A DNA stretch of 64,000 nucleotides from Patescibacteria group bacterium (GTDB lineage: Bacteria; Patescibacteriota; Patescibacteriia; 2-12-FULL-60-25). The notes beneath the pieces are model-generated. The model did no database searches, was not told the DNA's origin, and saw only the letters and a program-made list of their open reading frames with translations. Within the stretch, counting starts at the first letter, position 1. The number at the start of each line of letters is the position of its first letter. The DNA is taken from the NCBI GenBank assembly GCA_038061235.1, contig JBBTZS010000002.1, forward strand, positions 4,672 to 68,671. The letters are read 5' to 3'. The position numbers and the translations under genes are program-made. Below are positions 1 through 64,000 of the stretch, one piece after another.

Positions 1-1
1 C

Positions 2-160
2 GAGGTCGGCAAGCACAAGATTTTCATGATGGATCCGGACACGGAATCAGGGATTCGCATCATGCCGATCGAGGAGTTCGAAAGCGTCTGGCACGACACC
101 GAGGGCGGAAAAGAAAAGGTCGAGCGCTGGATGATGGCGATCACGAAATTCAAACAGTAG
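2..160 (+). CDS. 3' end of a CDS entering from upstream (52 codons); tentatively the C-terminal part of a papain-like (C39-like) peptidase domain
   Basis: Frame 2 open from window edge to TAG at 158-160 (..KIFMMDPD..FESVWHD..RWMMAITKFKQ). Family call rests only on recalled motif resemblance. Confidence 0.4.
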   Translation, partial: EVGKHKIFMMDPDTESGIRIMPIEEFESVWHDTEGGKEKVERWMMAITKFKQ

Positions 161-184
161 GGACATGGCGTGCCGTGTCCCTAC
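157..184. repeat. REP-like 28-bp palindrome, copy 1 (GTAGGGACATGGCGTGCCGTGTCCCTAC)
   Basis: Self-complementary with GTAG..CTAC termini. Overlaps the stop codon of the upstream CDS, between convergent genes. Confidence 0.8.
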
Positions 185-190
185 GACACG

Positions 191-430
191 TTATTTTTTC
201 GTATCCAAAAATTTGTTGGTTGCATGCACGAGATATCCGCTCGCAACGGCGATAAATCCGATATCGTCCATCCACCCTACGATCGGGGCAAAATCCGGCA
301 GCACGTCGAGCGGCCAAAACAAATACAGGACGGCAAGCACCGACAGGATCTTCGGCTTCCAATCTGTCTTCGGATCTTTGAGAAATCGCCAGAGGCCGGC
401 AAGATCGGGGACGAACGATATCTTTCTCAT
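191..430 (-). CDS. DUF1232 (YkvA-like) small membrane protein
   Basis: 79-aa ORF with the family-typical WPLDVLPDFAPIVGWMDD segment and hydrophobic helices. Confidence 0.7.
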   Translation of the reverse strand: MRKISFVPDLAGLWRFLKDPKTDWKPKILSVLAVLYLFWPLDVLPDFAPIVGWMDDIGFIAVASGYLVHATNKFLDTKK

Positions 431-442
431 ACACTCATCCTA

Positions 443-510
443 CCAGTTGCCAGTTACCAGTGACCAGTTGCCAGTTGCCTCCCTACTCCCTACTTACTCC
501 CCCCTGCTAC
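443..510. repeat. Tandem heptanucleotide arrays (CCAGTTG/CCAGTTA/CCAGTGA x5, then CCCTACT-type units)
   Basis: 7-nt periodicity read directly, in the divergent intergenic region between 191-430(-) and 521-2332(+). Confidence 0.85.
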
Positions 511-520
511 ACTTCTGCGG

Positions 521-2332
521 ATGATACCGCGGCGCGACACATGGATCGAATACGCGTTGGTCCTCTTACCGGGACTCGGCTTGATAGTCGTTCGCGTATG
601 GCCCTGGACATGGCCGTTTCTCGTCGGATCCGCGCTTGCGGCCGCGCTTCCCTTTTTCCTCGCCACGTTGCGCGGGTTGCTCGACCGTCGGTTTGCGACG
701 GAGGCGTTTCCCGTCGTCGCGTTCTTCTCGCTTCTCTTGTTGCGCGATTGGAATGCGGCGGCGGCCATCGTGCTCATTCTCGGAATGCTCCGGTTGGCCG
801 AACAGCGTATGGAAGACCGCTCGCTTGCCGCGCTCGGCGAATCGCTCACGGACATCCGGTCGGTGGCCCGCCCGGACGAAATCGTCACGCTTGAGGCCGG
901 CGACCGCGTCCCAGCCGACGGAACGATCGTCCATGGAACGGCCTTCGTAGACCAAGCGCTCATCACGGGCGAACAGGAATCCGTCGAGCGTCGGACCGGA
1001 GATCCGGTATTCGCCGGCACGAGTCTGCGCGCCGGCTCGATCAAAGTACGCGTCCGCGCCGTCGGCGGAGACACGCTCATGGAGCGCATGCGCGCCGTCA
1101 TCCTGGACGCGCATCGATGGCCGTCGGCCGCGGAACGGGTCGCGGGCCACGTATCCGCCTTTTCCTATTGGGTGCTCGCGTTACTCGCCATGATCGTCTG
1201 GTTTTTTTTCAAGGACATCGAGCGGTTAGCGGCCGTGTTGCTGGTCCTACGGCCTGATGCGCTCGAAGCCGTCGTATCCCTGACCGCTTCGTTGGCCGCG
1301 GCGGCGGCGGGCAGGCTCGGGGCGATGGTCCGCGGCGGGGACGCGCTTGATCGACTGGCAACCGCGAATGTCGCCGTCTTCGATAAATCGGGGCCACTGA
1401 CGTTTGACGAGATACGCATCGGTCGACTGGAGCATGACCGGGAAATCAGCGACGCGTACGTCTGGGAATGTATCGCCGTCGCCGAGTCATCGTCGCGCCA
1501 TCCGGTCGGCCGCGCCCTGTATCGCGAGGCCATGCGACATATCGGTCGGGTGAGCGAAGCCGAATCGCTGCAGAATTATCCCGGACGCGGAGTCGTGGCG
1601 TCCCTTGGCGGACACGAGATCGTCGTAGGGACGGCCGAGCTGCACCGTGCCTACGGCGTCACGTTTGACGGAGCATGGCTCGTGGGATCCACGACACCGA
1701 TAGAGGGCCGCGTCTCGGACGGTTTTCTCGCGTTGGACGGCCGCTGCGTCGCGCGTCTGCGTATTGAGGAGCATCCGCGTACGGACATCCGGTCCGCGTT
1801 GGAGCGCCTGCGCGCGCTCGGCGTAACGCGCGACGTCTTGTTCACGCCGGACACCGTGCGCATCGCCGCAAAACAGGCCGCAACCGTCGGTTTGTCCGAT
1901 TACCGCCCGTCCATGACGCCGGCAGAAAAGTGGAAAGAGCTCGGGCGGCTCTCGCAAGAGGGACGCGTGCTTTTGATCGGCGACGGCATTCAAGATGCGG
2001 TGGCGATGAATCGCGCGCATATCGGAGTCGCCGTCGTTCCCGACGGAACCCCGGTCGAGGGGGTTCGCATCGCGCTTGCGGCGGACGAACTTTCCCGACT
2101 GCCGGATCTTCTCGTGCTCGGCCGCGTGTTCCGCGGCGTCATCCGTCTGCAGTCCGTGATCTGGATCGTGACGGGACTCTTTGGCCTGATCCTCACGTCT
2201 TTTGGATGGCTGACTCCCGTCTCCGCGGCCGGGTACGCCTTCACGACATCCGTCGTGCTCCATGCATTCACGTTTCGCATCCTCCCGAAAAAGAAACCGC
2301 ATGGACAGACGGCTCAAAACAAGGGAACATAA
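521..2332 (+). CDS. Divergent P-type (P1B-like) ATPase homologue with altered catalytic motifs
   Basis: 603-aa ORF. TGE (LITGEQ), PADG and SxHP (SSRHP) motifs present. Phosphorylation loop reads DKSGPLT (canonical DKTGT), the TM6 CPC position reads RPD, the hinge reads GDGIQD (canonical GDGxND). No N-terminal metal-binding domain. Confidence 0.7.
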   Translation: MIPRRDTWIEYALVLLPGLGLIVVRVWPWTWPFLVGSALAAALPFFLATLRGLLDRRFATEAFPVVAFFSLLLLRDWNAAAAIVLILGMLRLAEQRMEDRSLAALGESLTDIRSVARPDEIVTLEAGDRVPADGTIVHGTAFVDQALITGEQESVERRTGDPVFAGTSLRAGSIKVRVRAVGGDTLMERMRAVILDAHRWPSAAERVAGHVSAFSYWVLALLAMIVWFFFKDIERLAAVLLVLRPDALEAVVSLTASLAAAAAGRLGAMVRGGDALDRLATANVAVFDKSGPLTFDEIRIGRLEHDREISDAYVWECIAVAESSSRHPVGRALYREAMRHIGRVSEAESLQNYPGRGVVASLGGHEIVVGTAELHRAYGVTFDGAWLVGSTTPIEGRVSDGFLALDGRCVARLRIEEHPRTDIRSALERLRALGVTRDVLFTPDTVRIAAKQAATVGLSDYRPSMTPAEKWKELGRLSQEGRVLLIGDGIQDAVAMNRAHIGVAVVPDGTPVEGVRIALAADELSRLPDLLVLGRVFRGVIRLQSVIWIVTGLFGLILTSFGWLTPVSAAGYAFTTSVVLHAFTFRILPKKKPHGQTAQNKGT

Positions 2333-2336
2333 GCCC

Positions 2337-3197
2337 ATGACAGGCCGTCGATGGGTTCGGGCGTTTAAAACGCATCTCATTCCTCATGAAGGAAATGATC
2401 ATCATCCGCACGCGTTGCGTCACCGGGGGTTGATCGGGTTCAGCCTCCTCTTGATCGCGTTCAAAGGCGCGGTCGTGGTCGTCCCGTTCGCCGTAGCGAT
2501 CGTGACGCATGCCGATGAAGCCGTTATCCCCATCACGCCGACGACCGTGATCGAGCTGAGTAACCGGGTTCGCGCGTCACTGGAACTCCCTCCGCTCGTC
2601 ACGGATGAGCGGCTCTCGCAAGCCGCGCAAGCGAAAGCCGACGACATGGCCACACGCGGATACTTTGCCCACGCGTCTTTGGACGAAAGGACGGCGCTCG
2701 ACCGCATCCGCCACGCCGGGTATCCCGCGCGTTATGCGGCGGAAAACCTGGCCGTGCATTTCATGACGGCGCAGGACGTTCAGCGCGGATGGATGGACAG
2801 TCCGTCGCATCGCTCCATCCTCCTCGACGAGCGATACAAAGACAGCGGCGTAGGCGTAGCCTACGGCTTTTTTGAGGGGCGCGAGACGACGTTCGTGGTT
2901 CATCTCTTCGGAACAAAGGTGGAATCGGCCATGCCCGAAGCCCCGCCCCGCCTTGTCACGAACGCCGTCCTCGCTTCAACCGACGCGGTTGAAACGGGAT
3001 CCGGACGCGTGCTCGCGCAAACGTTTTCCGCGGAGCGGGTCGACGGCGCCGTCCGCGAACTCTATTTGTACGCCATCGCTTTTCTTACGGCGCTCCTCCT
3101 CATCACGCTCGTCATCCGTTTCCGCGTCCTTCACGTCGCCTCGATCTCGCATACCATGCTCGTGATCGGCTTCGCCATTATCCTGATGCTTGTGTAG
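2337..3197 (+). CDS. CAP/SCP (YkwD-like) domain protein with flanking TM segments
   Basis: ORF 2262-3197; ATG at 2337 avoids overlap with the upstream gene. Central segment AKADDMATRGYFAH..GWMDSPSHRSILLD..YKDSGVG is typical of the CAP domain. Confidence 0.7.
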   Translation: MTGRRWVRAFKTHLIPHEGNDHHPHALRHRGLIGFSLLLIAFKGAVVVVPFAVAIVTHADEAVIPITPTTVIELSNRVRASLELPPLVTDERLSQAAQAKADDMATRGYFAHASLDERTALDRIRHAGYPARYAAENLAVHFMTAQDVQRGWMDSPSHRSILLDERYKDSGVGVAYGFFEGRETTFVVHLFGTKVESAMPEAPPRLVTNAVLASTDAVETGSGRVLAQTFSAERVDGAVRELYLYAIAFLTALLLITLVIRFRVLHVASISHTMLVIGFAIILMLV

Positions 3198-3198
3198 C

Positions 3199-3309
3199 GA
3201 CAAGGGACAAAGAGCAAAGAGCAGCTCCAGATTGGAACTGCTCTTTGCTCTTTGCTCTTTTCTAACTGCCCCCGCTCTCTGCTCTTTGTTTACTGTTCTC
3301 TGTGCTTAG
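3199..3309. repeat. Composite AAGAGCA/TGCTCTT heptamer hairpin element, copy A
   Basis: GACAAAGAGCAAAGAGCAG-13 nt loop-CTGCTCTTTGCTCTTTGCTC followed by a CTCTGCTCTTTGTTTACTGTTCTCTG tail. Near-identical organisation at 40808-40905. Confidence 0.85.
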
Positions 3310-4193
3310 TCGATCGTCACGTTCGCTTCCAACTGCCCCGTGACGCTGTACTGGCTCGCAAGATCGATGTCCGGACCGAACGTATAGTCGTTATAAAACA
3401 CGTCGGAAATGTCATCGATTTTGGTGTTCCAGTTTTCGCCATACAGCGAGCGGGCGACGTCCTCCGTCTTTACCCAACGCAATGTGCCGTCGCGTTCCAC
3501 TGCATACACTTTGTTCAGCGTAGTAAATTTCACCATACGCGATCCCGGGCGGTAACGCACGTTCGAACCAAGCTGATACGCGGCGAGCTCCGTCAACGAA
3601 ATTTCCCGTACCGTATCGAAATTCTGATACCAAGTGAAAAAGATACGGCTATTGGGGAACGCATGACGGCGTTCGTCACGACCGACGTAATAGACGGCAC
3701 GACAAGGATCATCCACGCCCGCCCCTCCCGGACAGACGAGCTTAATGAGTCTCCGAACGACATCGTCCGGCGGCGCGGGAGTCGGCTCGGGTTCCGGTGG
3801 CGGTATCGTATCGCCTCCGCCACCCAACGGCGGTTCGTTTTGAAGTTGGCCCGTGACCCAAATCGCCGTATTCGGACCTGCGGCAATCCCGCCCGCCGTG
3901 TCGCGGCAGAACACGAACGCGATGCGTGATCCGCCAAAGGGAAACGTGTACGACTTGCTCACCGTTCCGGCCGAAACGGTCATCGCGCCCGCATCCTCCA
4001 AGTCCACGTACAAGTTACAGGACTGGATCGGTACCGAGGATTGGACGGTGGTGGAAAAAATAATGGGATTGTTCGCGGAAGCGGAAACCGGCGTAACCGA
4101 GCCGATCGTCGGGGCGGCTAAAGCCGGGGCGGCGGCCGCAAGCAGGGCGGCGCCGGAAATGGCGGCGGCCGAGCGAAAAAGAAAACGTTTCAT
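3306..4193 (-). CDS. Secreted hypothetical protein
   Basis: 295-aa ORF with signal peptide MKRFLFRSAAAISGAALLAAAAPALA. No family recognised. Confidence 0.6.
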   Translation of the reverse strand: MKRFLFRSAAAISGAALLAAAAPALAAPTIGSVTPVSASANNPIIFSTTVQSSVPIQSCNLYVDLEDAGAMTVSAGTVSKSYTFPFGGSRIAFVFCRDTAGGIAAGPNTAIWVTGQLQNEPPLGGGGDTIPPPEPEPTPAPPDDVVRRLIKLVCPGGAGVDDPCRAVYYVGRDERRHAFPNSRIFFTWYQNFDTVREISLTELAAYQLGSNVRYRPGSRMVKFTTLNKVYAVERDGTLRWVKTEDVARSLYGENWNTKIDDISDVFYNDYTFGPDIDLASQYSVTGQLEANVTID

Positions 4194-4209
4194 GACGGGC
4201 AGTATACCG

Positions 4210-4578
4210 CTATTGACGCTTGCGAGGCCAGATCTTCGGATACGTGTCGGACAAGACCGCCAACGCGCCGGCGAGCAATCCGATATCGCGCACGGTAATC
4301 GCGTTAATACCGCTCACCGTCAACACGACGGCAATATGGAAGGCGGCCAGAGCCGCCGCGATCCAGGTCCACACGCCGACCAGAAGTAAAACGCCCACCA
4401 CGATGTCGAGAATGGCCGTGCCGATCATCATCTGCCTGATGGGAAGCGGCAATAGCTCCATCGCCCAAGGCTGCAAATATCCGCCCCAAGCCTCCGGCGA
4501 TTTCAAAATGAGGATGCCGATCCACAAAAAGGTGATCGCGAGCCCGACACGCAACAGATGGAAGGACGCTTGTTTCAT
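4210..4578 (-). CDS. DoxX-like integral membrane protein
   Basis: 122-aa ORF with four hydrophobic helices and a DoxX-like N-terminus (LLRVGLAITFLWIG). Confidence 0.55.
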   Translation of the reverse strand: MKQASFHLLRVGLAITFLWIGILILKSPEAWGGYLQPWAMELLPLPIRQMMIGTAILDIVVGVLLLVGVWTWIAAALAAFHIAVVLTVSGINAITVRDIGLLAGALAVLSDTYPKIWPRKRQ

Positions 4579-4588
4579 ATGAATCGAT

Positions 4589-5002
4589 CTAGTAGATAAT
4601 AAAATATATCCTGAGTATACACGCCATACCCCATACCGTAAACGCCGACATCAGACACCAAAAACACCACGCCTTGAGTACGCGCCACTGGATGTACACG
4701 AGCAAAAGCGACAAGAGGGACGCCACTGCCAGCATGAGCGCGAATACATCGACCAATAATTGTTCCGGGCCTATCTCCAATACGAGCAGCGCGGTCAACA
4801 CCGAAGCCGCGATATAAAAGAGCAAGCCGGCGACATCGTTATGGAAGCCGAAGAGCTTGTTGTACTTGCTCGTCAGCACCATCGCGCACTGACCGCCGAT
4901 GAGGCACACGGGTTGCTCCGCCGCCCTTCTCGTCCGAATGAGATAAACAACCTCGCTTATGCCGATGGCGGCGAGGGTAAAAAGAAGGGCAAAGGCGGAC
5001 AT
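4589..5002 (-). CDS. Vitamin K epoxide reductase (VKOR) family protein
   Basis: 137-aa membrane ORF with a loop cysteine pair (CLIGGQC) and a CFWC redox motif in the last helix. Confidence 0.7.
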   Translation of the reverse strand: MSAFALLFTLAAIGISEVVYLIRTRRAAEQPVCLIGGQCAMVLTSKYNKLFGFHNDVAGLLFYIAASVLTALLVLEIGPEQLLVDVFALMLAVASLLSLLLVYIQWRVLKAWCFWCLMSAFTVWGMACILRIYFIIY

Positions 5003-5016
5003 GGGGGCGTGAGAAA

Positions 5017-5820
5017 CTATTTGATCGGGATCGTCGCGCTCGCGAGCTTGGCGAGATCCGTGTCCGTGATCCCGAGGCTATAGAGCCGCATTACCTGATA
5101 AGCCTCTTCGCCATTCTGGAGATAATACATCTTCAAATCCTTCGGATGGATATAATACGCCTCGCCCTTGGCCTGCGCGCGCAACACGATGCGGCCGCGC
5201 AACTTGTTTTTTAGCGTGTAGCTCCCGGATTTCATCGATTCATAATCCTCCTCCGAAACGCCGAGGCTAAACGAGCGCATCATCTGATACGCCGCCGGAC
5301 CGTCCTTCATGTAATACCGTTTTGATGTGATCGGATCGACGTACCACGCCTCACCGTGTTGTTCGACCTGGAGCAGGATATAGCCCTTCGTTTTGCTCAA
5401 CACGGTCGTATCGGAGGTGACACGCTCTAAGCCAAGATCCTCCGATGTCAGGGAACCGGATGAAACCGGCTTGCTTGGATATTCGGACATGTACGCGTGA
5501 TACGAAGACCACGTCGTCCCGGTCCGCTGTGCGCCCGTGTCGAGGAATTGCTGACCGATCCAGCCGCGACCGCCGTTCCACGCGATGCGATACCAACCGT
5601 CCGTGAAACCGATCACATCAACGCTCGCGCCGACGGCAAGCGTGGTCAGAATCGTCGATCCCTCCATGCAGGCATGATCGCGCATAAAAACACCTGACTT
5701 GATCGTCCCCTTCCCTGAATACTGATGCACCGGATCGACGTAGCAACCACCGGCATGTACCGTCGGAATCATCGCAAACATGAACGAAAAAACGCTCAAA
5801 AATGAAAGGATTTTTTTCAT
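5017..5820 (-). CDS. Secreted SH3b-domain protein with two C-terminal repeats
   Basis: ORF 5017-5919; ATG at 5820 gives signal peptide MKKILSFLSVFSFMFAMIPTVHA. SH3b-like GASVDVIGFTDGWYRIAWNGGRGWIG. Duplicated GEAWYVDP..YYM / GEAYYIHP..YYL modules. Confidence 0.65.
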   Translation of the reverse strand: MKKILSFLSVFSFMFAMIPTVHAGGCYVDPVHQYSGKGTIKSGVFMRDHACMEGSTILTTLAVGASVDVIGFTDGWYRIAWNGGRGWIGQQFLDTGAQRTGTTWSSYHAYMSEYPSKPVSSGSLTSEDLGLERVTSDTTVLSKTKGYILLQVEQHGEAWYVDPITSKRYYMKDGPAAYQMMRSFSLGVSEEDYESMKSGSYTLKNKLRGRIVLRAQAKGEAYYIHPKDLKMYYLQNGEEAYQVMRLYSLGITDTDLAKLASATIPIK

Positions 5821-5915
5821 ATATCTCCATCCTAGATCAAAAACCGTACCCATGCGAGTGCAATATGTATCTGGCCTTATGCAGGTGTTTTTATAAAGAA
5901 TCGATGTGCCGCCTT

Positions 5916-6119
5916 TCATCCCTCGATATATTGCACCCTCCCCACTTCTCCCGTTTCGAGACGCACCTTGATACCTCGAGGATGAATTGACGCGCTCGTC
6001 AAAAGCTCTTTCACGACGCCGTAGGTCACTTCTCCCGTTTTTTGATGCTCTTTTTTCACGATCGCCACGCGTAAACCGGGACGGATATTTTTGCGGATCG
6101 TATGGTCGACGTACTGCAT
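5916..6119 (-). CDS. YwbE-family small protein (DUF2196)
   Basis: 67-aa ORF; RPGLRVAIVKKEHQKTGEVTYGVVKELLT..HPRGIKVRLETG matches the recalled YwbE pattern. Confidence 0.7.
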   Translation of the reverse strand: MQYVDHTIRKNIRPGLRVAIVKKEHQKTGEVTYGVVKELLTSASIHPRGIKVRLETGEVGRVQYIEG

Positions 6120-6128
6120 ACGATGACG

Positions 6129-8009
6129 TTAAACCAAAACCTCCTCCTGCGCGACCCCATGACGCGGCGCCGTCTTTAAAATAAGTCGAGCGAATCTCAA
6201 TTCATCATAGGAATAGGAGTCTCCAAGCTGGGCGCGAACCGGCGCAAGAAAATCGTTTCCGGTTTTGCGGAAGGCTTCCGCGATACGCGTCAAGCGTTCT
6301 TCGGAGGAAAAGGTGACATGCGACGCGTCCAGCGCTCGCCCTTGTTCAAGGGCTTTTTCCAAGTGCTGAATGACCGTTCCGACGCCGATATTCCGTATCT
6401 CTGCAATACGCTCCGGCGTTTCTTTCGCGTCGAACAAACGAACCGTCTCAAGCATCGTGCTCGTGAGAGCGCGCCTTGTAGACGCCCTGCTTCGAACGAC
6501 GGTTTGCGCCACATCCTGCTCCCCGATCCCCCGTTCAGACGCGTAGGAGCGGATCACCTGCAAAAACGGTTCTCCAAACTGCGCAAGCTTGCCTTTGCCC
6601 ACGCCAAACACCTGCGCCAACCGCTCCGTATGTTGCGGAAATGAGCGAGCCATCTCCTGCAACGTCTTATCGCCAAAAATCATGTACGGCGGAACGCGCG
6701 CGTCTTCGGCGAGACGGCGGCGTAAGGCGCGAAGTTGTTCGAAAAGATCGCGGTCGAATTCCGTAGGCGCTTCGGCATCCGATTCTGTCGCCGCCGGAGG
6801 CACGCAAATATCACAGGCTCCGCAATTCGCCTCAGGCCAAGCCTCGCCAAAATAATTCAACAGAAAGGCGCGGCGACACGTGCGTAACTCGCCGTACTTC
6901 ATCATTTCCTGGAGCTGGCGACGCGTTCGTTGTCGCTCCTCCGGATCCTCCATCCCGCGAATAAAATATTCATGCTTGACGCGATCGCCTGTCGAAAAAA
7001 ACAAAAGACAATCGCTTGGCAAACCGTCTCGGCCCGCGCGACCCGTCTCTTGATAATAGCCCTCGGCCGACTTGGGCAAATCCATATGCACGATCAATCG
7101 CACGTCCGGCTTATCAATCCCCATGCCAAACGCGATCGTCGCCGTAATGACCGGAGTCTGATCGCGGATAAACCGCTCCTGAACGCGCGTCCGCTCGGCA
7201 GACGTAAGGCCCGCATGATACGCCGCGGCCTTTACTCCGTTCGCACGCAAGTCAGCCGCAATTTTTTCCGTGGATTTGCGTGAGAAGCAATAAATGATGG
7301 CGGATGACTCGGGTCGGCGTTTTAACTCCGCAAGCAATCGGTCAAACGAACGTTTTTTAGGCAAGACACGATACGTAAGATTTGGCCGATTAAAACTCGA
7401 CCTAAAGATGCGACCCTCCTCCAATTTTAAGTGGCTTACGATATCGTCGCGCACGCGCGCATTGGCCGTTGCCGTCAACGCCATGACCGGAATGCCCGGA
7501 AAATACTGGTGGAGAAGCATATTCCGATAGTCGGGACGAAAATCATGACCCCACTCGGAGATACAATGCGCTTCATCAACGGCAATGAGGCTGATCGAAA
7601 GCGTCCGGAGAAAATGGCGCACTTCGGGCTTTGTGAGCCGCTCGGGAGCAAGATACAAAAGCTTGATTCGCCCTTGCGCCGCCTTTGCCTCGACCTGTGT
7701 CATCTCGCTCGGAGATAACGTACTATTCCAAAACGCTGCCGGAATCCCGTTCGCATTGAGCGCATCCACTTGATCTTTCATCAACGCGACCAATGGCGAG
7801 ACGACCACCGTTAAACCGGAAAAAGCGAGGGCCGGTATTTGATAGCAAAGAGATTTACCGCCGCCGGTCGGCATTAAAACCAACGCATTCTTTCCCAAAA
7901 GGCAATGTTCGATGATTTCCTCCTGAAACGGACGGAACGACTCGTACCCAAAATGTTTTTTTAGCAGTTCAAGGATCATACGCTTTCTTCTACCACGTTC
8001 CATAAACAA
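6129..8009 (-). CDS. recQ: ATP-dependent DNA helicase RecQ
   Basis: 626-aa ORF: FGYESFRPFQ, Walker A PTGGGKSLCYQ, DEAH box (VDEAHC), a four-Cys cluster (zinc-finger-like), C-terminal HRDC-like region. Alternative start at 7979. Confidence 0.92.
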   Translation of the reverse strand: MFMERGRRKRMILELLKKHFGYESFRPFQEEIIEHCLLGKNALVLMPTGGGKSLCYQIPALAFSGLTVVVSPLVALMKDQVDALNANGIPAAFWNSTLSPSEMTQVEAKAAQGRIKLLYLAPERLTKPEVRHFLRTLSISLIAVDEAHCISEWGHDFRPDYRNMLLHQYFPGIPVMALTATANARVRDDIVSHLKLEEGRIFRSSFNRPNLTYRVLPKKRSFDRLLAELKRRPESSAIIYCFSRKSTEKIAADLRANGVKAAAYHAGLTSAERTRVQERFIRDQTPVITATIAFGMGIDKPDVRLIVHMDLPKSAEGYYQETGRAGRDGLPSDCLLFFSTGDRVKHEYFIRGMEDPEERQRTRRQLQEMMKYGELRTCRRAFLLNYFGEAWPEANCGACDICVPPAATESDAEAPTEFDRDLFEQLRALRRRLAEDARVPPYMIFGDKTLQEMARSFPQHTERLAQVFGVGKGKLAQFGEPFLQVIRSYASERGIGEQDVAQTVVRSRASTRRALTSTMLETVRLFDAKETPERIAEIRNIGVGTVIQHLEKALEQGRALDASHVTFSSEERLTRIAEAFRKTGNDFLAPVRAQLGDSYSYDELRFARLILKTAPRHGVAQEEVLV

Positions 8010-8115
8010 AAGCCCCTGTCAAGATGCCTTTGCCCTTGCCAAAGGAAAAAAAATGACATATGATCAGCCGGCGAAATTGACCACGTAAAGCACTCTGTGC
8101 CACGTGGCGAGACAT

Positions 8116-8191
8116 GGTGGCCATGGTGAAACGGTTATCACAGCAGGTTGTGGTCCTGTTATTACGGGTTCGATTCCCGTTGGCCACCCCA
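8116..8191 (+). tRNA. tRNA-His(GTG) with encoded G-1 and CCA
   Basis: Hand-folded cloverleaf: G-1 + GTGGCCA/TGGCCAC acceptor, D stem GTGA/TCAC, anticodon loop TTGTGGT, T arm ACGGG-TTCGATT-CCCGT, C73, CCA. Confidence 0.9.
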
Positions 8192-8200
8192 TCGAGAATA

Positions 8201-8226
8201 AACCTCCTCAACACGGGAGGTTTTCT
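8201..8226 (+). terminator. Rho-independent terminator after tRNA-His
   Basis: AACCTCC-loop-GGAGGTT hairpin followed by a T-rich tract. Confidence 0.6.
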
Positions 8227-8568
8227 CGTACATAGGGGCTTTTTTGAGAGGTTCTAACCGTTTTATATCCATTTTGATGCTTTCCAGTGCGTTGGAAATG
8301 GGAACAATCCATTCTGCTTTCAGTTCGCGGCGCATGGCGAGAAGTTTTTCCATGCTCTCTACTGAGATGTTTTTTTCAATGCCCATTGCGATCCAGTCGA
8401 AGCCTACAAACGGCATGTGAAAGCCGTGATGGAAGACCCGGACTACGCATCTGCGTTTTACGCGCAGGATGTGACGCTATCTTATCTGTTCGGATATCTT
8501 GAGCTTGGCGAGTATCCGATAAGAACCGAGGAAATTAGCCAATCTGGCGTTAATGAGTAACTGCGACT

Positions 8569-8835
8569 ATGCTAGAGACTATGCAATACGATTTCATTGA
8601 AAGGTTCAAAGCGATGAGCGACGCTGAACTCGTGGAGGCTTTCAACAAGGAGGTCGGTAATCCGGGATGGGTTAGCGCGAGAGCAGAGTATTTAACCGTA
8701 TTACATCGCGAGTTCGATGAGCGTGGATTTGATTACTCGGTCATCGGTAACGAGGGCGGCCTATCTCTCTCACGAGAAGTGGGACTGGAGGGAAAGAAAA
8801 TCATAATAGTTGATAAAGCAGACCAGACGTTGTAA
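8569..8835 (+). CDS. Hypothetical protein in the low-GC islet
   Basis: 88-aa ORF followed by a hairpin/T-run at about 8873-8920. No family recognised. Confidence 0.5.
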   Translation: MLETMQYDFIERFKAMSDAELVEAFNKEVGNPGWVSARAEYLTVLHREFDERGFDYSVIGNEGGLSLSREVGLEGKKIIIVDKADQTL

Positions 8836-8938
8836 GGTACAGCTAATCATGACCTACCACTTCAGGAGAATATAACCCGCACAGCCGTTCACCTTTCGTG
8901 AGCGGTCTTTGCGGGTTTTTGATTTGTTCGATTCTCCT

Positions 8939-9015
8939 GCCCTCGTAGCTCAACTGGATAGAGCAAGGCGTTTCTACCGCCAAGGCTGTAGGTTCAAATC
9001 CTATCGAGGGCGCCA
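8939..9015 (+). tRNA. tRNA-Arg(TCT)
   Basis: Acceptor GCCCTCG/CGAGGGC, D arm GCTC-AACTGGATA-GAGC, anticodon loop TTTCTAC, T arm GTAGG-TTCAAAT-CCTAT, G73, CCA. A27:A43 mismatch. Confidence 0.8.
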
Positions 9016-9016
9016 C

Positions 9017-9091
9017 GCTCCCGTCGTCCAAAGGTTAGGACAGCAGTCCTATGAACTGCCCATCAAGGTTCGATTCCTTGCGGGAGTACCA
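9017..9091 (+). tRNA. tRNA with non-canonical anticodon loop CCUAUGA (nominal anticodon UAU, C at position 33)
   Basis: Otherwise regular 75-nt cloverleaf: GCTCCCG/CGGGAGT acceptor, D arm GTCC-AAAGGTTA-GGAC, anticodon stem GCAGT/ACTGC, T arm CAAGG-TTCGATT-CCTTG, A73, CCA. Starts 1 nt after the preceding tRNA. Confidence 0.6.
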
Positions 9092-9094
9092 AAG

Positions 9095-9116
9095 CGCCTG
9101 ATTCGTCAGGCGTTTT
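9095..9116 (+). terminator. Rho-independent terminator after the tRNA pair
   Basis: CGCCTGA-TTCG-TCAGGCG followed by TTTT. Confidence 0.75.
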
Positions 9117-9118
9117 GA

Positions 9119-9189
9119 TAATCAGGAATAAAAGAACACGGCGGCAGATTCGCTATAGCGGTGCTAACAGCCTCGACGATGTGACCCCA
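9119..9189 (+). repeat. 71-bp direct repeat, copy 1
   Basis: TAATCAGGAAT..GAACACGG(C/T)GGCAGATTCGCTATAGCGGTGCTAACAGCCTCGACGATGTGACCCCA, about 66/71 identical to 9954-10024. Followed by its own hairpin/T-run (about 9196-9223). Confidence 0.85.
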
Positions 9190-9274
9190 CGAAAATCTCC
9201 GCATAAACAGCGGGGATTTTTGTATACCCTACAGCTAGTTAGAACTCTTCAGGCATTGTTGATAGCATGTGTCC

Positions 9275-9949
9275 ATGAAACTTCAATTCCAATACGACAT
9301 ACAGAAAGACATTGAAAATTATAAAAAGGCATCCCAATCGGTGAATAATAAAAAACCAACAAAGATGCAGGCGCTATATATGGCCGAATATGGTGAGAGC
9401 TTTGAAGATCAGAAGCTGGAAGCCTTTATCACGAAATACACAGCAGGACAAAAGCTGAACCTCTCAAGTGAAACAGAGCGAATCGAAAACGCATGGCAAC
9501 CGATTGAGCGAGGGTTCTTGAAGAAGGTTGAGTCAATCTTTGGTATCCCAAGCCCGTTGGATTACGTTCGAGTTTTCCTTACTACGGATACCCGCTGCTC
9601 TTATAGCATTGAAAATGGTTACTTTTTTGTTTCTGTTTCAAGACCATTTCAAAATAAAACCATCATGCACGAACTGCTCCATTTTTGGACGTGGTGGATG
9701 TTTCATCAAGAAGTAGAGAGCGGGCGCATGACTAAGGAGTGTCATAACGACGTAAAGGAATCTCTGACGGAGCTGCTCAACATTGAGTTTCAAGACTTGT
9801 TGGACGGAGCGCGCGATGACGGCTATCCGCAACATAAGGAAATGCGAGCTATGGCGGGTAAGGTCTGGATTGAAACGAGAGATATTAAACAAACCTTTGA
9901 AGCACTCGCCAAGCTGTGCCCGATTGATAAACAAGATTCACCGCTGTAA
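9275..9949 (+). CDS. Hypothetical protein with HExxH motif (putative metallopeptidase-like)
   Basis: ORF 9269-9949 (ATG at 9275). AT-richer than surroundings. HELLH motif. No family recognised. Confidence 0.55.
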   Translation: MKLQFQYDIQKDIENYKKASQSVNNKKPTKMQALYMAEYGESFEDQKLEAFITKYTAGQKLNLSSETERIENAWQPIERGFLKKVESIFGIPSPLDYVRVFLTTDTRCSYSIENGYFFVSVSRPFQNKTIMHELLHFWTWWMFHQEVESGRMTKECHNDVKESLTELLNIEFQDLLDGARDDGYPQHKEMRAMAGKVWIETRDIKQTFEALAKLCPIDKQDSPL

Positions 9950-9953
9950 GGAG

Positions 9954-10024
9954 TAATCAGGAATGAATGAACACGGTGGCAGATTCGCTATAGCGGTGCT
10001 AACAGCCTCGACGATGTGACCCCA
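9954..10024 (+). repeat. 71-bp direct repeat, copy 2
   Basis: Starts 5 nt after the stop of 9275-9949. See copy 1. Confidence 0.85.
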
Positions 10025-10027
10025 ACC

Positions 10028-10057
10028 AAAAATCCCTCGAAAAATCGAGGGATTTTT
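10028..10057. terminator. Bidirectional hairpin terminator
   Basis: AATCCCTCG-AAAAA-CGAGGGATT flanked by an A-run and a T-run. Lies after repeat copy 2 (+) and after the pilin gene (-). Confidence 0.7.
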
Positions 10058-10090
10058 GTGCCCCGCGTTGGAGCGATTTGAAGCGCGTGC

Positions 10091-10540
10091 TTATTGCGTC
10101 ACGCTGATGGCGCCCACTCCGGCTTCACCGGTCGCCCAAACCGTAATACGGTTACTTGCATCTTTGCTGATGGAATAGCCGGTATTGTAATCCGCGGCAC
10201 TCGTAAAGTGAGCACCCGTTGCATTCGGGTCGACAGGAAGCGACGCCATTTGGCTCGGTACGAGACAGTCATAGATGTTCAAACCGGCGCTTGAGATCGT
10301 GGAGCTGGTCGCGAGAATCATCTGCCCGGGGCATGTCCATACACCCTTGTTCTCTGTGGTGTTTGACGTTACGGCTCCAACGATGGCCGAGACGTGGCTC
10401 CAACGTTCGGAGTTACGTGCGAGCTGGAATTGACGAGCCGGGTTAAGAGCGATGATCACGGCACCGGCCAAGACGGCGATCAAGGCGATGACGATCAACA
10501 ACTCGATGAGGGTAAAACCCTGTAATTTGTGCACCTTCAT
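10091..10540 (-). CDS. Type IV pilin (major pilin candidate)
   Basis: 149-aa ORF with the prepilin leader/methylation motif MKVHKLQGFTLIELLIVIALIAVLA. Confidence 0.85.
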   Translation of the reverse strand: MKVHKLQGFTLIELLIVIALIAVLAGAVIIALNPARQFQLARNSERWSHVSAIVGAVTSNTTENKGVWTCPGQMILATSSTISSAGLNIYDCLVPSQMASLPVDPNATGAHFTSAADYNTGYSISKDASNRITVWATGEAGVGAISVTQ

Positions 10541-10612
10541 AATAAAGGACTAAGAATAATAGAGCGATAAAGATTTAAATCTTATCCACAAGATATAGTA
10601 TAGCACAAAAAA

Positions 10613-11017
10613 TCAAAAACCTCCCAGTTCCGTCCACGAACTGATCGTCGGAGGCTCGATGCCGGATAGCGTGACGCGATAATTCGTGTGTTGTCCGCTT
10701 GATGTCGCCGTTGTTTCCAGCGTCCAGGTTCCGGCGTCGGCGATGATCGGTCGTATGTGGCAGTCGCCGTCCGCAACGTCGAGCGTTTCATTTCCGGCGT
10801 ACCCCGCGTTTCGACCGAGGCGATCCATGGCCTGTTCCGCGCATGCCGTTGCCGCGGCCTCCGAAAGCGTCTTGTTTTCCATCGCGACGTGTATTTGCGC
10901 CGCTCGTCCGAGCGAGAGGTTGCCGATTAAAATAAACGTCAACGTAAGCGCGCCGAGCACGAGCATCGAAATGATCATGGCCTGTCCGGAAGCGAGGTGG
11001 ATGTGCGGGGGGTTCAT
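10613..11017 (-). CDS. Pilus-associated protein (PilX-like minor component, tentative)
   Basis: 134-aa ORF with one N-terminal TM helix, inside the pilin operon. Confidence 0.5.
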   Translation of the reverse strand: MNPPHIHLASGQAMIISMLVLGALTLTFILIGNLSLGRAAQIHVAMENKTLSEAAATACAEQAMDRLGRNAGYAGNETLDVADGDCHIRPIIADAGTWTLETTATSSGQHTNYRVTLSGIEPPTISSWTELGGF

Positions 11018-11021
11018 AGGA

Positions 11022-11513
11022 TTATCGGCGCACGGCCGCGGTCGTCGTGACGGTGAACGTCGCGTATGCGGATGTCGCGTTTCGCATGCCTCCGGTCGCG
11101 ACGATGCGAATGATGGCCGACGTGCTGCTCACGCGCGTGAAAGAAAGGGTTGAAAACGAAACTTCGTTCGATGTGAGCGCCACGGTCGTTCCCGTGGTTT
11201 GGGTGAGGAACACGGTTCCGTCCGTGAGCGCGATCGTCGTCGGACTGTTGGCGACCGAAGGCATCGATAAGATGAGCGTCCCGCTCGTCGAGCCGACGGT
11301 CGGTACGCTCACGTCCGAAGCCTCGGAAACGAGCGAGGCGATTCGTCCCAGAGAAAAGCGAACGTTTTCCTCCACGATCAGCGACGCGCGCAGTTTGCCG
11401 CGGATGCTGAAGGCCGTATACGCAAGGAGCGTCATGCTCGTCATGAGCATGCCGACGAACAGCGTGTATAGCAGCGTTTCGATCAGCGTGAATCCCGGGC
11501 GATGACGTGTCAT
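11022..11513 (-). CDS. Prepilin-type pseudopilin
   Basis: 163-aa ORF with RPGFTLIETLLYTLFVGML cleavage/methylation motif. Confidence 0.8.
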   Translation of the reverse strand: MTRHRPGFTLIETLLYTLFVGMLMTSMTLLAYTAFSIRGKLRASLIVEENVRFSLGRIASLVSEASDVSVPTVGSTSGTLILSMPSVANSPTTIALTDGTVFLTQTTGTTVALTSNEVSFSTLSFTRVSSTSAIIRIVATGGMRNATSAYATFTVTTTAAVRR

Positions 11514-11519
11514 AATCGA

Positions 11520-12963
11520 TTATTGCGACGTGATGATGCGCAGCGCGTCGTTTGATCGGACGGCCGTATAAAGAATATTATCTTCAAACGCGATGTCGCT
11601 CGCCATTTGCGGGAAGTTGAGTCCGGAGTAGTAGGTCAGGGCTTGCGTGTTCGTCGCATCGAAAATTTGGAATTCCAGGTTGCTGACGGTCGTGCCCAAG
11701 AACATGAGCGTGTCGGCGGCGAATACGGCCGGAATATCATTTGAGAACTCTTTGGAACCGAGGAAGAGCGGGGCGTTTGGATTGGAGATATCGTAGATGT
11801 TGATTTCCGGCGACGTTCCGGCGACGTTTTTGCGCGTGACGTAGGCTCGTCCGTCCTGATCGTTCACGTAGAGACCGATGGCCTCGGCGCTTCCCGGAAG
11901 ATTGACGGAGGCGACGATGATCGGATTGCCCGGGATTGAGATGTCTACCACGACGAATTCTCCGGTGCTGCTCGACGTGCCGAGGAACGCCGTATTCCCG
12001 AGGATCGCGATGCGATTTACGTTTCCTCCGATGTCCAGCGCGCCTTTGATTTCCGGGATCGTCTTGTTGGTTACGTCTATCAGGAAGAGTTCGGTACCGT
12101 CGTCTTCCTCCGTCCCGACAAGAACGAGCGTATTCGTCACCGCGATGCTCAACGCCTCCTCGGTGTTTCCCGTGAGCGTAAAGTTTTTGATGTTGTCGGG
12201 CGAGCTTGTCACGCTGATATTGATGATGGAAAGTTGGTTTGAGGAATCGTTAATTTGCGACGAAAGCAAAGGTTCCGGTGGTCGCGACGGCGTTTGATCC
12301 CGGACCGATATGGATGCTCGCCGCGAGCGTGGGATGTGCGCCGTCCGTCGCGTTGATGACGAAAAAGTCGTCTTTTGCGGCACTGGCCGCGGTTCCGGTC
12401 ATAAAGACGATTTTATTTTTCACCGCGACTCCCGTCGCCGAGAGGCCGGCTCCAAGGTCAATCACTCCCAGCGTTTGCGGGTTTTTCCAGTTTCCGCTTA
12501 ATCGGGGCGGAGCCGCGTCCGGAACGGCGTTTCGCCAATCCGACATGTTGGTGGAAAGCGCGATCGTGCGCGTGCGTTGCGCGGCATCAATCCACGACAC
12601 GGTGGAAATCACTTCTCGTTCATGCGTCGCGAGATCCGAGACGGTTATTTGGCGCGTGTATCCGGCATTCGTATCCGACGCGCTTTGAAAGCTCCATACG
12701 GCATTGTTCCAAAGTAATCCGTGCGTGCCCGTTGCAAGAGATGGCCAGCTCTCGTCGCGGATCGCACGCGCGGCCTCCAAGCCTTCGCGGGCAAGCGAAA
12801 GGGCTTCCAACGAGCGTTGCGTGTTGACCGAGACGAGCAGCTGGCTTGCGATGTACACGAACACGGCCGAGGCGAAGATCGCCAACAGGCCGATCACGAT
12901 GATCACTTCAAACAGGGAGCCGCCGGGACGAACGCGCGATTGCCAACGGGAAATCAGGATCAT
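11520..12963 (-). pseudogene. Pilus-associated protein: prepilin-like N-terminus plus LVIVD-like beta-propeller repeats, split by a +1 frameshift near 12250-12256
   Basis: ORF 12250-12963 (GGSLFEVIIVIGLLAI N-terminus) stops at TAA. Repeat-type sequence continues without a usable start in the next frame (ORF 11520-12383). Junction reads ..FAFVAN-(T)-NDSSNQLSIINIS. Confidence 0.65.
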
Positions 12964-12964
12964 A

Positions 12965-13402
12965 TTATTGCATTTCGATGGCTCCGACGGCGTTGATCGT
13001 CGTCGTCGCGCGCAACGCTCCGTTTGTGATGATGATCGTCGCGGCCGCGATCGGAGCGCCGGTCGGGCGGACAAACGTCACGTCCGTGTCGCCGCTCAAC
13101 GTCACGCCGTTTCCAAACGTCGTGACGAGATCGAGCGTTTGATCTCTTGTCGCGTAACTCGTGCCGCGATATCGCGTGATCGAACCGGACGAGAACGCCA
13201 CGCCCCATGACGAATCCGATGTCCCGCCGATCGTATCGGCCCGGGCGGCGGCAAGCTCGCTCCTGACGGTTTCCCGCACTCGATCGAACTCGGCGTTTCG
13301 CAAGGCCGGCGTGCTCACCGCGGCCGCGAGTCCCGCAAAAAGCACGAGCATCCCCATGACGATGAGGAGTTCGAGGAGGGTAAAAGCGGGCCGGGTTTTC
13401 AT
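12965..13402 (-). CDS. Prepilin-type pseudopilin (GspH/FimT-like)
   Basis: 145-aa ORF with MKTRPAFTLLELLIVMGMLVLFA. Stop lies 1 nt before the next start. Confidence 0.8.
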   Translation of the reverse strand: MKTRPAFTLLELLIVMGMLVLFAGLAAAVSTPALRNAEFDRVRETVRSELAAARADTIGGTSDSSWGVAFSSGSITRYRGTSYATRDQTLDLVTTFGNGVTLSGDTDVTFVRPTGAPIAAATIIITNGALRATTTINAVGAIEMQ

Positions 13403-13405
13403 GGG

Positions 13406-14536
13406 TTACGCATGGACGCCTTCCGTAATCTGGTAGATGGGAGTGATGATGGAAAGCGCGATGAATCCGACGAGCAATCCGACGACGATAAGCGTGATCG
13501 GCTCGATGAGCGTCGATAAGTCGCGCGTCATCGTGTCTACTTCGCTCTCGGTGAATTCGGCGAGCGCGATCAAACTGTCGGAAAGCTTGCCCGTGCGTTC
13601 TCCCACCCCGACCATGCCGGCGGTCGTGCTGGAAAAGAGCGATCTGTGCCTGTGCAGTTCGTCGCCGATCGTCTCTCCGCGCTCGACGGATTGCGCGACG
13701 GCCTCGAGCTCGCTTTTATAAACCGGATTATCGGTAGATTCGGCCGTCACGTTCAACGCGACCACAATCGTCACGCCGCTTGAGAGCAAGGTTCCCAGAA
13801 TGCGTGAAAATTTGGCCGTCTGTATGTTTTGCACGAGCTTGCCCACGACGGGCAGGCGAAGGAGAAGCGAGTGAATCACAAAACGCACACGAGGTATTTT
13901 AAAAAGGAAGAACAAGCCGACGATCGCAAGCACGAGGCCGCCGAGCATCCACGGCCAGTATCCCGTGAGCCAGCCGCTGACGGCGAGCAAGGCACGCGTC
14001 GTCGGAGGAAGTCGGACGTTGAGTGTCGTAAACAGCGGCAGAATCTTCGGTAGTAAGAAAAAGGCGAGGTAAATACCGATGCCAAGCGCGCCCGTGAAGA
14101 TAATGACGGGATAGAGGAGCGCCGAACGCACCTTTCCTCGGAGGGACTCCGATTTTTCTAGCTGCGTTGCCAGATAACGGAGCGTAGACGCAAGCGTACC
14201 CGATGCTTCGCCCACGCCGAGCGCGTTCACAAAGAACGGGTTGAACAGTTTTGGAAACTTGGCGATGCTTGTGTGAAGCGGCAAGCCGTTGGCCAGATCG
14301 ATAATCGCGGTTTGCAATACGTATCGAAACGACGGGGCGACGATCTGTTCTTTCATGACGCTCAGCGCTTCATGAAGCGGGATGCCGGCGTCGAGCATAA
14401 CGGCGAGATGACGCGAGAAGTTTATTTTATCGCGCGTTTTGAGCTGCAAGAAAAGCGGTTTTTTCACCGGCTTTTCGGAAGGATTTTTCCGCGTCTTTGT
14501 CGGCGGAATATCGTTCTTGGTTTTCGATGGGGGCAT
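13406..14536 (-). CDS. pilC: Type IV pilus assembly platform protein PilC (GspF family)
   Basis: ORF 13406-14626; ATG at 14536 follows the pilB stop. Two GspF-type repeats and three TM regions. Confidence 0.85.
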   Translation of the reverse strand: MPPSKTKNDIPPTKTRKNPSEKPVKKPLFLQLKTRDKINFSRHLAVMLDAGIPLHEALSVMKEQIVAPSFRYVLQTAIIDLANGLPLHTSIAKFPKLFNPFFVNALGVGEASGTLASTLRYLATQLEKSESLRGKVRSALLYPVIIFTGALGIGIYLAFFLLPKILPLFTTLNVRLPPTTRALLAVSGWLTGYWPWMLGGLVLAIVGLFFLFKIPRVRFVIHSLLLRLPVVGKLVQNIQTAKFSRILGTLLSSGVTIVVALNVTAESTDNPVYKSELEAVAQSVERGETIGDELHRHRSLFSSTTAGMVGVGERTGKLSDSLIALAEFTESEVDTMTRDLSTLIEPITLIVVGLLVGFIALSIITPIYQITEGVHA

Positions 14537-14552
14537 AAGCGGTATGGAATCC

Positions 14553-15848
14553 TCAATCGTGAATGACGCGCAAGAGTTCGGCGATGGACGTGACTCCCGC
14601 GGCGGCTTTTTGAAAGCCGTCTTCAAGCATAGGCGTCATGCCGCCTTTGATCGCGGCCTCGCGGATTTCATCGGCGCTTGCGCGCCGCATGATGAGCTGG
14701 CGGACGGGTTCCGTGACTTCGAGCACCTCGTAGATACCGACGCGCTTCACGTAGCCCGTGTGGTTACAAATGTCGCATCCTTCCGCTTTCCAGACTTTTT
14801 TGACGGACGCGAGGAACTCGGCGTTGATAAGGCCCGTGAGCGCGTTTCGCTCTTCGTCGGTGAGCGTGTAGGACTTGCGGCAGTCCTGACATAGTTTACG
14901 GATAAGCCGCTGGCCGACGGCGATATTCACGGTCGACCCGATCAAAAACGGCTCGATCCCCATATCGAGGAGACGGGGCAATGTGGTCGCGGCGTCGTTT
15001 GTATGGATGGTCGTGAGCAAAAGGTGGCCGGTCATGGCGGCGTTTACCGCGATCGCGGCGGTTTCATTGTCGCGAATCTCGCCGACCATGATGATATTCG
15101 GATCTTGGCGGACGATAGACCGCAATCCTGCCGCAAAGGTGAGATTGGTCTGGACGTTCACGGGAATTTGCGTGATTCCGGGAACGGAGTATTCGATCGG
15201 GTCTTCAATCGTGACGACCGACACCTGGCGCGTATTCAGAACCTGAAGGATCGCATAAAGCGTCGTGGTTTTTCCGGAACCCGTCGGGCCGGTTGCGAGG
15301 ATCATGCCGTATGGTTTGCGGATGTAACGCCGAATCGTCTCCATATCTTTTTCGGAAAAACCGAGTTCTTCGAGACTGATAAGCCGGGATCCGCTGACCA
15401 AGAGACGCATCACCACGTCTTCGCCGCTATAGGTTGGGACGATGGAGACGCGAAGATCGATTTCGGTCGAGCCTACCGGAAGTCGAAACCGCCCGTCCTG
15501 CGCCATGGCGTGCTCGTCCGTTCGCAGACCCGACAGAACTTTCACGCGCGTCACGATGAGCGACTGTTCTTCTTTGGGGAGGGAGAGGACGTCGTAGGTG
15601 ATGCCGTCGATGCGATAGCGTACAATGACCGTCTCCGGCGTCGGGTCGATATGGATGTCGGACGCTTTGGCCTCCCAGGCCTTTTCAATAATAAGATTCA
15701 CAAGCTCGGTGACGGATTTGACGGAGTCGAAGTCTTCAATCTTCGGAACCAACTTCATGCCTCGCGTTCGCTGGATGCTTTCCGTGATGATGTTTTTGAG
15801 CGTTTGCTTCATCCCGGAATCTTCTTCTCTGATTTTTTTTTCACGCAT
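14553..15848 (-). CDS. pilB: Type IV pilus assembly ATPase PilB (GspE family, short form)
   Basis: 431-aa ORF: Walker A GPTGSGKTT, GspE Asp/His boxes, C-terminal CQDC..CDIC four-Cys motif. Confidence 0.9.
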   Translation of the reverse strand: MREKKIREEDSGMKQTLKNIITESIQRTRGMKLVPKIEDFDSVKSVTELVNLIIEKAWEAKASDIHIDPTPETVIVRYRIDGITYDVLSLPKEEQSLIVTRVKVLSGLRTDEHAMAQDGRFRLPVGSTEIDLRVSIVPTYSGEDVVMRLLVSGSRLISLEELGFSEKDMETIRRYIRKPYGMILATGPTGSGKTTTLYAILQVLNTRQVSVVTIEDPIEYSVPGITQIPVNVQTNLTFAAGLRSIVRQDPNIIMVGEIRDNETAAIAVNAAMTGHLLLTTIHTNDAATTLPRLLDMGIEPFLIGSTVNIAVGQRLIRKLCQDCRKSYTLTDEERNALTGLINAEFLASVKKVWKAEGCDICNHTGYVKRVGIYEVLEVTEPVRQLIMRRASADEIREAAIKGGMTPMLEDGFQKAAAGVTSIAELLRVIHD

Positions 15849-15903
15849 AGTTCGTATCGGATAATATCAGTATAACAGAAAAACATGTGAGACTTAACGC
15901 ATA

Positions 15904-15932
15904 CAAAATACGACCCGATTGGTCGTATTTTG
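15904..15932 (-). terminator. Hairpin terminator after gene 15939-16529
   Basis: AAAATACGACC-loop-GGTCGTATTTT read on the minus strand. A TATACT -10 candidate for the pilus operon follows. Confidence 0.6.
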
Positions 15933-15938
15933 TGCGCG

Positions 15939-16529
15939 TTATTTGACGGCGAGCCGAATCGGAGCAGTTTGCTCGACGGTAAGCGGCTCATTCCAGAAAC
16001 GGGCGGCATGACGCTTTACCTTGCCCACGTACCCGTTGCCCGCGTTACAGCCGTTGTGACACTGAATCGCATAATTCACGTACTTGGGGTACTGGTTGCG
16101 CTCCAGATAGGAGATCGTCCAGTTCGAGGAACACACGAGATCTTCCGCACAGGCCGTCGTGATTTTATGGAGCTTATAGTGAATTTGGAAATATCCGCGC
16201 GCGCGACCGCCGTCACCGATCACGGTCGAGCGGTTCGAGGATTCCGTCCAAAGCATGCCCAAGAGGGTTTTGGCACAATCCTCGCCGTAGCCACGTTCCT
16301 CACAAACGTCCAGCAACACTTCCTGAACCGTCCGGGGGATCTCCGGGATCGTTTCTTCCTGTTCCTGCACGTTTGATACCGCAACCATAATTGCCGAATC
16401 GGTATTCGGAGCGGTCACCGCAAGCACGGGCTGTCCCGTAACAAGCACGGTGAGTACAAGCGAACCGATGGACTTATTCATCCACGCCTGAATCGGCATG
16501 GTTGTAATTTTTGTGGAGAAGTAGTTCAT
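15939..16529 (-). CDS. Secreted lytic transglycosylase-like (SLT) protein
   Basis: 196-aa ORF with an N-terminal hydrophobic leader and an SLT-like catalytic stretch LWTESSNRSTVIGDGGRARGYFQI. Confidence 0.55.
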   Translation of the reverse strand: MNYFSTKITTMPIQAWMNKSIGSLVLTVLVTGQPVLAVTAPNTDSAIMVAVSNVQEQEETIPEIPRTVQEVLLDVCEERGYGEDCAKTLLGMLWTESSNRSTVIGDGGRARGYFQIHYKLHKITTACAEDLVCSSNWTISYLERNQYPKYVNYAIQCHNGCNAGNGYVGKVKRHAARFWNEPLTVEQTAPIRLAVK

Positions 16530-16563
16530 AAATCAAAACGACCGCGGTTGCGATCGAGGAACG

Positions 16564-16592
16564 AAGATACCATTTTTTGAGGGTTTTGTCAA
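16564..16592 (-). promoter_or_regulatory. Sigma70-type promoter for 15939-16529
   Basis: Minus strand reads TTGACA-17 nt-TATCTT, about 35 nt upstream of the ATG. Confidence 0.6.
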
Positions 16593-16757
16593 GAGTAAAA
16601 GGGTGATTTTATCGCTAGCATTAGCTAAATTGCCTTAAATAAGGCCACGCGTACTTCAGCCAAAAAAGAAGAATAAATAAATACATTTTCCAAGATCAAA
16701 TCGAGTTCTTGCCGGAAAAAAAATCCCCCGAACATCAGGGGATTTTTTTTGGAGCGA

Positions 16758-17531
16758 TTATTTCTTGGTCCAGCTCTCAAACGCGCGCAGCACCTCGAGC
16801 GGTATGGCGAAGACCACGGTGTTGGATTGGTCGCTCGAAATGTCATTGATCGAATTCAACGTGCGCAGATGCAGGGCGCCCGGCGAGCTCACGAGAATTT
16901 CTGCGGCCTTACGTAGGTTTTCAGCTGCGGCAACCTCACCTTCCGAGTTGATAATCACGGCACGACGCTCGCGCTCGGCTTCGGCCTGTTTGGCGATCGT
17001 ACGCTTCATGTCTTCCGGAAGCTGAATATCCTTTAACTCCACATTCAGGATCTCAAGTCCCCAATTAGCCGCATCCTGTTCGATAATCCCTTTGATACGG
17101 CTCGACGCCTGATCGCGCTGCGAGAGAAGCTCGTCAAGCGCGAGCTGACCCACGACGTTACGCATCGTTGTCTGCGCAAGCTGCGAAACGGCGTGCCAGA
17201 AGTTCTCGACCTCGAGTACGGCTTTGCCGGCATCCGAAACGCGATAATAGATCACGGCGTTGATGCGGCACGAGACGTTATCCTTGGTAATCGCCTCCTG
17301 ATCCGGCACATCCACGGCCTTGGTACGGATGTCGATTTTCGACATGGACTGGATCACCGGAATCACGATGCGCCAACCCGGTTCCACGAGCTTGTGAAAA
17401 CGGCCGAACATGAATTTCACGCCGCGTTGATACTGGTTTACTTGGCGAATCGTCGTAAGAAATGCGGCTATCAGAACCCAAAATAAAATAGTAAAAAGGA
17501 TGTTCATATGGACAGAGGCTAGACCGAACAC
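16758..17531 (-). CDS. SPFH/Band 7 (stomatin/slipin-like) membrane protein
   Basis: 257-aa ORF with N-terminal TM, an SPFH core (QYQRGVKFMFGRF..IDIRT..) and a C-terminal AEAERERRA coiled segment. Confidence 0.85.
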   Translation of the reverse strand: MFGLASVHMNILFTILFWVLIAAFLTTIRQVNQYQRGVKFMFGRFHKLVEPGWRIVIPVIQSMSKIDIRTKAVDVPDQEAITKDNVSCRINAVIYYRVSDAGKAVLEVENFWHAVSQLAQTTMRNVVGQLALDELLSQRDQASSRIKGIIEQDAANWGLEILNVELKDIQLPEDMKRTIAKQAEAERERRAVIINSEGEVAAAENLRKAAEILVSSPGALHLRTLNSINDISSDQSNTVVFAIPLEVLRAFESWTKK

Positions 17532-17570
17532 GAAAAAGCGTCAATGGCGGCGCCACGTGGAGACGTAGTA

Positions 17571-17597
17571 AAAAGCCGCAGCTTTGCTGCGGCTTTT
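17571..17597. terminator. Bidirectional hairpin terminator
   Basis: AAGCCGCAGC-TTT-GCTGCGGCTT flanked by A and T runs. Immediately 3' of the tRNA 3' half on the minus strand. Confidence 0.7.
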
Positions 17598-17600
17598 ACG

Positions 17601-17820
17601 TGGTGCCCCCGGTTGGATTTGAACCAACATTGCACGGCTTACCTGCCCGCCATGCCGACAAAAAAACCACGTTGTTACGTAGTTTTTTCATGGTGCCTCG
17701 AGTTGGAGTCGAACCAACATCTCACGGCTTAGAAGTCCGGTGCTCTATCCGGTTGAGCTATCGAGGCATGGCTTTGGCAGGCGGGGAAGTCCAGCGTTCT
17801 ATCCATTGAACTACAGGGGC
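17601..17820 (-). tRNA. Interrupted tRNA-Arg-like gene: 5' half 17786-17820 and 3' half 17601-17641, separated by a 144-nt insert
   Basis: 5' half: GCCCCTG-TA-GTTC-AATGGATA-GAAC-G-CTGGA-CTTC. 3' half: TAA-GCCGT-GCAAT-GTTGG-TTCAAAT-CCAAC-CGGGGGC-A-CCA. The acceptor strands pair 7/7 (one G:U). Joined loop would read CTTCTAA. Confidence 0.6.
17691..17767 (-). tRNA. tRNA-Arg(TCT), nested inside the interrupted tRNA gene
   Basis: GCCTCGA/TCGAGGC acceptor, D arm GCTC-AACCGGATA-GAGC, loop CTTCTAA, T arm GTTGG-TTCGACT-CCAAC, A73, CCA. Weak anticodon stem (CCGGA/GCCGT, 3 Watson-Crick pairs). Followed by its own hairpin/T-run (17662-17688). Confidence 0.75.
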
Positions 17821-17867
17821 AAGGATTTCGGACGGAGAATAGCCGAAAAATGTCTTTTTGTCGAGCC

Positions 17868-18212
17868 TTATCTCTCATCCCCTTCCCCTCCCAGCTTGCC
17901 GCGATCCATTCTGGAAAACAACTTTTCAATATTTGCCGTCGCCACGTCGTCCAACGACAGGCCGAGCTCGGTCGCGAGTTGCGCCACATACCACAACACA
18001 TCGCCGAGTTCTTTTTTGACGGCGTCGCGCGTCGCGTCGTCCATAACGCCCCCCTTGTCGCGCAATACTTTCTTAATCTTTTCCGCGACCTCGCCCGCCT
18101 CTCCGGCAAGTCCGAGCGTCGGGTAGATAAAATTCGATCCGACCTCCGGATACTTGGCCGTTTTCCGCGACTCTCTTTGATATTCATTCATTTCCATATC
18201 GTTATTCGTCAT
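17868..18212 (-). CDS. mazG: MazG-like nucleotide pyrophosphohydrolase
   Basis: 114-aa ORF: LGLAGEAGEVAEKIKK..ELGDVLWYVAQLA is the MazG EXXE motif arrangement. Confidence 0.8.
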   Translation of the reverse strand: MTNNDMEMNEYQRESRKTAKYPEVGSNFIYPTLGLAGEAGEVAEKIKKVLRDKGGVMDDATRDAVKKELGDVLWYVAQLATELGLSLDDVATANIEKLFSRMDRGKLGGEGDER

Positions 18213-18215
18213 TCG

Positions 18216-19148
18216 TTATTCAATCGTCCTCCCATGGAACGCTTTATGCACGTCCTTCAATTGTTGATTCGTTACATGCGTATAAATCTGCGTCGTGGTG
18301 ATGGATGAGTGCCCGAGCATCGCCTGAACGCTTCGTAGGTCGGCCCCGTTCATGAGCAAATCCGTCGCGAACGAATGACGAAGCGTATGCGGCGAAACGT
18401 TTTTTGGAATGCCCGCCATTACCGCATAGTATTTCACCAGTCGCTCGATCGATCTCGGCGTGATCGGGCCGACCTCCTTCCCCGATGCGGAGGACGGCGC
18501 GGCGCGGTCGTGTCGCACGAACAGGTGCGGCGACTCATCCCGTCTCATCTCCACATACCGCTTCAACGCATGCTTTGCCTGGTGCGACAAAAACGCGACG
18601 CGCGTCTTATCTCCCTTCCCACGCACCGTGAACTCGTCACGCTCGAGATTGATCTGATCTCGTTTCAGTCCGGCGAGTTCCGAGACGCGCATACCGGTCG
18701 AAAAAAAGAGTTCGAGAATCGCCTTGTCGCGCGCCTTCACGATCGGCGCAAGATCCGCCTTCTCCGGCGCTTCGAGCAATCGCTGCAAGTCCGCTCCGTC
18801 GAGAAACGCGACGTCGCGCGACCCCTGCTTCGCAAGCTCGATCTTTTCCGGCGCCATCGTTTTCACATCGCGCTTGGCAAGAAATTTGAGAAACGACCGA
18901 AGTGCGATTAAGTGATAATTCTGCGTCGATTTTTTCAACGTACCCTCTCCGCGACTTTCAAGACGATTCAAATACAAACGATACCGATGCACCATGTCCG
19001 ACGTGATGTCGTCCGGTGCCGGATCTTCCGCCCATTCGATAAAACGCCGGAGATAGAACTCGTAATTACGGATCGTAAGCGAAGAGCGGCCTTTCTCCAC
19101 TTCAAGATACTCGAGAAACGTGCGGAGATGCGAGGAAAGTGTTGCCAT
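18216..19148 (-). CDS. Tyrosine recombinase XerC/XerD
   Basis: 310-aa ORF: N-terminal SAM-like domain, catalytic R..HxxR..Y signature (TLRHSFATDLL, LGHSSITTTQIYTHV). Confidence 0.88.
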   Translation of the reverse strand: MATLSSHLRTFLEYLEVEKGRSSLTIRNYEFYLRRFIEWAEDPAPDDITSDMVHRYRLYLNRLESRGEGTLKKSTQNYHLIALRSFLKFLAKRDVKTMAPEKIELAKQGSRDVAFLDGADLQRLLEAPEKADLAPIVKARDKAILELFFSTGMRVSELAGLKRDQINLERDEFTVRGKGDKTRVAFLSHQAKHALKRYVEMRRDESPHLFVRHDRAAPSSASGKEVGPITPRSIERLVKYYAVMAGIPKNVSPHTLRHSFATDLLMNGADLRSVQAMLGHSSITTTQIYTHVTNQQLKDVHKAFHGRTIE

Positions 19149-19314
19149 GGGCAGATGGTATCAGCCGAGGCCATGCGTCGCAAAACTATGTCCTGAGCTC
19201 GTCGAAGGAGCGAAGGAGTATTGACAAGGGACGCATTTTTTGGTGGGGTTCGGTCGGAGGTGCCGAGTGTCACACGATAATGACCGAGACCTGACGCTTT
19301 TTCTCATAGAGGCG

Positions 19315-19845
19315 ATGACGCAGGCCTTCAACGGTCTCGTCTCGCCTGTGGCCAAGTCCACCATCCCGGGAACGGTCCAGCGCTTATACAAGCGCGAAGG
19401 CTCTCCCTATCTGTTCCTCGAAACGACGGCCGGTTCGGCGATGCGCTACCAGACGCACATCTTCGTGATGCTGCGCGAAAAATCCGTGCCGATCTTCGGC
19501 ATGCATATCGTCGCCGAATTCGACACGAAGGCACTGGTCAAGCACTCGATCATCTTCACCGATGTCCGCAGAGTGGTGATCGCGGCGCGCCTTAAGGGGT
19601 TCGAGCAAACGACGGCTGACATCGCCGCCGGAAACGAGAACTACTCCTTCTTCCGTATCCCGGGCTACACGGAACCGGCGCCCGTCGGTAAAACCGGCGA
19701 GCCCGGCATGCTCCGGTACTCCGAAGACATCGACGATCGTCTCGATCACTTCGGCGGAAGCGAAGAAGTCGGCTTCCGCCCGCAAGCGTTTGGAGGTCGC
19801 GAACAGAGGCTCTTTCACTCGCAGATCCAAGGCGGCAGACTCTAG
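19315..19845 (+). CDS. Hypothetical protein
   Basis: ORF 19240-19845 (ATG at 19315 or the upstream start). Protein-like composition, whereas the antisense ORF 19384-19953 is Arg/Asp-rich. Ends in a shared hairpin AGACCC-ACTC-GGGTCT + T-run. Confidence 0.5.
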   Translation: MTQAFNGLVSPVAKSTIPGTVQRLYKREGSPYLFLETTAGSAMRYQTHIFVMLREKSVPIFGMHIVAEFDTKALVKHSIIFTDVRRVVIAARLKGFEQTTADIAAGNENYSFFRIPGYTEPAPVGKTGEPGMLRYSEDIDDRLDHFGGSEEVGFRPQAFGGREQRLFHSQIQGGRL

Positions 19846-19862
19846 ACCCACTCGGGTCTTTT

Positions 19863-21284
19863 TTAGTACGCTCCCTTTTTCTTCAACACGGCCCAGGGTG
19901 TTTTTAATAAAATATAGAGATCGAGAAGCGGCGACCAGTTTTCGATGTACCACGCGTCGAGGCGCACCTCATCTTCAAACTCAAGATCGGATCTTCCGCT
20001 GATCTGTGCCATACCCGTCATCCCCGGCTTGATCGCAAACACGCGGCGATGGCGCGGTTCGTACTTTTCGACCTCGCGCGGCTGATGCGGACGAGGCCCC
20101 ACGAGCGACATGTCGCCTTTAAACACGTTGAAGAATTGCGGCAGCTCGTCGATGGACCAACGGCGGATGAATTTCCCGACGCCCGTGATGCGCGGATCAT
20201 CCAGAATCTTATACACCGGCCCCCCTTTTAGACTCTTCTCCTTGATGAGTTTTTGTTCGAGTTTCAGCGCCTCTTTTTGCTTGCCGAATTGAGGCCCGAT
20301 CGAAAACTTTCGATACATGGATCGAAGCTTAAACAACCGGAATATCCGTCCGCGTTCGCCGACGCGCTCGTTTACAAAGAACACCGGCCACCCGTCTTCG
20401 ATAAGAAGGGCGATGCTGACGAGCAAGAGAACCGGTGAAACGAGAATGATGAGAATCGACGAAACGATGACATCAAACACGCGCTTGGCGATGCGACCCC
20501 ACCCGTCGAGCGGCGTGCGCTTGACCTGCAACACGGGGATGCCGCCGGTCGTATCCATTTCGACGCGCGTGAACGTGGCGGAAAACAGATCCGCGAGATA
20601 CCGAAACTCGATGTGGCTTTCTTCCGCGAAGGCGATGAGATCGAGCGCGGTTTTTCGGTCGAGTTCCGTATCGGCAAGCAGGATGACGTCCAAACGGCCT
20701 TTACGCGCGAGCGAACCCAGCTCTTTGCGAGCGGCGTCATTCCACGTACTGAGATGCTTCTCGACCGTGATGCCGATCCAAGGCGCCGCGCGGTACAGCT
20801 CCACGAGATCGTCTGCGGCGGACGAATGGCCCACGAGGGCGAGTCGCTGATGCCCGATCCGCGCACGCAATAACGTCTTGCGGACAAGATGGAGGAACAG
20901 GCGAAAAAAACCGACGTATAAGATGGCCAACGCCCATACGGCGAGAACGAGAAAGCGCGACGTCTGCCATTCGAGACGAAAGAACACCGTCGCGATCACG
21001 AGCATCGCGCCGGCGGTACACGCAAGGATCACGCGCCCGAGCGTGTTCCACGCGCGACGTCCGCGAAGGCGGTACAACCCGGCCAGCGCAAACAACGCCA
21101 TCCAGATCAGCGCGAAGAACATCGAAACCGAAAGCCAGCGATTGAACGGGATGTCGGTCAGGATCGGGCGGATTTCCGTAAAAAATTGCGAGTAGCGCAA
21201 CGCGTACGCCGTCACGGCCGCGCCTATCAGCGCCAAAAAATCCAGCGGGAGCAGCAGGGACGCAAACGTAAGGTCCATTCGACG
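19863..21284 (-). CDS. Polyprenyl-phosphate glycosyl-1-phosphate transferase (bacterial sugar transferase, WbaP/EpsL-like)
   Basis: ORF 19863-21338. Likely start MRRMDL at 21284, because the first 18 codons are heptamer-array sequence. Multiple TM helices and a C-terminal DELPQFFNVFKGDMSLVGPRP motif. Confidence 0.85.
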   Translation of the reverse strand, partial: RRMDLTFASLLLPLDFLALIGAAVTAYALRYSQFFTEIRPILTDIPFNRWLSVSMFFALIWMALFALAGLYRLRGRRAWNTLGRVILACTAGAMLVIATVFFRLEWQTSRFLVLAVWALAILYVGFFRLFLHLVRKTLLRARIGHQRLALVGHSSAADDLVELYRAAPWIGITVEKHLSTWNDAARKELGSLARKGRLDVILLADTELDRKTALDLIAFAEESHIEFRYLADLFSATFTRVEMDTTGGIPVLQVKRTPLDGWGRIAKRVFDVIVSSILIILVSPVLLLVSIALLIEDGWPVFFVNERVGERGRIFRLFKLRSMYRKFSIGPQFGKQKEALKLEQKLIKEKSLKGGPVYKILDDPRITGVGKFIRRWSIDELPQFFNVFKGDMSLVGPRPHQPREVEKYEPRHRRVFAIKPGMTGMAQISGRSDLEFEDEVRLDAWYIENWSPLLDLYILLKTPWAVLKKKGAY

Positions 21285-21294
21285 CATAACGGTG

Positions 21295-21371
21295 ACATTG
21301 TACATTAAACATTGAACATAGAACATTTTATCCCCCAATGTTCTATGTTCAATGTTCTATGCCTTTATGCC
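21295..21371. repeat. Inverted heptamer arrays (ACATTGT/ACATTGA/ACATAGA.. versus ..AATGTTC/TATGTTC) with a perfect 18-bp inverted repeat
   Basis: CATTGAACATAGAACATT (21310-21327), 9-nt loop, AATGTTCTATGTTCAATG (21337-21354). Lies between divergent genes. Confidence 0.85.
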
Positions 21372-21432
21372 TAATGATCAGCCCTTGACGCGTGGATGAG
21401 ACAAGCTTGTGCGCGCTCGCTAGATTGGCTCC

Positions 21433-22608
21433 ATGCCCATGGCCGTGGAACCCGTTCGCTTCGAGACGCGTCGAGAACCGCGTCGCGTCGCGCTCGTCCA
21501 CGACTATCTCGTGCAGGATGGCGGCAGCGAACGCGTCCTCCTCGCGCTGCACGAATTGTATCCGCGCGCGCCGATTTTTACGCTCTTCCACAATCCGGCG
21601 CGCACGCATATCGGCTTCAAACATGCCGACATCCGTCCGTCGTATCTGAACAATCTTCCCTTCGCAAAAAAACGCTACCAGTGGTATCTGCCCTTCATGC
21701 CGGACGCGGTGGAACGGTTCGATCTCTCCAACTTCGACCTCGTCCTCTCCTCTTCCTCCACCTTCGCCAAGGGTGTCATCGCCGCGCCGGAAGGTTTGCA
21801 CGTTTGCTACTGCCACACACCGACGCGTTTTCTCTGGCAAGAACGCGCGGGATACGTAAACGAATTGCCGCAACCGCGTTTCGTAAAACGATTCATCCCG
21901 CCGCTCCTGCATCTCATGCGCCAATGGGACGCGATCGCCGCGCGCCGTCCGGACGTGATGCTCACCAACAGCCAAACGTCGCGTCTACGCATCCGCCGCT
22001 ATTACCAACGCGACGCGGAAGTTCTCGCGCCGCCCGTGGACATCGATCGCATCCCCTTTTCAACGAATCCGGGCTCTTATTGGCTCACCGGCGGGCGTCT
22101 CGTGGCATACAAACGCTTCGATCTTGTCGTGCAGGCGTTCGCAAAACTCAACGTCCCGCTCAAAATCTTCGGCGAAGGCCCGGAGCGTGACAAGCTCCGC
22201 AAGATGGCCGGCCCGAAAACGGAATTTCTCGGACACGTCACGGACGAGGCAAAGATCCAGCTCTTCCGCGACGCCATCGCTTTCCTGCATCCGCAAATCG
22301 AGGACTTCGGCATCACCGCGGTCGAGGCCATGGCCGCCGGTCGTCCCATCATCGCCTTCGGACAAGGCGGCGCGGCCGAGACGGTGTTGAACGGCGTCAC
22401 CGGCACGTTTTTTGAAGTGCAATGTTGGGAAGACGTCGGCAACGCCGTATTGCGATTCGACCCGGCGCGCTTTGATCCGCGCCAAATCCGCAAACACGCC
22501 GAAACCTTCGGCAAGCCACGCTTTTTGGAACAAATGAAACAACGTCTCGACCGCGCATGGTCCAGCCACACATCTGACATCTCACATCTGACATCTCACA
22601 TCGTATGA
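21433..22608 (+). CDS. Glycosyltransferase family 4 (GT-B, group 1)
   Basis: 391-aa ORF with a C-terminal GT1 domain (FLHPQIEDFGITAVEAMAAGRPIIA). Stop overlaps the next start (ATGA). Confidence 0.85.
   Translation: MPMAVEPVRFETRREPRRVALVHDYLVQDGGSERVLLALHELYPRAPIFTLFHNPARTHIGFKHADIRPSYLNNLPFAKKRYQWYLPFMPDAVERFDLSNFDLVLSSSSTFAKGVIAAPEGLHVCYCHTPTRFLWQERAGYVNELPQPRFVKRFIPPLLHLMRQWDAIAARRPDVMLTNSQTSRLRIRRYYQRDAEVLAPPVDIDRIPFSTNPGSYWLTGGRLVAYKRFDLVVQAFAKLNVPLKIFGEGPERDKLRKMAGPKTEFLGHVTDEAKIQLFRDAIAFLHPQIEDFGITAVEAMAAGRPIIAFGQGGAAETVLNGVTGTFFEVQCWEDVGNAVLRFDPARFDPRQIRKHAETFGKPRFLEQMKQRLDRAWSSHTSDISHLTSHIV
22570..22603. repeat. Tandem heptanucleotide array ACATCTG/ACATCTC x5
   Basis: Forms the last 11 codons (HTSDISHLTSHIV) of the glycosyltransferase gene. 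Confidence 0.85.
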
Positions 22609-23711
22609 GAGTTCTGATGGACGGCCGTCCGATGCTGCGCCCATGGATGGGCGGCGTCCCAAGACTCGCGTCGAGTTTAGCGACATCGATCAAGGCGGCA
22701 CTCGGTGACGACCAACTGATCATCGCGACGACGGGCCTGCGCCGCGCGACAGATTCCGCCGTTTTAAGTTTCAAGTTTCAAGTTTCAAGACCCATCCCCA
22801 ACAAACTCATCGCCTTTCTCACCTTCACCGGCCTTTCTTCATTCGATCGTTTGTTTCGAGATCAAAATGCGGACGTGCTCCTCCTGCCGAATCTCGAATT
22901 CGTCGGTCGCCCGCGCATGCCGTACGCGCTTCTCGTCCACGATCTTTCGTTTCTGGTCGAACCGCGCTGGTTTGACCGTAAATCCCGTATCTGGCACGCG
23001 CTCGTGAAACCACGATCGTTGATCAGGAATGCGACGCATCTCTTCACAGTTTCCGAAACAACGAAACGCGATCTCATACGTCTACTCGATATTGATCCGT
23101 CGCGGATTACCGTGATTCCGATGGGACTCGATCCGCTTCCCGCGCTTCCCGACAACGATCGCCTGTCGCGGGCGCATGACCATGCGCCCCTACCGCAAAA
23201 CGGGCGGTTCATCTTGTGTCTCGGCGGATCTAATACGAGAAAAAACGCGTCATGCGTTTTGGCCGCGCATGCCATGCTCGTAAAAAATCCGAAATTTCAA
23301 GATGTGGATTTGGTTATTTGCGGTGGCCTCTCCCCTCAATCCCCTCCTCCCGGAAGAGGGGCAAGGGGTGGTGCGACGCACCTCGACCGTCCTTCCGACA
23401 CCGAACTTTTTTCCCTCATGCGTGACGCCTCAATATTTTGTTATCCGTCTTGGTACGAAGGCTTTGGGATACCACTCCATGAAGCCGCGAGATTCGGAAC
23501 GCCGTGTATCGCTTCGACCTCGAGCTCACTTCCGGAAACTGCACCCGAAGGAACGACGTTTGCCTCGCCCGCTAAACCCCATCATTGGGTCGAAGCGATA
23601 TGTCAGGTCTTGGACAATCCGGAAAAACATCGAACCAAAACCGTACTCGGAGACTGGAGTGAGGCGGGGCGCATAATCACGAATAAGCTGCGTGAAATAG
23701 CAAAGGCCTGA
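22605..23711 (+). CDS. Glycosyltransferase (GT-B, group 1)
   Basis: 368-aa ORF with GT1-type C-terminal domain (FCYPSWYEGFGIPLHEAARFGTPCIAS). Contains two repeat-derived in-frame segments. Confidence 0.8.
   Translation: MRVLMDGRPMLRPWMGGVPRLASSLATSIKAALGDDQLIIATTGLRRATDSAVLSFKFQVSRPIPNKLIAFLTFTGLSSFDRLFRDQNADVLLLPNLEFVGRPRMPYALLVHDLSFLVEPRWFDRKSRIWHALVKPRSLIRNATHLFTVSETTKRDLIRLLDIDPSRITVIPMGLDPLPALPDNDRLSRAHDHAPLPQNGRFILCLGGSNTRKNASCVLAAHAMLVKNPKFQDVDLVICGGLSPQSPPPGRGARGGATHLDRPSDTELFSLMRDASIFCYPSWYEGFGIPLHEAARFGTPCIASTSSSLPETAPEGTTFASPAKPHHWVEAICQVLDNPEKHRTKTVLGDWSEAGRIITNKLREIAKA
22761..22789. repeat. Tandem heptanucleotide array GTTTCAA x4
   Basis: Inside the CDS, translated as VLSFKFQVSR. 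Confidence 0.85.
23327..23385. repeat. G-run/C-run hairpin element inside the glycosyltransferase CDS
   Basis: CTCCCCTCAATCCCCTCCTCCCGGAAGAGGGGCAAGGGGTGG, translated as GLSPQSPPPGRGARGG. Related in style to 27686-27760. Confidence 0.65.
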
Positions 23712-23722
23712 TTTTTGGCTAA

Positions 23723-23750
23723 GTAGGGGCACGGCATGCCGTACCCCTAC
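23723..23750. repeat. REP-like palindrome, copy 2 (GTAGGGGCACGGCATGCCGTACCCCTAC), followed by a T-run
   Basis: 12 nt after the glycosyltransferase stop and followed by TTTTTT, so it probably also acts as a terminator. Confidence 0.8.
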
Positions 23751-23767
23751 TTTTTTGTTTAGGTTCA

Positions 23768-23796
23768 TTGACAAAATACGATTTTTATGCTATGCT
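23768..23796 (+). promoter_or_regulatory. Sigma70-type promoter for the 23901-25563 gene pair
   Basis: TTGACA-17 nt-TATGCT, about 100-nt leader, then AAGGAGG 7 nt before the ATG at 23901. Confidence 0.6.
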
Positions 23797-23900
23797 TACA
23801 CGTTCGAGTCTGATTCCGCATACGGCGGTTTCAGGTCTCGGCACGCACCCGGGGAAGGCGTAAGCCGACTCCATGACAACTCAACAAGAAGGAGGTGGCC

Positions 23901-24749
23901 ATGCGCCACGTAAACCGTTTCGACCTGGTCATCAACACCGAAAGTCTCGAGGAGCGTGACAATCTTCTCCAAGGCTTCAACCTCGTCGGCAAACTCATCG
24001 ACGAAGAGGCGTTCTATGCTCTCGTCGAAAAGTCGAAGGCGACCGAGGAGGCCGGGGTGGAGGGCTTGCACATCCGCAAGCGCATCACCCACGGCGAACA
24101 GCGCGTGGCCGAGGCCACGCGTAAGACCGAGATGAAGCATCGGGGCATCAAGCCCGAGATCGAGGGGCTCATCCACACGGGCGAACTCGCCCTCCCCAAG
24201 GAGGGCGTCGAGTTCGCCGTCATCGACGGCTTGCTCGATCAACTCGAAGTGCGGTTCGACCTCTTCGGGTTCCGACTCGAGCAGAAGGCGGTCAAGTACA
24301 CCGCCGGCGAAGTCAAGGACGCTCGACGGAAGGGGCTGGACGTTAAGTTCGGCGACTTCAAGAAGAGCGAAAAGGGCGGAGAGGTCTTCCTCTGGAAGTT
24401 CCGCTTCCTCTTCTTCACGAAGGGGAGCGTCCCCGTCGTGCAGACGGAGTTGATGCAGCTCCTGAGGGAGTACGGCAGCCAGGCGATCGTGCACAGAGCG
24501 CGATGCTACTACAATGGCGATTTCGATGCCGTCGAGCTCCTGCTCGGTTACATCCCGCCGATACTCGAGCGCGTCACCCGCGTGCTCTACGACGGGAAGG
24601 GATTCTACGTCAGGTCCATCCCGAACAACAGGAAGGGGAGGGTCAAGCCGATCGAGCGACGTCCGTCGCTCAAGGCCTCGCTCGAAGAGCGCGTCGGCGG
24701 CAAGAAGCTCGAAAGCAAGAACGGCGACACCCCGCCGCCCGCGAGCTGA
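23901..24749 (+). CDS. Hypothetical protein (282 aa)
   Basis: ORF 23895-24749. Strong SD AAGGAGG before the ATG at 23901. Two hairpins downstream (24769-24797, 24819-24856). No family recognised. Confidence 0.6.
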   Translation: MRHVNRFDLVINTESLEERDNLLQGFNLVGKLIDEEAFYALVEKSKATEEAGVEGLHIRKRITHGEQRVAEATRKTEMKHRGIKPEIEGLIHTGELALPKEGVEFAVIDGLLDQLEVRFDLFGFRLEQKAVKYTAGEVKDARRKGLDVKFGDFKKSEKGGEVFLWKFRFLFFTKGSVPVVQTELMQLLREYGSQAIVHRARCYYNGDFDAVELLLGYIPPILERVTRVLYDGKGFYVRSIPNNRKGRVKPIERRPSLKASLEERVGGKKLESKNGDTPPPAS

Positions 24750-24936
24750 CCTTCGCCGCTTCCATACTCACCGGCACGCATTTCGTTCCGTGCCGGAACG
24801 AGTCACTTAGAACGAAAAAGACGCCCATCGGGTTCCACTCCCGGCGGGCGTCTTCTATATTTATTCATCGAAAGTCGAGCCGCTTGATTCATGATTCCTG
24901 TATTGCTAAGGTCGTTTCGCAAAAAGGAGGATACGA

Positions 24937-25563
24937 ATGTCGACCGACGCCCCTTTGAAAACCGTCGTCATCGCGCTGCACATGATGGATCAGGATCTCA
25001 TACCGCTAATCATGAGGCTTGGGTACGACCCCGTCACCATGCCCACGCGCGACGCCTCGTGGGGATTCATCGCCAATTCGGATGAAGAGGTTCGCGTCGT
25101 CTTCGGACGTGCCGGACTCAAGCGCGTCTACGCTCCGCTGCTGATCCAGCAACTTACCGCGCACGGATTCAAACAGCAGGGATGCATCCTGGCCCGTAAA
25201 CCGGATACGTACACCAAAAAGGAAGCGCGTATCGCAAAATGCGAAGGCCTCCTGAACGTCCGTGAGGGACGCCCTAAGTTCGGACCGGCAAAGCAGTATC
25301 TCTGGAAACAATGTCTGGAGGTCAGGTTTAGACCCGGCAACGCAGCGCCGGTGCGCGGCGATCGACTTTTGCTTCGTTCAATGTTTGAACACATTTGCTG
25401 GAAACGCGGTCGCGTATACGAGATCACCGAATCAGACGGTCGGCGATACGCGCTCGTCGAGCTGGTCATGCCGTTCCGTCGCCGCAGGATCATCTGGCCC
25501 ACCAACCTCATCTTTGTCGGCAACAGATTTCAGGCGAGACAGATCTCACATCTGCAATTCTAA
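24937..25563 (+). CDS. Hypothetical protein (208 aa)
   Basis: GGAGG 7 nt before the ATG. Terminator AAACCCGATTCGGGTTT + T-run right after the stop. No family recognised. Confidence 0.6.
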   Translation: MSTDAPLKTVVIALHMMDQDLIPLIMRLGYDPVTMPTRDASWGFIANSDEEVRVVFGRAGLKRVYAPLLIQQLTAHGFKQQGCILARKPDTYTKKEARIAKCEGLLNVREGRPKFGPAKQYLWKQCLEVRFRPGNAAPVRGDRLLLRSMFEHICWKRGRVYEITESDGRRYALVELVMPFRRRRIIWPTNLIFVGNRFQARQISHLQF

Positions 25564-25590
25564 ACCCGATTCGGGTTTTTTTATTTTCAG

Positions 25591-25646
25591 CCTACCCCCC
25601 ACATCCTACATCCTACTTTCTACTCACTTCCCCCCTACCCCTCTAA
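25591..25646. repeat. Tandem heptanucleotide array (CCTACAT/CCTACTT/TCTACTC-type units)
   Basis: 7-nt periodicity between convergent genes. Overlaps the last codons of 25635-26309. Confidence 0.75.
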
Positions 25647-33587: not shown

Positions 33588-35270
33588 ATGCCCTCCCCAA
33601 CGCCTCAAACTGTCCCCGACTTCGTTGCCCGTATTCGCACGACGTTTGGAATTGACGAGATTGAGAATCTACCGGAGGACGTGACGACCCTTCGCTACGT
33701 CCTATACGCCCGCAAGAGCACCGATAACTCGGCCAAGCAGGAACGATCCATCGGCGACCAAATCCACGAATGTAAGACATTGGCAGAGCGTGCAGGGCTT
33801 CACGTCGTGGCCGTTCTCCACGAAGAACACTCGGCCAAGCTCTCCGGCAAGAGGGACGTGTTTCATGCCATGCTGGCAAGCCTGTCCAGCGGCGAATATG
33901 ACGCCATCCTGACATGGGCTCCTGACCGTCTTGCCCGCAACATGAAAGACGCGGGGGAGGTGCTCGACCTACTCGATAAAAACGACATCAAGGACATCAA
34001 GTTCGCCAATGGGTACTACTTCCAAAATGACGGCGCGGGCAAGATGATGCTCGGCATCGCCTTCGTGCAGGCTAAACAGTTCATAGACACCCACTCCCAG
34101 AACATCAAACGCGGCATCAGTCGCATCACGGCCGAGGGCAAGTGCTACGACCGTCCCAAACACGGCTACTACAAAGACAAGGACAAGTACCTCCGGCCTG
34201 ACGGGGAGAACTGGAACCTCATCAAAAAGGCCTTCGAGATGCGCCTGTCACGCGAACCGAAGTACGCTTTGCGGGAAATCGGGACATGGTTACAGGGGCA
34301 GGGCTACCCGCTCAAAACCAAGCACCCAGAACGTCACTCAATCGTCGTTGACGATAAGTTCTTGTCTGACCTATTCCGTGATCCTTTCTATGCCGGAGCC
34401 CTCATCTTCGGCAAGCGGATCGTAGACCTGACAAACAAGTACAACTTCCAACCTATCATCACGCCTGACGAGTTCGACATGCTCGCCAAAGAAGATGGCA
34501 TCAATAAGAAGTTCACGTTGTCCGAGGTCATCAAGCCCAAGGGCTCGGTCAAAGCTGACCTCATGCGTGGGATGGTCATTTGTGGCGGTTGCAATCGTCC
34601 CCGTTCCGCTGGCATCACCCCAAAGAAAACCAAAACGGGTACGACAAACTATTTTCTATACCGTTGCGACACGGTGGGGTGCAAATACAAAGGCAAATCC
34701 ATCCGCGCAAAGGAGGTGCTGGCCGCCGCCTACGCCTTCCTCGACAGCCACCCGATGAACTTTGAGAAGGGCTACGCGGCGTACAAGCGCGATATGGAGC
34801 ATCAAATCGGCGTGCGCGACGCGGAACTCCTATCAAAGCTCAAATCCCTTCATAAACAACACGAGGCGGCCAAGGAACGGGTGGACGAGGCCAAGGCATC
34901 GCTCAAACAATATGCGGACGACGCGGTGCTCGTAAAAGAGTTCAAGAAAGACTTGACGCAACAACTCGCAAAACAGCACGAACTCGAAAACGAAATACGC
35001 AAACTACAGAAAAAACGAGAGGACGGAAAAGAGGCGATCCAAAGCTACGAACAGTTCATCGAACTTTTCGGAAATCTGGCTCAACACATCAAAAAAATAA
35101 CCAACATGGACGACTTGGATTACATCATGAAAAAAGTCTTCATGAACTTTGTTATCGAGGGCAAGAAAGTCGCTCAAATAACACAAAACTCCCTGTTTAG
35201 GGAGTTGTGCGGTACACCGGAATCGGTGATGGTAGCCCCAAGGGGAGTCGAACCCCTCTTAACGGCTTGA
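33588..35270 (+). CDS. Large serine recombinase
   Basis: Resolvase catalytic domain (YARKSTD..SIGDQ, DRLARN), recombinase domain, a Cys cluster (CGGCN..C..C) and a C-terminal coiled coil. The last 41 nt overlap tRNA-Glu on the other strand. Confidence 0.88.
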   Translation: MPSPTPQTVPDFVARIRTTFGIDEIENLPEDVTTLRYVLYARKSTDNSAKQERSIGDQIHECKTLAERAGLHVVAVLHEEHSAKLSGKRDVFHAMLASLSSGEYDAILTWAPDRLARNMKDAGEVLDLLDKNDIKDIKFANGYYFQNDGAGKMMLGIAFVQAKQFIDTHSQNIKRGISRITAEGKCYDRPKHGYYKDKDKYLRPDGENWNLIKKAFEMRLSREPKYALREIGTWLQGQGYPLKTKHPERHSIVVDDKFLSDLFRDPFYAGALIFGKRIVDLTNKYNFQPIITPDEFDMLAKEDGINKKFTLSEVIKPKGSVKADLMRGMVICGGCNRPRSAGITPKKTKTGTTNYFLYRCDTVGCKYKGKSIRAKEVLAAAYAFLDSHPMNFEKGYAAYKRDMEHQIGVRDAELLSKLKSLHKQHEAAKERVDEAKASLKQYADDAVLVKEFKKDLTQQLAKQHELENEIRKLQKKREDGKEAIQSYEQFIELFGNLAQHIKKITNMDDLDYIMKKVFMNFVIEGKKVAQITQNSLFRELCGTPESVMVAPRGVEPLLTA

Positions 35271-35304
35271 AAAGCCGCTGTCCTAACCGATAGACGATGG
35301 GGCC
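35230..35304 (-). tRNA. tRNA-Glu(TTC)
   Basis: GGCCCCA/TGGGGCT acceptor (G1:U72), D arm GTCT-ATCGGTTA-GGAC, loop TTTTCAA, T arm AGGGG-TTCGACT-CCCCT, A73, CCA. Confidence 0.85.
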
Positions 35305-35377
35305 ATGGGAAGGATTTGCGTTGCCGAGTGTATTCAAAAAAGCCGCGTACGTCAAGGTCGCATGCTACACTTTGCCC

Positions 35378-36328
35378 ATGATAACGATCCTCACGCTCCT
35401 CGGATTGCTCGTTCTTTTTTATGCGCTCGGCCTTTCCGCGGACCTCGTCATCAAACATATCCGCAGCATCGGAAAAAAACTCGGCATTCCGGTGTTCGTA
35501 CTCGGTCTCATGCTCGGATTGCTTACCTCGCTTCCCGAGCTCGGCATCGGCATCAACGCTCTTGCACAAAACGTGCCGTCCGTTTCCGTAGGGAACCTGC
35601 TCGGAGGCGTGATTGTTTTGTTCTGTTTGATTCTTGGACTCGGCATCGTCCTGAACCGCGAAATCAAAACGGACGGGAAAACGGAAATCCTCTGGCCTAT
35701 CCTGGCCTACATGTCGCTCCCGTTGCTTTTTGGTTTGCGAGGATACATCGGATTCTGGACCGGGTTCGGGCTTCTGCTCCTCTATCCGGCCGTCTTGCTG
35801 TACGCCTATCTGTCGCACGGAGAAAAATCCGGTCATGCGTCGGACGGCAAACGCGTTCCGATCGTAAAAGAGCTGGCCTTTATCGTCCTCGGACTGATCG
35901 GCATCATCTTTCTTTCCAATCTTATCGTCCGCATGACGCTGCCCATTCTGACCACGCTTCGCGTACCGGGCTTTATTGTCGGATTGCTTGTCTATTCGAT
36001 CGGGACCAACTTGCCGGAACTCATCGTGACGATCAGGGCGTGGAAAAACCATGTACGGGAACTCTCCTTCGGCAACATCCTCGGCTCGGCGGCCGCCAAC
36101 GCGGCCCTGCTGGGCGCGTTTGCGATGACGCAAACCCTGCCGGTTACCGTCGACTTCTCCTATGTCGTCACCGTCCTCGTGATGCTCGTTATGTTCGGAC
36201 TCGTTTTACGATTTTATCGTACCGGTAAACGCTTCTCCCGCGTCGAGGGGCTTGTTCTCATCGCCTTATACGTCATATTCGTCCTGTTTCAACTTCCTAC
36301 GCTCTCTGCCTTTGCCGGAACACTTTAG
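35378..36328 (+). CDS. Ca2+/Na+ antiporter (CaCA family, YrbG-like)
   Basis: ORF 35297-36328; ATG at 35378. About 10 TM helices with two alpha-repeats (LTSLPELGIGINA, GTNLPELIVTI). Confidence 0.8.
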   Translation: MITILTLLGLLVLFYALGLSADLVIKHIRSIGKKLGIPVFVLGLMLGLLTSLPELGIGINALAQNVPSVSVGNLLGGVIVLFCLILGLGIVLNREIKTDGKTEILWPILAYMSLPLLFGLRGYIGFWTGFGLLLLYPAVLLYAYLSHGEKSGHASDGKRVPIVKELAFIVLGLIGIIFLSNLIVRMTLPILTTLRVPGFIVGLLVYSIGTNLPELIVTIRAWKNHVRELSFGNILGSAAANAALLGAFAMTQTLPVTVDFSYVVTVLVMLVMFGLVLRFYRTGKRFSRVEGLVLIALYVIFVLFQLPTLSAFAGTL

Positions 36329-36332
36329 CTCT

Positions 36333-38930
36333 ATGCAAACTCCCGTATCCGATACCCCTGTGCCGTTTTGGTCGCAACCGACCGAACGCGTCCTTTTCGA
36401 ATTGAAAAGCTCGTCGCAAGGACTCACGACTCCGGAAGCGGCCAAACGTCTTTCGCGGTACGGAAAAAATGAAATCGACGGACGTCGTCGGCTTGGAGCG
36501 CTTGTCATCCTTCTTTCGCAACTCAAAAGCCCCCTCATCATCATCCTGCTGGTCGGATGCGCGATCTCCCTTGTCCTGCGGGAGTGGGTGAACGCCGTCG
36601 TGATTCTTGCCACGGTCATCGTAAACACGGGTCTTGGTTTTTGGCAGGAAAATAAGGCTGAAACGGTTCTTGAAGAATTGAAGACCTACTTAAAAAGTCA
36701 CGTACGCGTTTTTCGCGACGGAGCGGGGCACAAGCGGGACGCGACGGAGCTCGTGCCGGGCGACGTGATCCATCTTTCGCAAGGCGATCGCGTACCGGCG
36801 GACGGGCGTATTCTGGAAGCGAATAGCTTAGATGTCGACGAATCCGTCCTTACAGGAGAATCGCTGCCTGTGCACAAAGATGGAAAAGCGGTGAAAGAAG
36901 ACGCGCCGCTCGGCGAGCGCGGCTCCATGGTCTGGAGCGGAACGCTGGCGGTGCAAGGGTTCGCGCAAATCGTCGTCACCGCCACGGGAAAAAACACCGA
37001 GTTCGGCCGCATCGCCGAAATGGTTTCCTCGCGCGAACGTGAGACAACGCCGCTCCAAAAAGCCGTGGCCTCGTTCGCCCGCGTCATCGCCGTCGTCGTG
37101 ATCGCCTTGTCGGGCCTCCTGTTTGGGATCGGCTTCGCGCTTGGCCAGGACCCCGCCGAGATGTTTTTTATTTCGATCGCGATCGCGGTATCGGCCGTAC
37201 CGGAAGGACTCCCCGTCGCGCTCACCGTCATTCTCGCGATCGGCGTGGAGCGCCTCGCGAGACAAAAAGGCATCGTCCGCAAATTGCTCGCGGCCGAAAC
37301 GTTGGGATCGACCAGCCTCATCCTGACGGATAAAACAGGCACCCTCACGCAGGCCGACATGCGTCTCGTTGACGTCGTTTCGTATGGGGCGGACACGGAA
37401 GAACGGGTGGCGGCCATGCTGCGTGAAGCCGTGTTGAACACGGATATCATCATAGAAAATCCGGAGGCGGATCCCGATGACTGGCAGATCATCGGACGCT
37501 CCATGGAATCGTCACTCGTGCGTGACGCGGGAAGGCGTGGCGTTCTCTTGCCAAGACTTCACAAAACGTATCGCATCGTTGATCGCGTGCCATTTGATTC
37601 AAAGAAGAAATATGGCGCCGTGCTCGCGGTCGACGGCGGCGAACAACGACTGATTCTCATGGGCGCACCGGAAATCCTGCTCGCGCTTACCGACGTCTCC
37701 GAGGAAGAACGCGAACGGATCGGCCGCGAAATGGAAGATCGGGCGTACGGCGGAGAACGTCTGCTCGGACTCGCGTCCGTCGCTTACCCCAAGGAAAAAA
37801 TCGATACGCGTAGTCGTTACATAAATCTCGAATTTAAAGGCTTCCTCGCCTTCCGTGATCCGGTGCGACCAAACGTGAAGGAAGCGATCAAGCGCATCAG
37901 CCAAGCGGGCGTAAAAACCGTGATCGTCACCGGCGATCACAAGGGAACAGCCGAACACGTGGCGCGCGAACTCGGCATTCTGGAAGGGCGCGGTCTCGTC
38001 GTGACCGGCTCGGAGCTTGCACAGATGGACGTCGCACGATTGCGTGAACGCCTGCCCGACATACGCATTTACGCGCGCGTCACGCCGGAGCAAAAGCTCA
38101 TGCTCACGCGGTTGTATCGCGAGCAGGGCGAGATCGTGGCCGTGACGGGCGACGGCGTAAACGACGCGCCGGCGCTTCAAGCCGCGGACGTGGGCGTCGC
38201 GGTCGGATCGGGAACCGAAGTCGCCAAAGGCGCGGCCGATCTCGTTATTCTCGACGATAACTTCAACACGATCGTCATCGCAATCGAGGAAGGTCGTCGC
38301 ATTCTCGACAATATCCGAAAAGTGTTCGTCTATCTGCTCTCAAACGCGGCGAACGAACTCGCGCTCATCGGCGGCGCGTTGCTGTTTCAAGTCCCGATCC
38401 CCATCACGGCACTGCAAATCCTCTATGTGAACTTCTTTTCCGACAGTCTTCCCGCTATCGCGCTCGCGTTTGAAGAAATCGGTGACTCGAAAAATCGTTC
38501 ACGCACCGTCGGCACCGCCACGATTCTCAATTCCCAAGTGCGCTTCTTCATTTTCGTGCTCGGTCTTGGAACCAGCTTCATGCTATTCGCGCTTTACTAT
38601 ATTCTTCTTGGCCAAGGACATGATCCGGCGCTTGTACGAACGCTTATCTTCGCGTCATTCGCAAGCTATACGCTCTTCGTTGCGTTTTCCCTGCGAAGCT
38701 TGAAGCACAGCATTCTGACATATAACCCGTTCGGCAACCGCTACTTAACGGCGGGTGTCGGCATCGGTCTGGTTCTGACCGCCGGAGCGATTTATCTCCC
38801 CTTTCTCCAAAAAATCCTAAGCACGGTTCCACTTCCGCTCCCTTGGCTCGGCGGCGTGCTCGTCGTCGGTCTCGTAAACGTCATCTTCGTCGAGGGCGCA
38901 AAGTGGATCTATCGAAAGCGAGAGGATTAA
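36333..38930 (+). CDS. Cation-transporting P-type ATPase (P2, Ca2+/Mg2+-type)
   Basis: ORF 36252-38930; ATG at 36333. Canonical TGES, DKTGTLT, TGDHKGTA and GDGVNDAPAL motifs. Confidence 0.9.
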   Translation: MQTPVSDTPVPFWSQPTERVLFELKSSSQGLTTPEAAKRLSRYGKNEIDGRRRLGALVILLSQLKSPLIIILLVGCAISLVLREWVNAVVILATVIVNTGLGFWQENKAETVLEELKTYLKSHVRVFRDGAGHKRDATELVPGDVIHLSQGDRVPADGRILEANSLDVDESVLTGESLPVHKDGKAVKEDAPLGERGSMVWSGTLAVQGFAQIVVTATGKNTEFGRIAEMVSSRERETTPLQKAVASFARVIAVVVIALSGLLFGIGFALGQDPAEMFFISIAIAVSAVPEGLPVALTVILAIGVERLARQKGIVRKLLAAETLGSTSLILTDKTGTLTQADMRLVDVVSYGADTEERVAAMLREAVLNTDIIIENPEADPDDWQIIGRSMESSLVRDAGRRGVLLPRLHKTYRIVDRVPFDSKKKYGAVLAVDGGEQRLILMGAPEILLALTDVSEEERERIGREMEDRAYGGERLLGLASVAYPKEKIDTRSRYINLEFKGFLAFRDPVRPNVKEAIKRISQAGVKTVIVTGDHKGTAEHVARELGILEGRGLVVTGSELAQMDVARLRERLPDIRIYARVTPEQKLMLTRLYREQGEIVAVTGDGVNDAPALQAADVGVAVGSGTEVAKGAADLVILDDNFNTIVIAIEEGRRILDNIRKVFVYLLSNAANELALIGGALLFQVPIPITALQILYVNFFSDSLPAIALAFEEIGDSKNRSRTVGTATILNSQVRFFIFVLGLGTSFMLFALYYILLGQGHDPALVRTLIFASFASYTLFVAFSLRSLKHSILTYNPFGNRYLTAGVGIGLVLTAGAIYLPFLQKILSTVPLPLPWLGGVLVVGLVNVIFVEGAKWIYRKRED

Positions 38931-39670
38931 GACCGTTTGGATTGCGCCTTCCTCCACTCCTCAATCTTTTTATGATTCCCCGAGAGAAGTACGTCGGGCA
39001 CATTCCAAACTTTTAACTTTTGCCTTTTGCCTTTTGACTTACCAAGAACATAATTTTCCGGTCTCGTATACTGCGGATATTCGAGTACGCCTGCGTCCGT
39101 ATGCGACTCGGCCGCAAGCGACTCCGCTTTGCCAAGGACGCCGGGAACCAGGCGCGCGACGGCATCCGTCATGACGAGTGCGGGGAGTTCGCCGCCCGTC
39201 AGAACGTACGGCCCGATGGACAGCTCCTCGTCGGCGAGATGTTTGGCGATGCGCTCGTCCATGCCCTCGTATCGCCCGCACAAAAAGACGAGGCGGTCGT
39301 ATTTCGAAAGTCGCTTTGCCTCCTGCTGTGTGAACGGTTTCCCTTTTGCGGATGTAACGATGACGCGCGCCTTTTTGGCAGCGGCCGTTTTCTTTCCGTC
39401 TTTCGTCCGGAGTTTGAGCGAGACGAGTGCTTCGTGAAACGGCGCGACTTTCATCACCATCCCGGGACCACCGCCAAACGGCTTGTCGTCCACAGTTTTA
39501 TGCGCGTCATGCGTCCAGCGGCGCAAGTCATGCACCTGGATTTGTAGGGGTACGGCGCGCCGTGCTCCTACCGAACGTTGCGCACGCCCCAAAATCGAAC
39601 CGCGTAAATACGGCTCCACCATTTCAGGAAAAATAGTGACGATATCGACGCGTAATGGTTTGCGTTTCAT
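38927..39670 (-). CDS. trmD: tRNA (guanine37-N1)-methyltransferase TrmD
   Basis: 247-aa ORF: IVTIFPEM, VDDKPFGGGPGMVM, CGRYEG.DER, LSIGPYVLTGGE motifs. Carries an in-frame palindrome insertion. Confidence 0.92.
   Translation of the reverse strand: MKRKPLRVDIVTIFPEMVEPYLRGSILGRAQRSVGARRAVPLQIQVHDLRRWTHDAHKTVDDKPFGGGPGMVMKVAPFHEALVSLKLRTKDGKKTAAAKKARVIVTSAKGKPFTQQEAKRLSKYDRLVFLCGRYEGMDERIAKHLADEELSIGPYVLTGGELPALVMTDAVARLVPGVLGKAESLAAESHTDAGVLEYPQYTRPENYVLGKSKGKRQKLKVWNVPDVLLSGNHKKIEEWRKAQSKRS
39544..39571. repeat. REP-like palindrome, copy 5, inside trmD
   Basis: GTAGGGGTACGGCGCGCCGTGCTCCTAC, translated on the minus strand as SVGARRAVPLQ. Confidence 0.8.
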
Positions 39671-39739
39671 GATCGTAAGGATGGCATGATGAGGCGTAAA
39701 TTAAAACCCCCGAACAGATCGAGGGTTTTAATGATGTGA

Positions 39740-40153
39740 CTAGATTCCCAGATCCGACAAATCGTCGTCCGAAACCAATCCTGAATCGCCATGGACCTTT
39801 ACGGTCGGGCGCGCTTCTCTTTCGGAAGATCCGCCCATGGTGGACTTCTTTTCCTGGTGCTGGCGGCGAAGCTCTTCCGGCTCGTAAATCACCATGCTGA
39901 CGCGGGCGTCTTCCTTGGCACCGACGATTTTGAGGAGAATACGGAGCGCGCGGGCGGTTTGGCCCTGACGACCGATGATGTACCCCATGTCTTCCGGGTT
40001 CACGTAGAGCGTGATCTTTACGCCGCGATCATCGATTTCGCGGGTGGTCTTCACGTCTTCCGGATGGTTGACGAGGGACTTCACGACGTACTCGAGAAAC
40101 GGCTGGTCTGTGTGCATGTCTGCCATATCGGCACGAACGGTGCCCGCCTGCAT
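39740..40153 (-). CDS. KH-domain RNA-binding protein (YlqC/UPF0109-like) with an acidic tail
   Basis: KH GXXG loop MGYIIGRQGQTARALRILL. Start probably at 40126 or 40117. Confidence 0.75.
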   Translation of the reverse strand: MQAGTVRADMADMHTDQPFLEYVVKSLVNHPEDVKTTREIDDRGVKITLYVNPEDMGYIIGRQGQTARALRILLKIVGAKEDARVSMVIYEPEELRRQHQEKKSTMGGSSEREARPTVKVHGDSGLVSDDDLSDLGI

Positions 40154-40265
40154 CCCGCTCAGCAGGACTTCGGCGGACGTTAGCTAAGTGTGAAATCGCC
40201 CCTAGGGGCTTAAGGAAAAGGATAGTCGCGAATCGCCTATCATGCAACGCTATAAGAAGCCCTTC

Positions 40266-40294
40266 TTGACGTTTTTCGCTAACTTCCGTAGGAT
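40266..40294 (+). promoter_or_regulatory. Sigma70-type promoter for rpsP
   Basis: TTGACG-17 nt-TAGGAT, followed by a leader of about 110 nt containing the CCTGCCGGCGGGCAGG hairpin and a heptamer array. Confidence 0.5.
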
Positions 40295-40378
40295 TCCGCC
40301 CATGCTCTACGAGCCTTCCTCTGGCGGGGACGGGTTCACGCCAGGCACATCTGGCACCTCGCCTGCCGGCGGGCAGGT

Positions 40379-40406
40379 CTGACATCTAACATCTGACATC
40401 ATTCAT
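40379..40406. repeat. Tandem heptanucleotide array CTGACAT/CTAACAT x4
   Basis: Immediately upstream of the rpsP ATG. Same unit family as 22570-22603. Confidence 0.8.
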
Positions 40407-40408
40407 CC

Positions 40409-40792
40409 ATGTTGATCATCCGTTTAACCCGCGTCGGGAAAAAGAAACAGCCGCAATATCGTTTTATCGTGTCGGAAAAAGCGCGCGACCCGTGGGGCAA
40501 GGCGCTCGAAATTCTTGGTACGTATGAACCGCGCCGCAAGCCGTCGGTCATCACGCTCAAAAAAGAACGCGTCGAATTCTGGATTCAGAAAGGCGCCCAA
40601 TGCTCGGACACGGTGTGGAATCTCTTCGTTGATCAGGGCCTCGTAAAGGGCGAGAAGCGAAAGCAAATCAAACTTTCGACTAAGCGCAAAGCGAAGCTCG
40701 GAAAGAAAGCGGAGGAAACCGCCGCCAAAGCCGCGGCCGCCGTTCCCGCTCCCGCTCCGGAGCCGGCTCCCGCGGAAGAACCCGCCGCATAA
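40409..40792 (+). CDS. rpsP: 30S ribosomal protein S16 with a Lys/Ala/Pro-rich C-terminal extension
   Basis: MLIIRLTRVGKKKQPQYRFIV..DPWGKALEILGTYEP is a canonical S16 N-terminus. Confidence 0.92.
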   Translation: MLIIRLTRVGKKKQPQYRFIVSEKARDPWGKALEILGTYEPRRKPSVITLKKERVEFWIQKGAQCSDTVWNLFVDQGLVKGEKRKQIKLSTKRKAKLGKKAEETAAKAAAAVPAPAPEPAPAEEPAA

Positions 40793-40807
40793 AAGAGGGG
40801 GCGATTA

Positions 40808-40905
40808 GAAAAGAGCAGAGAGCAAAGAGCAGTTCCAATCCGGAGCTGCTCTTTGCTCTCTGCTCTCTGTTCTTTGCTCTTTGTTTACTGCTCTCTGTTC
40901 TCTAC
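40808..40905. repeat. Composite AAGAGCA/TGCTCTT heptamer hairpin element, copy B
   Basis: AAAGAGCAGAGAGCAAAGAGCAG-13 nt loop-CTGCTCTTTGCTCTCTGCTC plus a ..CTTTGTTTACTGCTCTCTG tail. The loop is the reverse complement of the copy A loop. Confidence 0.85.
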
Positions 40906-43112
40906 TCCCTTCCCGGATTCAGTTCTTCGAAGTTCACGGAAAGGAGTTGAGAGACGCCGTCGTCGCCCATCGTCACGCCGTACAGCACGTTTGCCTGCGT
41001 CATGGTGGCGCGATTGTGCGTCACGACGACGAATTGCGTTTTGTCGGCCAGCGTCCCGATGATCTCCGCGAACTTGCGCGAGTTTACCTCGTCGAGTGCG
41101 GCATCCACTTCGTCGAGCACGACAAAGGGCGACGGGTTGGTCGCCATGATCGCGCAAATGAGCGCGATAGACGTCAGCGCTCGCTCCCCGCCGGACAAAA
41201 GCGCAATCGCTTTTGCGCGTTTTCCGGGCGGCGTGGCCATGATGTCGATCCCCGCGACCTCGCCCTCCTTTGGCGCGCGGAGCACGTTACCCTCTTCATC
41301 CACTTCCGGTTCCGGTTGTACTTCGACAAGCGATGCGTCGCCTCCGCCGAACAATTTTTTGAAATACACGCCGAACTCCTTGTCGAGCTTGCGAAACGCG
41401 GTCGCGCTTCGGCCGCGAATCGTGTCGTCCAGCTCCTCGACCACGGTCTCAAGGCCGAGAATTCCCTGTCGCAAGTCCTCGACCTGTTTTGAAAGAAACT
41501 CGAATCGCTCCTTGGTCTCCGCATGCTCCTTTACGGTTTCCGAATCAATCCCGCCGATCCACTCAAGCTGCGAGCGCAGTTTCTGCAACCGCGCCTGCGT
41601 CTCCGGCCCCGTCGGAGTTCTAAGTTCTAAGTTCTGAGTTCTAAGTTCTTCCTCTATCTTCGGCGCATGAAGACGGATATCGGACAGCAGCGCGTCGCGT
41701 CGCGTTTCGAGACGCGCGAGCTCGACCGCCGCTTCCCCGGCTCTACGCTCTACGCTCTGCGCTTCCGCCCTTTTCTGCATGAGCTTGTGTTGCGTTTCGA
41801 AGATGTGCGAGCGCTTGTCCTCTTCACCCTTGTTCCACGCTTCGAGTGCGGCTTCCGCTTCCTTCGCGCGTCGGGCCAATGCCTCGCTTTCTTTGGCGAT
41901 GGACTGCAACTCTTTTTCGATGGCGGGATCGGTTTCCGCTTCCTTCACGGCCTCCGGCGCCGGACGCTGGAGAGAAGTGAGTAGTGAGTAGTGAGTCGTG
42001 AGTAGGTTCTTGAAAAGCGCGCGAAGTTTCGTGATCGGCGGGTTTTCCGTCTTCAACATTGTATCGATCTCTTCGTGTTGATGATGGATTCCTTCAATGC
42101 CCGAAATGATTTTTGAAAGCGGCAACGGCGACCACGGCTTCTCGGCACGAACGGCGGCCACGGCCTTCTTGGTTTCGAGCTTCAATTCTCGTTCGCGCAA
42201 GGCCGCGCGTTCCGTCGCCGCCGCGTCGACCGCGACGCGCAGTTCCTTGAACCCCTCGCCACGCGGCGTCGCCTTCTCGAGTTCCGCGAGTTCCGCTTCA
42301 AGCGTCTTCGCTTCCGCTTCGAGCGCCGCTTCGGCCATCCGCGCCTCGTTACGCCGCGTTTGCGCGGATGCGAGTCCCGAGGAAACCGTGCCCCATTCAT
42401 GCCCGTAATGCGCGCGTTCCAGCGAACGGAGTTCCACTTCGATCATCTCGCGCTCCGCTAAACGCTTCACGTGTCGCTCAAGCGAATTCAATCGGGGTCC
42501 GATCTCCGACAGGATCTGATCGGTTTGAATCAGATTCTTGCGCGACTCGTCGATCTTGTTCAAGGCGCTTTGCCGCTTTAGCTGGAACGATCGCAGTCCG
42601 AACGCTTCGTCGAAAAATTCCTTGCGTTCCGACGGCGACGCGACCAGCACCGCATCGACCATCCCTTGTCCGATCACCGAATACGTCCGTTGGCCGATGC
42701 CGCATTGCGCGAGCAGAAGCGCGACATCGGTGAGACGCGCCGCCTGCTTATTCACCTCGTATTCCGACTGACCGTCACGATAGAGTCGGCGCGTAATCGC
42801 GATCTCCCCCATCTCGACGCCCTCGATCTTGCCGTCGTTTTCAAGAATCATCGTGACTTCCGCAAAACCCGAGCGCGTTCGTTTTTCGGAACCGGAAAAA
42901 ATCACGTCTTCCGATTTCTTCCCACGAAGCAGCTTCAAACTCTGCTCACCCATCACCCACCGGATGGCATCGGCGATATTCGACTTTCCCGAGCCGTTGG
43001 GCCCGACGATGCCCGTCACCCCACGACGCCCGGACGGATCGAGCTTGAACTCGACCACCGTCTTTTGCGCAAAGGTCTTAAAACCTTGAATCTCCAAACG
43101 CTTTAAATACAT
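40902..43112 (-). CDS. smc: Short SMC-like chromosome segregation ATPase (736 aa)
   Basis: N-terminal Walker A GPNGSGKSN, long coiled coil, C-terminal signature LSGGERALT and Walker B FVVLDEVDAALD. About 400 aa shorter than typical SMC, with no recognisable hinge. Confidence 0.75.
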   Translation of the reverse strand: MYLKRLEIQGFKTFAQKTVVEFKLDPSGRRGVTGIVGPNGSGKSNIADAIRWVMGEQSLKLLRGKKSEDVIFSGSEKRTRSGFAEVTMILENDGKIEGVEMGEIAITRRLYRDGQSEYEVNKQAARLTDVALLLAQCGIGQRTYSVIGQGMVDAVLVASPSERKEFFDEAFGLRSFQLKRQSALNKIDESRKNLIQTDQILSEIGPRLNSLERHVKRLAEREMIEVELRSLERAHYGHEWGTVSSGLASAQTRRNEARMAEAALEAEAKTLEAELAELEKATPRGEGFKELRVAVDAAATERAALRERELKLETKKAVAAVRAEKPWSPLPLSKIISGIEGIHHQHEEIDTMLKTENPPITKLRALFKNLLTTHYSLLTSLQRPAPEAVKEAETDPAIEKELQSIAKESEALARRAKEAEAALEAWNKGEEDKRSHIFETQHKLMQKRAEAQSVERRAGEAAVELARLETRRDALLSDIRLHAPKIEEELRTQNLELRTPTGPETQARLQKLRSQLEWIGGIDSETVKEHAETKERFEFLSKQVEDLRQGILGLETVVEELDDTIRGRSATAFRKLDKEFGVYFKKLFGGGDASLVEVQPEPEVDEEGNVLRAPKEGEVAGIDIMATPPGKRAKAIALLSGGERALTSIALICAIMATNPSPFVVLDEVDAALDEVNSRKFAEIIGTLADKTQFVVVTHNRATMTQANVLYGVTMGDDGVSQLLSVNFEELNPGRE
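41617..41651. repeat. Tandem heptanucleotide array GTTCTAA x4-5 inside the smc-like gene
   Basis: Translated as EELRTQNLELRT. Confidence 0.85.
41741..41768. repeat. Tandem heptanucleotide array CTCTACG/CTCTGCG inside the smc-like gene
   Basis: 7-nt periodicity in the coiled-coil coding region (..AEAQSVERRAG..). Confidence 0.75.
41977..42004. repeat. Tandem heptanucleotide array GTGAGTA x4 inside the smc-like gene
   Basis: Translated as LLTTHYSLLTS. Confidence 0.85.
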
Positions 43113-43116
43113 ACGG

Positions 43117-43144
43117 GTTTCAGGTGTCAGGTTACAGGTTTCAG
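43117..43144. repeat. Tandem heptanucleotide array GTTTCAG/GTGTCAG/GTTACAG (left arm)
   Basis: Starts 5 nt upstream of the smc-like gene's start. Inverted relative to 43210-43237. Confidence 0.85.
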
Positions 43145-43209
43145 CCTTGAAAAAGAAGTCCTCGTGTCCAGCCTCTGCAAGGTTGCCTTTTTTAGCGAAA
43201 TCCGCGATG

Positions 43210-43237
43210 CTGACACCTGACAGCTGAAATCTGACAC
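43210..43237. repeat. Tandem heptanucleotide array CTGACAC/CTGACAG/CTGAAAT (right arm)
   Basis: Ends 10 nt upstream of the rbfA start. Reverse-complement family of the left arm. Confidence 0.85.
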
Positions 43238-43246
43238 CGAACCACT

Positions 43247-43594
43247 ATGTCATCGCATCGCCTGGAAGCCGGTTTTGAGCATGTGCGGGAAGCTTTCGCC
43301 GAATCCATCCGTGAAGTCGTGGAGTTCCCGCGTGACATGCTCGTCACCGTTCTCGAAGCCAAACTGACCGCCAATACCGCTCACGTACGGATCACTCTAT
43401 CCGTGTTTCCCGAAACCCTGAAAGACGAGGCCGTCCGTATTTTGCGCGGAGCCGAGCAGGATATAAAAGAGGAATTGATGACACGCATCCGCTTGCGACG
43501 CATGCCTCGTATCCACTACACGTTTGACGATACGGAGGCCGAGGCGGCCGTGATCGAACGCGCGATCAACGAATTGAAGGAAAAGGGTGAATGA
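43247..43594 (+). CDS. rbfA: Ribosome-binding factor A
   Basis: 115-aa ORF; VTVLEAKLT.....A.V..SV and RLRRMPRIHYTFDDT are RbfA-typical. Confidence 0.85.
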   Translation: MSSHRLEAGFEHVREAFAESIREVVEFPRDMLVTVLEAKLTANTAHVRITLSVFPETLKDEAVRILRGAEQDIKEELMTRIRLRRMPRIHYTFDDTEAEAAVIERAINELKEKGE

Positions 43595-43649
43595 TAAAAA
43601 CCCACCTACGCCGGAAGCTTTGGTGGGCGGGCCCGACGCGAGGTCGGGA

Positions 43650-44375
43650 TCAGGGTTTGAGGAACTCCGCGACGTGTCGATGCACGCGTTCATCGAGCAC
43701 AAGGCCCGCGTGATCGACGGGAAGCGTTTCGTTGATCGCAAGTCCGTGCCACGATGAATGGGCGGGAACCACGGTATCGAGCTCGCCCGCGATTGAGAGG
43801 AACTTCTCCCGATTGATCGTGAACGGGGGGATCGGGCGCGGCCCGGAACGGCACGTGGGCGTGAGCTCGGCCGCCGCTCCAGAGAACGGACTTAGGAAGT
43901 AGGCCGCCGAGGTGCCGCGGAACGGCGCGCCGAGCGCGACGAGTCGAACGTCGACGTTATGCAGCGACTTCCGTCCGAGCAGATCGAGTCCAACCAACGC
44001 GCCCATGCTATGGCCGATGATGTCGATCCGCTCGATGAACGGACTTCTGGAACGGATACGTTGCAGGCGATACTCGACATACGAACGAGCCTCCTTGAGC
44101 GCCCGCGCGGAACGCAAACCGAGATTGACCGTCCGCGGCTGAAACCCGTGGAAACGCAGATACGTTTCAAAGGGCTGCATCACGCCGCGCGTGCCAAACA
44201 GTCCCGGGATGAGAAGCGTGAGATGGCTGCATTCCACCGGCGACGGCTCGGGTCTCGAACCGTTTCCCACGGTGTCGAGAAGCAACGCACCATAGTCCAG
44301 CGCCGACATGGCGCTCCGCCAGAGGGCCTTCACCTTCGCCTTGCTTGGGTATCGTCTTGCATAGTCAGAGGACAT
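43650..44375 (-). CDS. Alpha/beta hydrolase (lipase/esterase-like)
   Basis: ORF 43650-44444; GGAGG 5 nt before the ATG at 44375. Nucleophile elbow GHSMGA. Confidence 0.7.
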   Translation of the reverse strand: MSSDYARRYPSKAKVKALWRSAMSALDYGALLLDTVGNGSRPEPSPVECSHLTLLIPGLFGTRGVMQPFETYLRFHGFQPRTVNLGLRSARALKEARSYVEYRLQRIRSRSPFIERIDIIGHSMGALVGLDLLGRKSLHNVDVRLVALGAPFRGTSAAYFLSPFSGAAAELTPTCRSGPRPIPPFTINREKFLSIAGELDTVVPAHSSWHGLAINETLPVDHAGLVLDERVHRHVAEFLKP

Positions 44376-44485
44376 GAGAACCTCCGGTGAAAAGGGTCCG
44401 TTGTTTGTGTATCCGAGATGACGGGAGTTGGCAATGATCTGCACTTGACGGCTCGCTAAAAAATAGCTAATGTAAACCGTTCCCT

Positions 44486-45454
44486 ATGGCCGATATTTCA
44501 TCGCTCAAAATCATGTTCGACGCGCTTCAAAAGGCGAAGCGCGTGCTTGTGATCGGCGACGGCAAGCCCGACGGCGACTCCATGGGCTCCTCGACCGCGC
44601 TGTACGGATGGTTGAAGCGCGAAGGCAAGGACGCGAAGCTGTTCATGGCGGTTCCGACGCCGAAGGCGTTCCTGTTTCTCGACCATGTCCACGAATTCAC
44701 CATGGATCCTTCCCTATTTGACGAAGACTGGGATGTCGTCGTCTCGCTCGATGCGAACATGCCCGGCGCGGGCGGATTTGCCGATCTCCAGCCGCGCCTC
44801 AAGCCGGGACATGTGTTCATCAACGTTGATCACCATGTCACGAATACGAAATTCGGCCACGTCAATATCGTCATGGTCGAGGCGTGCTCGACCTGCGAGG
44901 TCGTCTATCGGTTTTTCGAAGAAAACGGGATCGAGCTCGACGATCGCATCGCCACTTCACTGCTCACCGGACTCTGCACCGACACTTCACATTTCTCGAA
45001 TGCCGGCACAAACGTGAAAGGGATCGAGGCGGCCGGCGTCTGCGCCGCAAACGGCGCGCGTCACGCCGACATTCTGCGTTATCTCGTGCAGAACAAATCC
45101 GTCTCCGCATTAAAACTCTGGGGCCTCGCGCTTGAACGTCTCGTCTTCAATCCGGGATACGACGCCGCCGTCACCTACTTCACGCGCACGGATCTCGACG
45201 GCACCCCCGGTGCCGACGAAGCGGTCGAGGGCATCTCGAATTTCCTGAACGCGACCTGCGGCGGGGCGGATGTCATTCTCGTCCTGCGCGAAAAGCCGGA
45301 CGGGACGATCAAGGGCTCCATGCGCAGTCTCACGCGCGACATCTCGGGCTTTTGCAAAGCGTTCGGCGGCGGCGGCCACAAACAAGCCGCGGGATTTACG
45401 GTCAAAGGCAAAATCGGCACCGAAAACGGCCAAGTCCGCATCTTGTCGGCCTAG
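44486..45454 (+). CDS. DHH-family phosphoesterase (NrnA-like)
   Basis: DHH motifs (GDGKPDGDSMGS, VDHH) and the DHHA1 GGGH motif. Confidence 0.8.
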   Translation: MADISSLKIMFDALQKAKRVLVIGDGKPDGDSMGSSTALYGWLKREGKDAKLFMAVPTPKAFLFLDHVHEFTMDPSLFDEDWDVVVSLDANMPGAGGFADLQPRLKPGHVFINVDHHVTNTKFGHVNIVMVEACSTCEVVYRFFEENGIELDDRIATSLLTGLCTDTSHFSNAGTNVKGIEAAGVCAANGARHADILRYLVQNKSVSALKLWGLALERLVFNPGYDAAVTYFTRTDLDGTPGADEAVEGISNFLNATCGGADVILVLREKPDGTIKGSMRSLTRDISGFCKAFGGGGHKQAAGFTVKGKIGTENGQVRILSA

Positions 45455-45507
45455 CACTCTCACAATTTGACTGCTAACTTGGTTCTGCTATCCTGAGCCC
45501 GTACCCA

Positions 45508-45537
45508 AGCTACCAGCTACCAGCCACCCCCTCCCCC
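45508..45537. repeat. Tandem heptanucleotide array AGCTACC x2 + AGCCACC + CCCTCCC
   Basis: Directly upstream of the clpP ATG. Reverse complement of the unit found inside tsaE. Confidence 0.75.
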
Positions 45538-45538
45538 T

Positions 45539-46150
45539 ATGAACCCCTACGCCATCTCCAACATCAACCCCGCGAATTATCTGATTCCGACGGTGATTGA
45601 AAAAACCCATCAGGGCGAGCGCGCCTACGATATCTATTCGCGTCTTTTGAAGGACCGCATCATCATGCTCGGCACGCCGGTGGATGACGACGTCGCGAAC
45701 GTGATCGTGGCACAGCTTCTCTTTTTGGAAAGTCAGGATAAGGAGAAGGACATCAAACTCTACATCAACTCCCCCGGCGGATCGGTGACGGCGGGCCTCG
45801 CGATTTATGACACGATGCAGCTCATCAAGCCGGACGTTTCGACGATTTGTATCGGCATGGCCGCCTCGATGGGCGCGGTGCTGCTCGCGGGCGGAGCAAA
45901 AGGTAAGCGTTTTGCCCTGCCGAACTCCGAGATCATGATCCACCAAGTGCTCGGCGGTTTCCAAGGCCAAGCCACGGACATCAAGATCCACGCGGAACGC
46001 ATTCTCTCGACCAAGGCGAGCTTAAACAAGATCCTCTCAAAGCACACGGGTCAACCGCTCAAGAAAATCGAGGACGACACCGAGCGCGATAATTTCATGG
46101 AAGCGAAGGCCGCAGTGAAATATGGACTCATCGACAAAGTGATTGAGTGA
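45539..46150 (+). CDS. clpP: ATP-dependent Clp protease proteolytic subunit
   Basis: 203-aa ORF: [22 protein letters not shown], catalytic GMAASMGA and MIHQ motifs. Terminator hairpin at about 46171-46195. Confidence 0.95.
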
Positions 46151-46196
46151 CCACATAACACGTAGCAAAGGACCGGGTAATCTCGGTTTTTTGAAT

Positions 46197-46245
46197 GCTA
46201 CATGCTACGTGCTATTTGTTACATGCTACGTGCTACCTGTACACC
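46197..46245. repeat. Tandem heptanucleotide array GCTACAT/GCTACGT/GCTATTT x7
   Basis: Between convergent clpP and the SpoIID gene. Overlaps the last codons of the latter. Confidence 0.85.
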
Positions 46246-48629
46246 CTCCACAACTCCGTTCCGCGATAGAAATGCGAAAGAATTTGCTGATAGGACGCGC
46301 CGTCTTTGTAGTCCATTTGCAGCGCGCCGGTGGCGGAGAGACCCACGCCGTGACCCCAAAGCGTTTTGCCGACGTCATGCGGCACGGGGACGGATACAAG
46401 CCATGGATACGGGCCGCCGCCCCACACTTCGGTCCAGTCGCGCGTGCGGCCGTCGGAGCGCGAGAAGTACGGCGTGATGGCGAGCTTGCCATTATACGTC
46501 ACGATTTGCCCGCGTGTCGCCTCCACGGCCGCGACGATGGTCGGACTACGCGCTTCCGCGCCGTACCCGCGATACACCTGATCGTACGTCGCATCGACCG
46601 TGAAGTGGCGCGCCGCGTGTTTGGTCTGTCGCTGGACGTGATACATCGCGTAGGTACGGGCGCCGGTCAGCAAGGCGCGCTGATATTGCGGCGGACTTGA
46701 GTTGGACGTCTCCGCGATTCCCTTCAGATACCACTCGATCGGTAGTTCGTTGATCACCCAGACTTGATCTACCGCTTCGGCAAATCGGAGCTCAAGGTTG
46801 GATCGGAATGTGTTGTCGTTTGCGCCCGGTAACCATCCGACCGGACGGCTGAAGTCGGTCATCTCCATGGGCGAAAGAATATCCTGCGCATGCACGACGT
46901 ACCACGTGGCAGATTGTCCCGTGCACTCGCCGGATACGCGATACAGCTTGGCGGCGCGATCATAGGAAACGGTGACCGAACGCTGCAGCGGCACGACGCA
47001 AATAACGGAACCCGCAGGACCGCCGCTCCGGACTTCGAGCGGCGCAAACTTGGCGGTTACCACCATCTTGTCGTCGGCCGTGGCAAAAATCCCGGCGCGG
47101 ATCATGGGTTCCGCCGGCAAGGAAGATTCATCCCCGGTAAGCGGTTGCGGCGTATAGATGGAGGGCGCGGGCGGCGTCGAGGGCGAAGACGGCGGCGTGA
47201 CGGGTACGGGTTTCGGCTCCGGCGTAATCACGCCGTCGGACGTGACGGTGATCGGAATGTCGATCATTCCGCCTTCGACAACATTATTGTCGGCTTGTAA
47301 TTGAAAGCTGGCCGTGTACACGCCTTTCTTGACGGGCGCCTTGATAAAAAACGTCAAAAACCCGATCTCACCGGGATTGGTCACTCCGAGAACTTGGACG
47401 GGCGTCGAAAGATCGCGCCACGAATCATCGCGCATCATCCCATCTTGCGCTTTGAGCGCGCGCATATTCCACGGTACGTTACTCGTATTTTTGAACCCCA
47501 ACGTAACTTGCTGACGTTCATCGCCCGGCAACGACAGGCGGTCCGTCGAACGTAGAAGAAGCGTCGCCGTATAAATCCCGTTTCGCCGGCTCGCGGACTG
47601 GCTCAACACTTCATTCGCATTAAATCCCGGCGGCGCGGAAGCGATAAACTCGCTTGTGATCGGCACGATGATCGGCAAAAGCACGCGCCCGCCGGAAATC
47701 CATGCCGTGTCTTCGGCCGCGAGCATGAATTCTTCTCGATACGACCCGGGCGAGCGAGGCGCGCGAATCTCGATTTTCACGGTTCCGATCTGTCCCGGCT
47801 TCACTTCGGATTCGATCAATCGCGCCGCCTGATTGCCGTTCCAAGACTTGTCCCTGAACGGGCTTTCTCGCTCTTTATTCCCGTTGACGGAATATACGGA
47901 AATATAGGATGCGCCGTCTTTTTTCCATGTTTCCGTACCGACATTCTTGAACGTGAGGGTCACGAATGTATTTTCCTCCATGTTGATCTGCCATTCGCTT
48001 CCGCTCATGGAAACGAGCTCCGCGCGCCACTTTGTCGATCCGGTTGCGATCTCTCCCGTGTCGGAAGACGAAGGCTCGACGACGGGCACCGGTGCGGCGA
48101 TCAATGTCGCTGTCGGCGTCACGATTCCGTGCTTCACATCCAAGCGCAGCGTAAACCGCCCGTTCCCCATGCGTCGCAGCCCCTCGGCGACGAGCAGGAA
48201 GTCGCTCGAATAAACGCCGGGCGCGGACGGGGCCTTGAGCGGAAAAGTGAATATCGCGGTTTGCCCGGGCGCGAGGCTTGAAACGGGTAAACGCGCCGGC
48301 CGCATCGCGTTTTCCCAACCCGGAGACGCGAGCACGCTATTCGCCTCGGTTCGACGATCCCAATCGTACGAGTAAATCGAGACGTAATTTTTTCCGCCGT
48401 TGCTCCACGTAAGTGTGCCGATATTTTTTACCGTGACGGACACGACCGACATCTGTCCCGGCGCGAGTTGCTTGGGAGCGGATACGGCGATGATGGACGC
48501 GTCGTACGATTCAGCGGCTGAAGTCGCGGGCAAAGGCGGCATGACAAGCGAGGAAATCAAGACGAAACAGGCAATGATGCCAGCCTTCGAGCTTCCGCGA
48601 CGGAAGGACGTACGTTCTTTTGCTGTCAT
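46233..48629 (-). CDS. Secreted SpoIID/LytB-domain protein with N-terminal Ig-like repeats
   Basis: 798-aa ORF with a signal/TM segment, repeated modules of about 110 aa (..VKNIGT.TW.. pattern) and a C-terminal SpoIID region (YAMYHV..DQVYRGYG..TPYFSRSDGRT). Confidence 0.8.
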   Translation of the reverse strand: MTAKERTSFRRGSSKAGIIACFVLISSLVMPPLPATSAAESYDASIIAVSAPKQLAPGQMSVVSVTVKNIGTLTWSNGGKNYVSIYSYDWDRRTEANSVLASPGWENAMRPARLPVSSLAPGQTAIFTFPLKAPSAPGVYSSDFLLVAEGLRRMGNGRFTLRLDVKHGIVTPTATLIAAPVPVVEPSSSDTGEIATGSTKWRAELVSMSGSEWQINMEENTFVTLTFKNVGTETWKKDGASYISVYSVNGNKERESPFRDKSWNGNQAARLIESEVKPGQIGTVKIEIRAPRSPGSYREEFMLAAEDTAWISGGRVLLPIIVPITSEFIASAPPGFNANEVLSQSASRRNGIYTATLLLRSTDRLSLPGDERQQVTLGFKNTSNVPWNMRALKAQDGMMRDDSWRDLSTPVQVLGVTNPGEIGFLTFFIKAPVKKGVYTASFQLQADNNVVEGGMIDIPITVTSDGVITPEPKPVPVTPPSSPSTPPAPSIYTPQPLTGDESSLPAEPMIRAGIFATADDKMVVTAKFAPLEVRSGGPAGSVICVVPLQRSVTVSYDRAAKLYRVSGECTGQSATWYVVHAQDILSPMEMTDFSRPVGWLPGANDNTFRSNLELRFAEAVDQVWVINELPIEWYLKGIAETSNSSPPQYQRALLTGARTYAMYHVQRQTKHAARHFTVDATYDQVYRGYGAEARSPTIVAAVEATRGQIVTYNGKLAITPYFSRSDGRTRDWTEVWGGGPYPWLVSVPVPHDVGKTLWGHGVGLSATGALQMDYKDGASYQQILSHFYRGTELWRVYR

Positions 48630-48768
48630 AACGAATATTCGCTTTGATTTCTTCCGTAATCTGACATTATTTTATCATTTTTTAACCCCTCCGTCAAAAA
48701 TCCTCTACTCCCTGCCCCCTGCTTCCTGCTTCATGTTCTATATCCCATGTCCCATGTACCATATGCCC

Positions 48769-50235
48769 ATGTCTCTCATGCGCGCCATCGCCCGGAATAC
48801 GGGCGTTCAAGTCGCCGGCAAAGTGCTTTCGACGGCCTTGGGCATTGCCTTGGTCGCGCTTTTAACCCGACAGCTGGGTCAGGAAGGATTCGGCATGTAT
48901 TCGACGGCGAACGCGTTTCTCCAAATCTTTGCCCTCCTGCTTGATCTTGGGCTGAATGTGACGCTTATCGCCATGCTCGGCGAGCACGCCGACGATAAGA
49001 CCTACGAAAAACGCTGCCTCTCCGCCCTGTTTACGCTTCGCATTGTTCTCGCCGTCATGATTCTCGGCATCATCGCGCCCATCGTTGCATTCGCGTTCCC
49101 ATATCCGATCGAGCTCAAGCTTGCGATCCTCGCGCTCACCGCGTCCTTCATTTTTCCAAGTCTGAATCAGGTCGTCATCGGCGCGCAACAACGCCATCTC
49201 AAGATGCGCATGGCCGCGGTGTCCGAAAACGTCGGTCGCGTGATCGCGCTTGCCGGTGTCATCGCGGCGCCCTCGCTCGGCTGGGGCCTCGTGCCGATCA
49301 TGTGGGTCATCTCCGTCGCGGGATTCGGGAACTTCATTGTGAACTTTCTTTCCGCGCGGCGTTACGCGCCTCTCGGTTGGAACTGGGATCCGGCGTTCTG
49401 GCTCATCGCACTTAAGCGTTCCTGGCCGATCGGCGTTTCCATCGCGTTCGGTCTCGCGTATTTCAAGGCGGATACGCTTATCCTCTCGCTGGTTCGCTCG
49501 CAAGCCGAAGTCGGGTTGTACGGCGCCGCATATCGCGTGCTTGAAGTGCTCATCACCGTTCCGTTCATGTACGCGGGCGTGCTCCTCCCCCTACTCGCCA
49601 ACGCCTTCGTTAAAAAAGAAAAGGACCGCTTGCAAAAATATGTATCCGCTTCGCTCGACGTCATGATTCTGATGGCGATTCCGATGGTCGCCGGCACGTG
49701 GCTCCTTGGCCCGGAAGTCATGCGGCTCATCGCGGGAGCGGACTTCGTCGGCTCGGGCGAGATTCTCCGCATTCTCGTCATCGCCGTCGCCGTGATTTAT
49801 CTCAACACGATTTTTTCACACATTGTCGTCGCCGTGAACGCGCAGAAAAAAATGCTGCCCGTGTATGCCGTGGTGGGGCTCGGAACCATCGGACTCTACT
49901 TCCTTTTGATTCCGATCTACGGCGTATGGGCCGCCGCATGGCTCACCGTCGCGTCGGAGTTCACGATCGGACTCGGATCGCTCCTCGTCGCGCGGCGCTA
50001 TCTCGCCATCACGTATCGCCCGCACGCGACCGTCGCGGCGCTTGGCGCGAGTCTCGTCATGGCCGCGGTCGTCGTCGTGTCGGCCTCGCTTCCCGTCGTG
50101 ATCCGCATTCTGCTTGGAGCCGGGGCCTACCTCGGCTGCGTGATTCTCTTTGGCGGCATCTCGAAAGAAGTGCTGCGGGATATTTTCAAGCTTCAAAAAG
50201 AAACTTCGACGGAACTCGGACCAAAAAATTGGTGA
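48769..50235 (+). CDS. Polysaccharide flippase (Wzx/MOP superfamily)
   Basis: ORF 48400-50235; the first non-overlapping ATG at 48769 gives MSLMRAIARNTGVQVAGKV.. About 12-14 TM helices. Confidence 0.75.
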   Translation: MSLMRAIARNTGVQVAGKVLSTALGIALVALLTRQLGQEGFGMYSTANAFLQIFALLLDLGLNVTLIAMLGEHADDKTYEKRCLSALFTLRIVLAVMILGIIAPIVAFAFPYPIELKLAILALTASFIFPSLNQVVIGAQQRHLKMRMAAVSENVGRVIALAGVIAAPSLGWGLVPIMWVISVAGFGNFIVNFLSARRYAPLGWNWDPAFWLIALKRSWPIGVSIAFGLAYFKADTLILSLVRSQAEVGLYGAAYRVLEVLITVPFMYAGVLLPLLANAFVKKEKDRLQKYVSASLDVMILMAIPMVAGTWLLGPEVMRLIAGADFVGSGEILRILVIAVAVIYLNTIFSHIVVAVNAQKKMLPVYAVVGLGTIGLYFLLIPIYGVWAAAWLTVASEFTIGLGSLLVARRYLAITYRPHATVAALGASLVMAAVVVVSASLPVVIRILLGAGAYLGCVILFGGISKEVLRDIFKLQKETSTELGPKNW

Positions 50236-50270
50236 AGCGAAAAAAGAAAAACCCTCCCGGAAAGGAAGGG

Positions 50271-51155
50271 TCAGATGTCGCGGGCCAGCCGCCGATCAAT
50301 GGCCGTCTGGTCGTAGATTCCCGAAGGAACTATGAAACCGTGCGGGACGCGGACATTCGGCAGGAGAATGGTCCCCGCTCCGAGAACGGCATCCGCTCCG
50401 ATGGTGCAGCCATCCCCGATGACACAGCCCATCTTGGGTCGCTTGAGACGGATCATGCGGCCGAAGGCGCTCTCGCGCGCCTCCATAACCTCGATGATCG
50501 CACCGTTCAAGCCCACGCGGTGTAAAAGCTTGGCTCCGGACATGATGTACACGCCGCGACCGATGAGCGAATCCTTGACCACGGCCAGGTCATCGACCTG
50601 CGAGTCGTCACCCATAACGGAGCGCGTGAAAACGGAGCTCGTGTTGAGCAACGTCCGCGCGCCCAGATGCGAGGGTCCGATGATCTTGGCCGACGCGCGA
50701 ATCGTGCATCGGTGTCCCGCGTAGAGCGGGCCGTGGATGACGGATCGATGATCGAAATTCGACTCGAAGCCGCCGAAAAACGCCACGGAACCGAACGTGA
50801 GGAGATCGGGATGGGTGGGGCCCGTCATCCGACGCTTGTTGCGAAAATCGTCCGCGTCCGCGATGCCCAGACGTGAGTGGACCTCCGGATCGAATGCCGT
50901 GAGCAACATGTGTGCCTCGACGCCCTTCACGGGCTGGAAGCGCATGGAGGGCATCGTACCGGTCAGATCGTCGTCGCCGAGGCGTTTCTGGAAGTCGGAG
51001 TACAGCGTCTTCGCCTTCGGCATGTCCGCCTCACCCGAGGCATCGACGGGATACCAATAGTCGTACGGGGATGTGAGCGCGTCGAGAAACGCGGCGTGCA
51101 CCGGATGCGGATTCCGGAACAGCTCGGTCAGATTGGGAAGGGTCGGCTCGTCCAT
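50271..51155 (-). CDS. Left-handed beta-helix (hexapeptide-repeat) protein
   Basis: The C-terminal half has hexapeptide-like repeats (IGDGCTIGADAVLGAGTILLPNVRV). Confidence 0.55.
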   Translation of the reverse strand: MDEPTLPNLTELFRNPHPVHAAFLDALTSPYDYWYPVDASGEADMPKAKTLYSDFQKRLGDDDLTGTMPSMRFQPVKGVEAHMLLTAFDPEVHSRLGIADADDFRNKRRMTGPTHPDLLTFGSVAFFGGFESNFDHRSVIHGPLYAGHRCTIRASAKIIGPSHLGARTLLNTSSVFTRSVMGDDSQVDDLAVVKDSLIGRGVYIMSGAKLLHRVGLNGAIIEVMEARESAFGRMIRLKRPKMGCVIGDGCTIGADAVLGAGTILLPNVRVPHGFIVPSGIYDQTAIDRRLARDI

Positions 51156-51215
51156 GTACGCCTCCTTGGCATAGAGGAAGATGACGGTGTTCGCACTTAA
51201 ACAGATGACCCCGAT

Positions 51216-51872
51216 TTAGACAAGAGCCGGACGTTCATCCGCAACGAGCCGTCGGAAACGAAAACTGCGAATCGCGGCCGTATGCAAATTCATCGGCTTC
51301 AACAATGAAAACAAACTATTTTGGATGAGAGGATGCTCCCATCCGACCAACCCCGCCTTGATCGATCCATGGATGACGGCCGAAAACCAAAGCGTCGTAT
51401 CCCAAAAGCAAAACGTATTCGTGATGCTCAGCGCACCTTTGCGAATGCGTTCCTCTATTTCGGTTGATAACGTCACTCCGATTGATGGAACATCCGCCTG
51501 ATTGAAGATGATTCGACGCACGGATGTCGGTAATTTCTCATGCGCAAGATACGCGAGAAATAAAAAGCATCCCATGGAATGACACACGATAAGTTCGGGC
51601 TCTTCCGCCATCAGGAACGCATGCAACTTGCGATAGGTATCGGGATCATTTGCGATCTTTTTTTCACGTCGATAGACATTCCATGTATAGAACGGGTTGA
51701 TCGACTGGAAAAAAGACGCGCTCTCTTTAATGTCCCATCGAAACGCCTTCGCCTGTCCCGACTCGATGTCCGGACGGAACGCCGAAAATCCCGCATCCGC
51801 TCCATATGCCGGACGAAAAATTGAGTAACCGATGCCTGTGGCAAATCCGTGAATCAAAACGATGCGTGACAT
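51216..51872 (-). CDS. Alpha/beta hydrolase
   Basis: ORF 51216-51971; start MSRIVLIHGF at 51872. Nucleophile elbow CHSMGC. Confidence 0.65.
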   Translation of the reverse strand: MSRIVLIHGFATGIGYSIFRPAYGADAGFSAFRPDIESGQAKAFRWDIKESASFFQSINPFYTWNVYRREKKIANDPDTYRKLHAFLMAEEPELIVCHSMGCFLFLAYLAHEKLPTSVRRIIFNQADVPSIGVTLSTEIEERIRKGALSITNTFCFWDTTLWFSAVIHGSIKAGLVGWEHPLIQNSLFSLLKPMNLHTAAIRSFRFRRLVADERPALV

Positions 51873-51915
51873 GTCGGATATCTCATCACAAATAGACAAG
51901 AAAGCAAAACACCCG

Positions 51916-52299
51916 TCACGTATTCCGCCGTTCCTCCCACTTCGTTTCGAGTCGGCGCGCATCCTCCTCATTAAAGCCGAAAAAATGCGCGACCTCGTGC
52001 CACACCGTATGGCGGATGATTCGCGCCGGATCCTCCCCAGTCGTCTCCGCCTCCTCTTCGATCACGTTACGAAAAATCGTGATCTTGTCCGGCAGCAGTC
52101 CCGTCGGATCGCCCGTGTACTCGGAACGCGGCACGCCTTCGTACAAGCCGAGACATTCGCCGTCGAATACGTCGTCCGTCGCGTTACGATCGGCCGTTTC
52201 TTCAACGACGAACGCCACGCCCTTGAGCTCCTCTCGGAACCGCTCGGGAATAGCCGCCAACGCTTCTGCGATATGTCGTTCGAATAGTTCGAGAGTCAT
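51916..52299 (-). CDS. Zincin-like metallopeptidase family protein (DUF1025-type)
   Basis: 127-aa ORF with the C-terminal HEVAHFFG motif. Confidence 0.7.
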   Translation of the reverse strand: MTLELFERHIAEALAAIPERFREELKGVAFVVEETADRNATDDVFDGECLGLYEGVPRSEYTGDPTGLLPDKITIFRNVIEEEAETTGEDPARIIRHTVWHEVAHFFGFNEEDARRLETKWEERRNT

Positions 52300-52351
52300 A
52301 TGCGTCGAGCTAACTATCTACCGTGATATCAAAATGATGGATGCCCCGCGC

Positions 52352-52417
52352 AAAACACGCGCTTCTTACCCGCCTAACTTCTTCGAAGAAGATGTTGGCG
52401 GGTTAGGCGCGTGTTTT
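52352..52417. repeat. Nested 66-nt hairpin sharing its outer stem with the 54729-54757 hairpin
   Basis: Outer stem AAAACACGCGC/GCGCGTGTTTT encloses inner stems ACCCGCC/GGCGGGT and TTCTTC/GAAGAA. Confidence 0.8.
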
Positions 52418-52487
52418 TTTCGAATGTTTTTTCAGCCAAGCGGCGACGTCGCCCATGGACTTCTTTTTTGTCGCAACAGCCAAAACA
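52414..52487. repeat. 74-bp direct repeat, copy 1 (orphan duplicate of the 3' end of doc)
   Basis: Identical by eye to 54094-54167, which encodes the last 24 codons of doc plus 8 nt of 3' flank. Confidence 0.9.
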
Positions 52488-52540
52488 CCTCCTTGCGTGC
52501 GGAGTCTATCTCAATGGAAAAGCGGGAAGATGACAAGACC

Positions 52541-53917
52541 TCAGAAATTGAGCTTCAACTCATTCTGACGATCGGCCGGTGAGGGCTGGACGAATAGCTT
52601 GGAACTAAAGTCTTGATCTCCTTGGAACTGGTTGGAAAATTCTTGGTCGAGCTCCATCAACCCTTGAAGCATATCCATGAACTCCTCACTGCCCGACTTG
52701 AGTGATTTCAATTCCTGATAGCTAGCTTCAATCTGACTCAAAATATCTTCCAAGACTGCGGTATCTTCTTTTTTCCGTTTCATGCTTTCAATCGTTTTTT
52801 TCGCCTGATTCAATCGCGCCTTGTATCGGTTCAAGTACATTTTCGCGTTGCGCATGACTTCCATGCGGCGCATGACGCTTTCCATGTCATCAAAACGCCC
52901 ATAGATGTCATCTTCCAGCACACCCTCCACGTCCTCGACATTCCCTTCCTTTAACAAGGCATCAATGGATGCGCGAGAAGTCTTGATCTGACCGAGGAGA
53001 GCGTCCCCTTCGTTAACGATTTCCTTCGCGTCTGCAGGAGGCGAGCGTTTGGCGCGAGTCCAACGACGATCCATGTTTTTGATGTCGCGGTCCAGTTTCT
53101 TCACGAGTTGCCGTGCGCGCAAAATCTGATCAACGGTCATGCGACATTCGTTTAACGTATCAAAAGAATCGCGCAAATCTTCGGTATTGGCATCCTGCAT
53201 CTGTTCCATGGTTTCGGCTTTTTCGGCCGTCGCCAATATCGCTCCGGCCGCGGTCATAGCGGTCTCACAATCAGCCGGGATGGGCGCTCCCTTCGCTTTT
53301 GCGCGATCAAACGTCTTCCGCATGGAAGTCAAACCGCGTTTCGCTTGGGTCAAGCTGCGCTTCATCTCTTTCAATTGTCGCTCTTCCATCTTTTTCCGTT
53401 CTTCTTCCTGCTTTTTCTGCATTTCTTCCCATTCTTGTTGTTGTTCTTCACTCCTCACGTTCTGATCTTGCCCGGGACGACCGTTCATTCCTTCAGGCGA
53501 ACCCTGTATCTGCGAGTTGTCGCGCTGTTCAAAAACAGCGCCATCCTGTGGAGACGTGATCACTTGCGGAGATCTAACTTCGCCCGGAATACCGCCCGTC
53601 TCGATCGGCGGTCCCATTTCTTGTCGAGGTTGTGCATCTACCGGTTGCGCATTTCCCAATGGACCGACCCCGTCTATACGAGGAATCAAGCCTTCGACTC
53701 TGGGAGCCGTGTTTACCGGACCCACGTCTCCGCTTGGCGGCGGGGCCTGCTCAACCGTCCGGAACTCCTCTTGCCCTTCTGACGCTACGGTCGGGAGGAT
53801 CAGCGGACGCGCCAAAACGCCCACGGTCATGGCCGCCAACGCGAGCACTCCGTGAGAAACGATGTGAAAAACGTGACTTCTAATGAACGAGAACATAATA
53901 AAAAGTAAATGGTACAA
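52541..53917 (-). CDS. Hypothetical membrane-anchored coiled-coil protein (458 aa)
   Basis: N-terminal hydrophobic segment, Gln/Pro-rich spacer, long charged heptad-like region. No family recognised. Confidence 0.6.
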   Translation of the reverse strand: MYHLLFIMFSFIRSHVFHIVSHGVLALAAMTVGVLARPLILPTVASEGQEEFRTVEQAPPPSGDVGPVNTAPRVEGLIPRIDGVGPLGNAQPVDAQPRQEMGPPIETGGIPGEVRSPQVITSPQDGAVFEQRDNSQIQGSPEGMNGRPGQDQNVRSEEQQQEWEEMQKKQEEERKKMEERQLKEMKRSLTQAKRGLTSMRKTFDRAKAKGAPIPADCETAMTAAGAILATAEKAETMEQMQDANTEDLRDSFDTLNECRMTVDQILRARQLVKKLDRDIKNMDRRWTRAKRSPPADAKEIVNEGDALLGQIKTSRASIDALLKEGNVEDVEGVLEDDIYGRFDDMESVMRRMEVMRNAKMYLNRYKARLNQAKKTIESMKRKKEDTAVLEDILSQIEASYQELKSLKSGSEEFMDMLQGLMELDQEFSNQFQGDQDFSSKLFVQPSPADRQNELKLNF

Positions 53918-54085
53918 ACTATTATAACAGTTTTTTCGAGGCCTGACAAATTTGCGTAATGCGAGGCAAAAATATCCATTTTTTTTGACATGCGACCCGT
54001 GGAATCTATTTATGTGGAGGCGGGTGTCTGATCCGTTAGGGGCTGCTGCGTGGGCGGCTCGATCTCGAAACGCAAAATTCCATCT

Positions 54086-54487
54086 TCATCTGATTTTTTT
54101 CGAATGTTTTTTCAGCCAAGCGGCGACGTCGCCCATGGACTTCTTTTTTGTCGCAACAGCCAAAACAAAGGTTACAACCTTCGGATTCGATATGATCAAA
54201 TCATGTCCATTCAGCCCCAAAAAAGCAGCCGTTGCCAAAAACGACGTCCGTTTATTGCCGTCCGCAAAGACATGATAGGTTGCGAGGCCCTCTAAATACG
54301 CTGCCGCCTTGCTAAAAACATCCGGATAAAACTCCTGTCCCATCATCGACATTTTTGGACGTTCGGCGATTGAATAGAGCAAACCAAAATCACGAACTCC
54401 TAACACGCCTCCTCGCTTCTCGATTTCGAGGTCATGAATTGTCAAAATCTCTTCCGCAACCAAATAGCGCACACTAGGAGGATGCAA
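54086..54487 (-). CDS. doc: Doc (death-on-curing, Fic-fold) toxin
   Basis: 133-aa ORF with the Fic/Doc motif HVFADGNKRT. Overlaps the antitoxin stop. Confidence 0.88.
   Translation of the reverse strand: MHPPSVRYLVAEEILTIHDLEIEKRGGVLGVRDFGLLYSIAERPKMSMMGQEFYPDVFSKAAAYLEGLATYHVFADGNKRTSFLATAAFLGLNGHDLIISNPKVVTFVLAVATKKKSMGDVAAWLKKHSKKIR
54094..54167. repeat. 74-bp direct repeat, copy 2 (within the doc 3' end)
   Basis: See 52414-52487. Confidence 0.9.
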
Positions 54488-54695
54488 GTCTCTTCAACGC
54501 CGGCTCATAGCGTTTCATCAATTTTTCCGCCCACTCCAAAAGAGCCGGATCAACGGCGTGCTTCTTTGAGGAGCGCCCCTTCTTGAATACCTCGATCTCG
54601 ACCATGTCGCCAATCTTGAGGCGCTGCGCTTTCATAGCCTCCGCCGGAATCAGCACCGCGGCCGATGTCCCGACTTTAATGAGTTTACGCTGCAT
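54474..54695 (-). CDS. AbrB/MazE/SpoVT-type antitoxin
   Basis: ORF 54474-54725; ATG at 54695. MQRKLIKVGTSAAVLIPAEAMKAQRLKIGDMVEIE is a SpoVT-AbrB swapped-hairpin motif. Confidence 0.8.
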   Translation of the reverse strand: MQRKLIKVGTSAAVLIPAEAMKAQRLKIGDMVEIEVFKKGRSSKKHAVDPALLEWAEKLMKRYEPALKRLASS

Positions 54696-54728
54696 AATAA
54701 TGGCATTATAACATAGCTCACTCAAGAA

Positions 54729-54757
54729 CGCAAAACACGCGCTTTAGGCGCGTGTTT
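54729..54757 (-). terminator. Hairpin terminator, probably the original 23S-5S operon terminator now displaced by the island
   Basis: Minus strand: orphan 5S 3' fragment, then CAAAACACGCGCC-TAAA-GCGCGTGTTTTG. Confidence 0.6.
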
Positions 54758-54948
54758 TGCAGATCCGGCAGCGGGCTACTCTTCCGAGCTGAGTGAACGC
54801 TTCAGGGTTCGTCCGGACCCTCGGGGCGCCAACCTCAGCGAAGAACTCACCGTGAACGTTCCCTCGTGGATCCGCACGCTCCCTGCTATTCATCAACCCC
54901 GGGCAATCGGCGGGCAAGGGAGCAATCTCTGCGACTACCCCGGCCATC

Positions 54949-55419
54949 TTATGTGATCGTGTCACTTAGGTCACGACGCCGCCGAATCCTCACATGGACG
55001 CCCAACCATGCCTCAATGAAGACTAGCTTCTGATAGGTATTGGGATCCCGATTCTTGCGTGCCTTTGTGTAGTATAGCACGTACAGAACCTCTTCCAGGC
55101 GCGCCAATGCGGAGGGGAGGGTCTCCTCTGTCTCATTAGCGTAGGTAACAAACACCAAGTGTGAGTCATATTCTGATCGACCATGTTTGGCATTTATCCA
55201 AACGCCGTGACACGCAGGCTGCAAATCGGGAGCCGTGGCTCCGGCCTCATAACTCGGCCACCACTCAGGCGACGGTGCATTTCGATGGCCAAATATCGAC
55301 GCATCCGGATAGTCTTGCAGGAGCAGACGCAGGGCCTCCGATCCGGCCTCGACCTGACTCGCCGTAGCAAAGGGGAGAAAGACCGCGAGTCGCATTCTTG
55401 TGGCAGCTTCGATGGGCAC
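54949..55419 (-). CDS. Hypothetical protein (156 aa), island cargo
   Basis: Long ORF 58 nt downstream of 55477-56700 on the same strand. No family recognised. Confidence 0.5.
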   Translation of the reverse strand: MPIEAATRMRLAVFLPFATASQVEAGSEALRLLLQDYPDASIFGHRNAPSPEWWPSYEAGATAPDLQPACHGVWINAKHGRSEYDSHLVFVTYANETEETLPSALARLEEVLYVLYYTKARKNRDPNTYQKLVFIEAWLGVHVRIRRRRDLSDTIT

Positions 55420-55476
55420 TGTACCTCGATTCTGCAGGCAGCAAGAAAACCCACCGGATGGGCCGATGGGATCGAG

Positions 55477-56700
55477 CTAGCCAGACTTGAGCACGCCGCT
55501 CCTCTGATGAATCTCCACTCGCTCGACATAGTGGCGAGAAAGTCGGGATATCAGCGCGGCGTATGACCTGTCGGGATTGATAACGAATCCATCCGCATCC
55601 CGCTGAATCGGTGGGGGGCGGAGAGCGGTGAGATCGCCTTGAAGAAAGCGTCGCACGTCTTCAATCACCTCGGGCGGATGCCCTAGAGTGACCTCAGCAA
55701 ACAAGTCCTCATGGCGTTCAATGGCATCGTCTTCATGTAGCATTGGCTCAGCGGGCGCCGGAGGATCGAGATTAGAAAGTGCGACTGTTATCGCGTCCGA
55801 GCGCCCCTGGGCGTGCCCAGTTCCCTCACCCGCTTCCGCTTCAACCTGGTGTTTCGACTCGCGAATTGAGCGAGTCAAGGGGGGCTCGGACGTGTCATCG
55901 TGGTACGATGGAGCCGCAAACCACGCGAATGCTACCGTCTTGTGTCGCGCCCAATCGATGTGTATCTCGGAGACATCGCGGAGTTCGTCATCGCATCGGT
56001 CAAGTTCCTCCGGGCTGCTCTTGAGCCAGGTCCGAACGAGTTCCGACCGCCCCAACTTCTCCGAAGCAAGTTCAGCCGCCTCTGCGGCGACCGCCGCGCG
56101 CAGGGGGCGAAACCCATCGCGAGCCACGCGGGACAGCAGAGACTGCGCGTTGTGCTCCACGCGACGGGATCGATGGACCTCGTCGAAGAGTCGGAACGGG
56201 ACAAGTTTCGATAGAGCGCGTGGCGAGCGCAGCTCAAGCTCTGTCTGTATGCCCGCAGGGGAATCATTGTCCGGAATGATACTCTTGTCAACATAGTCCA
56301 TCAACGCCGGGTCATCGGGGAGACCTAGCCGCTTGACGGAGTCGCGCAATGCGAGCCAGCGCTGTTGGGTAAACCCGTGGCGTCGGAACCACACCGATGC
56401 CGACGTGGTAACTTCGCGCGCCCTGTCTAGGTCACGCATAAATGGGGATTGAATGACGCCACTGGCGACGAGATCATTCGTGTAGATGGCGCGCAACCGA
56501 AGAAACGCCGCCACGTACCAGGCATCAAGGTTCACAGCATCAATCGGATCCCCCATCAGGAGCTCGGTTTGTTGCGGCAGGGCATTCACAAACGAGCTCC
56601 GCCGTAGATGACGCCCGAATGCCCGGAGCCAAACAGATTGAGTGCTGCGACTCTTATTGATTCGATGGAGAGTCTCTGCGAGTATTGCGGTTCCCGCCAC
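55477..56700 (-). CDS. Hypothetical protein (407 aa), island cargo
   Basis: Longest ORF in the island, soluble-looking. No family recognised. Confidence 0.55.
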   Translation of the reverse strand: MAGTAILAETLHRINKSRSTQSVWLRAFGRHLRRSSFVNALPQQTELLMGDPIDAVNLDAWYVAAFLRLRAIYTNDLVASGVIQSPFMRDLDRAREVTTSASVWFRRHGFTQQRWLALRDSVKRLGLPDDPALMDYVDKSIIPDNDSPAGIQTELELRSPRALSKLVPFRLFDEVHRSRRVEHNAQSLLSRVARDGFRPLRAAVAAEAAELASEKLGRSELVRTWLKSSPEELDRCDDELRDVSEIHIDWARHKTVAFAWFAAPSYHDDTSEPPLTRSIRESKHQVEAEAGEGTGHAQGRSDAITVALSNLDPPAPAEPMLHEDDAIERHEDLFAEVTLGHPPEVIEDVRRFLQGDLTALRPPPIQRDADGFVINPDRSYAALISRLSRHYVERVEIHQRSGVLKSG

Positions 56701-57270
56701 ATCGCCGGTGGCCTTGGGACCGGTGATGACACCTCAAGGCCCGCGGGCGCCCGCGGCGCCCCGCGGCTCATAATCGACGTTCTTCCGCGTATTTAGGTCA
56801 TCGATCGTGCGGTTTCGGGCGTCGTACTGCCAGACCCACGCAGGTATTCGCTCCGTCCTCGTCGCAAACGAAACGCCGCCCTGGAGGCGGCGAGGAAGAG
56901 TGCGTGCCCGACGGTCTCGGTACGGATAGCGCCGAACCGAGCAAGCGTCAGCGGGGGTCCACGGAGTTGAAAACATGGACCCCTCAAGAACGGTCCCGTC
57001 GGCCACGCCGACGGCGGGCGAGACGCATGGAACGGGCTCGTCCTCAAAGCGTGATCTCGTCTCGACTGCGGCGAGGCCCACGAGCCTCGAACGAACAGAT
57101 CCAGTCAAGTTGACGGAAGCACCCAGCGTAGGACGCCGGTGCCGAACCTGTCAAGATACCTGTCACAAGCGAGAAGAAGATGAAGTTGCGCCGGCAAGCC
57201 TCGGAGTTCTCGCGCGCGCGGCCATTGGTGGCTGTGAACTCTCGCGCGAGAGGCTCTTTCGCGCGCTACC

Positions 57271-57714
57271 GTGATGGATGTCTTTACGAGACAGATCGTT
57301 GGGTGGCATGTGTCCACGCATCACTCGGTCGAGTTGGTTCAAGAGGCTCTACGGATGGCGCTTGGCAAGCGTTCAAAAGCTCCGGTGATCTTCCATTCGG
57401 ATCATGGAAGCGAATACATCAGTGCGGAGTATGTGTCGAAACTGAAGGCGCACGACATCAAGCCGTCCAACAGCGCCAAGGGCAAGCCCTGGCAAAATGC
57501 GTTCGTGGAATCCTTCAACTATCGCTTCAAGGAAGAGCTGGGTGATCCGAATCGCTTTGAGGCATTCGACATGCTCTTCCAAGAGCTCTGCTCCAAGTTC
57601 ACCGAGTACAACGCCGGGAGAATCCACAGTGCGCTCAAGATGTCTCCTGACGCGTTCCACGAAATGAAGACGCGGGAACTGGAGCGATTCACAAACGTGT
57701 CAAAAGCTGCCTAA
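57271..57714 (+). pseudogene. IS3-family transposase remnant (C-terminal part of the DDE/rve domain)
   Basis: VMDVFTRQIVGWHVS..IFHSDHGSEY..AKGKPWQNAFVESFN..EL is an rve core. An in-frame stop lies at 57235-57237, and there is no orfA, N-terminal part or inverted repeats. Confidence 0.8.
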
Positions 57715-57749
57715 AATCGTGGTGCTGAAAGTGTCTAAAAAAAGGTGGT

Positions 57750-58334
57750 CTTGCCACCCTTGCGGAGGTACGCGACGCCCTAAAGGTCGCCGACGAGCCA
57801 TGGCGTACCATGGTCCTCCTCGCGACGTTTGCCGGGCTCCGCTTCGGAGAGCTCGTGGCCCTTCAGTGGGATGCGGTCCACGCGGAAGGGTCGTTCCCTC
57901 ACCTCCGCGTTCACCGGACGCTCGTCGACGGCGTCGAGGGGACACCGAAGAACCACCGAGCTCGAACAATCCCGCTTCCCGCACCCGTCGCGGAGGTTCT
58001 GCGAAACCGTTCTCGCGATGCCGACGGCACGTGGCTCTTCACCAGGTACGGAGGTCCCATCACCCACAAGATGGCGGACAACGCCTTGAAGGCGATCTGC
58101 AAGCGTCTCGGACGAGAGAAGTTCGGCTGGCACACGCTCCGTCACACGTACGCTACGTGGCTCGTCCAGTCGGCTGCCTCGCTCCATCATGTCGGAATGC
58201 TCCTCGGCCACTCGAGCGAGAAGGTGACGAGGGTCTACATCCATCTTCGCCCCGAGTACCTCCAGTCGACCGTCGCCAAACTCGACACGGAGTTCGCAGC
58301 TCTCGGGCAATATACGGGCAAGACAAGCGCCTGA
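57750..58334 (+). pseudogene. 5'-truncated tyrosine integrase (catalytic domain only)
   Basis: LLATFAGLRFGELVALQW..HTLRHTYATWLV..LGHSSEKVTRVYIHL. The frame opens only at 57729, directly after the IS3 remnant. The N-terminal DNA-binding domain is absent. Confidence 0.8.
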
Positions 58335-58349
58335 ACCGCCTCGCCAAAC

Positions 58350-58374
58350 AAAAAAACCGCCAAGGTTGGCGGTT
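58350..58374 (-). terminator. Rho-independent terminator now following the 5S gene (supplied by the island)
   Basis: Minus strand: ACCGCC-AACCTT-GGCGGT followed by TTTTTT, 10 nt after the 5S 3' end. Confidence 0.7.
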
Positions 58375-58384
58375 CTCTGATGGT

Positions 58385-58500
<116 letters not shown>

Positions 58501-58509
58501 CTTTTGGGC

Positions 58510-58602
58510 CAAAGAGCAGTTTGCAAAGAGCAAAGAGCAGCTTTGGAACAGAAGTCGATGGCCGAGAACTGCTCTTTGTTCTTTGAGAGCTGTTCTCTGC
58601 TA
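58510..58602. repeat. AAGAGCA/TGCTCTT heptamer hairpin element in the 23S-5S spacer
   Basis: CAAAGAGCAGTTTGCAAAGAGCAAAGAGCAG-28 nt-CTGCTCTTTGTTCTTTGAG.. Confidence 0.8.
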
Positions 58603-58983
58603 TCGGATCCAATCGTTATACGTGCAAGGCATACTGTACATTCACTAGCTTCACGAGCCATGACAACGCACGAGAACTTTCTTATGTGCGCCGTCCGGTT
58701 TTTACCCGGATGGCTGAAGCATTGGACGATTAGTATGGCTCGGCTAAAGACCTCTCGGTCTGTACACCTACCACCTATCAACCTCCTGTTCTCGGAGGGT
58801 CCTATGACGAAGGTTCATCTTGAGGACGGCTTCACGCTTAGATGCTTTCAGCGTTTATCCGTGCCGAACGTAGCTACCCGGCGGTGCTCCTGGTGGAACA
58901 GCCGGTGCACTAGAGGTTCGTTGTTCCCGGTCCTCTCGTACTAAGGAACAGCCCTCTCAACCTTCCGCGCGCGCAGTAGACAG

Positions 58984-59079
<96 letters not shown>

Positions 59080-59643
59080 CGATGGGCCGACATCGAGGTG
59101 CCAAACCTGGTCGTCGATGTGGACTCTTGGACCAGATCAGCCTGTTATCCCCGGAGTAGCTTTTATCCGTTGAGCTTCCGCCGTCCGATATCGTACGGTC
59201 GGATCACTATGTCCTACTTTCGTATCTGCTCGACTTGTTGGTCTTGCAGTGAAGCCAGCTTTTCCCATTGCGGAACCAGCGCGATTTCCATCCGCGCCTA
59301 GCTGACCTTTGTGAACGCCTCCGTTACATTTTAGGAGGCAACCGCCCCAGTTAAACTACCCACCAGCTACTGTTTCACGATCCGGATTCACGGACCGTGA
59401 TGAGAATACCGTCAGGGCAAGGGTGGTGTCTCATTGGCGCCCGAAGGCTCCCACCTACGCTGAACATGCCAAGCCGGTACCCAATAACAAGTTGTAGTAA
59501 AGCTTCACGGGGTCTTTTCGTCTGACTGCGCGTACAGGGCATCTTCACCCCACTTGCAATTTCGCCGAGTCCCATGTTGAGACAGTCGCTCTCTCGTTAT
59601 GCCATTCGTGCGGGACGGAACTCACCCGTCAAGGAATTTCGCT

Positions 59644-60390
59644 CTTTCTGTTACAAGTCCTTCGACTTGATGCGATCATCTCTGTCGCATTCTGCATGTC
59701 GCCATGCAGATCGGACTATATCTTCTCCGAAATCATTTCGGAGTCTCGGCGTGTAGTCTCTGAGGATTCCAGAAAACGCGATGGAGATTTTCGATTCATA
59801 CTCTGAATGATGTTTGCGATACGGTGAAGACCTTCTGAAATCTTATGCTCGCCTCGATCCATACATCGAAGGATCGAAACGAACTTCTCGAAGTCTTCAC
59901 GTTTTGCGGTGCGCAACGGATATTTCTGAAAGAAAGGAATAATCTTTTCTTGCAGATCCTGTCGCGATCTCACGCAGTATCGAAGCAATGATTCCTTATG
60001 ATTGTCATGACGGCGGTTGATATAGATCTGACCGCACTCAAAGAAATGTTTAATCACTTTGAGAGCTGATCGGCTTTTTTCACCTTGTGTCACGACAAAT
60101 TCCGGAAATACTTGCCACCCAGAACCGGTCGTTATGTTGCGGATCAAGCTGACTGAGAAACACCCTTCTCCGTCAACGAATCCACAAATCCAGTTCGCTG
60201 TTCCTAGTCTTTCCTGCTGATTGTCTGCACTTGAGACTTTTTTACTGGGCATATTCTATGGCCGAATATTACCTTAGTAGCTCAAGATACTCCAGATGTT
60301 CCAGCATTTAGCCAGATTTTCTTCTACATCTCCCGTGGCAACGGAAGTTCGAAGGAGGACTTTCACCTCACTAAGGCAACGAATTATTTC
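59644..60390 (-). mobile_element. Group I intron (747 nt) at E. coli 23S position 1931
   Basis: Exons rejoin to ..CGTCCTAAGGT|AGCGAAATTCC.. 5' exon ends in U. Intron ends in G. Intron nt 14-20 (GCCTTAG) pair with exon CTAAGGT (P1 with U:G at the splice site). Contains a LAGLIDADG ORF. Confidence 0.85.
59716..60252 (-). CDS. LAGLIDADG homing endonuclease (single-motif, 178 aa)
   Basis: NWICGFVDGEGCFSVSL motif. The ORF lies wholly inside the intron, and its sequence is AT-richer than the surrounding rRNA. Confidence 0.88.
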   Translation of the reverse strand: MPSKKVSSADNQQERLGTANWICGFVDGEGCFSVSLIRNITTGSGWQVFPEFVVTQGEKSRSALKVIKHFFECGQIYINRRHDNHKESLLRYCVRSRQDLQEKIIPFFQKYPLRTAKREDFEKFVSILRCMDRGEHKISEGLHRIANIIQSMNRKSPSRFLESSETTRRDSEMISEKI

Positions 60391-61229
60391 ACCTTAGGAC
60401 GATTATAGTTATCGCCGGCGTTCATCAGCGCTTCGGCTCAAGGCTGCCTCCGCCTGAGGCGGAATGACCTCTCCCCTTAACGTTCTGACACTGGCCAGGC
60501 ATCACTTCCTATACGTCACCTTGCGGTTTAGCAGGAAGCTGTGTTTTTGGTAAACAGTCGGAAAGCGTCTTTAGCTGCGGCCGGCTTGCGCCGGCAGGCC
60601 TTATCCCTAAGTTACGGCCGTTGTATTGCCGAGTTCCTAAACATGGGTTCTCTCGTACACCTGAGCACACTTATGCCTACCCACCTGTGTCGGTTTACGG
60701 TACGGTTTCTATAGAGTTAGCCCTAGAAGATTTTCTTGGCACCCCAGTCCCGACCCTCGCTCCGCTTTCGCGAAACTCGCGCTCACCCCGAGGCTTATGA
60801 CCGGCGGATTTGCCTACCGGTCACCCCTGAGTGCCCGAAGATTCATTCCGGGAATCTCGGTCAGTTGAAGGATGCGTCCCTCCATTGGAACTCTACAGAA
60901 GTGCAGGAATATTAACCTGCTGTCCATCGACTACGCCTTTCGGCCTCGCCTTAGGACCGACTAACCCAGGGACGATTCGCGTTGCCCTGGAAACCTTGGG
61001 TTTACGGTGGACAGGATTTTCACCTGTCTTTTTGCTACTTATGCCGACATTCTCTCTTCCGAACGCTCCACGGTGCCTCACGGCTTCCGCTTCGGCGCAG
61101 ATCGGAATGCTCCCTTACCAAAGTATGAATCCTGAGATTCATACCGTCCGCGACTTCGGTATCGTACTTGAGCCCCGGTAAGTTTTCGGCGCCGGACAGC
61201 TTGACCAGTGAGCTGTTACGCTTTCTTTA

Positions 61230-61267
<38 letters not shown>

Positions 61268-62780
61268 AGCCGTCCGACCGCCTTTCACACTTAGTACGAA
61301 TTTTGGGACCTTAGTCTGCGGTCTGGGCTGTTTCCCTCTTGTCCTATGGAGCTTAGCCCCCACGGACTGACTGCTGGGAACACCGAACGGCATTCGGAGT
61401 TTGGTTGGGAGCTGTAAGCTTGCGCCCCAGCTCTCATTCAGTGCTCTACCTCCGTTCGGCTATTAATCAGCGCTAGACCAAAATCTATTTCAGGGAGAAC
61501 CAGCTATTACCCGGCTCGATTGGAATTTCACCCCTAGCCACAACTCATCCCCGAGTGTTGCACGGCTCGTGGGTTCGGACCTCCATCCCGCTTTCGCGGG
61601 ACTTCATCCTGGTCATGGCTAGCTCGCCGGGTTTCGGGTTGTGCATACGCCACAAATTCGCCCTATTCAGGCTCGCTTTCACTACGGCTTCGTCCCCGCA
61701 GGGACTTAACCAAGCGACGTATGGCACACTCGTCGGCTCATTCTTCAATAGGAACGGTGTGACGGACTTGCGCCCGCTCCACCTCCTTGTAAGCGTACGG
61801 TTTCAGATACTATTTCATCGCCCTCCCGGGCTGCTTTTCAACGTTCCATCACTGTACTGGTTCACTATCGGTCAGGAAGAGTATTTAGCCTTGGCACATC
61901 GTCGTGCCTGCTTCCTACGAGGTTTCTCGGGCCTCGTAGTACTTTGGATCTGGACAAAAGGGATGGGTGCCGTTTCGCCTACCGGACTATCACCGTCTTT
62001 GGTTCCGCTTTCCAGCGGTATTCAACTACAGTCCCGTGCCTTTTTGCCTTTCAGAGGAAAGGCGTGTCCGTCCCTACAACCCACAATATGTCGATAGCCT
62101 CTGCTCGCCCCGTTGTCCGCGGTATTACTTGCGTAAGACTCGGTGCAACGGTTAAACATATGTGTTTAGGCTGTTCCCGTTTCGCTCGCCACTACTCAGG
62201 GAATCAAGCAGACTCTGTTGTCACGCCGTGACCATTGCTGATCGCGGGTGACAACAGAATCTGCGTTTCAATTTGTTTCTTTTCCTCTGGCTACTGAGAT
62301 GTTTCACTTCACCAGGTTCCCATCCACGACCTATGTATTCAGTCGTTGGATCATCGTGCTTCACACGATGGGGTTTCCCCATTCGGACATCTCCGGATCA
62401 TAGGTTGCTTGCCACCTCCCCGAAGCTTATCGCAGGCTGCCACGTCCTTCATCGGCTCTTCGCTGCCAAGTCATCCACCGTACGCCCTTACGTGCTTCCG
62501 CCATCCGGAAACCGATCAAAGATCGGACCCGGACGGACAATAAGTGTTCAGATGCGTTGTCATTAATTGACTCGCTTGAAATTGCTTGCCATGCACCGTA
62601 ATGGTGCATGGCGCGTGTGTGTACATGCCTTGCACGTATAACAATTGGATACTGTTATACATTCAAGATCTTCAGTTTTGAAGATTCGATCCGGGTCTAC
62701 CGGCGAATGCCGGTCCGAGCCGGACACGGAACGGATTCGAGTGAGTTCGAACCCGATCTGTGTCCACCTCATGCTCTTGA

Positions 62781-62968
62781 AAAAGAGAGCAAAGAGCAAA
62801 GAGCAGTTGGAAAAGAAAACGGGTCTGGCGTCGGCCAAACCCGTGAACTTTTAGGAGTCCGTGGGTCAGCCAAGTGACGAATGGTTCGTCGGATGAAATG
62901 GATGGCGCATGTTGGATCTCCAGTGGTCCCCTCAGAGCTGCTCTTTGCTCTTTGCTTGCTGCTCTCTG
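62781..62968. repeat. AAGAGCA/TGCTCTT heptamer arms bracketing about 130 nt upstream of the 23S gene
   Basis: AAAAGAGAGCAAAGAGCAAAGAGCAG (62781-62806) and CTGCTCTTTGCTCTTTGCTTGCTGCTCTCTG (62938-62968). Confidence 0.8.
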
Positions 62969-62997
62969 TACAGGGACATGGGTTTTGAAGTGCCGAA

Positions 62998-63026
62998 ACT
63001 TTATAGGAGCCCCGAAACCTTGTCAA
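62998..63026 (-). promoter_or_regulatory. Candidate promoter of the 23S-5S operon
   Basis: Minus strand TTGACA-(15 nt)-TATAAAGT, with either a TATAAA or TAAAGT -10. Only intergenic space lies between it and rlmH. Confidence 0.45.
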
Positions 63027-63054
63027 GCGCCGTCATTCAACGGAAAATCAGGAT

Positions 63055-63585
63055 ATGAAACGCATCCAAATCCGCGCCGTCGGGCGACTCCCCGAGGCCT
63101 GGCAACGCGAAGCCCAAACCGCCCTTCTCGCACGGCTTCAACCGTATGCCAAAACCGAAATCCTCGAGGTTTCCGAGGGGCACGGCGGCTCCCGCAAGCC
63201 GGATGCGACACGCGCTAAACGGGCCGAGGCCGAAGCGCTTCGTAGGGGCACGGCGCGCCGTGCCCCTACGAACGCATTCGTGATTGCGCTTGATGAACAC
63301 GGGAAGGAATATGACTCCCTCGCTTTTGCGAAGCAGATCGAGACGTGGTCCGAGGGTGGCCGACCGCTTGTCTTTCTCATCGGCGGTTCGTGGGGCTTGG
63401 ATGAAGCGCTCGCGAAGGACGCGCACGCAAAACTCTCGCTTGGAAAAATGACATGGCCGCACGCGATCGCGCGCCTGCTGCTTCTCGAACAACTCTTCCG
63501 CGCCGAGACGATTGCTCGTGGCAAGGAGTATCATAAGCGACTCTGTGATATACTCTTTCCATCATTCATTCTTGTCTCAAAATAA
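63055..63585 (+). CDS. rlmH: 23S rRNA (pseudouridine1915-N3)-methyltransferase RlmH
   Basis: 176-aa ORF: MKRIQIRAVGRL.., FLIGGSWGL, TWPHAIARLLLLEQLFRA..YHK are SPOUT/RlmH-typical. Carries an in-frame palindrome insertion. Confidence 0.85.
   Translation: MKRIQIRAVGRLPEAWQREAQTALLARLQPYAKTEILEVSEGHGGSRKPDATRAKRAEAEALRRGTARRAPTNAFVIALDEHGKEYDSLAFAKQIETWSEGGRPLVFLIGGSWGLDEALAKDAHAKLSLGKMTWPHAIARLLLLEQLFRAETIARGKEYHKRLCDILFPSFILVSK
63242..63269. repeat. REP-like palindrome, copy 6 (perfect: GTAGGGGCACGGCGCGCCGTGCCCCTAC), inside rlmH
   Basis: Perfect 28-bp palindrome, translated as RRGTARRAPT. Confidence 0.9.
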
Positions 63586-63599
63586 AACGTACTTTCCGT

Positions 63600-63878
63600 A
63601 TGAAGTCCTCCTCCAAAACTTCCGTGAAAACGCCGAAATCGGTCAAGTCTAACAAAGACTGGCATGGCCCCCACTGGCACAGCGTCGGCTGGATCGCGGC
63701 CGTAGCCCTCGTGCTCTCGGCCTCGACCATGACGCTCTCCGTCTCCGCGGCATCCGCGCCGGCTTCCCGATCGGCCTCGCTCCGCGACATCAACGAAATC
63801 AAAGCCCAGCTCTCACGCTTGGAAATCAAGATTGACCTCCTCCTCCCGACAAACCCGACCGAAGACGCGGCAGACTAA
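63600..63878 (+). CDS. Small membrane-anchored hypothetical protein
   Basis: 92-aa ORF with a Lys/Ser-rich N-terminus, one TM helix and a short coiled segment. Confidence 0.5.
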   Translation: MKSSSKTSVKTPKSVKSNKDWHGPHWHSVGWIAAVALVLSASTMTLSVSAASAPASRSASLRDINEIKAQLSRLEIKIDLLLPTNPTEDAAD

Positions 63879-63924
63879 CTTCGCCGGGTGCGAATTGGTC
63901 GCGCCACATGAACGACGGCAATCT

Positions 63925-63953
63925 AAAAACGACGGCGGTTGCCGTCGTTTTTA
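63925..63953 (+). terminator. Rho-independent terminator
   Basis: AACGACGGC-GGTT-GCCGTCGTT followed by TTT. Confidence 0.75.
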
Positions 63954-64000
63954 CGTGGTGTCTGTAATTATACACTTTGCGCGAACCTACTTTGAACGGA

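Follow-up and report, generated by a model that had tools for sequence, protein, structure and literature searches.

Heptanucleotide tandem arrays at gene junctions and within proteins of a Candidatus Uhrbacteria genome

Tandem arrays of 7-nt units occur at about 22 loci in a 64-kb window (the whole stretch of 64,000 nucleotides analysed here) from a Candidatus Uhrbacteria (CPR) genome of Hainich groundwater. These STRR-like arrays probably arose and changed through slippage by whole units and through template switching, persisted where they are tolerated, and were partly co-opted. Heptamer arrays are known from cyanobacteria and a few other bacteria; here, their change is visible between near-identical strains. 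Reports of an excess of heptanucleotide repeats go back to 1990 (STRR), and a generalisation followed in 2007. The present case places the phenomenon in a small genome, roughly 1 Mb as judged from related complete assemblies, of which about 170 kb was covered for array loci. Homologues of SMC and FtsZ and the related loci belong to Candidatus Uhrbacteria and Patescibacteria, not to heterocystous cyanobacteria. The reach of the arrays is also wider than in earlier reports, extending to terminators that appear to be replaced, to leaders added to genes that are leaderless in relatives, and to translation within essential proteins, repeatedly at the same linker.

Number, period and position of the arrays

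A preliminary description, made from the sequence alone, had claimed at least 20 sites of tandem 7-nt units, and all of the examples it listed are present in the sequence. TRF returned about 30 period-7 rows, at coordinates matching that description (for instance 443-479, CCAGTTG x5.3, and 479-494, CTCCCTA x2.3), and higher-order repeats of 14, 21 and 28 nt within arrays. The period-7 scan that the description had proposed was carried out with an independent detector, which at a score of at least 12 found 11 period-7 arrays in the window and none in 20 dinucleotide shuffles. At the same threshold, the other periods from 4 to 13, and period 15, gave 0-1 arrays each in the window, and period 14, a multiple of 7, gave three. 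At a score of at least 9, there were 22 period-7 arrays in the window compared with none in 50 kb of E. coli K-12.

Among the periods, 7 alone is enriched, both in the window and further stretches of its genome and in 80 relatives. The earlier claim of strict 7-nt periodicity stands insofar as this period dominates in the clade, but it is not exclusive, as the arrays of the relatives comprise 36 of period 7 and 9 of period 8. At the stage of exact two-copy repeats, the 7-nt bias is clear in the window and in relatives is no stronger than that of period 8, which speaks, without being decisive, against an origin by slippage. The distribution among the 80 relatives is patchy. Since array density differs among the hundreds of relatives with sequenced genomes, a gene behind the arrays, be it for repair, a polymerase or something else, could be traced by phylogenetic profiling.

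It is almost inconceivable that the arrays are artefacts of assembly or sequencing. Some short public contigs (L107, L108) stop at array hairpins, suggesting that assemblers struggle there, but the arrays are 15-100 nt long and thus below the length of one sequencing read, independent assemblies carry them identically, orthologous sites in other species keep them, and intragenic arrays are stop-free and in frame. The preliminary description, which had named assembly artefacts as a way for its proposal to fail, was therefore right to treat the arrays as real. For annotation, the consequences are that ORF calls are lengthened by stop-free arrays and that contigs break at the hairpins.

Arrays are found at about a third of gene junctions. 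The clustering at gene boundaries described earlier was confirmed, with 15 of 22 loci intergenic in a window that is 12.9% intergenic (binomial p = 3e-9), while the remaining 7 of 22, which the preliminary description had missed, lie inside coding sequence and are read in frame (three in SMC, one each in TrmD and TsaE, and two in glycosyltransferases). Arrays abutting start codons and inverted pairs forming long hairpins had likewise been reported, and both were recovered: eight loci end a few nucleotides from a start codon, and there are seven inverted pairs, which fold into long stems (z -3 to -9.6) that at the best loci are perfect over 21-25 bp, with unit variants mirrored exactly between the two arms. 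The loci are as follows, with the strand given where one applies.

443-494: CCAGTTG x5.3 then CTCCCTA x2.3, in the divergent spacer between a minus-strand ORF start (430) and a P-type ATPase ATG (521)
3199-3309: AAGAGCA/TGCTCTT hairpin, copy A, between convergent gene ends (stops 3197 and 3306)
18199-18221, minus strand: TCGTTAT x3.3 (sense ATAACGA), across the junction of an Xer-like stop (18216) and the MazG ATG (18197)
21295-21361: inverted pair ACATTGA / ATGTTCT with a perfect 21-bp stem, 8 nt upstream of a sugar-transferase ATG (21287, minus strand)
22569-22602, plus strand: ACATCTG/ACATCTC, a 14-nt higher-order repeat x2.4, encoding the C-terminal tail of the GT4 gene 21433-22608 and abutting the next GT4 ATG (22605)
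22761-22789, plus strand: GTTTCAA x4.1, within a GT4 glycosyltransferase CDS, read as VLSFKFQVS
25591-25646: CCTACAT-type, pyrimidine-rich, just past a classical terminator (25562-25578) and overlapping the stop of gene 25635-26309
26329-26397: inverted 14-nt repeats CCTTGATCCCTGAA / TCTGGGATCACGGA, an insertion that separates the TsaE stop from the following gene's conserved -10 box
26620-26652, minus strand: AGCTGGT x4.7 (sense AAGCTAC/CAGCTAC), within the TsaE CDS
39008-39036, minus strand: ACTTTTG x4.6, within the TrmD CDS, in the loop KSKGKRQKLKV, where relatives have 8-11 nt
40378-40406, plus strand: CTGACAT x3.3, leader directly upstream of the rpsP (S16) ATG at 40409
40808-40905: AAGAGCA hairpin, copy B, perfect 25-bp stem, between the rpsP and SMC stops
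41616-41649, minus strand: AGTTCTA x4.9 (sense AGAACTT), SMC linker, aa ~490-511
41740-41763, minus strand: GCTCTAC x3.4, in SMC, encoding the conserved motif AEAQSVERRAG
41972-42005, minus strand: GAGTAGT x4.9 (sense CTACTCA), in SMC, replacing exactly 12 codons (LLTTHYSLLTSL)
43116-43144, minus strand: GGTTTCA-type x4.1 (sense CTGAAAC/CTGTAAC/CTGACAC), abutting the SMC ATG (43112)
43210-43238, plus strand: CTGACAC-type x4.1, abutting the RbfA ATG (43247), inverted partner of 43116-43144
45508-45537, plus strand: AGCTACC x3 with a C-rich tail, between the conserved clpP promoter (TTGACT-16-TATCCT) and the ATG at 45539
46195-46236: ATGCTAC/GTGCTAC x6, just past the clpP terminator hairpin, overlapping the stop of a SpoIID-like gene
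48718-48773, plus strand: CCTGCTT x2 then CATGTCC x6 (21-nt higher-order repeat), ending 4 nt before the ATG of a polysaccharide-biosynthesis gene (48778)
58510-58602: AAGAGCA hairpin, copy C, in the 23S-5S spacer
62781-62968: arms AAGAGCA (62786-62805) and TGCTCTT (62939-62956), copy D, bracketing ~130 nt upstream of the 23S leader

Arrays in leaders, at terminator positions and in coding sequences

The AAGAGCA hairpins have stems of 17-25 bp followed by CTCTTTT tails and, as predicted stem-loops with a T-rich tract at gene 3' ends, resemble intrinsic (Rho-independent) terminators; the hairpin at 40816-40862 passes a terminator scan. Array hairpins stand where relatives carry classical terminators, as at the rpsP/SMC junction of copy B, where the counterpart is a classical intrinsic terminator. 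Judged from sequence, inverted pairs probably replace intrinsic terminators between packed, individually promoted and nearly leaderless genes. At the 5' ends of genes, the -10 boxes lie 6-8 nt from the ATG and the genome is without Shine-Dalgarno motifs, SD-like motifs being found upstream of 1 of 10 genes with arrays and 4 of 25 without. Insertion of arrays has separated conserved promoters from the ATG, or a stop codon from the -10 box that follows it, and the arrays adjacent to starts have about one G per unit on the sense strand. Where the sense strand of a single array is poor in G, the array may act as a leader that has no Shine-Dalgarno site. A terminator would not be expected between the 23S and 5S genes, yet an AAGAGCA hairpin is found there, an observation that speaks against a terminator role.

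Within coding sequence, the SMC linker at aa 490-511 is a hot-spot, with independent arrays in at least eight lineages. In the window's array at this linker (41616-41649), one variant unit, AGAACTC, removes an in-frame TAG. The SMC array at 41740-41763 is 7-periodic at the DNA level only in the window, L081 and L082, and that at 41972-42005 is common to the window and P0002/L081, within a recombined segment. The array at SMC site 1 has a single difference in 30 nt, against an identity of only 63-76% in its flanks, and a near-identical array in diverged flanks points to concerted evolution. The TsaE array is orthologous and 33 nt long in the window and in L081, with an A-to-C variant that has spread over three adjacent units and no change in length. 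Replacement with little or no net length change was seen in SMC (36 nt for 36 nt) and in TsaE (33 nt for 27 nt), and neither the length nor the reading frame of intragenic arrays changes from species to species. An SMC heptad register kept by three units (equal to one 7-residue heptad) was considered and dropped, as the peptides are without a/d hydrophobic spacing.

The same permissive sites have been reused with different units, namely the SMC linker, the rpsP leader, the TrmD loop, the SMC-RbfA spacer and the PrgI-TraC junction, the last in five states. In the rpsP leader, relatives have 4-13 nt or another unit (CTACTCA). The array at the SMC start (43116-43144) is also present in L004 and L081 and missing from L082 and L084, and that at the RbfA start (43210-43238) is found in the window and L004 only. 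L082 and L083 are one sequence, one of them with a masked stretch, and do not form a strain pair. In every available case, 'empty' orthologous sites resemble the units: CCTTTT in TrmD, AAGCTAGCC in clpP, GAACTT in SMC, and GGACCTTGATC and GGATGAG at the PrgI-TraC junction. Given a genome that is 87% coding, arrays survive only between genes, in leaders, at 3' ends and in unconstrained protein linkers. Their distribution shows that retention is limited to these few permissive places, and that linker arrays must stay stop-free and in frame.

Shared units and change within one population

Most loci in the window have private units. The same unit nevertheless recurs for AAGAGCA (four loci), ACATCTG (two) and AGCTGGT (two), which gives 8 identical-unit pairs against 0.39 expected, so that the earlier statement of a different unit at almost every site applies to most loci and not to these. 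With the AAGAGCA family collapsed, kinship among the window units at up to one mismatch was not significant (8 pairs vs 4.8 expected, p ~0.12). Across unrelated loci and different genomes there are 58 identical-unit pairs vs ~5 expected, and units with an AGCT core make up 17 of 98 arrays compared with ~2% expected; an identical 33-nt AAGCTAC array occurs in TsaE of L081 and SMC of L021. Contrary to the preliminary description, units are therefore not exclusively locus-specific. The idea that units are copies of the -35 box (TTGACA-like CTGACA, TTGAAA) was dropped, as by inspection, with no formal test, ~3 of ~17 distinct window units fit vs ~1 expected.

The AAGAGCA hairpins are copies of one dispersed element, of which the window has four and the rest of the ~170 kb of genome covered has at least 15 more that are distinct. 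The copies have common arms, a common 3' tail and related loops, and lie in either orientation; their arm lengths vary in 7-nt steps, and some enclose unrelated, locus-specific cores. No fixed ends and no target-site duplications were seen among them, and no exact AAGAGCA tandem was found in the loci of the 80 relatives. Near-identical copies stand on both sides of ftsZ, and a rearrangement breakpoint lies at one copy. Furthermore, a 31-nt array arm is common to two unrelated loci of the same genome, the right arm of 26329-26397 having been copied. Together, the dispersed copies and the shared arm indicate that sequence spread between loci also occurs.

Additional Hainich loci, which do not overlap the window, were considered as a second organism, and this was rejected because an exact protein match identifies them as the window's own population. 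The comparison of strains for copy-number variation that the preliminary description had suggested gave a positive result: in the array upstream of ftsZ, two alleles differ by exactly one CTGCTCT unit (7 nt), while the flanks and ftsZ itself are identical. This indel sits in an intergenic hairpin and not in coding sequence. At the PrgI-TraC junction, two unrelated array hairpins occupy the same place in genomes that are otherwise >99.9% identical. With a one-unit indel and a whole-cassette swap in one population, rates and mechanisms become measurable from existing reads.

Origin of the arrays and comparison with known systems

An origin by local duplication, slippage and template switching is partly shown by these data, and in part we infer it. 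A local sequence of 6-9 nt would become tandemly duplicated, after which strand slippage in steps of 7 nt or multiples would let the array grow, shrink and homogenise. Template switching between the arms of a nascent hairpin may then produce the inverted array copy and keep the stems perfect, and an occasional microhomology-primed switch to a distant array could bring favoured units or whole arms to new junctions. The preliminary description had favoured a generative mechanism over the spread of a single element; the one-unit indel, the higher-order repeats, the homogenised variant and the local seeds agree with slippage, but the AAGAGCA family and the 31-nt arm testify to spread between loci as well. 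Pure local slippage does not predict the excess of identical-unit pairs, the dispersed AAGAGCA family, or the complete exchange of one hairpin for an unrelated one at the PrgI-TraC junction. The length-neutral replacements in SMC and TsaE are also beyond slippage alone, unless compensating deletions follow under selection. In the literature, the excess of heptamer SSRs has been put down to polymerase slippage (Mrazek 2007, as cited in PMC4692102).

It is unlikely that the arrays or inverted-pair hairpins are REP/REPIN- or MITE-like elements moved by a trans-acting transposase, with single arrays as their decayed halves. Such elements would fit the dispersal of the AAGAGCA family in both orientations with its common arms, tail and loops, the copies around ftsZ with the breakpoint at one of them, the shared 31-nt arm and the alternative cassettes at one junction in near-identical genomes. 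However, most loci have unique units, the arms step by 7 nt around cores that are in some copies unrelated, target-site duplications and fixed ends were not seen in the copies covered, intragenic arrays and local seeds misfit transposition, and a Pfam scan of ~50 window ORFs found no reverse transcriptase, transposase, RAYT or primase-polymerase. The nucleic-acid enzymes that are present among these ORFs (a RecQ helicase, an Xer-type integrase, a large serine recombinase, a LAGLIDADG endonuclease and an SNase-domain protein) have no link to the arrays. The same scan bears on a dedicated repeat-writing activity, whether a specialised polymerase, a short-template reverse transcriptase or a repair pathway, that would install and swap the arrays. 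Identical units at unrelated loci, replacement without net length change, the whole-cassette replacement between >99.9% identical genomes and the patchy array density over the clade would all suit a writer of this kind; nevertheless, we regard it as quite improbable, since no candidate gene was found among the ~50 ORFs, the many different units argue against one fixed template, and slippage explains local seeds and one-unit indels more simply. Templated addition, which the preliminary description had offered as one of two mechanisms, is unsupported as the work of a dedicated enzyme, with neither a reverse transcriptase nor a transposase among the ~50 window ORFs scanned. A more general proposal, that active and possibly enzyme-assisted, microhomology-primed template switching writes, copies and swaps heptamer hairpins at junctions and linkers in Uhrbacteria-type CPR, is rather unlikely. 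If it were true, each lineage would keep rebuilding its terminators, leaders and stretches of essential proteins from its own set of 7-nt units, forming a self-renewing 'punctuation' layer of a streamlined, Shine-Dalgarno-free and largely leaderless genome.

Selection for a function in cis has also been weighed against slippage and template switching. Phased sites for a single-strand binder (a cold-shock protein, ribosomal protein S1 or a CsrA-like protein) on leaders without Shine-Dalgarno sequences would account for the eight arrays that end near start codons, for the roughly one G per unit on sense strands and for the recurrence of favoured units over loci and genomes, and they have a parallel in the binding of one CspB per heptamer (PMC4679880). 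Yet units vary so widely between loci that no single sequence-specific binder fits, one gene may have an array in one species, another unit in the next and none in a third, and arrays also occur after stops, within coding sequence and as double-stranded stems, all of which makes this reading improbable. Arrays lie in or next to two glycosyltransferase genes, one sugar-transferase gene and one polysaccharide-export gene, all of kinds that phase variation typically targets. Taken with the 7-nt indel polymorphism in the population, this might suggest contingency loci, in which copy-number change of a unit with a length not divisible by 3 switches genes on and off. That is very improbable, given that arrays are found in the essential SMC, TrmD and TsaE and in the leaders of rpsP, clpP and rbfA, that intragenic arrays keep length and frame between species, and that the sole observed indel is in an intergenic hairpin. 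The arrays do resemble the contingency loci of Haemophilus, Neisseria and Campylobacter in having a slippage-prone unit and in standing, in some cases, beside surface-polysaccharide genes, but here they are pervasive in housekeeping genes and stable in length within them. Similarly, the likeness to REP/REPIN, Correia and similar elements concerns the AAGAGCA family only, whose hairpins are dispersed, palindromic and intergenic and are found at terminator positions and at a rearrangement breakpoint; unlike those elements, they have arms built of 7-nt units that change in 7-nt steps, and no fixed ends or target duplication were seen in them.

Slippage and template switching can also be set beside the known heptamer systems. 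One published proposal is said to attribute the period of 7 to a property of the replicative polymerase's DNA contact. An excess of heptamers is not limited to heterocystous cyanobacteria, to which the preliminary description had referred such repeats; it is on record for numerous bacteria, and Xanthomonas, Beggiatoaceae and Bacteroidetes have been studied in detail (PMC4692102, PMC4679880). The preliminary description knew of no such report for a genome of this type, and none of the papers covered by the literature search connects CPR taxa with heptamer repeats. In marine Beggiatoaceae, some cyanobacteria and Bacteroidetes, TAACTGA repeats are known, with 2-6 units just upstream of starts without Shine-Dalgarno sequences; they also precede essential genes, differ between strains in 7-nt steps and have a patchy phylogeny (PMC4679880). 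The window arrays match them in all of these respects, but there one unit dominates, whereas here there are many, and hairpin pairs, intragenic arrays and arrays at terminator positions are prominent; no tandem TAACTGA was found in the window or any locus. The GGGAATC / GGGGAYT repeats of Xanthomonas and Nostoc (PMC4692102) likewise form intergenic arrays, some as inverted pairs between convergent genes, with wide length and sequence variation at the same site between close relatives. Those repeats are G-rich and quadruplex-forming, whereas the units here are typically G-poor on the sense strand, and the window has no GGGAATC or GGGGATT tandem repeats and no run of three or more G in its unit consensus sequences. 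With the cyanobacterial STRR, the arrays have in common tandem 7-nt units, a mostly intergenic position, inverted arrangements and perhaps the presence of several unit families per genome; they differ in their CPR host, in their many private units and in having about a third of arrays in coding sequence. STRR1 (CCCCAGT), STRR2 (TTGGTCA) and STRR3 (CAACAGT) do not occur in tandem in the window. Among the relatives, L043 alone has ACTGGGG x2.7, the reverse complement of STRR1.

Period-7 arrays in the window and among relatives

One of the tandem 7-nt arrays is flanked by a minus-strand ORF, which starts at 430, and a P-type ATPase gene, whose ATG is at 521:
443-510: CCAGTTG CCAGTTA CCAGTGA CCAGTTG CCAGTTG CC, then CTCCCTA CTCCCTA CT and a C/T-rich tail

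For the 64-kb window Tandem Repeats Finder returned some 30 rows of period 7, and every array named in the preliminary description is either one of these rows or visible in the sequence. A second count used a purpose-built simple period detector at two score thresholds. The arrays are real, and their number far exceeds chance, including the chance level set by shuffled sequence of the window; the earlier observation is confirmed, while its interpretation is partly supported.

Arrays counted by the period detector
Window, 64 kb, score at least 12: 11 period-7 arrays; 0-1 for other periods from 4 to 13 and for 15; 3 for period 14
20 dinucleotide shuffles of the window, score at least 12: 0 period-7 arrays
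Window, 64 kb, score at least 9: 22 period-7 arrays; 0-3 for other periods from 4 to 12
E. coli K-12, 50 kb, score at least 9: 0 period-7 arrays; 0-1 for other periods from 4 to 12

The SMC-like protein (736 aa; 40902-43112, minus strand) has hundreds of homologues, the named ones mostly from Candidatus Uhrbacteria/Patescibacteria, and the 80 orthologous loci taken from species-representative genomes carry the same names. Across these 80 relatives (1.36 Mb) period 7 is again dominant, with 36 arrays against 9 of period 8 and 7 of period 12. The distribution is patchy, and the period-8 arrays occur in a few lineages. A perfect 102-nt array (CTAGCTT x14.6) in a complete Uhrbacteria chromosome (L040, 8641-8742) indicates that arrays can grow far longer than those of the window.

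Heptamers had been noted as a feature of heterocystous cyanobacteria. This holds for the STRR of that group, but an excess of heptamer SSRs has been reported for many bacteria (PMC4692102, PMC4679880). The cases described in detail are the cyanobacterial STRR, GGGAATC in Xanthomonas with GGGGAYT in Nostoc, and TAACTGA in Beggiatoaceae, cyanobacteria and Bacteroidetes (PMC4692102, PMC4679880). Of these, the TAACTGA repeats and the STRR come closest in behaviour to the window arrays, although none of their units occurs in these arrays and the phylum is different. The literature searched contained no paper linking CPR taxa to heptamer repeats, which is not proof that none exists. To the known systems the window adds a large number of private units, inverted pairs that are common and have perfect stems, arrays translated as part of essential genes, and a cassette-like turnover among members of one population.

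Arrays between genes and within coding sequence

The reported clustering at gene boundaries is borne out: the intergenic share of the window is only 12.9%, yet 15 of the 22 curated loci fall there (p = 3e-9). Eight loci end a few nucleotides from a start codon (MazG, sugar transferase, GT4, rpsP, SMC, RbfA, ClpP and a polysaccharide-export gene), and the arrays at 25591 and 46195 lie downstream of stop codons or classical terminators. Inverted pairs able to form long hairpins were found at seven loci, with best stems of 21-25 perfect base pairs (z from -3 to -9.6), and unit variants of one arm are exactly mirrored in the other.

Shine-Dalgarno motifs are nearly absent, being present before 4 of 25 genes without arrays and 1 of 10 genes with them. 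A -10-like box (TATACT, TAGATT, TATCAT and similar) stands 6-8 nt before the ATG of many genes, for example at 4193, 21433, 28065, 39670 and 44486, which suggests that the mRNAs are largely leaderless. Given these two features, a single array before a gene would give its mRNA a leader that lacks a Shine-Dalgarno site; the sense strand of such arrays has roughly one G in each unit. At rpsP and clpP, 20-40 nt of leader array have been inserted downstream of a conserved promoter (TTGACT-16-TATCCT) and ahead of the ATG, at a site where these genes are near-leaderless in relatives. The hairpin at 26329-26397 was inserted after the TsaE stop codon and before the following gene's conserved -10 box, and the position of the AAGAGCA hairpin at 40808-40905 is occupied by classical terminators (AAAAAC-stem-GTTTTTT type) in three relatives (L004, L081, L082). 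A role as leaders is plausible for single arrays, and one as terminators for inverted pairs, given where these pairs lie, their stem with a T-rich tail, and the fact that they take the place of classical terminators. The AAGAGCA copy between the 23S and 5S genes speaks against termination as the sole role.

The remaining seven loci, which escaped the preliminary description, are in coding sequence: three in SMC, one each in TrmD, TsaE and a GT4 glycosyltransferase, and one that forms the C-terminal tail of a second GT4. Each is read in the only frame that is open. The AGAACTT x5 array of SMC has a single variant unit, AGAACTC, at exactly the point where an unvaried unit would introduce a TAG in frame. 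Independent arrays with differing units occupy one SMC linker (aa 490-511) in no fewer than eight lineages (the window, L003, L004, L018, L021, L048 with two arrays, P0008 and P0044), and a second (aa 614-631) holds arrays in three more.

Turnover, movement and origin of the arrays

At orthologous positions, relatives have arrays in common with the window at SMC site 1 (CTACTCA, 41972-42005), in TsaE and at the SMC-proximal array. Elsewhere the unit differs at the same site, as in the rpsP leader (CTGACAT in the window, CTACTCA in L081 and L082) and the TrmD loop (CAAAAGG in the window, CGCAAGC in L081). The TsaE array is 33 nt long both in the window and in L081, with a window A-to-C variant that has spread through three adjacent units, and higher-order repeats of 14, 21 and 28 nt occur within arrays. 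SMC itself is a mosaic: nt 990-1170 (window 41940-42120) are 37-50% identical to the homologue P0001 and 63-76% to P0002, while outside this segment identity to P0001 is about 90%. This mosaic points to homologous exchange between Uhrbacteria species. The site-1 array lies inside the exchanged segment, yet differs from that of P0002 at 1 of 30 positions, so that it has stayed uniform while its flanks diverged, which indicates concerted evolution.

Copy number varies within the population. Two alleles of the hairpin upstream of ftsZ, exactly one CTGCTCT unit and two substitutions apart, have identical flanks and FtsZ. At the junction between the PrgI-like and TraC-like genes, five or more states are found in genomes that share at least 93% identity in the TraC-like protein, and the two Hainich alleles sit in contigs otherwise one SNP apart in 7.2 kb.

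States of the PrgI-TraC junction
2 nt ("empty"): L117-L119, from the same assembly as L082, the closest relative of the window
9 nt: L123, L124
GAACCTT / GGGATCAAGGTTCA hairpin: L095, L111, L112
Unrelated GTAGGAT / CTACNNC hairpin: L101, L109, L110, L113-L116
AT-rich hairpin, 122 nt: L122

Near this junction, a Hainich genome (L109, 2212-2541) carries a "23S rRNA intervening-sequence protein" gene (PF05635) between the TraC-like and VirB4-like genes, which is missing from the closely related genome carrying L117.

Many units are private, as the proposed locus specificity requires, but identical canonical units form 58 pairs against about 5 expected for random heptamers. Units with an AGCT core (AGCTRGW) make up 17 of 98 arrays, in eight genomes, against about 2% expected. 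The four AAGAGCA loci of the window (3199, 40808, 58510 and 62781) have arms and a 3' tail in common, and a metagenome scan found this hairpin at 19 loci, of which 15 are distinct; almost all lie elsewhere in the same genome. The hairpin loops are related and follow the pattern YTCC-N5-7-GGAR, in either orientation; near-identical copies flank ftsZ, and one strain is rearranged at a copy. Additionally, one PrgI-TraC allele has as its right arm a 31-nt copy (one mismatch) of the corresponding arm of window hairpin 26329-26397, and an identical 33-nt AAGCTAC array occurs in L081 TsaE (11965-11997) and at the L021 SMC hot-spot (11492-11524). Both AAGCTAC arrays are read in the same frame, as KLQATSYKLQA.

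A generative mechanism rather than spread had been proposed. Arrays do arise in place, with signs of the generating process in the one-unit indel and in units that resemble local sequence wherever an "empty" orthologous site is available, but the recurring units, AAGAGCA copies, 31-nt arm and AAGCTAC array indicate that sequence also moves between loci. The account that fits best is one in which local sequence would seed an array, unit-wise slippage would remodel it, template switching between hairpin arms would give inverted copies, and microhomology-primed template switching would occasionally copy it to other junctions. Selection would then act as a filter, leaving arrays only in intergenic positions and in protein linkers that are free of constraint. 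The period of seven is not accounted for by the present data; the one published idea is a polymerase-contact effect (PMC4692102). The arrays make the old question of heptamer-array origin testable in small genomes for which rich population data exist.

Population and other features of the window

An exact-protein look-up of ClpP led to Hainich groundwater contigs (well H41) with identical gene order, and one such contig (L126) is 99.89% identical to window 42539-49150, with all five arrays of that stretch identical. The window thus derives from a Hainich Uhrbacteria population, independently assembled several times. All seven differences from L126 fall within 82 nt of clpP (45781-45862) and are protein-silent, with none elsewhere in 6.6 kb; this cluster looks like a short recombination tract.

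RNA genes comprise a 23S rRNA with a LAGLIDADG-bearing insertion, a 5S rRNA, five tRNAs and a LOOT RNA. The 23S match (58711-62501, minus strand) is 3,791 nt long, compared with 2,925 nt for the model, and an ORF in the insertion (59716-60252) encodes a 178-aa LAGLIDADG homing endonuclease. The insertion looks like an rRNA intron, and rRNA introns are common in CPR bacteria. No 16S gene stands beside the 23S gene within the window.

A region at about 30100-35300, missing from the syntenic relatives L001, L002 and L004, is probably an integrated element beside a tRNA. It contains:
32108-33241: SNase-domain gene
33149-33271: LOOT RNA
33573-35270: large serine recombinase
35230-35304: tRNA-Glu

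Inside the SNase-domain ORF lies a G-rich 21-nt tandem repeat (GGGGCGTGGGGGTGCTGGGGA x3.2, 32260-32328), unrelated to the 7-nt arrays. The tRNA-Ile at 9017-9091 has the anticodon UAU, which is unusual in bacteria, where AUA is mostly read by a modified CAU anticodon. Two inverted tRNA-Arg(UCU) genes (8939-9015, plus strand; 17691-17767, minus strand) enclose a pilus/secretion block of pilin, T2SSF and T2SSE genes, and a Xer-type integrase (18216-19148) lies immediately outside it.

What the first reader, a model, noticed from the sequence alone, without database searches (positions are those of the whole stretch)
17601..17820. A tRNA gene nested inside another tRNA gene: matching tRNA-Arg halves split at the anticodon loop by a 144-nt insert carrying a complete tRNA-Arg(TCT) and a terminator
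On the minus strand, a regular tRNA 5' half (17820-17786, ending ..CTGGA-CTTC) and a regular 3' half (17641-17601, TAA-GCCGT..CCA) have fully complementary acceptor strands (GCCCCTG/CGGGGGC). If joined they would give the loop CTTCTAA. Between them lie an intact tRNA-Arg(TCT) (17767-17691) and its own hairpin/T-run. The insert is bounded by 15-17-nt inverted repeats (minus strand CCTGCC-AAA-GCCATGCC ... GGCATGGC-G-GGCAGG; plus strand 17642-17656 and 17765-17781). In RNA these would form a 14-bp helix stacked on the broken anticodon arm. Both tRNAs share the same unusual weak anticodon stem, so they are paralogues. Three explanations are possible: (a) a pseudo-tRNA disrupted by a tiny TIR-bounded module that brings its own replacement tRNA; (b) a recombination product between paralogues; (c) a genuinely processed split or intron-containing tRNA, since the flanking helix resembles the complementary leaders of archaeal split tRNAs. 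Explanation (c) would be unexpected in a bacterium.
Basis: partly seen in the sequence, partly recalled or inferred. Interest (0 to 1): 0.75.

Follow-up and report, generated by a model that had tools for sequence, protein, structure and literature searches.

The report
tRNA gene inserted inside another tRNA
In this groundwater bacterium of the Candidate Phyla Radiation (CPR), a 144-base hairpin-ended DNA module carrying a complete arginine tRNA gene sits in the anticodon of the resident arginine tRNA gene, splitting it and apparently replacing it; this looks like a very small mobile element of a kind not described before.

Summary
On the minus strand, 17820-17786 and 17641-17601 are the two halves of a normal tRNA-Arg(UCU). 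They are split between anticodon positions 35 and 36 by 144 nt (17785-17642). The insert holds an intact tRNA-Arg(UCU), a terminator-like hairpin and inverted-repeat ends. Nine independent assemblies of the species carry it.

Five related genomes with the same gene order have one uninterrupted tRNA-Arg at this site. Their halves match the outer halves at 92-93%, so the outer gene is the resident one and the insert is specific to this lineage.

A second nested tRNA-Arg(UCU) exists in another CPR genome (L194/L196). Its 109-nt insert lies between positions 21 and 22. A 32-nt version without cargo (L059) has a precise empty site in a relative (L064). All three share the ends CCCGCCTGC...GCGGGCAGG, the flanks TTC(G)^TA and no target duplication. 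TTCTA is what a UCU anticodon spells.

Best reading (about 0.6): a small palindromic mobile element hits tRNA-Arg(UCU) and survives because it brings a replacement tRNA, read from the host promoter. A spliced or split tRNA (option c) is unlikely. The mobilising enzyme is unknown.

The parts
17836..17864 (-). Promoter-like site (TCGACA-17 nt-TATTCT) upstream of the outer 5' half. It is the only promoter-like site in 17300-18100.
   Evidence: The same promoter block (CTCGACAAAA..) precedes the uninterrupted tRNA-Arg in L067, L071 and L073.
17786..17820 (-). Outer (resident) tRNA-Arg(UCU), 5' half, positions 1-35, ending in the anticodon loop at ..CTTC.
   Evidence: It matches the 5' half of the syntenic intact gene in L071 at 33 of 36 aligned positions. 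Strains differ at 17793 (T/C, position 28; U.G versus C-G).
17642..17785 (-). The 144-nt insert, the candidate mobile element. It reads CCCGCCTGCC...GGCGGGCAGG and sits between anticodon positions 35 and 36 (CTTC^TAAG).
   Evidence: It is absent from the syntenic loci L066, L067, L071, L072 and L073.
17765..17785 (-). Left end/arm (LE): CCCG-CCTGCC-AAA-GCCATGCC. Its last 3 nt are the first 3 nt of the inner tRNA.
   Evidence: It matches the reverse complement of the right arm in L194 at 19 of 22 positions. Its inner part, CCAAAGCCAT, is also the leader of the single tRNA in L024.
17691..17767 (-). Inner tRNA-Arg(UCU), complete, with encoded CCA. It is presumed to be the working gene.
   Evidence: ARAGORN and Rfam tRNA at 61.8 bits. 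Its nearest relatives are L007 (92%) and L024 (90%); it is 79% identical to the outer gene.
17657..17690 (-). Terminator-like A-run / hairpin (CTACGT-AACA-ACGTGG) / T-run inside the insert.
   Evidence: Inverted repeat I3 and the fold. It resembles the natural trailer of the tRNA-Arg in L036. The strict terminator scan did not list it.
17642..17656 (-). Right end/arm (RE): GGCATGGC-G-GGCAGG.
   Evidence: the only copy in the window. The terminal GGCGGGCAGG is identical in L194/L196, and GCGGGCAGG is identical in L059. Strains differ at 17642 (G/A).
17601..17641 (-). Outer (resident) tRNA-Arg(UCU), 3' half, positions 36-76: TAA...CGGGGGC-A-CCA.
   Evidence: It matches the 3' half of the syntenic intact gene in L073 at 38 of 41 positions, including the variable loop GCAAT.
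17569..17597 (-). Terminator-like hairpin of the resident gene: AAAAGCCGCAGC-AAA-GCTGCGGCTTTTT.
   Evidence: Inverted repeat I1. It is similar to the trailers in L073 and L043.
18216..19148 (-). Xer-type tyrosine recombinase, a neighbour. It is probably not part of the element.
   Evidence: Pfam. NCBIfam gives XerD/XerC/XerA-like matches, with only the XerA model above its cut-off. The gene order Xer then tRNA-Arg is kept in genomes without the insert.
17868..18197 (-). MazG-family pyrophosphohydrolase (109 aa), the upstream neighbour.
16758..17507 (-). Band_7/slipin gene, the downstream neighbour. It was used as the synteny anchor.

Best explanation
A small, non-autonomous, palindrome-ended DNA element inserted into the resident tRNA-Arg(UCU) gene. 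Its ends are 5'-CCCGCCTGC...GCGGGCAGG-3'. It entered at the pentanucleotide TTC^TA, which in this gene is U33-U34-C35^U36-A37 of the anticodon loop. The element's only cargo is a complete tRNA-Arg(UCU) transcription unit without a promoter: a short leader, the tRNA with CCA, and a hairpin/T-run. Shown: (1) the resident gene is split cleanly, with no bases lost or duplicated; (2) relatives have the gene uninterrupted; (3) the same ends and the same flanks occur in two other genomes, one of them a second nested tRNA-Arg and one without cargo. Inferred: (1) transcription starts at the resident promoter (17864-17836), runs through the orphaned 5' half into the cargo tRNA, and mostly stops at the internal T-run; (2) RNase P and 3' trimming release the inner tRNA, which now does the decoding; (3) the outer halves are a disrupted gene that is not re-joined, although precise excision would restore it; (4) an insertion into this motif is tolerated only when the element supplies a co-oriented tRNA-Arg(UCU), which would explain why the cargo matches the target and makes the element hard to lose; (5) mobilisation happens in trans. 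Clean insertion without target duplication, hairpin ends and a fixed short target fit single-strand (HUH/REP-type) transposition best, but no enzyme was identified.
For: The structure is confirmed and fixed in 9 assemblies. Empty sites: the syntenic loci Xer-(MazG)-tRNA-Band_7 in L066, L067-L070, L071, L072 and L073 each hold one uninterrupted tRNA-Arg(TCT). It lies between the same promoter block and the same Band_7 promoter, and the spacer is 192-224 nt against 361 nt here. The outer 5' half matches L071 at 33/36 and the outer 3' half matches L073 at 38/41. The inner gene is closest to non-syntenic genes, L007 at 92% and L024 at 90%. Second case: in L194/L196 a complete tRNA-Arg(TCT) with 19- and 18-nt arms, 109 nt in all, lies between positions 21 and 22 of a near-identical tRNA-Arg. 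On the antisense strand it reads GTTC|CCCGCCTGCCATCGCCAT...GGGCGGGCAGG|TATC. The window reads CTTC|CCCGCCTGCCAAAGCCAT...GGCGGGCAGG|TAAG. The left ends match at 19/22 and the terminal 10 nt of the right ends are identical. Cargo-less case: L059 has TTCG|CCCGCCTGCAACGCTGTAGCATTGCGGGCAGG|TACT, and the syntenic L064 has ..TATAATTCGTACTTTG.. at the same place, so this is a precise 32-nt presence/absence difference. Null for the flanks: among 368 chance LE..RE pairs in viral contigs, 11 have TA on the right, 10 have TTC within 5 nt on the left, and 1 has both. The only promoter-like site lies upstream of the outer 5' half. The outer copy in L194 has an A4.G69 mismatch that the inner copy lacks. [quoted passage not shown]
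Against: Only three independent instances were found. No transposase, HUH enzyme or integrase belonging to the element was found. Relative to the conserved polarity of the ends, the cargo is sense here and antisense in L194. A simple 'one element, one cargo' history does not explain that. In L194 the inner and outer tRNAs are 71/72 identical, which would also fit a local duplication or capture of the host gene. The inner part of LE (CCAAAGCCAT) is the ordinary leader of the single tRNA in L024, so part of the 'arm' may be native tRNA flank. The outer halves in the window show no decay: all stems and conserved nucleotides are intact, and the one SNP switches U.G to C-G. The genome also has another tRNA-Arg(TCT), at 8939-9015, which weakens the essentiality argument. 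Expression and processing were not measured.
Confidence: 0.6

Rival explanations
1. A genuinely processed interrupted tRNA. The whole nested RNA is transcribed and the inner tRNA is cut out. The two outer halves, held together by the 14-bp helix, are trimmed and ligated, or used as a two-piece tRNA, to give a second functional tRNA-Arg(UCU).
For: The predicted RNA fold places the halves in a perfect outer cloverleaf, with a continuous helix leading to the inner tRNA (the same for L194). The outer halves in the window carry no disabling change, and the one SNP keeps pairing. Two lineages have the nested layout.
Against: There is no bulge-helix-bulge at the junctions. The fold shows a C.U mismatch or an 8x3 internal loop there. 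The split is at 35/36 here and 21/22 in L194, with the shared TTC^TA motif on opposite strands relative to the tRNA. That is a DNA-level signature, not an RNA-level one. A hairpin/T-run lies between the halves, and the 3' half has no promoter-like site of its own. Five syntenic relatives have the gene uninterrupted. The outer copy in L194 has an A4.G69 mismatch. No splicing endonuclease or RtcB-type ligase is encoded in the 64-kb window, though the rest of the genome was not seen. No bacterial case turned up in the literature searches.
Confidence: 0.04
2. A local rearrangement without a mobile element. A copy of a tRNA-Arg unit was placed inside its homologue by replication template switching or illegitimate recombination, and the inverted arms were created by fold-back copying of the leader.
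For: The inner and outer units are homologous beyond the tRNA. The leaders match at about 11/15 by eye. Repeat D1 extends past the CCA, and D3 is a shared trailer hairpin. In L194 the inner and outer tRNAs are 71/72 identical. tRNA genes are rich in inverted repeats that favour template switches. The inner part of LE equals a natural leader in L024.
Against: This does not explain why three genomes share the same asymmetric ends (CCCGCCTGC at one end, GCGGGCAGG at the other) and the same flanks. It does not explain the 32-nt copy without any tRNA at an unrelated locus, with a precise empty site. In the window the inner gene is only 79% identical to the outer and is closer to genes of other lineages. 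The junctions show no microhomology.
Confidence: 0.17
3. The remnant of a larger integrative element, a prophage or island that used a strategy like tRNA-dependent lysogeny. It integrated into the anticodon loop through a tyrosine recombinase and was later deleted down to its tRNA gene and the two att arms.
For: A Xer-type tyrosine recombinase lies about 400 nt upstream. Anticodon loops are classic att sites (own knowledge). Phages that disrupt a tRNA and carry a complementing one are known (PMC10865867).
Against: There is no common core (direct repeat) at the two junctions. The same ends bound units of 32, 109 and 144 nt in three genomes, which independent deletions would not produce. The Xer gene and its position are conserved in relatives without the insert and in distant CPR genomes. 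No Xer gene is seen next to the L059 site; the L194 contig is too short upstream to say.
Confidence: 0.07
4. The arms are a native RNA processing or stability stem of CPR transcripts, for example an RNase III-type stem, rather than transposon ends. The nested layout would then be a by-product of duplicating such a unit.
For: In L059 the hairpin starts 3-4 nt after a TATAAT box, about at the transcription start. In L024 the LE-like leader follows the -10 box directly. Leader-trailer stems around stable RNAs are common (own knowledge).
Against: A native stem would not be expected to appear as a precise indel between close relatives. It would not interrupt two tRNA genes so exactly that the outer sequence is complete to the base. 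The flanks TTC and TA belong to the host sequence in all three cases.
Confidence: 0.08

Closest known systems
tRNA-dependent lysogeny of actinobacteriophages (Guerrero-Bustamante & Hatfull 2024, PMC10865867)
   Same: An inserting element destroys an essential host tRNA gene without rebuilding it. [quoted passage not shown]
   Different: Those are whole temperate phages. They have their own tyrosine integrase, and attP and attB share a core of about 10 bp. Here the whole insert is 109-144 nt. It has no protein gene and no shared core, its ends are inverted repeats, and the replacement tRNA sits physically inside the gene it replaces and appears to use that gene's promoter.
Small palindromic non-autonomous elements: REP/REPIN mobilised by RAYT, IS200/IS605-derived palindrome-associated elements, and Rickettsia palindromic elements (own knowledge; RPE papers listed)
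   Same: They are tens to about 150 nt long, form hairpins, encode no protein, differ in presence or absence between relatives, and can sit inside genes. The HUH-type families insert at a short fixed target without target-site duplication.
   Different: None is known to me to carry a tRNA gene, or any functional gene, in the loop. Those families occur in many copies per genome, whereas only one copy was seen in this 64-kb window. IS200/IS605 ends each fold into their own hairpin, whereas here the two ends pair with each other. No RAYT or TnpA was found.
Archaeal split tRNAs and tRNA introns (Nanoarchaeum, Caldivirga; reviewed in PMC4090602; PMC10714607)
   Same: A tRNA is interrupted in or near the anticodon loop. 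The flanking complementary sequences could hold the halves together. Some archaeal tRNA introns are themselves mobile.
   Different: Those junctions form bulge-helix-bulge motifs, which are cut by a splicing endonuclease and joined by RtcB. Here there is no such motif, the organism is a bacterium, the insert carries a complete tRNA gene and a terminator, and relatives lack the interruption.
Group I introns in bacterial tRNA anticodon loops (bioRxiv 10.1101/2020.01.27.920355)
   Same: An insertion in the anticodon loop of a bacterial tRNA gene, with the exon sequence left intact.
   Different: Group I introns need a catalytic core of about 200 nt or more. There is no Rfam intron match here, and a tRNA fills the 144 nt.
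Genomic islands and prophages integrated at tRNA genes by tyrosine integrases (own knowledge)
   Same: A tRNA gene is the target, a partial tRNA 3' copy lies downstream of a complete tRNA, and a tyrosine recombinase is nearby.
   Different: Those rebuild the tRNA from a copy of its 3' part and leave a direct repeat flanking kilobases of DNA. Here there is a 5' half upstream as well, no direct-repeat core, and only 144 nt in between.

Membership tests
Archaeal-type intron-containing or split tRNA | Bulge-helix-bulge motif (3-nt bulges separated by a 4-bp helix) at both exon-intron junctions | tested here: not met
   In the RNAfold structure of 17598-17822(-), the junction nucleotides lie opposite each other as a C.U mismatch in a long helix, or in the alternative register as an 8x3 internal loop. 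L194 has an 8x4 loop.
Archaeal-type intron-containing or split tRNA | Splicing endonuclease (EndA) and RtcB-type ligase in the genome | not testable with these tools
   None is present among the ORFs of the 64-kb window (Pfam). The rest of the genome is not available.
Archaeal-type intron-containing or split tRNA | A mature joined RNA exists | not testable with these tools
   No RNA data are available.
Archaeal-type intron-containing or split tRNA | The interrupted state is conserved among related genomes | tested here: not met
   L066, L067-L070, L071, L072 and L073 have the gene uninterrupted at the syntenic site.
Group I intron in a tRNA gene | Catalytic core (P3-P9) detectable by the Rfam Intron_gpI model; length of about 200 nt or more | tested here: not met
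   Only tRNA matches at gathering threshold, and there is no intron family hit up to E = 1 in 17520-17900. The insert is 144 nt, of which 77 are a tRNA.
Non-autonomous palindromic/TIR element (MITE, REPIN, PATE-like) | Terminal inverted repeats or hairpin-forming ends conserved between copies | tested here: met
   The ends CCCGCCTGC(C)A..GC / GC..GCGGGCAGG occur in the window, in L194/L196 and in L059.
Non-autonomous palindromic/TIR element (MITE, REPIN, PATE-like) | Presence/absence difference with a precise empty site in relatives | tested here: met
   L059 versus L064 differ by exactly 32 nt. The window differs from L071 and L073 by 144 nt, and the host tRNA is complete to the base.
Non-autonomous palindromic/TIR element (MITE, REPIN, PATE-like) | Many dispersed copies within a genome | tested here: inconclusive
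   There is one copy in the 64-kb window and none elsewhere in about 227 kb of CPR loci.
Non-autonomous palindromic/TIR element (MITE, REPIN, PATE-like) | Target-site duplication (for DDE-type MITEs) | tested here: not met
   The flanks are CTTC|...|TAAG, GTTC|...|TATC and TTCG|...|TACT, with no duplication. This fits HUH/single-strand-type or recombinase-type insertion, not DDE transposition.
Non-autonomous palindromic/TIR element (MITE, REPIN, PATE-like) | A cognate transposase encoded elsewhere (RAYT/TnpA or similar) | not tested
   None is encoded in the window. The window holds an rve fragment at 57271-57714 and a large serine recombinase at 33573-35270, with nothing linking them to the element. 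A genome-wide search was not possible.
tRNA-dependent lysogeny type of integrative element | Insertion disrupts the host tRNA and does not rebuild it | tested here: met
   The outer gene is split at 35/36, and neither junction gives a tRNA.
tRNA-dependent lysogeny type of integrative element | [quoted passage not shown] | tested here: met
   The inner tRNA-Arg(TCT) has the same anticodon as the host gene. The same holds in L194.
tRNA-dependent lysogeny type of integrative element | Own tyrosine integrase and an attP/attB common core | tested here: not met
   There is no ORF in the 144 nt and no direct repeat at the junctions. The neighbouring Xer gene is conserved without the insert.
tRNA-dependent lysogeny type of integrative element | The carried tRNA is required for viability | not testable with these tools
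   This needs genetics. Note that a second, different tRNA-Arg(TCT) lies at 8939-9015.

The most novel reading that the evidence does not exclude
Patescibacteria harbour a family of ultra-small (32-144 nt) hairpin-ended mobile elements that insert at TTC^TA. Some members carry nothing but a tRNA-Arg(UCU) gene. Because that pentamer is spelled by the UCU anticodon loop (and, on the other strand, by the D-arm), these members land inside the host's own tRNA-Arg(UCU) gene, knock it out and replace it. They borrow its promoter and make themselves hard to lose. This would be the smallest known 'addictive' gene-replacement element and the first palindromic mini-element with a functional RNA gene as cargo.
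Probability: 0.4. Interest if true: 0.85.

Novelty: new variant of a known kind. Interest (0 to 1): 0.7.

Why it matters
If the reading holds, it shows a new way for selfish DNA to persist in a minimal genome. The element neither splices itself out, as introns do, nor rebuilds the target, as integrases at tRNA genes do. It simply carries a whole spare copy of the small essential gene it destroys. The reading also gives a concrete mechanism for replacing tRNA genes with foreign versions in CPR bacteria, and these genes do vary a lot between close relatives here. It warns annotators that tRNA halves flanking a tRNA are not necessarily split genes. It defines a searchable sequence signature: CCCGCCTGC...GCGGGCAGG at TTC^TA. 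Finally, it gives a natural test case for how bacterial RNase P and 3' processing handle a tRNA embedded in another tRNA-like fold.

Tried and rejected
1. Assembly artefact: rejected. Nine independent assemblies show the same structure.

2. Other copies of the arms in the window: none beyond chance.

3. Loci of the closest MazG homologues (80-84% identical): the gene order differs (Thy1-Tmk-MazG-GatB) and there is no tRNA, so they were no use as empty sites. One of them, L059, did by luck hold the cargo-less hairpin.

4. Scan of GTDB genomes with a 3'-half pattern: 49 loci, none with two matches, so no other nested case among species representatives that fit the pattern.

5. Four viral-contig scans for the leader or the LE..RE pair: only chance hits, none with a tRNA between the ends. 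I used them as a null for the flanks. One hit, L287 (TTCG|CCGCCTGCC..GCGGGCAGG|TA, 30 nt), is ambiguous and about what chance predicts.

6. Integration site of a classical island, or involvement of Xer: the Xer-tRNA-Arg gene order is ancestral and independent of the insert.

7. Group I intron or any other Rfam family: no match.

8. Hypervariable 'tRNA cassette' locus: dropped. Band_7 is a slowly evolving protein, so 91-96% identity still spans fairly distant genomes.

9. Retro-copy of a primary transcript: dropped. The right arm lies beyond the T-run, and the ends are conserved in a copy that has no tRNA.

10. Literature searches for nested or split tRNAs in CPR or bacteria, and for palindromic elements carrying tRNAs, found no description.
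Full report
**1. What is there**

On the minus strand the order is as follows.
- A promoter-like site, TCGACA-17-TATTCT, at 17864-17836. It is the only one in 17300-18100.
- A 15-nt leader.
- tRNA positions 1-35 (17820-17786): GCCCCTG TA GTTC AATGGATA GAAC G CTGGA CTTC.
- A 144-nt insert (17785-17642).
- tRNA positions 36-76 (17641-17601): TAA GCCGT GCAAT GTTGG TTCAAAT CCAAC CGGGGGC A CCA.
- A terminator-like hairpin (17597-17569; I1).

The insert consists of four parts.
- A left arm, CCCG-CCTGCC-AAA-GCCATGCC.
- A complete tRNA-Arg(TCT) at 17767-17691 (ARAGORN; Rfam 61.8 bits).
- An A-run/hairpin/T-run.
- A right arm, GGCATGGC-G-GGCAGG.

ARAGORN calls the joined halves tRNA-Arg(tct), and in intron mode it picks up the outer acceptor, D and T arms across the insert. 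RNAfold gives the nested cloverleaf, with z = -5.05. The only overstatement is that the acceptor stem contains one G.U pair.

**2. It is real and fixed in the population**

The organism is a Patescibacteria (CPR) bacterium from groundwater; its relatives are named Uhrbacteria or Moranbacteria. Eight further assemblies of the same species come from different samples and assemblers (L001, L002, L052-L057). All carry the same structure.

In 520 nt the strains differ as follows.
- 17793 T/C. This is outer position 28 and switches U.G to C-G.
- 17642 G/A. This is the last base of the right arm.
- 17593 G/A.
- Homopolymer indels, plus a one-base deletion in the inner tRNA (17700) in L002.

**3. The odd anticodon stem is a clade trait**

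A scan of GTDB species representatives with a 3'-half pattern gave 12 CPR loci. Each has one intact tRNA-Arg(TCT) with the same CCGGA-CTTCTAA-GCCGT arm or a close variant. The stem therefore does not mark the inner and outer genes as recent paralogues. They are 79% identical.

**4. Empty-site alleles**

I used the downstream Band_7/slipin gene as an anchor and fetched syntenic loci from five related lineages.
- L066 and L072: Xer-tRNA-Band_7.
- L067-L070, L071 and L073: Xer-MazG-tRNA-Band_7.

Each has one uninterrupted tRNA-Arg(TCT). It lies between the same promoter block (CTCGACAAAA...) and the same Band_7 promoter. The spacer is 192-224 nt, against 361 nt in the window.

The outer 5' half matches L071 at 33/36. 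The outer 3' half matches L073 at 38/41, including the unusual variable loop GCAAT and a similar terminator. So the two halves are the remains of the resident gene, and the insert is lineage-specific.

**5. Where the cargo comes from**

The inner tRNA is closest to genes of other CPR lineages: L007 at 92% (3' half 40/41) and L024 at 90%. Its leader, CCAAAGCCAT, is the leader of the single tRNA-Arg at the syntenic Xer-MazG site in L024. Its hairpin/T-run resembles the natural trailer in L036. The cargo is thus a whole tRNA transcription unit minus its promoter, and it is of foreign or old-paralogous type.

**6. A second nested case**

A metagenome scan for two tRNA-Arg anticodon arms spaced too closely for a tandem pair gave one locus, L065. 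Longer contigs of the same organism, L194 and L196, show the full picture:

GCCACTG TA GTTC AATGGATA | CCTGCCCGCCCTTGCCAGT [complete tRNA-Arg(TCT)] ATGGCGATGGCAGGCGGG | GAAC T GCGGA ... CGGGGGCA.

Here a 109-nt insert sits between positions 21 and 22 of an almost identical tRNA-Arg. The only difference is A4 in the outer 5' piece, which creates an A.G mismatch in the outer acceptor stem. The RNA fold is again nested.

**7. Same ends, same flanks, opposite strand**

The window, read on the tRNA sense strand: CTTC|CCCGCCTGCCAAAGCCATGCC...GGCATGGCGGGCAGG|TAAG.
L194, read on the antisense strand: GTTC|CCCGCCTGCCATCGCCATTGCC...GGCAAGGGCGGGCAGG|TATC.

In this flipped comparison the left ends match 19/22 and the last 10 nt of the right ends are identical. 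In the same-strand comparison the left ends match only 16/22 and the termini differ.

A third unit lies in L059, in a MazG-GatB spacer of another CPR genome. It is TTCG|CCCGCCTGCAACGCTGTAGCATTGCGGGCAGG|TACT: 32 nt and no cargo. The syntenic L064 reads ..GTATAATTCGTACTTTG.. at that spot, so this is a precise presence/absence difference with no target duplication.

All three units share three features.
- The asymmetric ends: CCCGCCTGC at one end and GCGGGCAGG at the other.
- TTC(G) on the left flank.
- TA on the right flank.

Among 368 chance pairs of these end motifs in viral contigs, only one had both flanks.

TTC^TA is U33-U34-C35^U36-A37 of a UCU anticodon loop. On the other strand it is the D-loop/D-stem junction GGATA^GAAC. 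In both nested cases the cargo tRNA points the same way as the split host gene, although its orientation relative to the element ends differs.

**8. Interpretation**

The data fit a DNA-level insertion of a small hairpin-ended element at a short fixed target, without duplication. The element would be non-autonomous. No transposase, HUH enzyme, RtcB or EndA is encoded in the window.

The neighbouring tyrosine recombinase is a Xer-type protein. Its position next to tRNA-Arg is conserved in genomes without the insert, so it is probably unrelated.

An element that prefers TTCTA will hit tRNA-Arg(UCU). Such a hit should be tolerated only if the element supplies a co-oriented tRNA-Arg(UCU) that the host promoter can drive. 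This survivorship argument explains three things: why cargo and target are the same tRNA, why the orientations agree, and why the element would be hard to lose.

The logic is that of tRNA-dependent lysogeny in mycobacteriophages (PMC10865867), shrunk to about 0.1 kb.

The following steps are inferred, not shown.
- Transcription from the resident promoter.
- Release of the inner tRNA by RNase P and 3' trimming.
- Termination at the internal T-run.
- Non-function of the outer halves.
- The nature of the mobilising enzyme.

**9. Why not a split or spliced tRNA**
- There is no bulge-helix-bulge motif.
- The split positions differ: 35/36 here and 21/22 in L194.
- The common target motif lies on opposite strands relative to the tRNA.
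- An internal terminator-like hairpin lies between the halves, and the 3' half has no promoter of its own.
- Relatives are uninterrupted.
- The outer copy in L194 has a stem mismatch.
- The literature searches found no bacterial precedent.

I put this reading at about 4%. It cannot be excluded without RNA data.

**10. What remains unexplained**
- How two cargo orientations arose.
- Why the inner and outer tRNAs are nearly identical in L194 but 21% different here. Gene conversion and local capture are both possible.
- Why a second copy of the inner terminator hairpin lies downstream of the outer terminator (17569-17553; D3).
- Whether the L024 tRNA, whose leader resembles the left arm, descends from an element-borne copy.
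- The copy number. Only three independent units were found, one per genome region examined, and none elsewhere in about 227 kb of CPR DNA.

These points keep a purely local-rearrangement origin at roughly 15-20%.

**11. Verdict**

It is a new variant of known kinds of element, namely palindromic mini-elements and tRNA-disrupting, tRNA-complementing integrative elements. No published description turned up in the searches I ran.

Noticed in passing
window 58711-62501 (-), ORF 59716-60252 (-): The 23S rRNA match spans 3791 nt for a 2925-nt model, so the gene holds about 870 nt of insertion. An ORF inside it is a LAGLIDADG homing endonuclease (Pfam 3.9e-22). This is an intron-type insertion of the kind reported for CPR rRNA genes.
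   Followed up: partly
window 33149-33271 (-), 33573-35270 (+), 35230-35304 (-): A LOOT RNA (RF03000, 85.6 bits) lies next to a 565-aa large serine recombinase. The 3' end of that ORF overlaps a tRNA-Glu(TTC) gene on the other strand by about 40 nt. This may be another integrated element at a tRNA gene.
   Followed up: no
window 8117-9091 (+): A cluster of tRNA-His(GTG), a second and quite different tRNA-Arg(TCT) (71-74% identical to the other two), and tRNA-Ile(TAT). The cluster lies in the lowest-GC stretch of the window (0.47) and may be foreign DNA. This tRNA-Arg also contains TTCTA in its anticodon loop but is not interrupted.
   Followed up: partly
window 17767-17691 and 17820-17601; loci L007, L012, L024-L028, L036, L038, L043-L045, L048: tRNA-Arg(UCU) genes of this CPR clade share an anticodon arm with only three Watson-Crick pairs (C27.U43 and A31.G39 are mismatched). 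The anticodon loop is effectively 9 nt.
   Followed up: partly
window 17553-17569 (-): A hairpin, ACTACGTCTCCACGTGG, lies downstream of the resident terminator. It is 82% identical to the hairpin of the insert's terminator (17683-17667) and is absent from L071 and L073. It may be a trace of an earlier event at this locus.
   Followed up: no
L024 (CAYIQM010000056.1), positions 1-130: The single tRNA-Arg at the syntenic Xer-MazG site has the leader CCAAAGCCAT, the inner part of the element's left arm, directly after its -10 box. The contig ends 14 nt after the CCA, as would happen at a repeat.
   Followed up: partly
window 57271-57714 (+): A 147-aa fragment of an rve (IS3-type) integrase core lies just upstream of the 5S/23S rRNA genes.
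   Followed up: no
L059 3430-3500 and L064 1130-1170: The cargo-less hairpin sits in a run of four TTCGTA repeats that includes a TATAAT box. The insertion point is about at the predicted transcription start of gatB.
   Followed up: partly
L194 5082-5768 (-), L059 3001-3330, window 17868-18197: All three element sites lie just downstream of a MazG-family gene. This is at least partly because loci were fetched through MazG, so it is not counted as evidence.
   Followed up: no
L287 (IMGVR_UViG_3300025896_001943), about 6963-6992: A 30-nt hairpin, TTCG|CCGCCTGCCAGCGTTTCGAGCGCGGGCAGG|TA, lies in a 'viral' contig. It has the same ends and flanks as the CPR units. It is the one chance-level hit expected among 368, so its status is open.
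   Followed up: partly

Follow-up and report, generated by a model that had tools for sequence, protein, structure and literature searches.

A probable selfish double-foot REP element, translated in frame, in the tRNA methyltransferase TrmD of a Patescibacteria genome

Introduction

Quentin, Siguier, Chandler and Fichant (2018) reported that ‘double-foot’ long REPs go with subclass 2.4 of the TnpA-REP (RAYT) transposases, a subclass with the motifs NH[IFV]H, WQ and YIxNNP and with REPs in frame between HuH and Y (PMC6006769). Di Nocera, De Gregorio and Rocco (2013) described intragenic GTAG/CGTC REPs that are in frame in known genes and are enriched in DNA repair and RNA/tRNA enzymes, and reported one case, in recB, where two Xanthomonas species have different REPs in nearly the same place (PMC3733652). 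In E. coli, REP/BIME elements have GTAG at the foot of the hairpin and a Y1 HuH transposase, TnpA-REP, as their presumed mobiliser (PMC3333891, PMC3479197), features shared with the family described here. The palindromes of E. coli are imperfect and one-footed and lie essentially outside genes, whereas the palindrome of the present family is perfect, two-footed and often intragenic.

Here, we analyzed a DNA stretch of 64,000 nucleotides (the window) from the genome of an uncultured, Uhrbacteria-like member of the Patescibacteria from groundwater (0.93 Mb, 13 contigs, 56% G+C). It contains trmD; TrmD is of interest as a target for antibiotics and as a model of knotted proteins. Our results suggest that an additional block in this gene is very probably a GTAG…CTAC double-foot REP, a selfish passenger tolerated in a permissive loop, in a genome that also encodes a RAYT.

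Results

trmD contains a 28-bp palindrome read in frame

trmD lies at positions 38927-39670 on the minus strand (open reading frame list) and encodes an intact tRNA (m1G37) methyltransferase of the SPOUT type with 247 aa. It is single-copy in the genome, with one match. The product belongs to the TrmD family in both sequence and fold: it matches PF01746 (E 2.9e-52, 177.7 bits) and 27 solved TrmD sequences in the PDB (best E 1.5e-54), and its AlphaFold2 model (117 homologues as input, mean pLDDT 88.2) compares with solved TrmDs, including the tRNA complex 4yvi, at TM scores of 0.72-0.78. The G36/G37-recognition motif VDDKPFGGGPGM is intact, and so is the remainder of the gene. Directly upstream on the same strand is a KhpA-like KH-domain gene (39740-40153, minus strand; open reading frame list, with PF13083 matched by the same gene on independent contigs), and khpA and trmD are probably co-transcribed.

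The palindrome occupies 39544-39571 and is given no strand. It consists of GTAG, a 9-bp stem, a 2-nt centre, the returning stem and CTAC. The plus strand reads GTAGGGGTACGGCGCGCCGTGCTCCTAC and the mRNA-sense (minus) strand reads GTAGGAGCACGGCGCGCCGTACCCCTAC. On the plus strand the arms form Watson-Crick pairs at 12 of 14 positions and G·T pairs at the other 2, which confirms the near-perfect 28-bp palindrome of the original prediction; the local protein sequence was also quoted correctly there. Three sites in the window fit the palindrome pattern, while none is expected by chance. In mRNA sense, the codons of the REP are GTA GGA GCA CGG CGC GCC GTA CCC CTA C, so that 39545-39571 (minus strand) encodes codons 34-42, VGARRAVPL (V34-L42), in the coil between helix alpha1 and strand beta2. 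The copy differs from the family consensus at two positions, both of them synonymous third-position G-to-A changes (GGG to GGA and GTG to GTA).

The same trmD-bearing DNA is present on 9 contigs that come from independent samples, and the block is therefore real. One of these (L176) has a trmD identical to that of the window, and in another (L177) there are 4 differences, none of them within the repeat. Identical or near-identical trmD on 9 contigs of independent assemblies rules out an assembly artefact. A literature search for the exact 28-mer or its peptides returned no matches.

The REP occupies the alpha1-beta2 loop of TrmD

The block had been described as an insertion of 9-10 aa. The insertion itself holds, but not its size: the REP encodes nine residues (V34-L42), yet the trmD of the window lacks the four native loop codons (K-x-K-x) and so gains only 6 residues (18 nt) net. 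Three alignments to solved TrmDs place a 6-residue gap at the block, which those proteins lack. None of the 5 other genomes of the genus has the insertion; these congeners read GRGQ-K(A/T)K(R/A)-LDLRAH where the window reads GRAQ-RSVGARRAVP-LQIQVH. The expectation that TrmD orthologues elsewhere lack the block is thus borne out by the three aligned solved TrmDs and by 115 of the 120 nearest TrmD clusters.

At the DNA level, a 45-nt patch at 39533-39577 on the minus strand, composed of CGTTCG, the REP and AAATCCAGGTG, replaces 27 nt of the orthologues, for a net change of +18 nt. When its codons are aligned with those of P0002/L178, the nearest empty allele, the gene as a whole shows a nucleotide identity of about 0.8 and the patch 0.3-0.5. 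No relative has sequence resembling the 6 nt 5' of the REP or the 11 nt 3' of it. We also considered a patch recombined from a donor resembling G012, whose locus L011 is identical to the 21-24 nt left of the insert; this stretch is simply conserved, because many empty alleles share 18-19 of 21 positions.

A 28-nt element that leaves a gain of 18 nt counts against a clean insertion, and simple peel-and-paste does not predict such an outcome.

In the TrmD model, DSSP assigns a strand at 6-12, helices at 15-24 and 26-32, coil at 33-41 and a strand at 42-48, and the mean pLDDT is 70 for residues 31-40 compared with 91-97 for the adjoining blocks. Since the modelled coil lies between helix alpha1 (15-32) and strand beta2 (42-48), the insert is assigned to the alpha1-beta2 loop, and not to a site just after the conserved N-terminal strand as had been proposed. 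Reported AdoMet and tRNA contacts of H. influenzae TrmD are Asp50, Arg52, Tyr54, Gly59, 88SPQG91, Arg154, Asp169, Arg183 and 198-201 (PMC5372744). By alignment, the alpha1-beta2 loop corresponds to residues 27-30 in H. influenzae numbering, where no listed contact residue is found. Mapping onto the model therefore places the insert in a predicted coil of lower confidence outside all of these contacts, in keeping with tolerance of the insert. The parallel-sheet topology of SPOUT domains suggests that this loop sits at the sheet edge opposite the knot loops.

The palindrome belongs to a dispersed family

The genome contains about 30 copies of GTAGGGGCACGGC(AT/GC)GCCGTGCCCCTAC on 12 of its 13 contigs, and none would be expected by chance. 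This supports the original view of the block as a repeated palindrome inserted into an essential gene. With 28 nt and about 30 dispersed copies, the family has the form of a short hairpin palindrome (about 20-65 nt), and the GTAG foot with its complement CTAC is present in both the trmD copy and the family consensus, as in double-foot REPs. In variant copies, a change on one arm is matched on the other, so that symmetry is preserved (GCAAGG/CCTTGC and GACACGG/CCGTGTC, for instance).

Other copies lie in the window. A perfect REP at 63242-63269 is read as RRGTARRAPT in the SPOUT methyltransferase gene rlmH on the plus strand (PF02590, E 1.5e-42), and RlmH has a net gain of 4 aa over the other genomes of the genus. 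A decayed copy at 27882-27909 is read as GGARRAVSV in tsaD, which is on the minus strand. Three more copies complete the list: one with a single mismatch at 23723-23750, flanked by an A/T run and apparently intergenic, and two diverged copies with 3 mismatches each, found by the repeat search at 26848-26875 and 157-184.

Genome-wide, 16 REPs are intragenic and in frame in genes confirmed by Pfam or homology. Their hosts are TrmD, TsaD, RlmH, RecG, a RadA-like ATPase, PGM/PMM, PheT (three copies), a UvrD/AddA-like helicase-nuclease, ValRS, a RumA-like methyltransferase, KsgA, a HemK-like methyltransferase and two transposase genes. The frame is strongly biased: among the host-gene copies, 13 of 14 read VGAR(H/R)AVPL and 1 of 14 reads RGTARRAPT (binomial p 0.0018). 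Both RAYT-internal REPs use the second of these frames, and the third frame contains TAG. The sequence around the roughly 30 copies shows no evident conserved target motif.

At many copies the palindrome continues into the flanks for at least 4 bases, which vary in sequence (tccg|cgga or ttcg|cgaa, for instance).

A RAYT gene with internal REPs is split across contig ends

A six-frame Pfam scan of the genome with PF01797 detected no Y1 transposase. We then used tblastn with a 189-aa RAYT from a genome of the same genus (G001, locus L156), which has a REP inside it, and recovered RAYT pieces at C9:21127-21627, C10:3-131 and C12:26553-26861. The ends of contigs C9 and C10 overlap by 55 nt, and the full-length RAYT, which depends on joining them, is a 197-aa ORF (…MPNHIHGIIRITDAAYGRGTACRAPTVRGAPTVRRAPTTERF…WQRNYYERVIR…YIRDNPAKW) with an NHIH motif. 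With 23.9 bits, the joined protein is above the PF01797 cut-off of 23; the second copy, at C12:26553-26861, has the motif NHFH. The scan missed the gene because it is split across contig ends, and the initial conclusion that the genome has no RAYT is overturned. The assembly evidently broke at these repeats, and RAYT genes that are split by REPs at contig ends will escape profile scans during annotation.

The genome thus encodes a cognate Y1 HuH transposase with recognizable HuH, W and Y motifs (NHIH, WQ and YIRDNP). REPs at C9:21398 and C12:26827 lie inside the RAYT ORFs, where they are read as RGTA(C/R)RAPT, and a further REP at C9:20951 lies 143 nt upstream of the RAYT. The same arrangement, with a REP inside or flanking the RAYT, is found in G001 and at 7 loci of other phyla.

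Within the taxonomic family, 17 of 127 genomes, belonging to 9 of 33 genera, contain the 28-mer (up to 2 mismatches), and the genome studied here has more copies than any other. A cognate RAYT is present in 14 of the 17 genomes with the 28-mer, compared with 31 of the 110 without it (within the family, Fisher p 3e-5). The exact 28-mer is found in more than 119 stretches from many phyla, with hosts including Chloroflexota, Acidobacteriota, Planctomycetota, cyanobacteria, Desulfobacterota, Omnitrophota, Uhrbacteria and Peribacteria. Of 119 loci in other phyla, 7 have it within or next to a RAYT whose sequence shares 43-53% identity with the one in this genome. Movement of the REP as part of its transposase gene accounts for how a 28-mer can be the same in different phyla.

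This sharing across phyla led us to consider a CRISPR repeat, an attC site or a dif site as well. All three were rejected because the copies are dispersed, perfectly symmetric and GTAG-footed, form no arrays and are associated with a RAYT.

If it acts as E. coli TnpA-REP and the IS200/IS605 family do, the RAYT would mobilize the REP through single-stranded DNA. The co-occurrence of the two suggests that the RAYT would bind, cleave and mobilize this particular REP.

The trmD copy is predicted to be a weak hairpin in the mRNA

The mRNA had been thought to gain a stem of about 12 bp. This was an overstatement: the two synonymous G-to-A changes break the stem in mRNA sense, where the two imperfect positions become A·C mismatches. 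The predicted mRNA-sense stem is 5+1+4 bp, with a folding energy of -10.8 kcal/mol (z -1.8 relative to shuffles), while the antisense strand folds at -19.4 kcal/mol and the perfect consensus REP at -24.4 kcal/mol (z -4.9). For segments of 68 and 128 nt around it, the minimum-energy structure omits the hairpin and is no better than shuffles. Of the 16 intragenic REPs, the three with the weakest folds in mRNA sense include the trmD copy, and folding against shuffles gives no sign of a selected mRNA structure at this site.

Selection against mRNA hairpins in coding copies was considered and rejected, as 9-10 of the 16 intragenic REPs are still perfect and fold at -22 to -24 kcal/mol.

These data bear on whether the hairpin is kept in trmD as a regulator, acting by ribosome pausing, mRNA stabilization or attenuation in the khpA-trmD transcript. 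The REP does put a CCC-C (Pro-Leu) motif at codon 41 of trmD. When m1G37 is lacking, ribosomes tend to slip into the +1 frame at such a motif. In addition, PMC6006769 and PMC3733652 mention, as background, effects of REPs elsewhere on mRNA stability, termination and translation. However, frameshifting here would lower TrmD when it is already low, which is not homeostatic; the copy is among the weakest of the intragenic REPs, and each of its two departures from the consensus removes a base pair in mRNA sense. The trmD REP is absent from the closest relatives, and the other filled alleles differ or are fully decayed, with no palindrome in L011 and L162. We consider a regulatory role very improbable.

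The same TrmD loop has been filled repeatedly

The loop is of the standard form in 115 of the 120 nearest TrmD clusters; in the other 5 it is longer by 5 or 6 residues. The allele of the window has the loop RSVGARRAVPL with the 28-mer REP. P0115 has IGRGGVTPPL, encoded by a perfect 27-nt double-foot REP of another sequence, GTAGGGGCGGGGTTACCCCGCCCCTAC. P0042 (G020) has RVPAHGHAPL and carries GGCGCATGGTCATGCGCC, while in P0114 (G012; RPIAARRLAPL) and P0087 (RRRTQSHAPL) the repeat is decayed; in the corresponding loci L011 and L162 no palindrome is left in the filled loop. The palindrome family of GGCGCATGGTCATGCGCC is a second one that also has 9 copies in the genome studied here, giving GAHGHAP in PheT and KsgA. 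Other TrmD loops in this set have no recurrent REP-like inserts.

We built a TrmD tree without the insert columns and counted changes where starred branches force them. At least 4 changes are needed, and only P0087 and P0114 are sisters; the loop has thus been filled independently at least 4 times. This result argues against an old, lineage-specific TrmD loop that was ancestral, was lost in most relatives and looks palindromic only secondarily. Such a loop could account for the shared surroundings of the inserts, since GRAQR precedes the insert in 3 of the 5 filled alleles and xVH follows it in 5 of 5. However, besides the number of changes on the tree, the inserts are different palindromes, each from a family with other genomic copies, and loss would have had to restore the K-x-K-x loop precisely many times. 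We therefore give an ancestral loop hardly any credence.

Recurrence is also seen in KsgA, where one loop has different repeat-derived peptides in this genome (G000) and in G004. The net gains at the compared intragenic sites are +18 (trmD), +15 (P0115 trmD), +12 (rlmH) and +12 and +15 (ksgA), and 10-16 nt of target are missing at every one of them, even in rlmH where the REP is still perfect. The 3' foot of the REP (CCC CTN) is in the same register in the window's own trmD and in those of P0115/L161 and G012/L011, and the second-family trmD inserts have CCC CTC or CCT CTT at the foot position. Strand beta2 of TrmD opens with a conserved Leu, and the foot supplies a Leu codon in its place.

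One possible explanation is targeted loop replacement, in which the RAYT/REP system, or microhomology-driven repair using a REP as filler, prefers this spot in trmD and replaces the target; recurrence would then reflect mechanism and not selection alone. Consistent with this are the number of independent events in this loop (at least 4, with different REP variants that all place the 3' foot in one register), the loss of 10-16 nt of target at each compared intragenic site, the Lys-rich and A-rich character of the replaced stretches (KAKx, KKKD and LKGYGS), and the ksgA loop filled by different repeats in two genomes. On the other hand, a 28-nt insert in a coding sequence survives only with a compensating change in length, so selection biases the sample; the loop has only 4 residues, which makes the ‘same site’ coarse; the Leu codon of the foot, standing in for a conserved Leu, would be favoured by selection; the sample is small (about 6 sites); and the flanks of the roughly 30 copies have no conserved target motif. 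We regard targeted replacement as unlikely overall. Selection on frame, loop length and the conserved Leu may by itself explain the target loss, the register and the frame bias, while the shared register of the foot in trmD may exceed what a pure selection filter explains.

It is tempting to extend this idea to a REP/RAYT system that rewrites Lys-rich surface loops of TrmD, KsgA, TsaD and RlmH in a defined register with the peptide VGAR(H/R)AVPL, and we hold this broader proposal to be unlikely as well. The route may be cut-and-replace or microhomology-templated, and not mere insertion. If true, loop rewriting by REP/RAYT would be a natural form of loop-swapping mutagenesis in reduced genomes.

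Discussion

Together, our results favour a selfish REP, very probably tolerated as a passenger in trmD, and we propose the following model for its history. The REP landed in the 4-residue alpha1-beta2 loop after this species split from its sequenced congeners. The insertion appears to be recent, because all 5 congeners lack it and only 2 substitutions, both synonymous, have occurred since. Read through in frame as VGARRAVPL, the element has started its decay with these synonymous changes. It would survive because the loop is a permissive coil outside the reported AdoMet- and tRNA-binding residues. The same loop could be filled again and again because a small essential enzyme offers few places where about 9 additional residues can be accommodated, and a target preference may contribute. 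The REP would have no function of its own in trmD and would not serve as a regulatory hairpin: nothing points to a function of the hairpin, the copy is among the three weakest and close relatives do without it, and it is therefore regarded as a selfish passenger.

These findings suggest that REP/RAYT systems, which are known chiefly from large genomes of free-living organisms, are also active in a Patescibacteria genome of less than one megabase, where half of the REPs end up translated inside essential translation and repair enzymes. The alpha1-beta2 loop of TrmD, filled at least 4 times with different 9-residue peptides, is a naturally validated insertion site. The target codon loss, the shared register and the 13:1 frame bias are possible clues to how REPs integrate, and are so far observations only.

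Compared with known systems, the present family is close to the double-foot REPs of subclass 2.4, with which it shares the 5' GT[AG]G and 3' C[TC]AC feet and the single hairpin. The RAYT here has NHIH, WQ and YIRDNP, similar to the NH[IFV]H, WQ and YIxNNP-like motifs of that subclass, and both are patchily distributed across phyla. Unlike the hosts listed in PMC6006769 (Cyanobacteria, Bacteroidetes and various other phyla), the host here is a reduced Patescibacteria genome. Unlike the REPs in the description of subclass 2.4, about half of the copies here are intragenic and lie in core genes. Our literature search found no paper linking REPs or RAYTs to Patescibacteria.

Most Rickettsia palindromic elements (RPEs) are about 100-150 bp long and encode 30-50 residues, and to our knowledge they have no associated transposase. 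The element in trmD, with 28 bp, 9 residues and a RAYT in the genome, does not belong to the RPEs, and the resemblance is functional only: as in the RPEs (cited in PMC3733652), a selfish palindrome lies in frame in essential genes and its product is tolerated as additional peptide at the protein surface.

In-frame REP insertion is a known kind of event, and we found no report of a Patescibacteria host or of TrmD as a target. TrmD is not among the REP hosts in the part of the supplementary text of PMC3733652 available to us, and neither the 13:1 frame bias nor the consistent loss of target codons was found described in that paper. Like the intragenic GTAG/CGTC REPs reported there, the copies described here are short REPs lying in frame in repair and RNA/tRNA enzymes; compared with that study, a single loop has here been filled at least 4 times.

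A potentially frameshift-prone motif and further insertions in TrmD

In its reading frame, the REP places a CCC-C Pro-Leu motif within trmD (window 39547-39550; codons 41-42, CCC CTA), and the same motif is likewise created by the REP in most of the other host genes. The m1G37 modification is the product of TrmD, and tRNA-Pro lacking it makes CCC-C prone to +1 frameshifting. In trmD, the +1 frame entered from CCC-C reaches a stop after about 30 codons.

Compared with solved TrmDs, the trmD product carries two more insertions, both Lys-rich, of 10 and 12 residues, at roughly residues 86-97 and 208-220 (approximately 39380-39415 and 39011-39049 in the window). Since both are common to most family relatives, they are older and not REP-derived. 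The TrmD of another compared genome, G012 (locus L011), combines the decayed REP of its alpha1-beta2 loop with a PCRAM insert of 5 residues that lies in the interdomain linker ahead of EYPQYTRP and may be another REP remnant.

A second palindrome family and the KsgA loop

A second palindrome family, GGCGCATG-NN-CATGCGCC, is represented by nine copies with at most one mismatch in the window and the rest of the genome (G000): one at window 23171-23188 and the others at C3:22661, C3:77818, C1:100767, C3:5167, C3:121024, C5:110, C8:19382 and C8:58958. In PheT and KsgA the palindrome is translated as (V)GAHGHAP, a peptide that EAHDHAP of ValRS resembles. A member of this family fills the TrmD loop of a further genome, G020. 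One loop of KsgA holds differing repeat-derived peptides in sister species, SGRGVLQYAPTFDRER versus SRTVGARHAVPL (G004 ksgA, L164, versus G000 C5:7334-8191), and is a further recurrently filled loop besides that of TrmD.

REP clusters, flanks and RAYT genes

A cluster of REPs lies on both sides of an N-filled assembly gap at C8:36909-37106, where every REP has an additional half-REP after it (…CCCCTAC ATGCCGTGCCCCTAC). The RAYT gene on C9 likewise contains one REP and then two half-REPs (GRGTACRAPT VRGAPT VRRAPT). At about half of the ~30 REP copies of the genome, the flanks comprise at least 4 variable bases that are mutually complementary (e.g., tccg|cgga, ttcg|cgaa, tacg|cgta, ggtc|gacc and aaaa|tttt), as if REPs were centred in short pre-existing palindromes or extended outward.

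Two RAYT (TnpA-REP) genes of the genome are interrupted at contig ends, precisely at their own internal REPs, and were missed by a six-frame Pfam scan of G000. Their pieces lie outside the window, at C9:21019-21629, C10:1-137 and C12:26472-26868, with C9 and C10 overlapping by ~55 nt. Beyond this genome, hosts of the exact 28-mer include Chloroflexota, Acidobacteriota, Planctomycetota, cyanobacteria, Desulfobacterota, Omnitrophota, Chlorobiaceae and others (loci L031-L149), and a homologous RAYT lies around or beside the 28-mer in 7 of these 119 loci.

Follow-up and report, generated by a model that had tools for sequence, protein, structure and literature searches.

The smc gene of a groundwater Uhrbacteria (candidate-phyla) bacterium raises the question of how three arrays of 7-nt tandem repeats came to be translated within a conserved housekeeping gene, and whether they can switch it on and off. 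We examined them in the window, that is, the whole 64-kb stretch of DNA analysed, in which the gene and its arrays are located as follows:

40902..43112, minus strand: smc, an intact ORF of 736 aa that hosts the three heptamer arrays
41616..41649, minus strand: array 1, AGTTCTA x4.9 on the plus strand, with 92% matches (TRF)
41740..41763, minus strand: array 2, GCTCTAC x3.4 on the plus strand, with 94% matches (TRF)
41972..42005, minus strand: array 3, GAGTAGT x4.9 on the plus strand, with 88% matches (TRF)

The ORF encodes a genuine and conserved SMC. It scored 598 bits against TIGR02168 (curated equivalog cutoff, 567.35 bits), which matched at positions 1–310 and over a second stretch, probably the C-terminal part, and it matched PF02463 at 2.9e-65. 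The translation contains Walker A (GPNGSGKS), signature (LSGGE) and Walker B (VLDEVDAALD) motifs. The protein is under strong purifying selection, being 94% identical outside variable segments to that of its closest relative (L002). Canonical bacterial SMC (TIGR02168) has about 1180 aa and a hinge. The protein studied here resembles it in the head domain, the Walker A/B and signature motifs and the antiparallel arms, but has only 736 aa and gave no Pfam match to SMC_hinge (PF06470); its sequence matches in the PDB were to SMC heads only. In the AF2 model, the apex, which lies between PLPLSKII and LQRPAPE, both conserved motifs, consists of two short helices (333–353 and 360–379) where the hinge would stand. 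Sequence and model together point to an SMC with no detectable hinge domain. The short length (about 735–745 aa) is conserved across Uhrbacteria/Patescibacteria, and the apex has a constant length of 44 aa in about 100 homologues. A literature search for hinge-less SMCs in Patescibacteria returned nothing relevant.

As the first-pass annotation had proposed, the repeats are translated: all three arrays lie inside the open 736-aa frame on the minus strand, and in protein and codon alignments each is flanked by conserved residues in the same reading frame. On the coding strand, array 1 reads GAACTTA x4.9 and encodes E(E)ELRTQNLELRT (aa 488–499; the ORF peptide over the array is EEELRTQNLELRT, aa 487–499). 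Array 2 reads GTAGAGC x3.4 and encodes the conserved peptide AQSVERRA (aa 450–458; ORF peptide AEAQSVERRAG, aa 449–459), and array 3 reads CTACTCA x4.9, a stop-free unit encoding LLTTHYSLLTS (aa 370–380). The same annotation had assigned all three to the coiled-coil. According to the AF2 model this is right for array 2, which lies within the long C-arm helix 398–482 and is the only array in a long coiled-coil helix, whereas array 1 falls at a break or loop of the coiled-coil (loop 493–502, with pLDDT below 50 at 496–498) and array 3 in helix 360–379 of the small apex that replaces the hinge.

The 7-nt unit is not a multiple of 3, so a change of one unit would shift the frame; this part of the earlier reading holds. 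From it the arrays had been interpreted as potential phase-variable contingency sites, at which unit slippage would toggle smc on and off or between protein variants, and neuO of E. coli K1 is an example of a translated heptanucleotide tract that can behave in this way (PMC13001214). However, the neuO tract spans 3–53 perfect units (PMC13001214), while the tracts in smc have 3.4–4.9 units, each with at least one interruption, and their host is a conserved housekeeping gene, not a dispensable or environment-facing one. No unit-number polymorphism was found either. Same-population assemblies made independently from several samples showed 0 indels over 22 kb with about a dozen arrays; in five same-population contigs there were 0 gaps over 22 kb or 4.3–4.8 kb, and ten contigs encode an identical smc protein. 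These are consensus assemblies, in which low-frequency length variants could go unseen. The 90% protein cluster likewise contained no length variant, only an allele of equal length and one fragment, in which array 3 is unaltered. Across species, array 3 has an equal copy number (4.3) in L001, and the intergenic arrays flanking smc have kept four copies in three species, with point substitutions only. The absence of length variants from the same-population contigs and the 90% protein cluster largely refutes phase variation, which we now regard as highly improbable.

We see next to no chance that the arrays are an assembly or sequencing artefact. Tandem repeats are hard for short-read assemblers, and four Logan contigs do break at 40851–40854, within a 62-nt intergenic array, but the same smc sequence with its arrays was recovered from at least five samples, in independent assemblies and with different pipelines. 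Moreover, the smc arrays measure 24–34 nt, shorter than reads, and array 3 recurs in another species.

Alignment with orthologues had been suggested as a way to recognise the arrays as insertions. Instead, arrays 2 and 3 replace sequence of equal length, and both the protein and the codon alignments rule out simple insertion for these two. In array 2, about seven clustered changes, mostly synonymous and to rare codons, left length and conserved peptide unaltered, and the periodicity is built from the rare synonymous codons GTA, AGA and AGC; a chance origin, which the conserved peptide had made worth considering, was ruled out (fewer than 0.02 expected in 5,691 codons). In array 3, LLTTHYSLLTS takes the place of an equal-length LRxxSxDLVxK in other orthologues. 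This array is also present in L001/P0002, and the 46-aa apex segment that contains it shows 61% identity to L001 and 26% to L002. The unit of array 1 is specific to the source lineage in the codon alignment. Across 173 smc loci we counted 17 arrays, which cluster at aa 487–500 (six lineages with six different units) and aa 598–620 (six lineages), both of them indel-rich loops. The array-1 site is thus a recurrent heptamer-array hot spot. The idea of rapid-evolution sites is partly borne out for arrays 1 and 3, given the six units in six lineages at the former and an apex identity of 26% against 94% elsewhere for the latter.

We next consider the level at which the periodicity arises. In 15 annotated genes there were four exact period-7 runs of at least 12, and none remained after the same proteins were re-encoded with genome codon usage; taken array by array, re-encoding of the peptides gave P values of 1.5e-4 for array 2 and below 5e-5 for arrays 1 and 3. 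The codons that make up the arrays are rare in this genome (CTA 3%, AGA 3%, ACT 5%, GTA 9%). Because the arrays use rare codons and the re-encoded sequences are almost never periodic, the periodicity is a feature of the DNA. It could otherwise have been a by-product of protein selection for the 7-residue heptads of a coiled-coil, since the host protein is one, three 7-nt units make 21 nt, or one heptad, and in YSLLTTH the residues Y and L could occupy heptad positions a and d. Codon-shuffled controls did not reproduce the periodicity, which rules out a protein-driven origin. In addition, array 2 covers no more than eight codons, which encode a peptide without periodicity, array 1 occupies a loop outside any heptad register, orthologues have non-periodic residues at the matching places, and arrays of this type are mostly intergenic. 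We give this explanation almost no credence.

The arrays in smc are not special to that gene, and heptamer arrays form a genome-wide, mostly intergenic pattern. The window contains 11 exact period-7 runs against 0.15 expected, with no enrichment of other periods, and 17 period-7 arrays of at least three copies against one each for periods 12, 14 and 21. Altogether the 64 kb contain about 29 heptamer arrays; with genes placed as annotated on the public contig that matches the window, they occupy 14.7% of the intergenic and 1.0% of the coding bases. The same bias was seen in 167 related Patescibacteria loci (2.26 Mb), with 158 period-7 arrays compared with 37 of period 8, 36 of period 9 and 10 of period 6. 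The units are diverse (129 different ones among 215 arrays). Close to smc, the following arrays are relevant:

39009..39040, minus strand: trmD array, sense CAAAAGT-like x4.6 (TRF), translated
40812..40907, no strand: inverted array pair, (AGAGCAR)3, a 13-nt loop and (YTGCTCT)n (TRF)
43116..43144, minus strand: smc-leader array, sense CTGAAAC-like x4.1 (TRF), with its end 3 nt before the smc start codon
43210..43238, plus strand: rbfA-upstream array, CTGACAC-like x4.1, a loosely inverted partner of the smc-leader array

The trmD array encodes GKSKGKRQKLKV in a length-variable loop. The smc leader, which is SD-less, consists of its heptamer array, with four units also in L088 and L001. The pair at 40812..40907 lies between the convergent rpsP and smc genes and overlaps the smc stop codon; it folds into a hairpin of -55 kcal/mol (z = -8.1), relatives carry a G+C-rich terminator hairpin at this position, and a second copy with an identical loop is found at 3208–3260. 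Inverted pairs of heptamer arrays in the window lie at 3208/3239, 21295/21338, 40812/40846 and 43116/43210.

Some of these arrays are plausibly functional, as they abut start codons or form terminator-like hairpins, and the three arrays inside smc might by analogy be cis elements, either bound RNA or DNA motifs or sequences that modulate the speed of translation or the structure of the mRNA. The conservation of array 3 is in line with this: over 30 nt, the window and L001 differ at one position, and the flanks are less conserved. We nevertheless consider it very unlikely, since the three arrays have unrelated units, are missing from most orthologues and differ in unit between lineages at the same site. 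By eye, the three arrays showed no complementarity to one another or to the smc leader. No known RNA family in Rfam overlaps the array region; its matches lie elsewhere in the window.

The arrays that persist in coding sequence have been filtered by selection for frame, local length, absence of stops and tolerance by the protein. Two codons illustrate the filter against stops:

41634..41636, minus strand: codon 493, CAG (Gln), the sole interruption of array 1, where a perfect unit would give an in-frame TAG
41757..41759, minus strand: codon 452, CAG (Gln), in the only unit of array 2 that departs from the others, at a place where the repeat would otherwise put TAG in frame

The same replacement of an in-frame TAG by CAG occurs in the L088 array at the array-1 site, and in each of the four perfect coding arrays the unit is free of stop codons.

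We consider it probable that a DNA-level tendency of the lineage toward 7-bp tandem repeats produced the arrays, which were kept where the protein tolerates them. This tendency would belong to Candidatus Uhrbacteria, and to Patescibacteria more widely, and would act everywhere in the genome. In intergenic DNA the arrays build up and form leaders and terminator-like hairpins, whereas inside genes nearly all would be purged. Those that survive in coding sequence keep frame and local length, avoid in-frame stops by a stop-free unit or by a CAG at the TAG position, and either leave the protein unchanged (array 2) or fall in tolerant segments (the loop of array 1 and the apex helix of array 3). Once fixed, they are ordinary stable sequence with no role as a switch, translated into a low-complexity peptide with a 7-residue period. 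The data above establish the origin at DNA level, the distribution across the genome, the filters, the stability and the repeated use of hot spots, while the generating mechanism is inferred.

As the generating step, polymerase slippage or a one-unit (7-nt) transient misalignment seems to us the best candidate, through which 21-nt in-frame gains would arise at variable loops, while length-constrained helices would show a length-neutral, templated 'periodisation'. Against plain slippage, each event would add or remove 7 nt, which the unchanged lengths at arrays 2 and 3 contradict, and no intermediate alleles were seen; against a purely local process, shared units hint at ectopic copying. In another reading, the arrays would be written by length-preserving templated periodisation and not by ordinary slippage, with either one-unit (7-nt) transient misalignment or short-patch copying from other arrays as the candidate process. 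We hold this to be a possibility, if an unlikely one. A process of this kind could replace sequence already present, even in essential genes, and would also supply SD-less leaders and terminator hairpins; its footprints would be the rare-codon changes of array 2 and the 30 nt replaced in the fixed-length segment of array 3.

Another, rather doubtful explanation is that the arrays did not grow in place but were copied, through template switching or ectopic conversion of short patches, from arrays that already existed at other sites. Array 3 would then derive from a neighbouring rpsP leader of (CTACTCA)n, and 'AGAGCGT' tracts would have moved between the sites of arrays 1 and 2 in smc. In favour of the former, L001 carries array 3 in smc and, 1.6 kb away, an inverted rpsP-leader array of the CTACTCA unit, and this leader array is also present in L002 and L006, both of which have no array 3; the rpsP leader of the window, on the other hand, has another unit. 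In favour of the latter, the L088 array at the array-1 site shares 17 identical nt with array 2 of the window, which lies about 120 nt upstream of that site in the gene, and L088 has no periodicity at the array-2 site. Conversion also explains length-neutral replacement more easily than slippage does. However, these are only two coincidences, set against the diversity of units noted above; the L004 array at the hot spot looks as if the native AAG AAT CAA had expanded in place, and no flanking homology that could guide conversion was identified.

Our preferred reading, a DNA-level tendency filtered by selection, removes a tempting but wrong one, that of phase variation in a chromosome-maintenance gene. 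It extends the long-known bacterial bias for 7-bp tandem repeats, strongly, to the candidate-phyla genomes of Patescibacteria, in which heptamer repeats represent a sizeable share of intergenic DNA and also turn up in core proteins, at tolerant sites that can be predicted. The patches of CAG for TAG, the 'synonymous' array of rare codons and the hot spots show with unusual clarity how mutation pressure and purifying selection oppose each other, and the length-neutral arrays provide a handle on the mechanism that generates heptamers. For annotation, arrays of this kind account for odd low-complexity stretches and for contig breaks in CPR assemblies.

Translated repeats in conserved genes have precedents of other kinds. 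Rickettsia palindromic elements (RPEs) and other MITEs form in-frame insertions in housekeeping genes, and RPEs are discrete units of about 100–150 bp, each lengthening its host gene and encoding a conserved peptide (PMC10969869). They resemble the smc arrays as repetitive 'selfish' DNA translated in conserved genes at places that the fold tolerates. Unlike RPEs, the smc arrays measure only 24–34 nt, two of them (arrays 2 and 3) add no length, and we saw no terminal repeats or element boundaries. Closer in unit is neuO, an accessory gene for surface modification, in which the tract occupies the 5′ end, varies in length within cultures and between genomes, and is out of frame in about two thirds of genomes (PMC13001214). 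Both carry a 7-nt unit in coding sequence, with only certain lengths in frame, but the smc arrays are short, interrupted and invariant in the available data, and reside in a housekeeping gene.

The smc arrays belong with the known heptameric simple-sequence repeats (SSRs) of bacteria, such as the GGGNATC repeats of Xanthomonas and Nostoc (PMC4692102), the LSSR5-11 class (Mrazek et al, 2007) and the STRR heptamers of cyanobacteria. A literature search found no paper linking heptamer or simple-sequence repeats to CPR/Patescibacteria. As in the known heptameric SSRs, the units here are 7 nt long, arranged head to tail and usually present in 3–6 copies. Period 7 exceeds its neighbouring periods genome-wide, as judged from the 64 kb of this genome and the related loci, and the arrays are mostly intergenic and often form inverted pairs capable of hairpins; their positions are common to related species, while sequence and length drift. 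The arrays described here differ in their host, a small-genome member of the candidate phyla, whereas long-unit SSRs reportedly occur mainly in larger genomes. They also differ in comprising many different units instead of one G-rich family, and in that several are translated in core genes (smc and trmD), with visible avoidance of stop codons.

The region 41617-42004 lies inside the minus-strand ORF 40902..43112, which is a genuine SMC gene: its product scores 598 bits against TIGR02168 (cutoff 567) and 2.9e-65 with PF02463, and contains the Walker A, signature and Walker B motifs. The product is short (736 aa), with no hinge domain detected, and this short form (~735-745 aa) is kept across Candidatus Uhrbacteria and other Patescibacteria (homologues P0001-P0120). 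The SMC of the clade can be described as a conserved "mini-SMC", with arms about half the normal length, no hinge domain and an apex of two short helices flanked by the invariant motifs EKPWSPLPLSKII and LQRPAPE. A literature search on the hinge-less mini-SMC of this clade returned no paper. Tandem Repeats Finder (TRF) placed three period-7 arrays in the ORF, and the peptides they encode match those given in the first-pass annotation, confirming that heptamer arrays are translated within smc:

Array 1, 41616-41649, inside smc (minus strand): AGTTCTA x4.9, coding strand (GAACTTA)n, encoding EEELRTQNLELRT
Array 2, 41740-41763, inside smc (minus strand): GCTCTAC x3.4, coding strand (GTAGAGC)n, encoding AQSVERRA
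Array 3, 41972-42005, inside smc (minus strand): GAGTAGT x4.9, coding strand (CTACTCA)n, encoding LLTTHYSLLTS

In an AF2 model of the protein (mean pLDDT 75), array 1 falls in a helix break and loop (484-502, with pLDDT <50 at 496-498), array 2 in the long C-arm helix (398-482), and array 3 in the apex helix (360-379), between the conserved motifs PLPLSKII and LQRPAPE. Elsewhere in the window, a heptamer array at 39009-39040 is translated in a length-variable loop of TrmD, another (22569-22602) encodes the last ~12 residues (SHTSDISHLTSHI) of ORF 21433..22608, and a possibly translated one (22761-22789) is close to the putative N-terminal end of ORF 22605..23711.

The window contains 11 exact period-7 runs, against 0.15 expected from composition-matched random sequences under a first-order (dinucleotide-frequency) model, and among periods 2 to 15 none except 7 was enriched. 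When the same peptides were re-encoded with the codon usage of the genome, the observed periodicity had P = 1.5e-4 for array 2 and <5e-5 for arrays 1 and 3. Similarly, 15 annotated genes (5,691 codons) contain four exact period-7 runs of at least 12, with none in the re-encoded controls. Several codons in the arrays are also seldom used by this genome (CTA 3%, AGA 3%, TTA 4%, ACT 5%, GTA 9%). Since re-encoding almost never restores the periodicity and rare codons are used, we ruled out the protein sequence and coiled-coil heptads as its source.

Over 21 nt of translation, each of the seven cyclic triplets of a 7-nt unit appears as a codon. TAG is among these triplets in arrays 1 and 2, and where it would fall in frame the sequence has CAG instead, the sole interruption of either array:

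Codon 493, 41634-41636, minus strand: CAG for TAG in array 1
Codon 452, 41757-41759, minus strand: CAG for TAG in array 2

The same replacement was found in the related locus L088, and the perfect arrays in smc genes all have stop-free units (4/4). Selection has likewise acted on the length and position of the coding arrays. Array 2 is length-neutral and preserves the conserved peptide AQ[S/A]VERRAG, differing from the version in relatives L007 and L088 by clustered, mainly synonymous changes. In array 3, LLTTHYSLLTS stands where others have LRxxSxDLVxK, in an apex segment of 44 residues in ~100 homologues. Across 173 smc loci, 17 period-7 arrays are confined to five places. At aa 487-500, the array-1 site, six lineages carry six different units (window GAACTTA, L005 ACGAATT, L148 AAATCCC, L091 AAGCTAC, L004 AAGAATC, L088 AGAGCGT), and at aa 598-620 arrays occur in six more lineages; both sites are indel-rich loops.

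The proposal that the arrays act as phase-variation switches was not supported. The tracts in smc are short and interrupted, and five contigs from different samples of one population (4.3-22 kb, covering about a dozen arrays) align to the window with no gap; their 1-8 substitutions all fall outside arrays. A Hainich groundwater metagenome contig is 99.96% identical to the window with zero gaps, an identical SMC protein is found on 10 contigs, and the 90% protein cluster holds only the window allele and one fragment, from a different strain, in which array 3 is unaltered. For some arrays copy number is also constant across species: array 3 has an identical 4.3 copies in L001, a different species with 84% protein identity, and two arrays upstream of smc have four units each in the window, L088 and L001, with point substitutions as the only differences. 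An array downstream of clpP has 6, 3.4 or 0 units in three relatives. As intergenic arrays are gained and lost between species, turnover is real but slow.

The suggestion of rapid evolution holds for arrays 1 and 3. Array 1 is lineage-specific, being missing among the 120 homologues listed, and is located in the hot spot at aa 487-500. The 46-residue apex cassette with array 3 is only 26% identical to that of L002, the closest relative, whereas the remainder of the protein is 94% identical; with L001, which also bears the array, cassette identity is 61%. This indicates either that an apex allele recombined between lineages or that, once the array had arisen, the partner helix changed faster, possibly in compensation. 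The locus is mosaic: the window is nearest to L002 overall, yet shares with L001 and L088 both its apex cassette and its upstream intergenic arrays, and L088 equals L007 over 51 nt at the array-2 site, which suggests recombination between related Uhrbacteria species.

We can only infer the origin step of the arrays. In-place expansion at the hot spot is plausible, the L004 array consisting of the native AAG AAT CAA GA plus exactly three further units. Arrays 2 and 3 are length-neutral, unlike the outcome of plain slippage, and fit two routes: transient misalignment by one unit with later realignment, or copying of a short patch from a different array. Such copying is suggested by a unit identical to that of array 3, inverted and 1.6 kb away, in the rpsP leader of L001, L002 and L006, and by 17 identical nucleotides common to the L088 hot-spot array and array 2; weighed against 129 different units in 215 arrays, however, these matches are suggestive but not conclusive. 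As the most novel possibility, a length-preserving templated process could write heptamer periodicity into existing sequence.

The 64 kb contain ~29 period-7 arrays (TRF), which cover 14.7% of intergenic versus 1.0% of coding bases in the 21.5 kb with public gene calls. Many adjoin start codons (in smc the leader array stops 3 nt short of the ATG), and many form inverted pairs, such as that at 40812-40907 between rpsP and smc (fold -55 kcal/mol, z = -8.1), which occupies the exact site of an ordinary G+C-rich terminator hairpin in six relatives. The hairpin element standing in place of that terminator, (AGAGCAR)2-3, a conserved 13-nt loop CTCCRGATTGGAA and then (YTGCTCT)n, has two copies (3208-3260, 40812-40866), both between convergent genes. 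Four Logan contigs from different runs (L169-L172) end at 40851-40854, in a 62-nt CTGCTCT array downstream of smc, and heptamer arrays appear to break up short-read assemblies of these genomes. Upstream of 19 annotated starts (31624-52299), a Shine-Dalgarno motif is missing in 17; the leaders are G-poor (17.5% G across the final 30 nt), and a heptamer array that stops 2-10 nt ahead of the ATG frequently makes up the leader, with C-rich tracts such as CCCTCCCCCT also present. The region 26310-26870 (~560 nt), with no convincing ORF and abnormal codon-position GC, holds several period-7 and period-14 arrays (26329-26397, 26620-26651). Around the rRNA operon there are AAAGAGC arrays related to the hairpin element (58523, 62786 and 62939). 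Other features of the window were:

58711-62501, minus strand: 23S rRNA, match of 3,791 nt
58383-58501: 5S gene, after the 23S
33149-33271, minus strand: LOOT RNA (Rfam, 85.6 bits, full length), upstream of gene 32108..33082
33588-35304: gene for a large serine recombinase of 560 aa with a Resolvase domain; next to it a small HTH_17 gene
9017-9091: tRNA-Ile, TAT anticodon
8939-9015 and 17691-17767: two tRNA-Arg(TCT) genes

Since the 23S model has 2,925 positions, the gene contains ~0.9 kb of insertion(s) in which ORFs lie (e.g. 59716-60252). Gene 32108..33082 contains a G-rich 21-nt repeat (32260-32328). The end of the recombinase gene overlaps tRNA-Glu (35230-35304), and the segment 33588-35304 is possibly a mobile element that has integrated here.

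A count of arrays with at least 3 copies in 2.26 Mb of sequence from 167 related Patescibacteria loci gave 158 for period 7, 37 for period 8, 36 for period 9 and 10 for period 6. A literature search on heptameric repeats in candidate-phyla bacteria found no paper; the class of repeats is a known one that had not been described in this lineage. One study (PMC4692102, citing Mrazek 2007 and cyanobacterial heptamers) describes heptameric repeats as over-represented in many bacteria, where they lie mainly between genes and frequently pair up as inverted copies; polymerase slippage has been proposed as a hypothesis for them. The smc arrays are selection-filtered, translated members of this class, and differ from the heptanucleotide tract of neuO, in which unit number varies between 3 and 53 and which roughly two thirds of genomes carry out of frame (PMC13001214).
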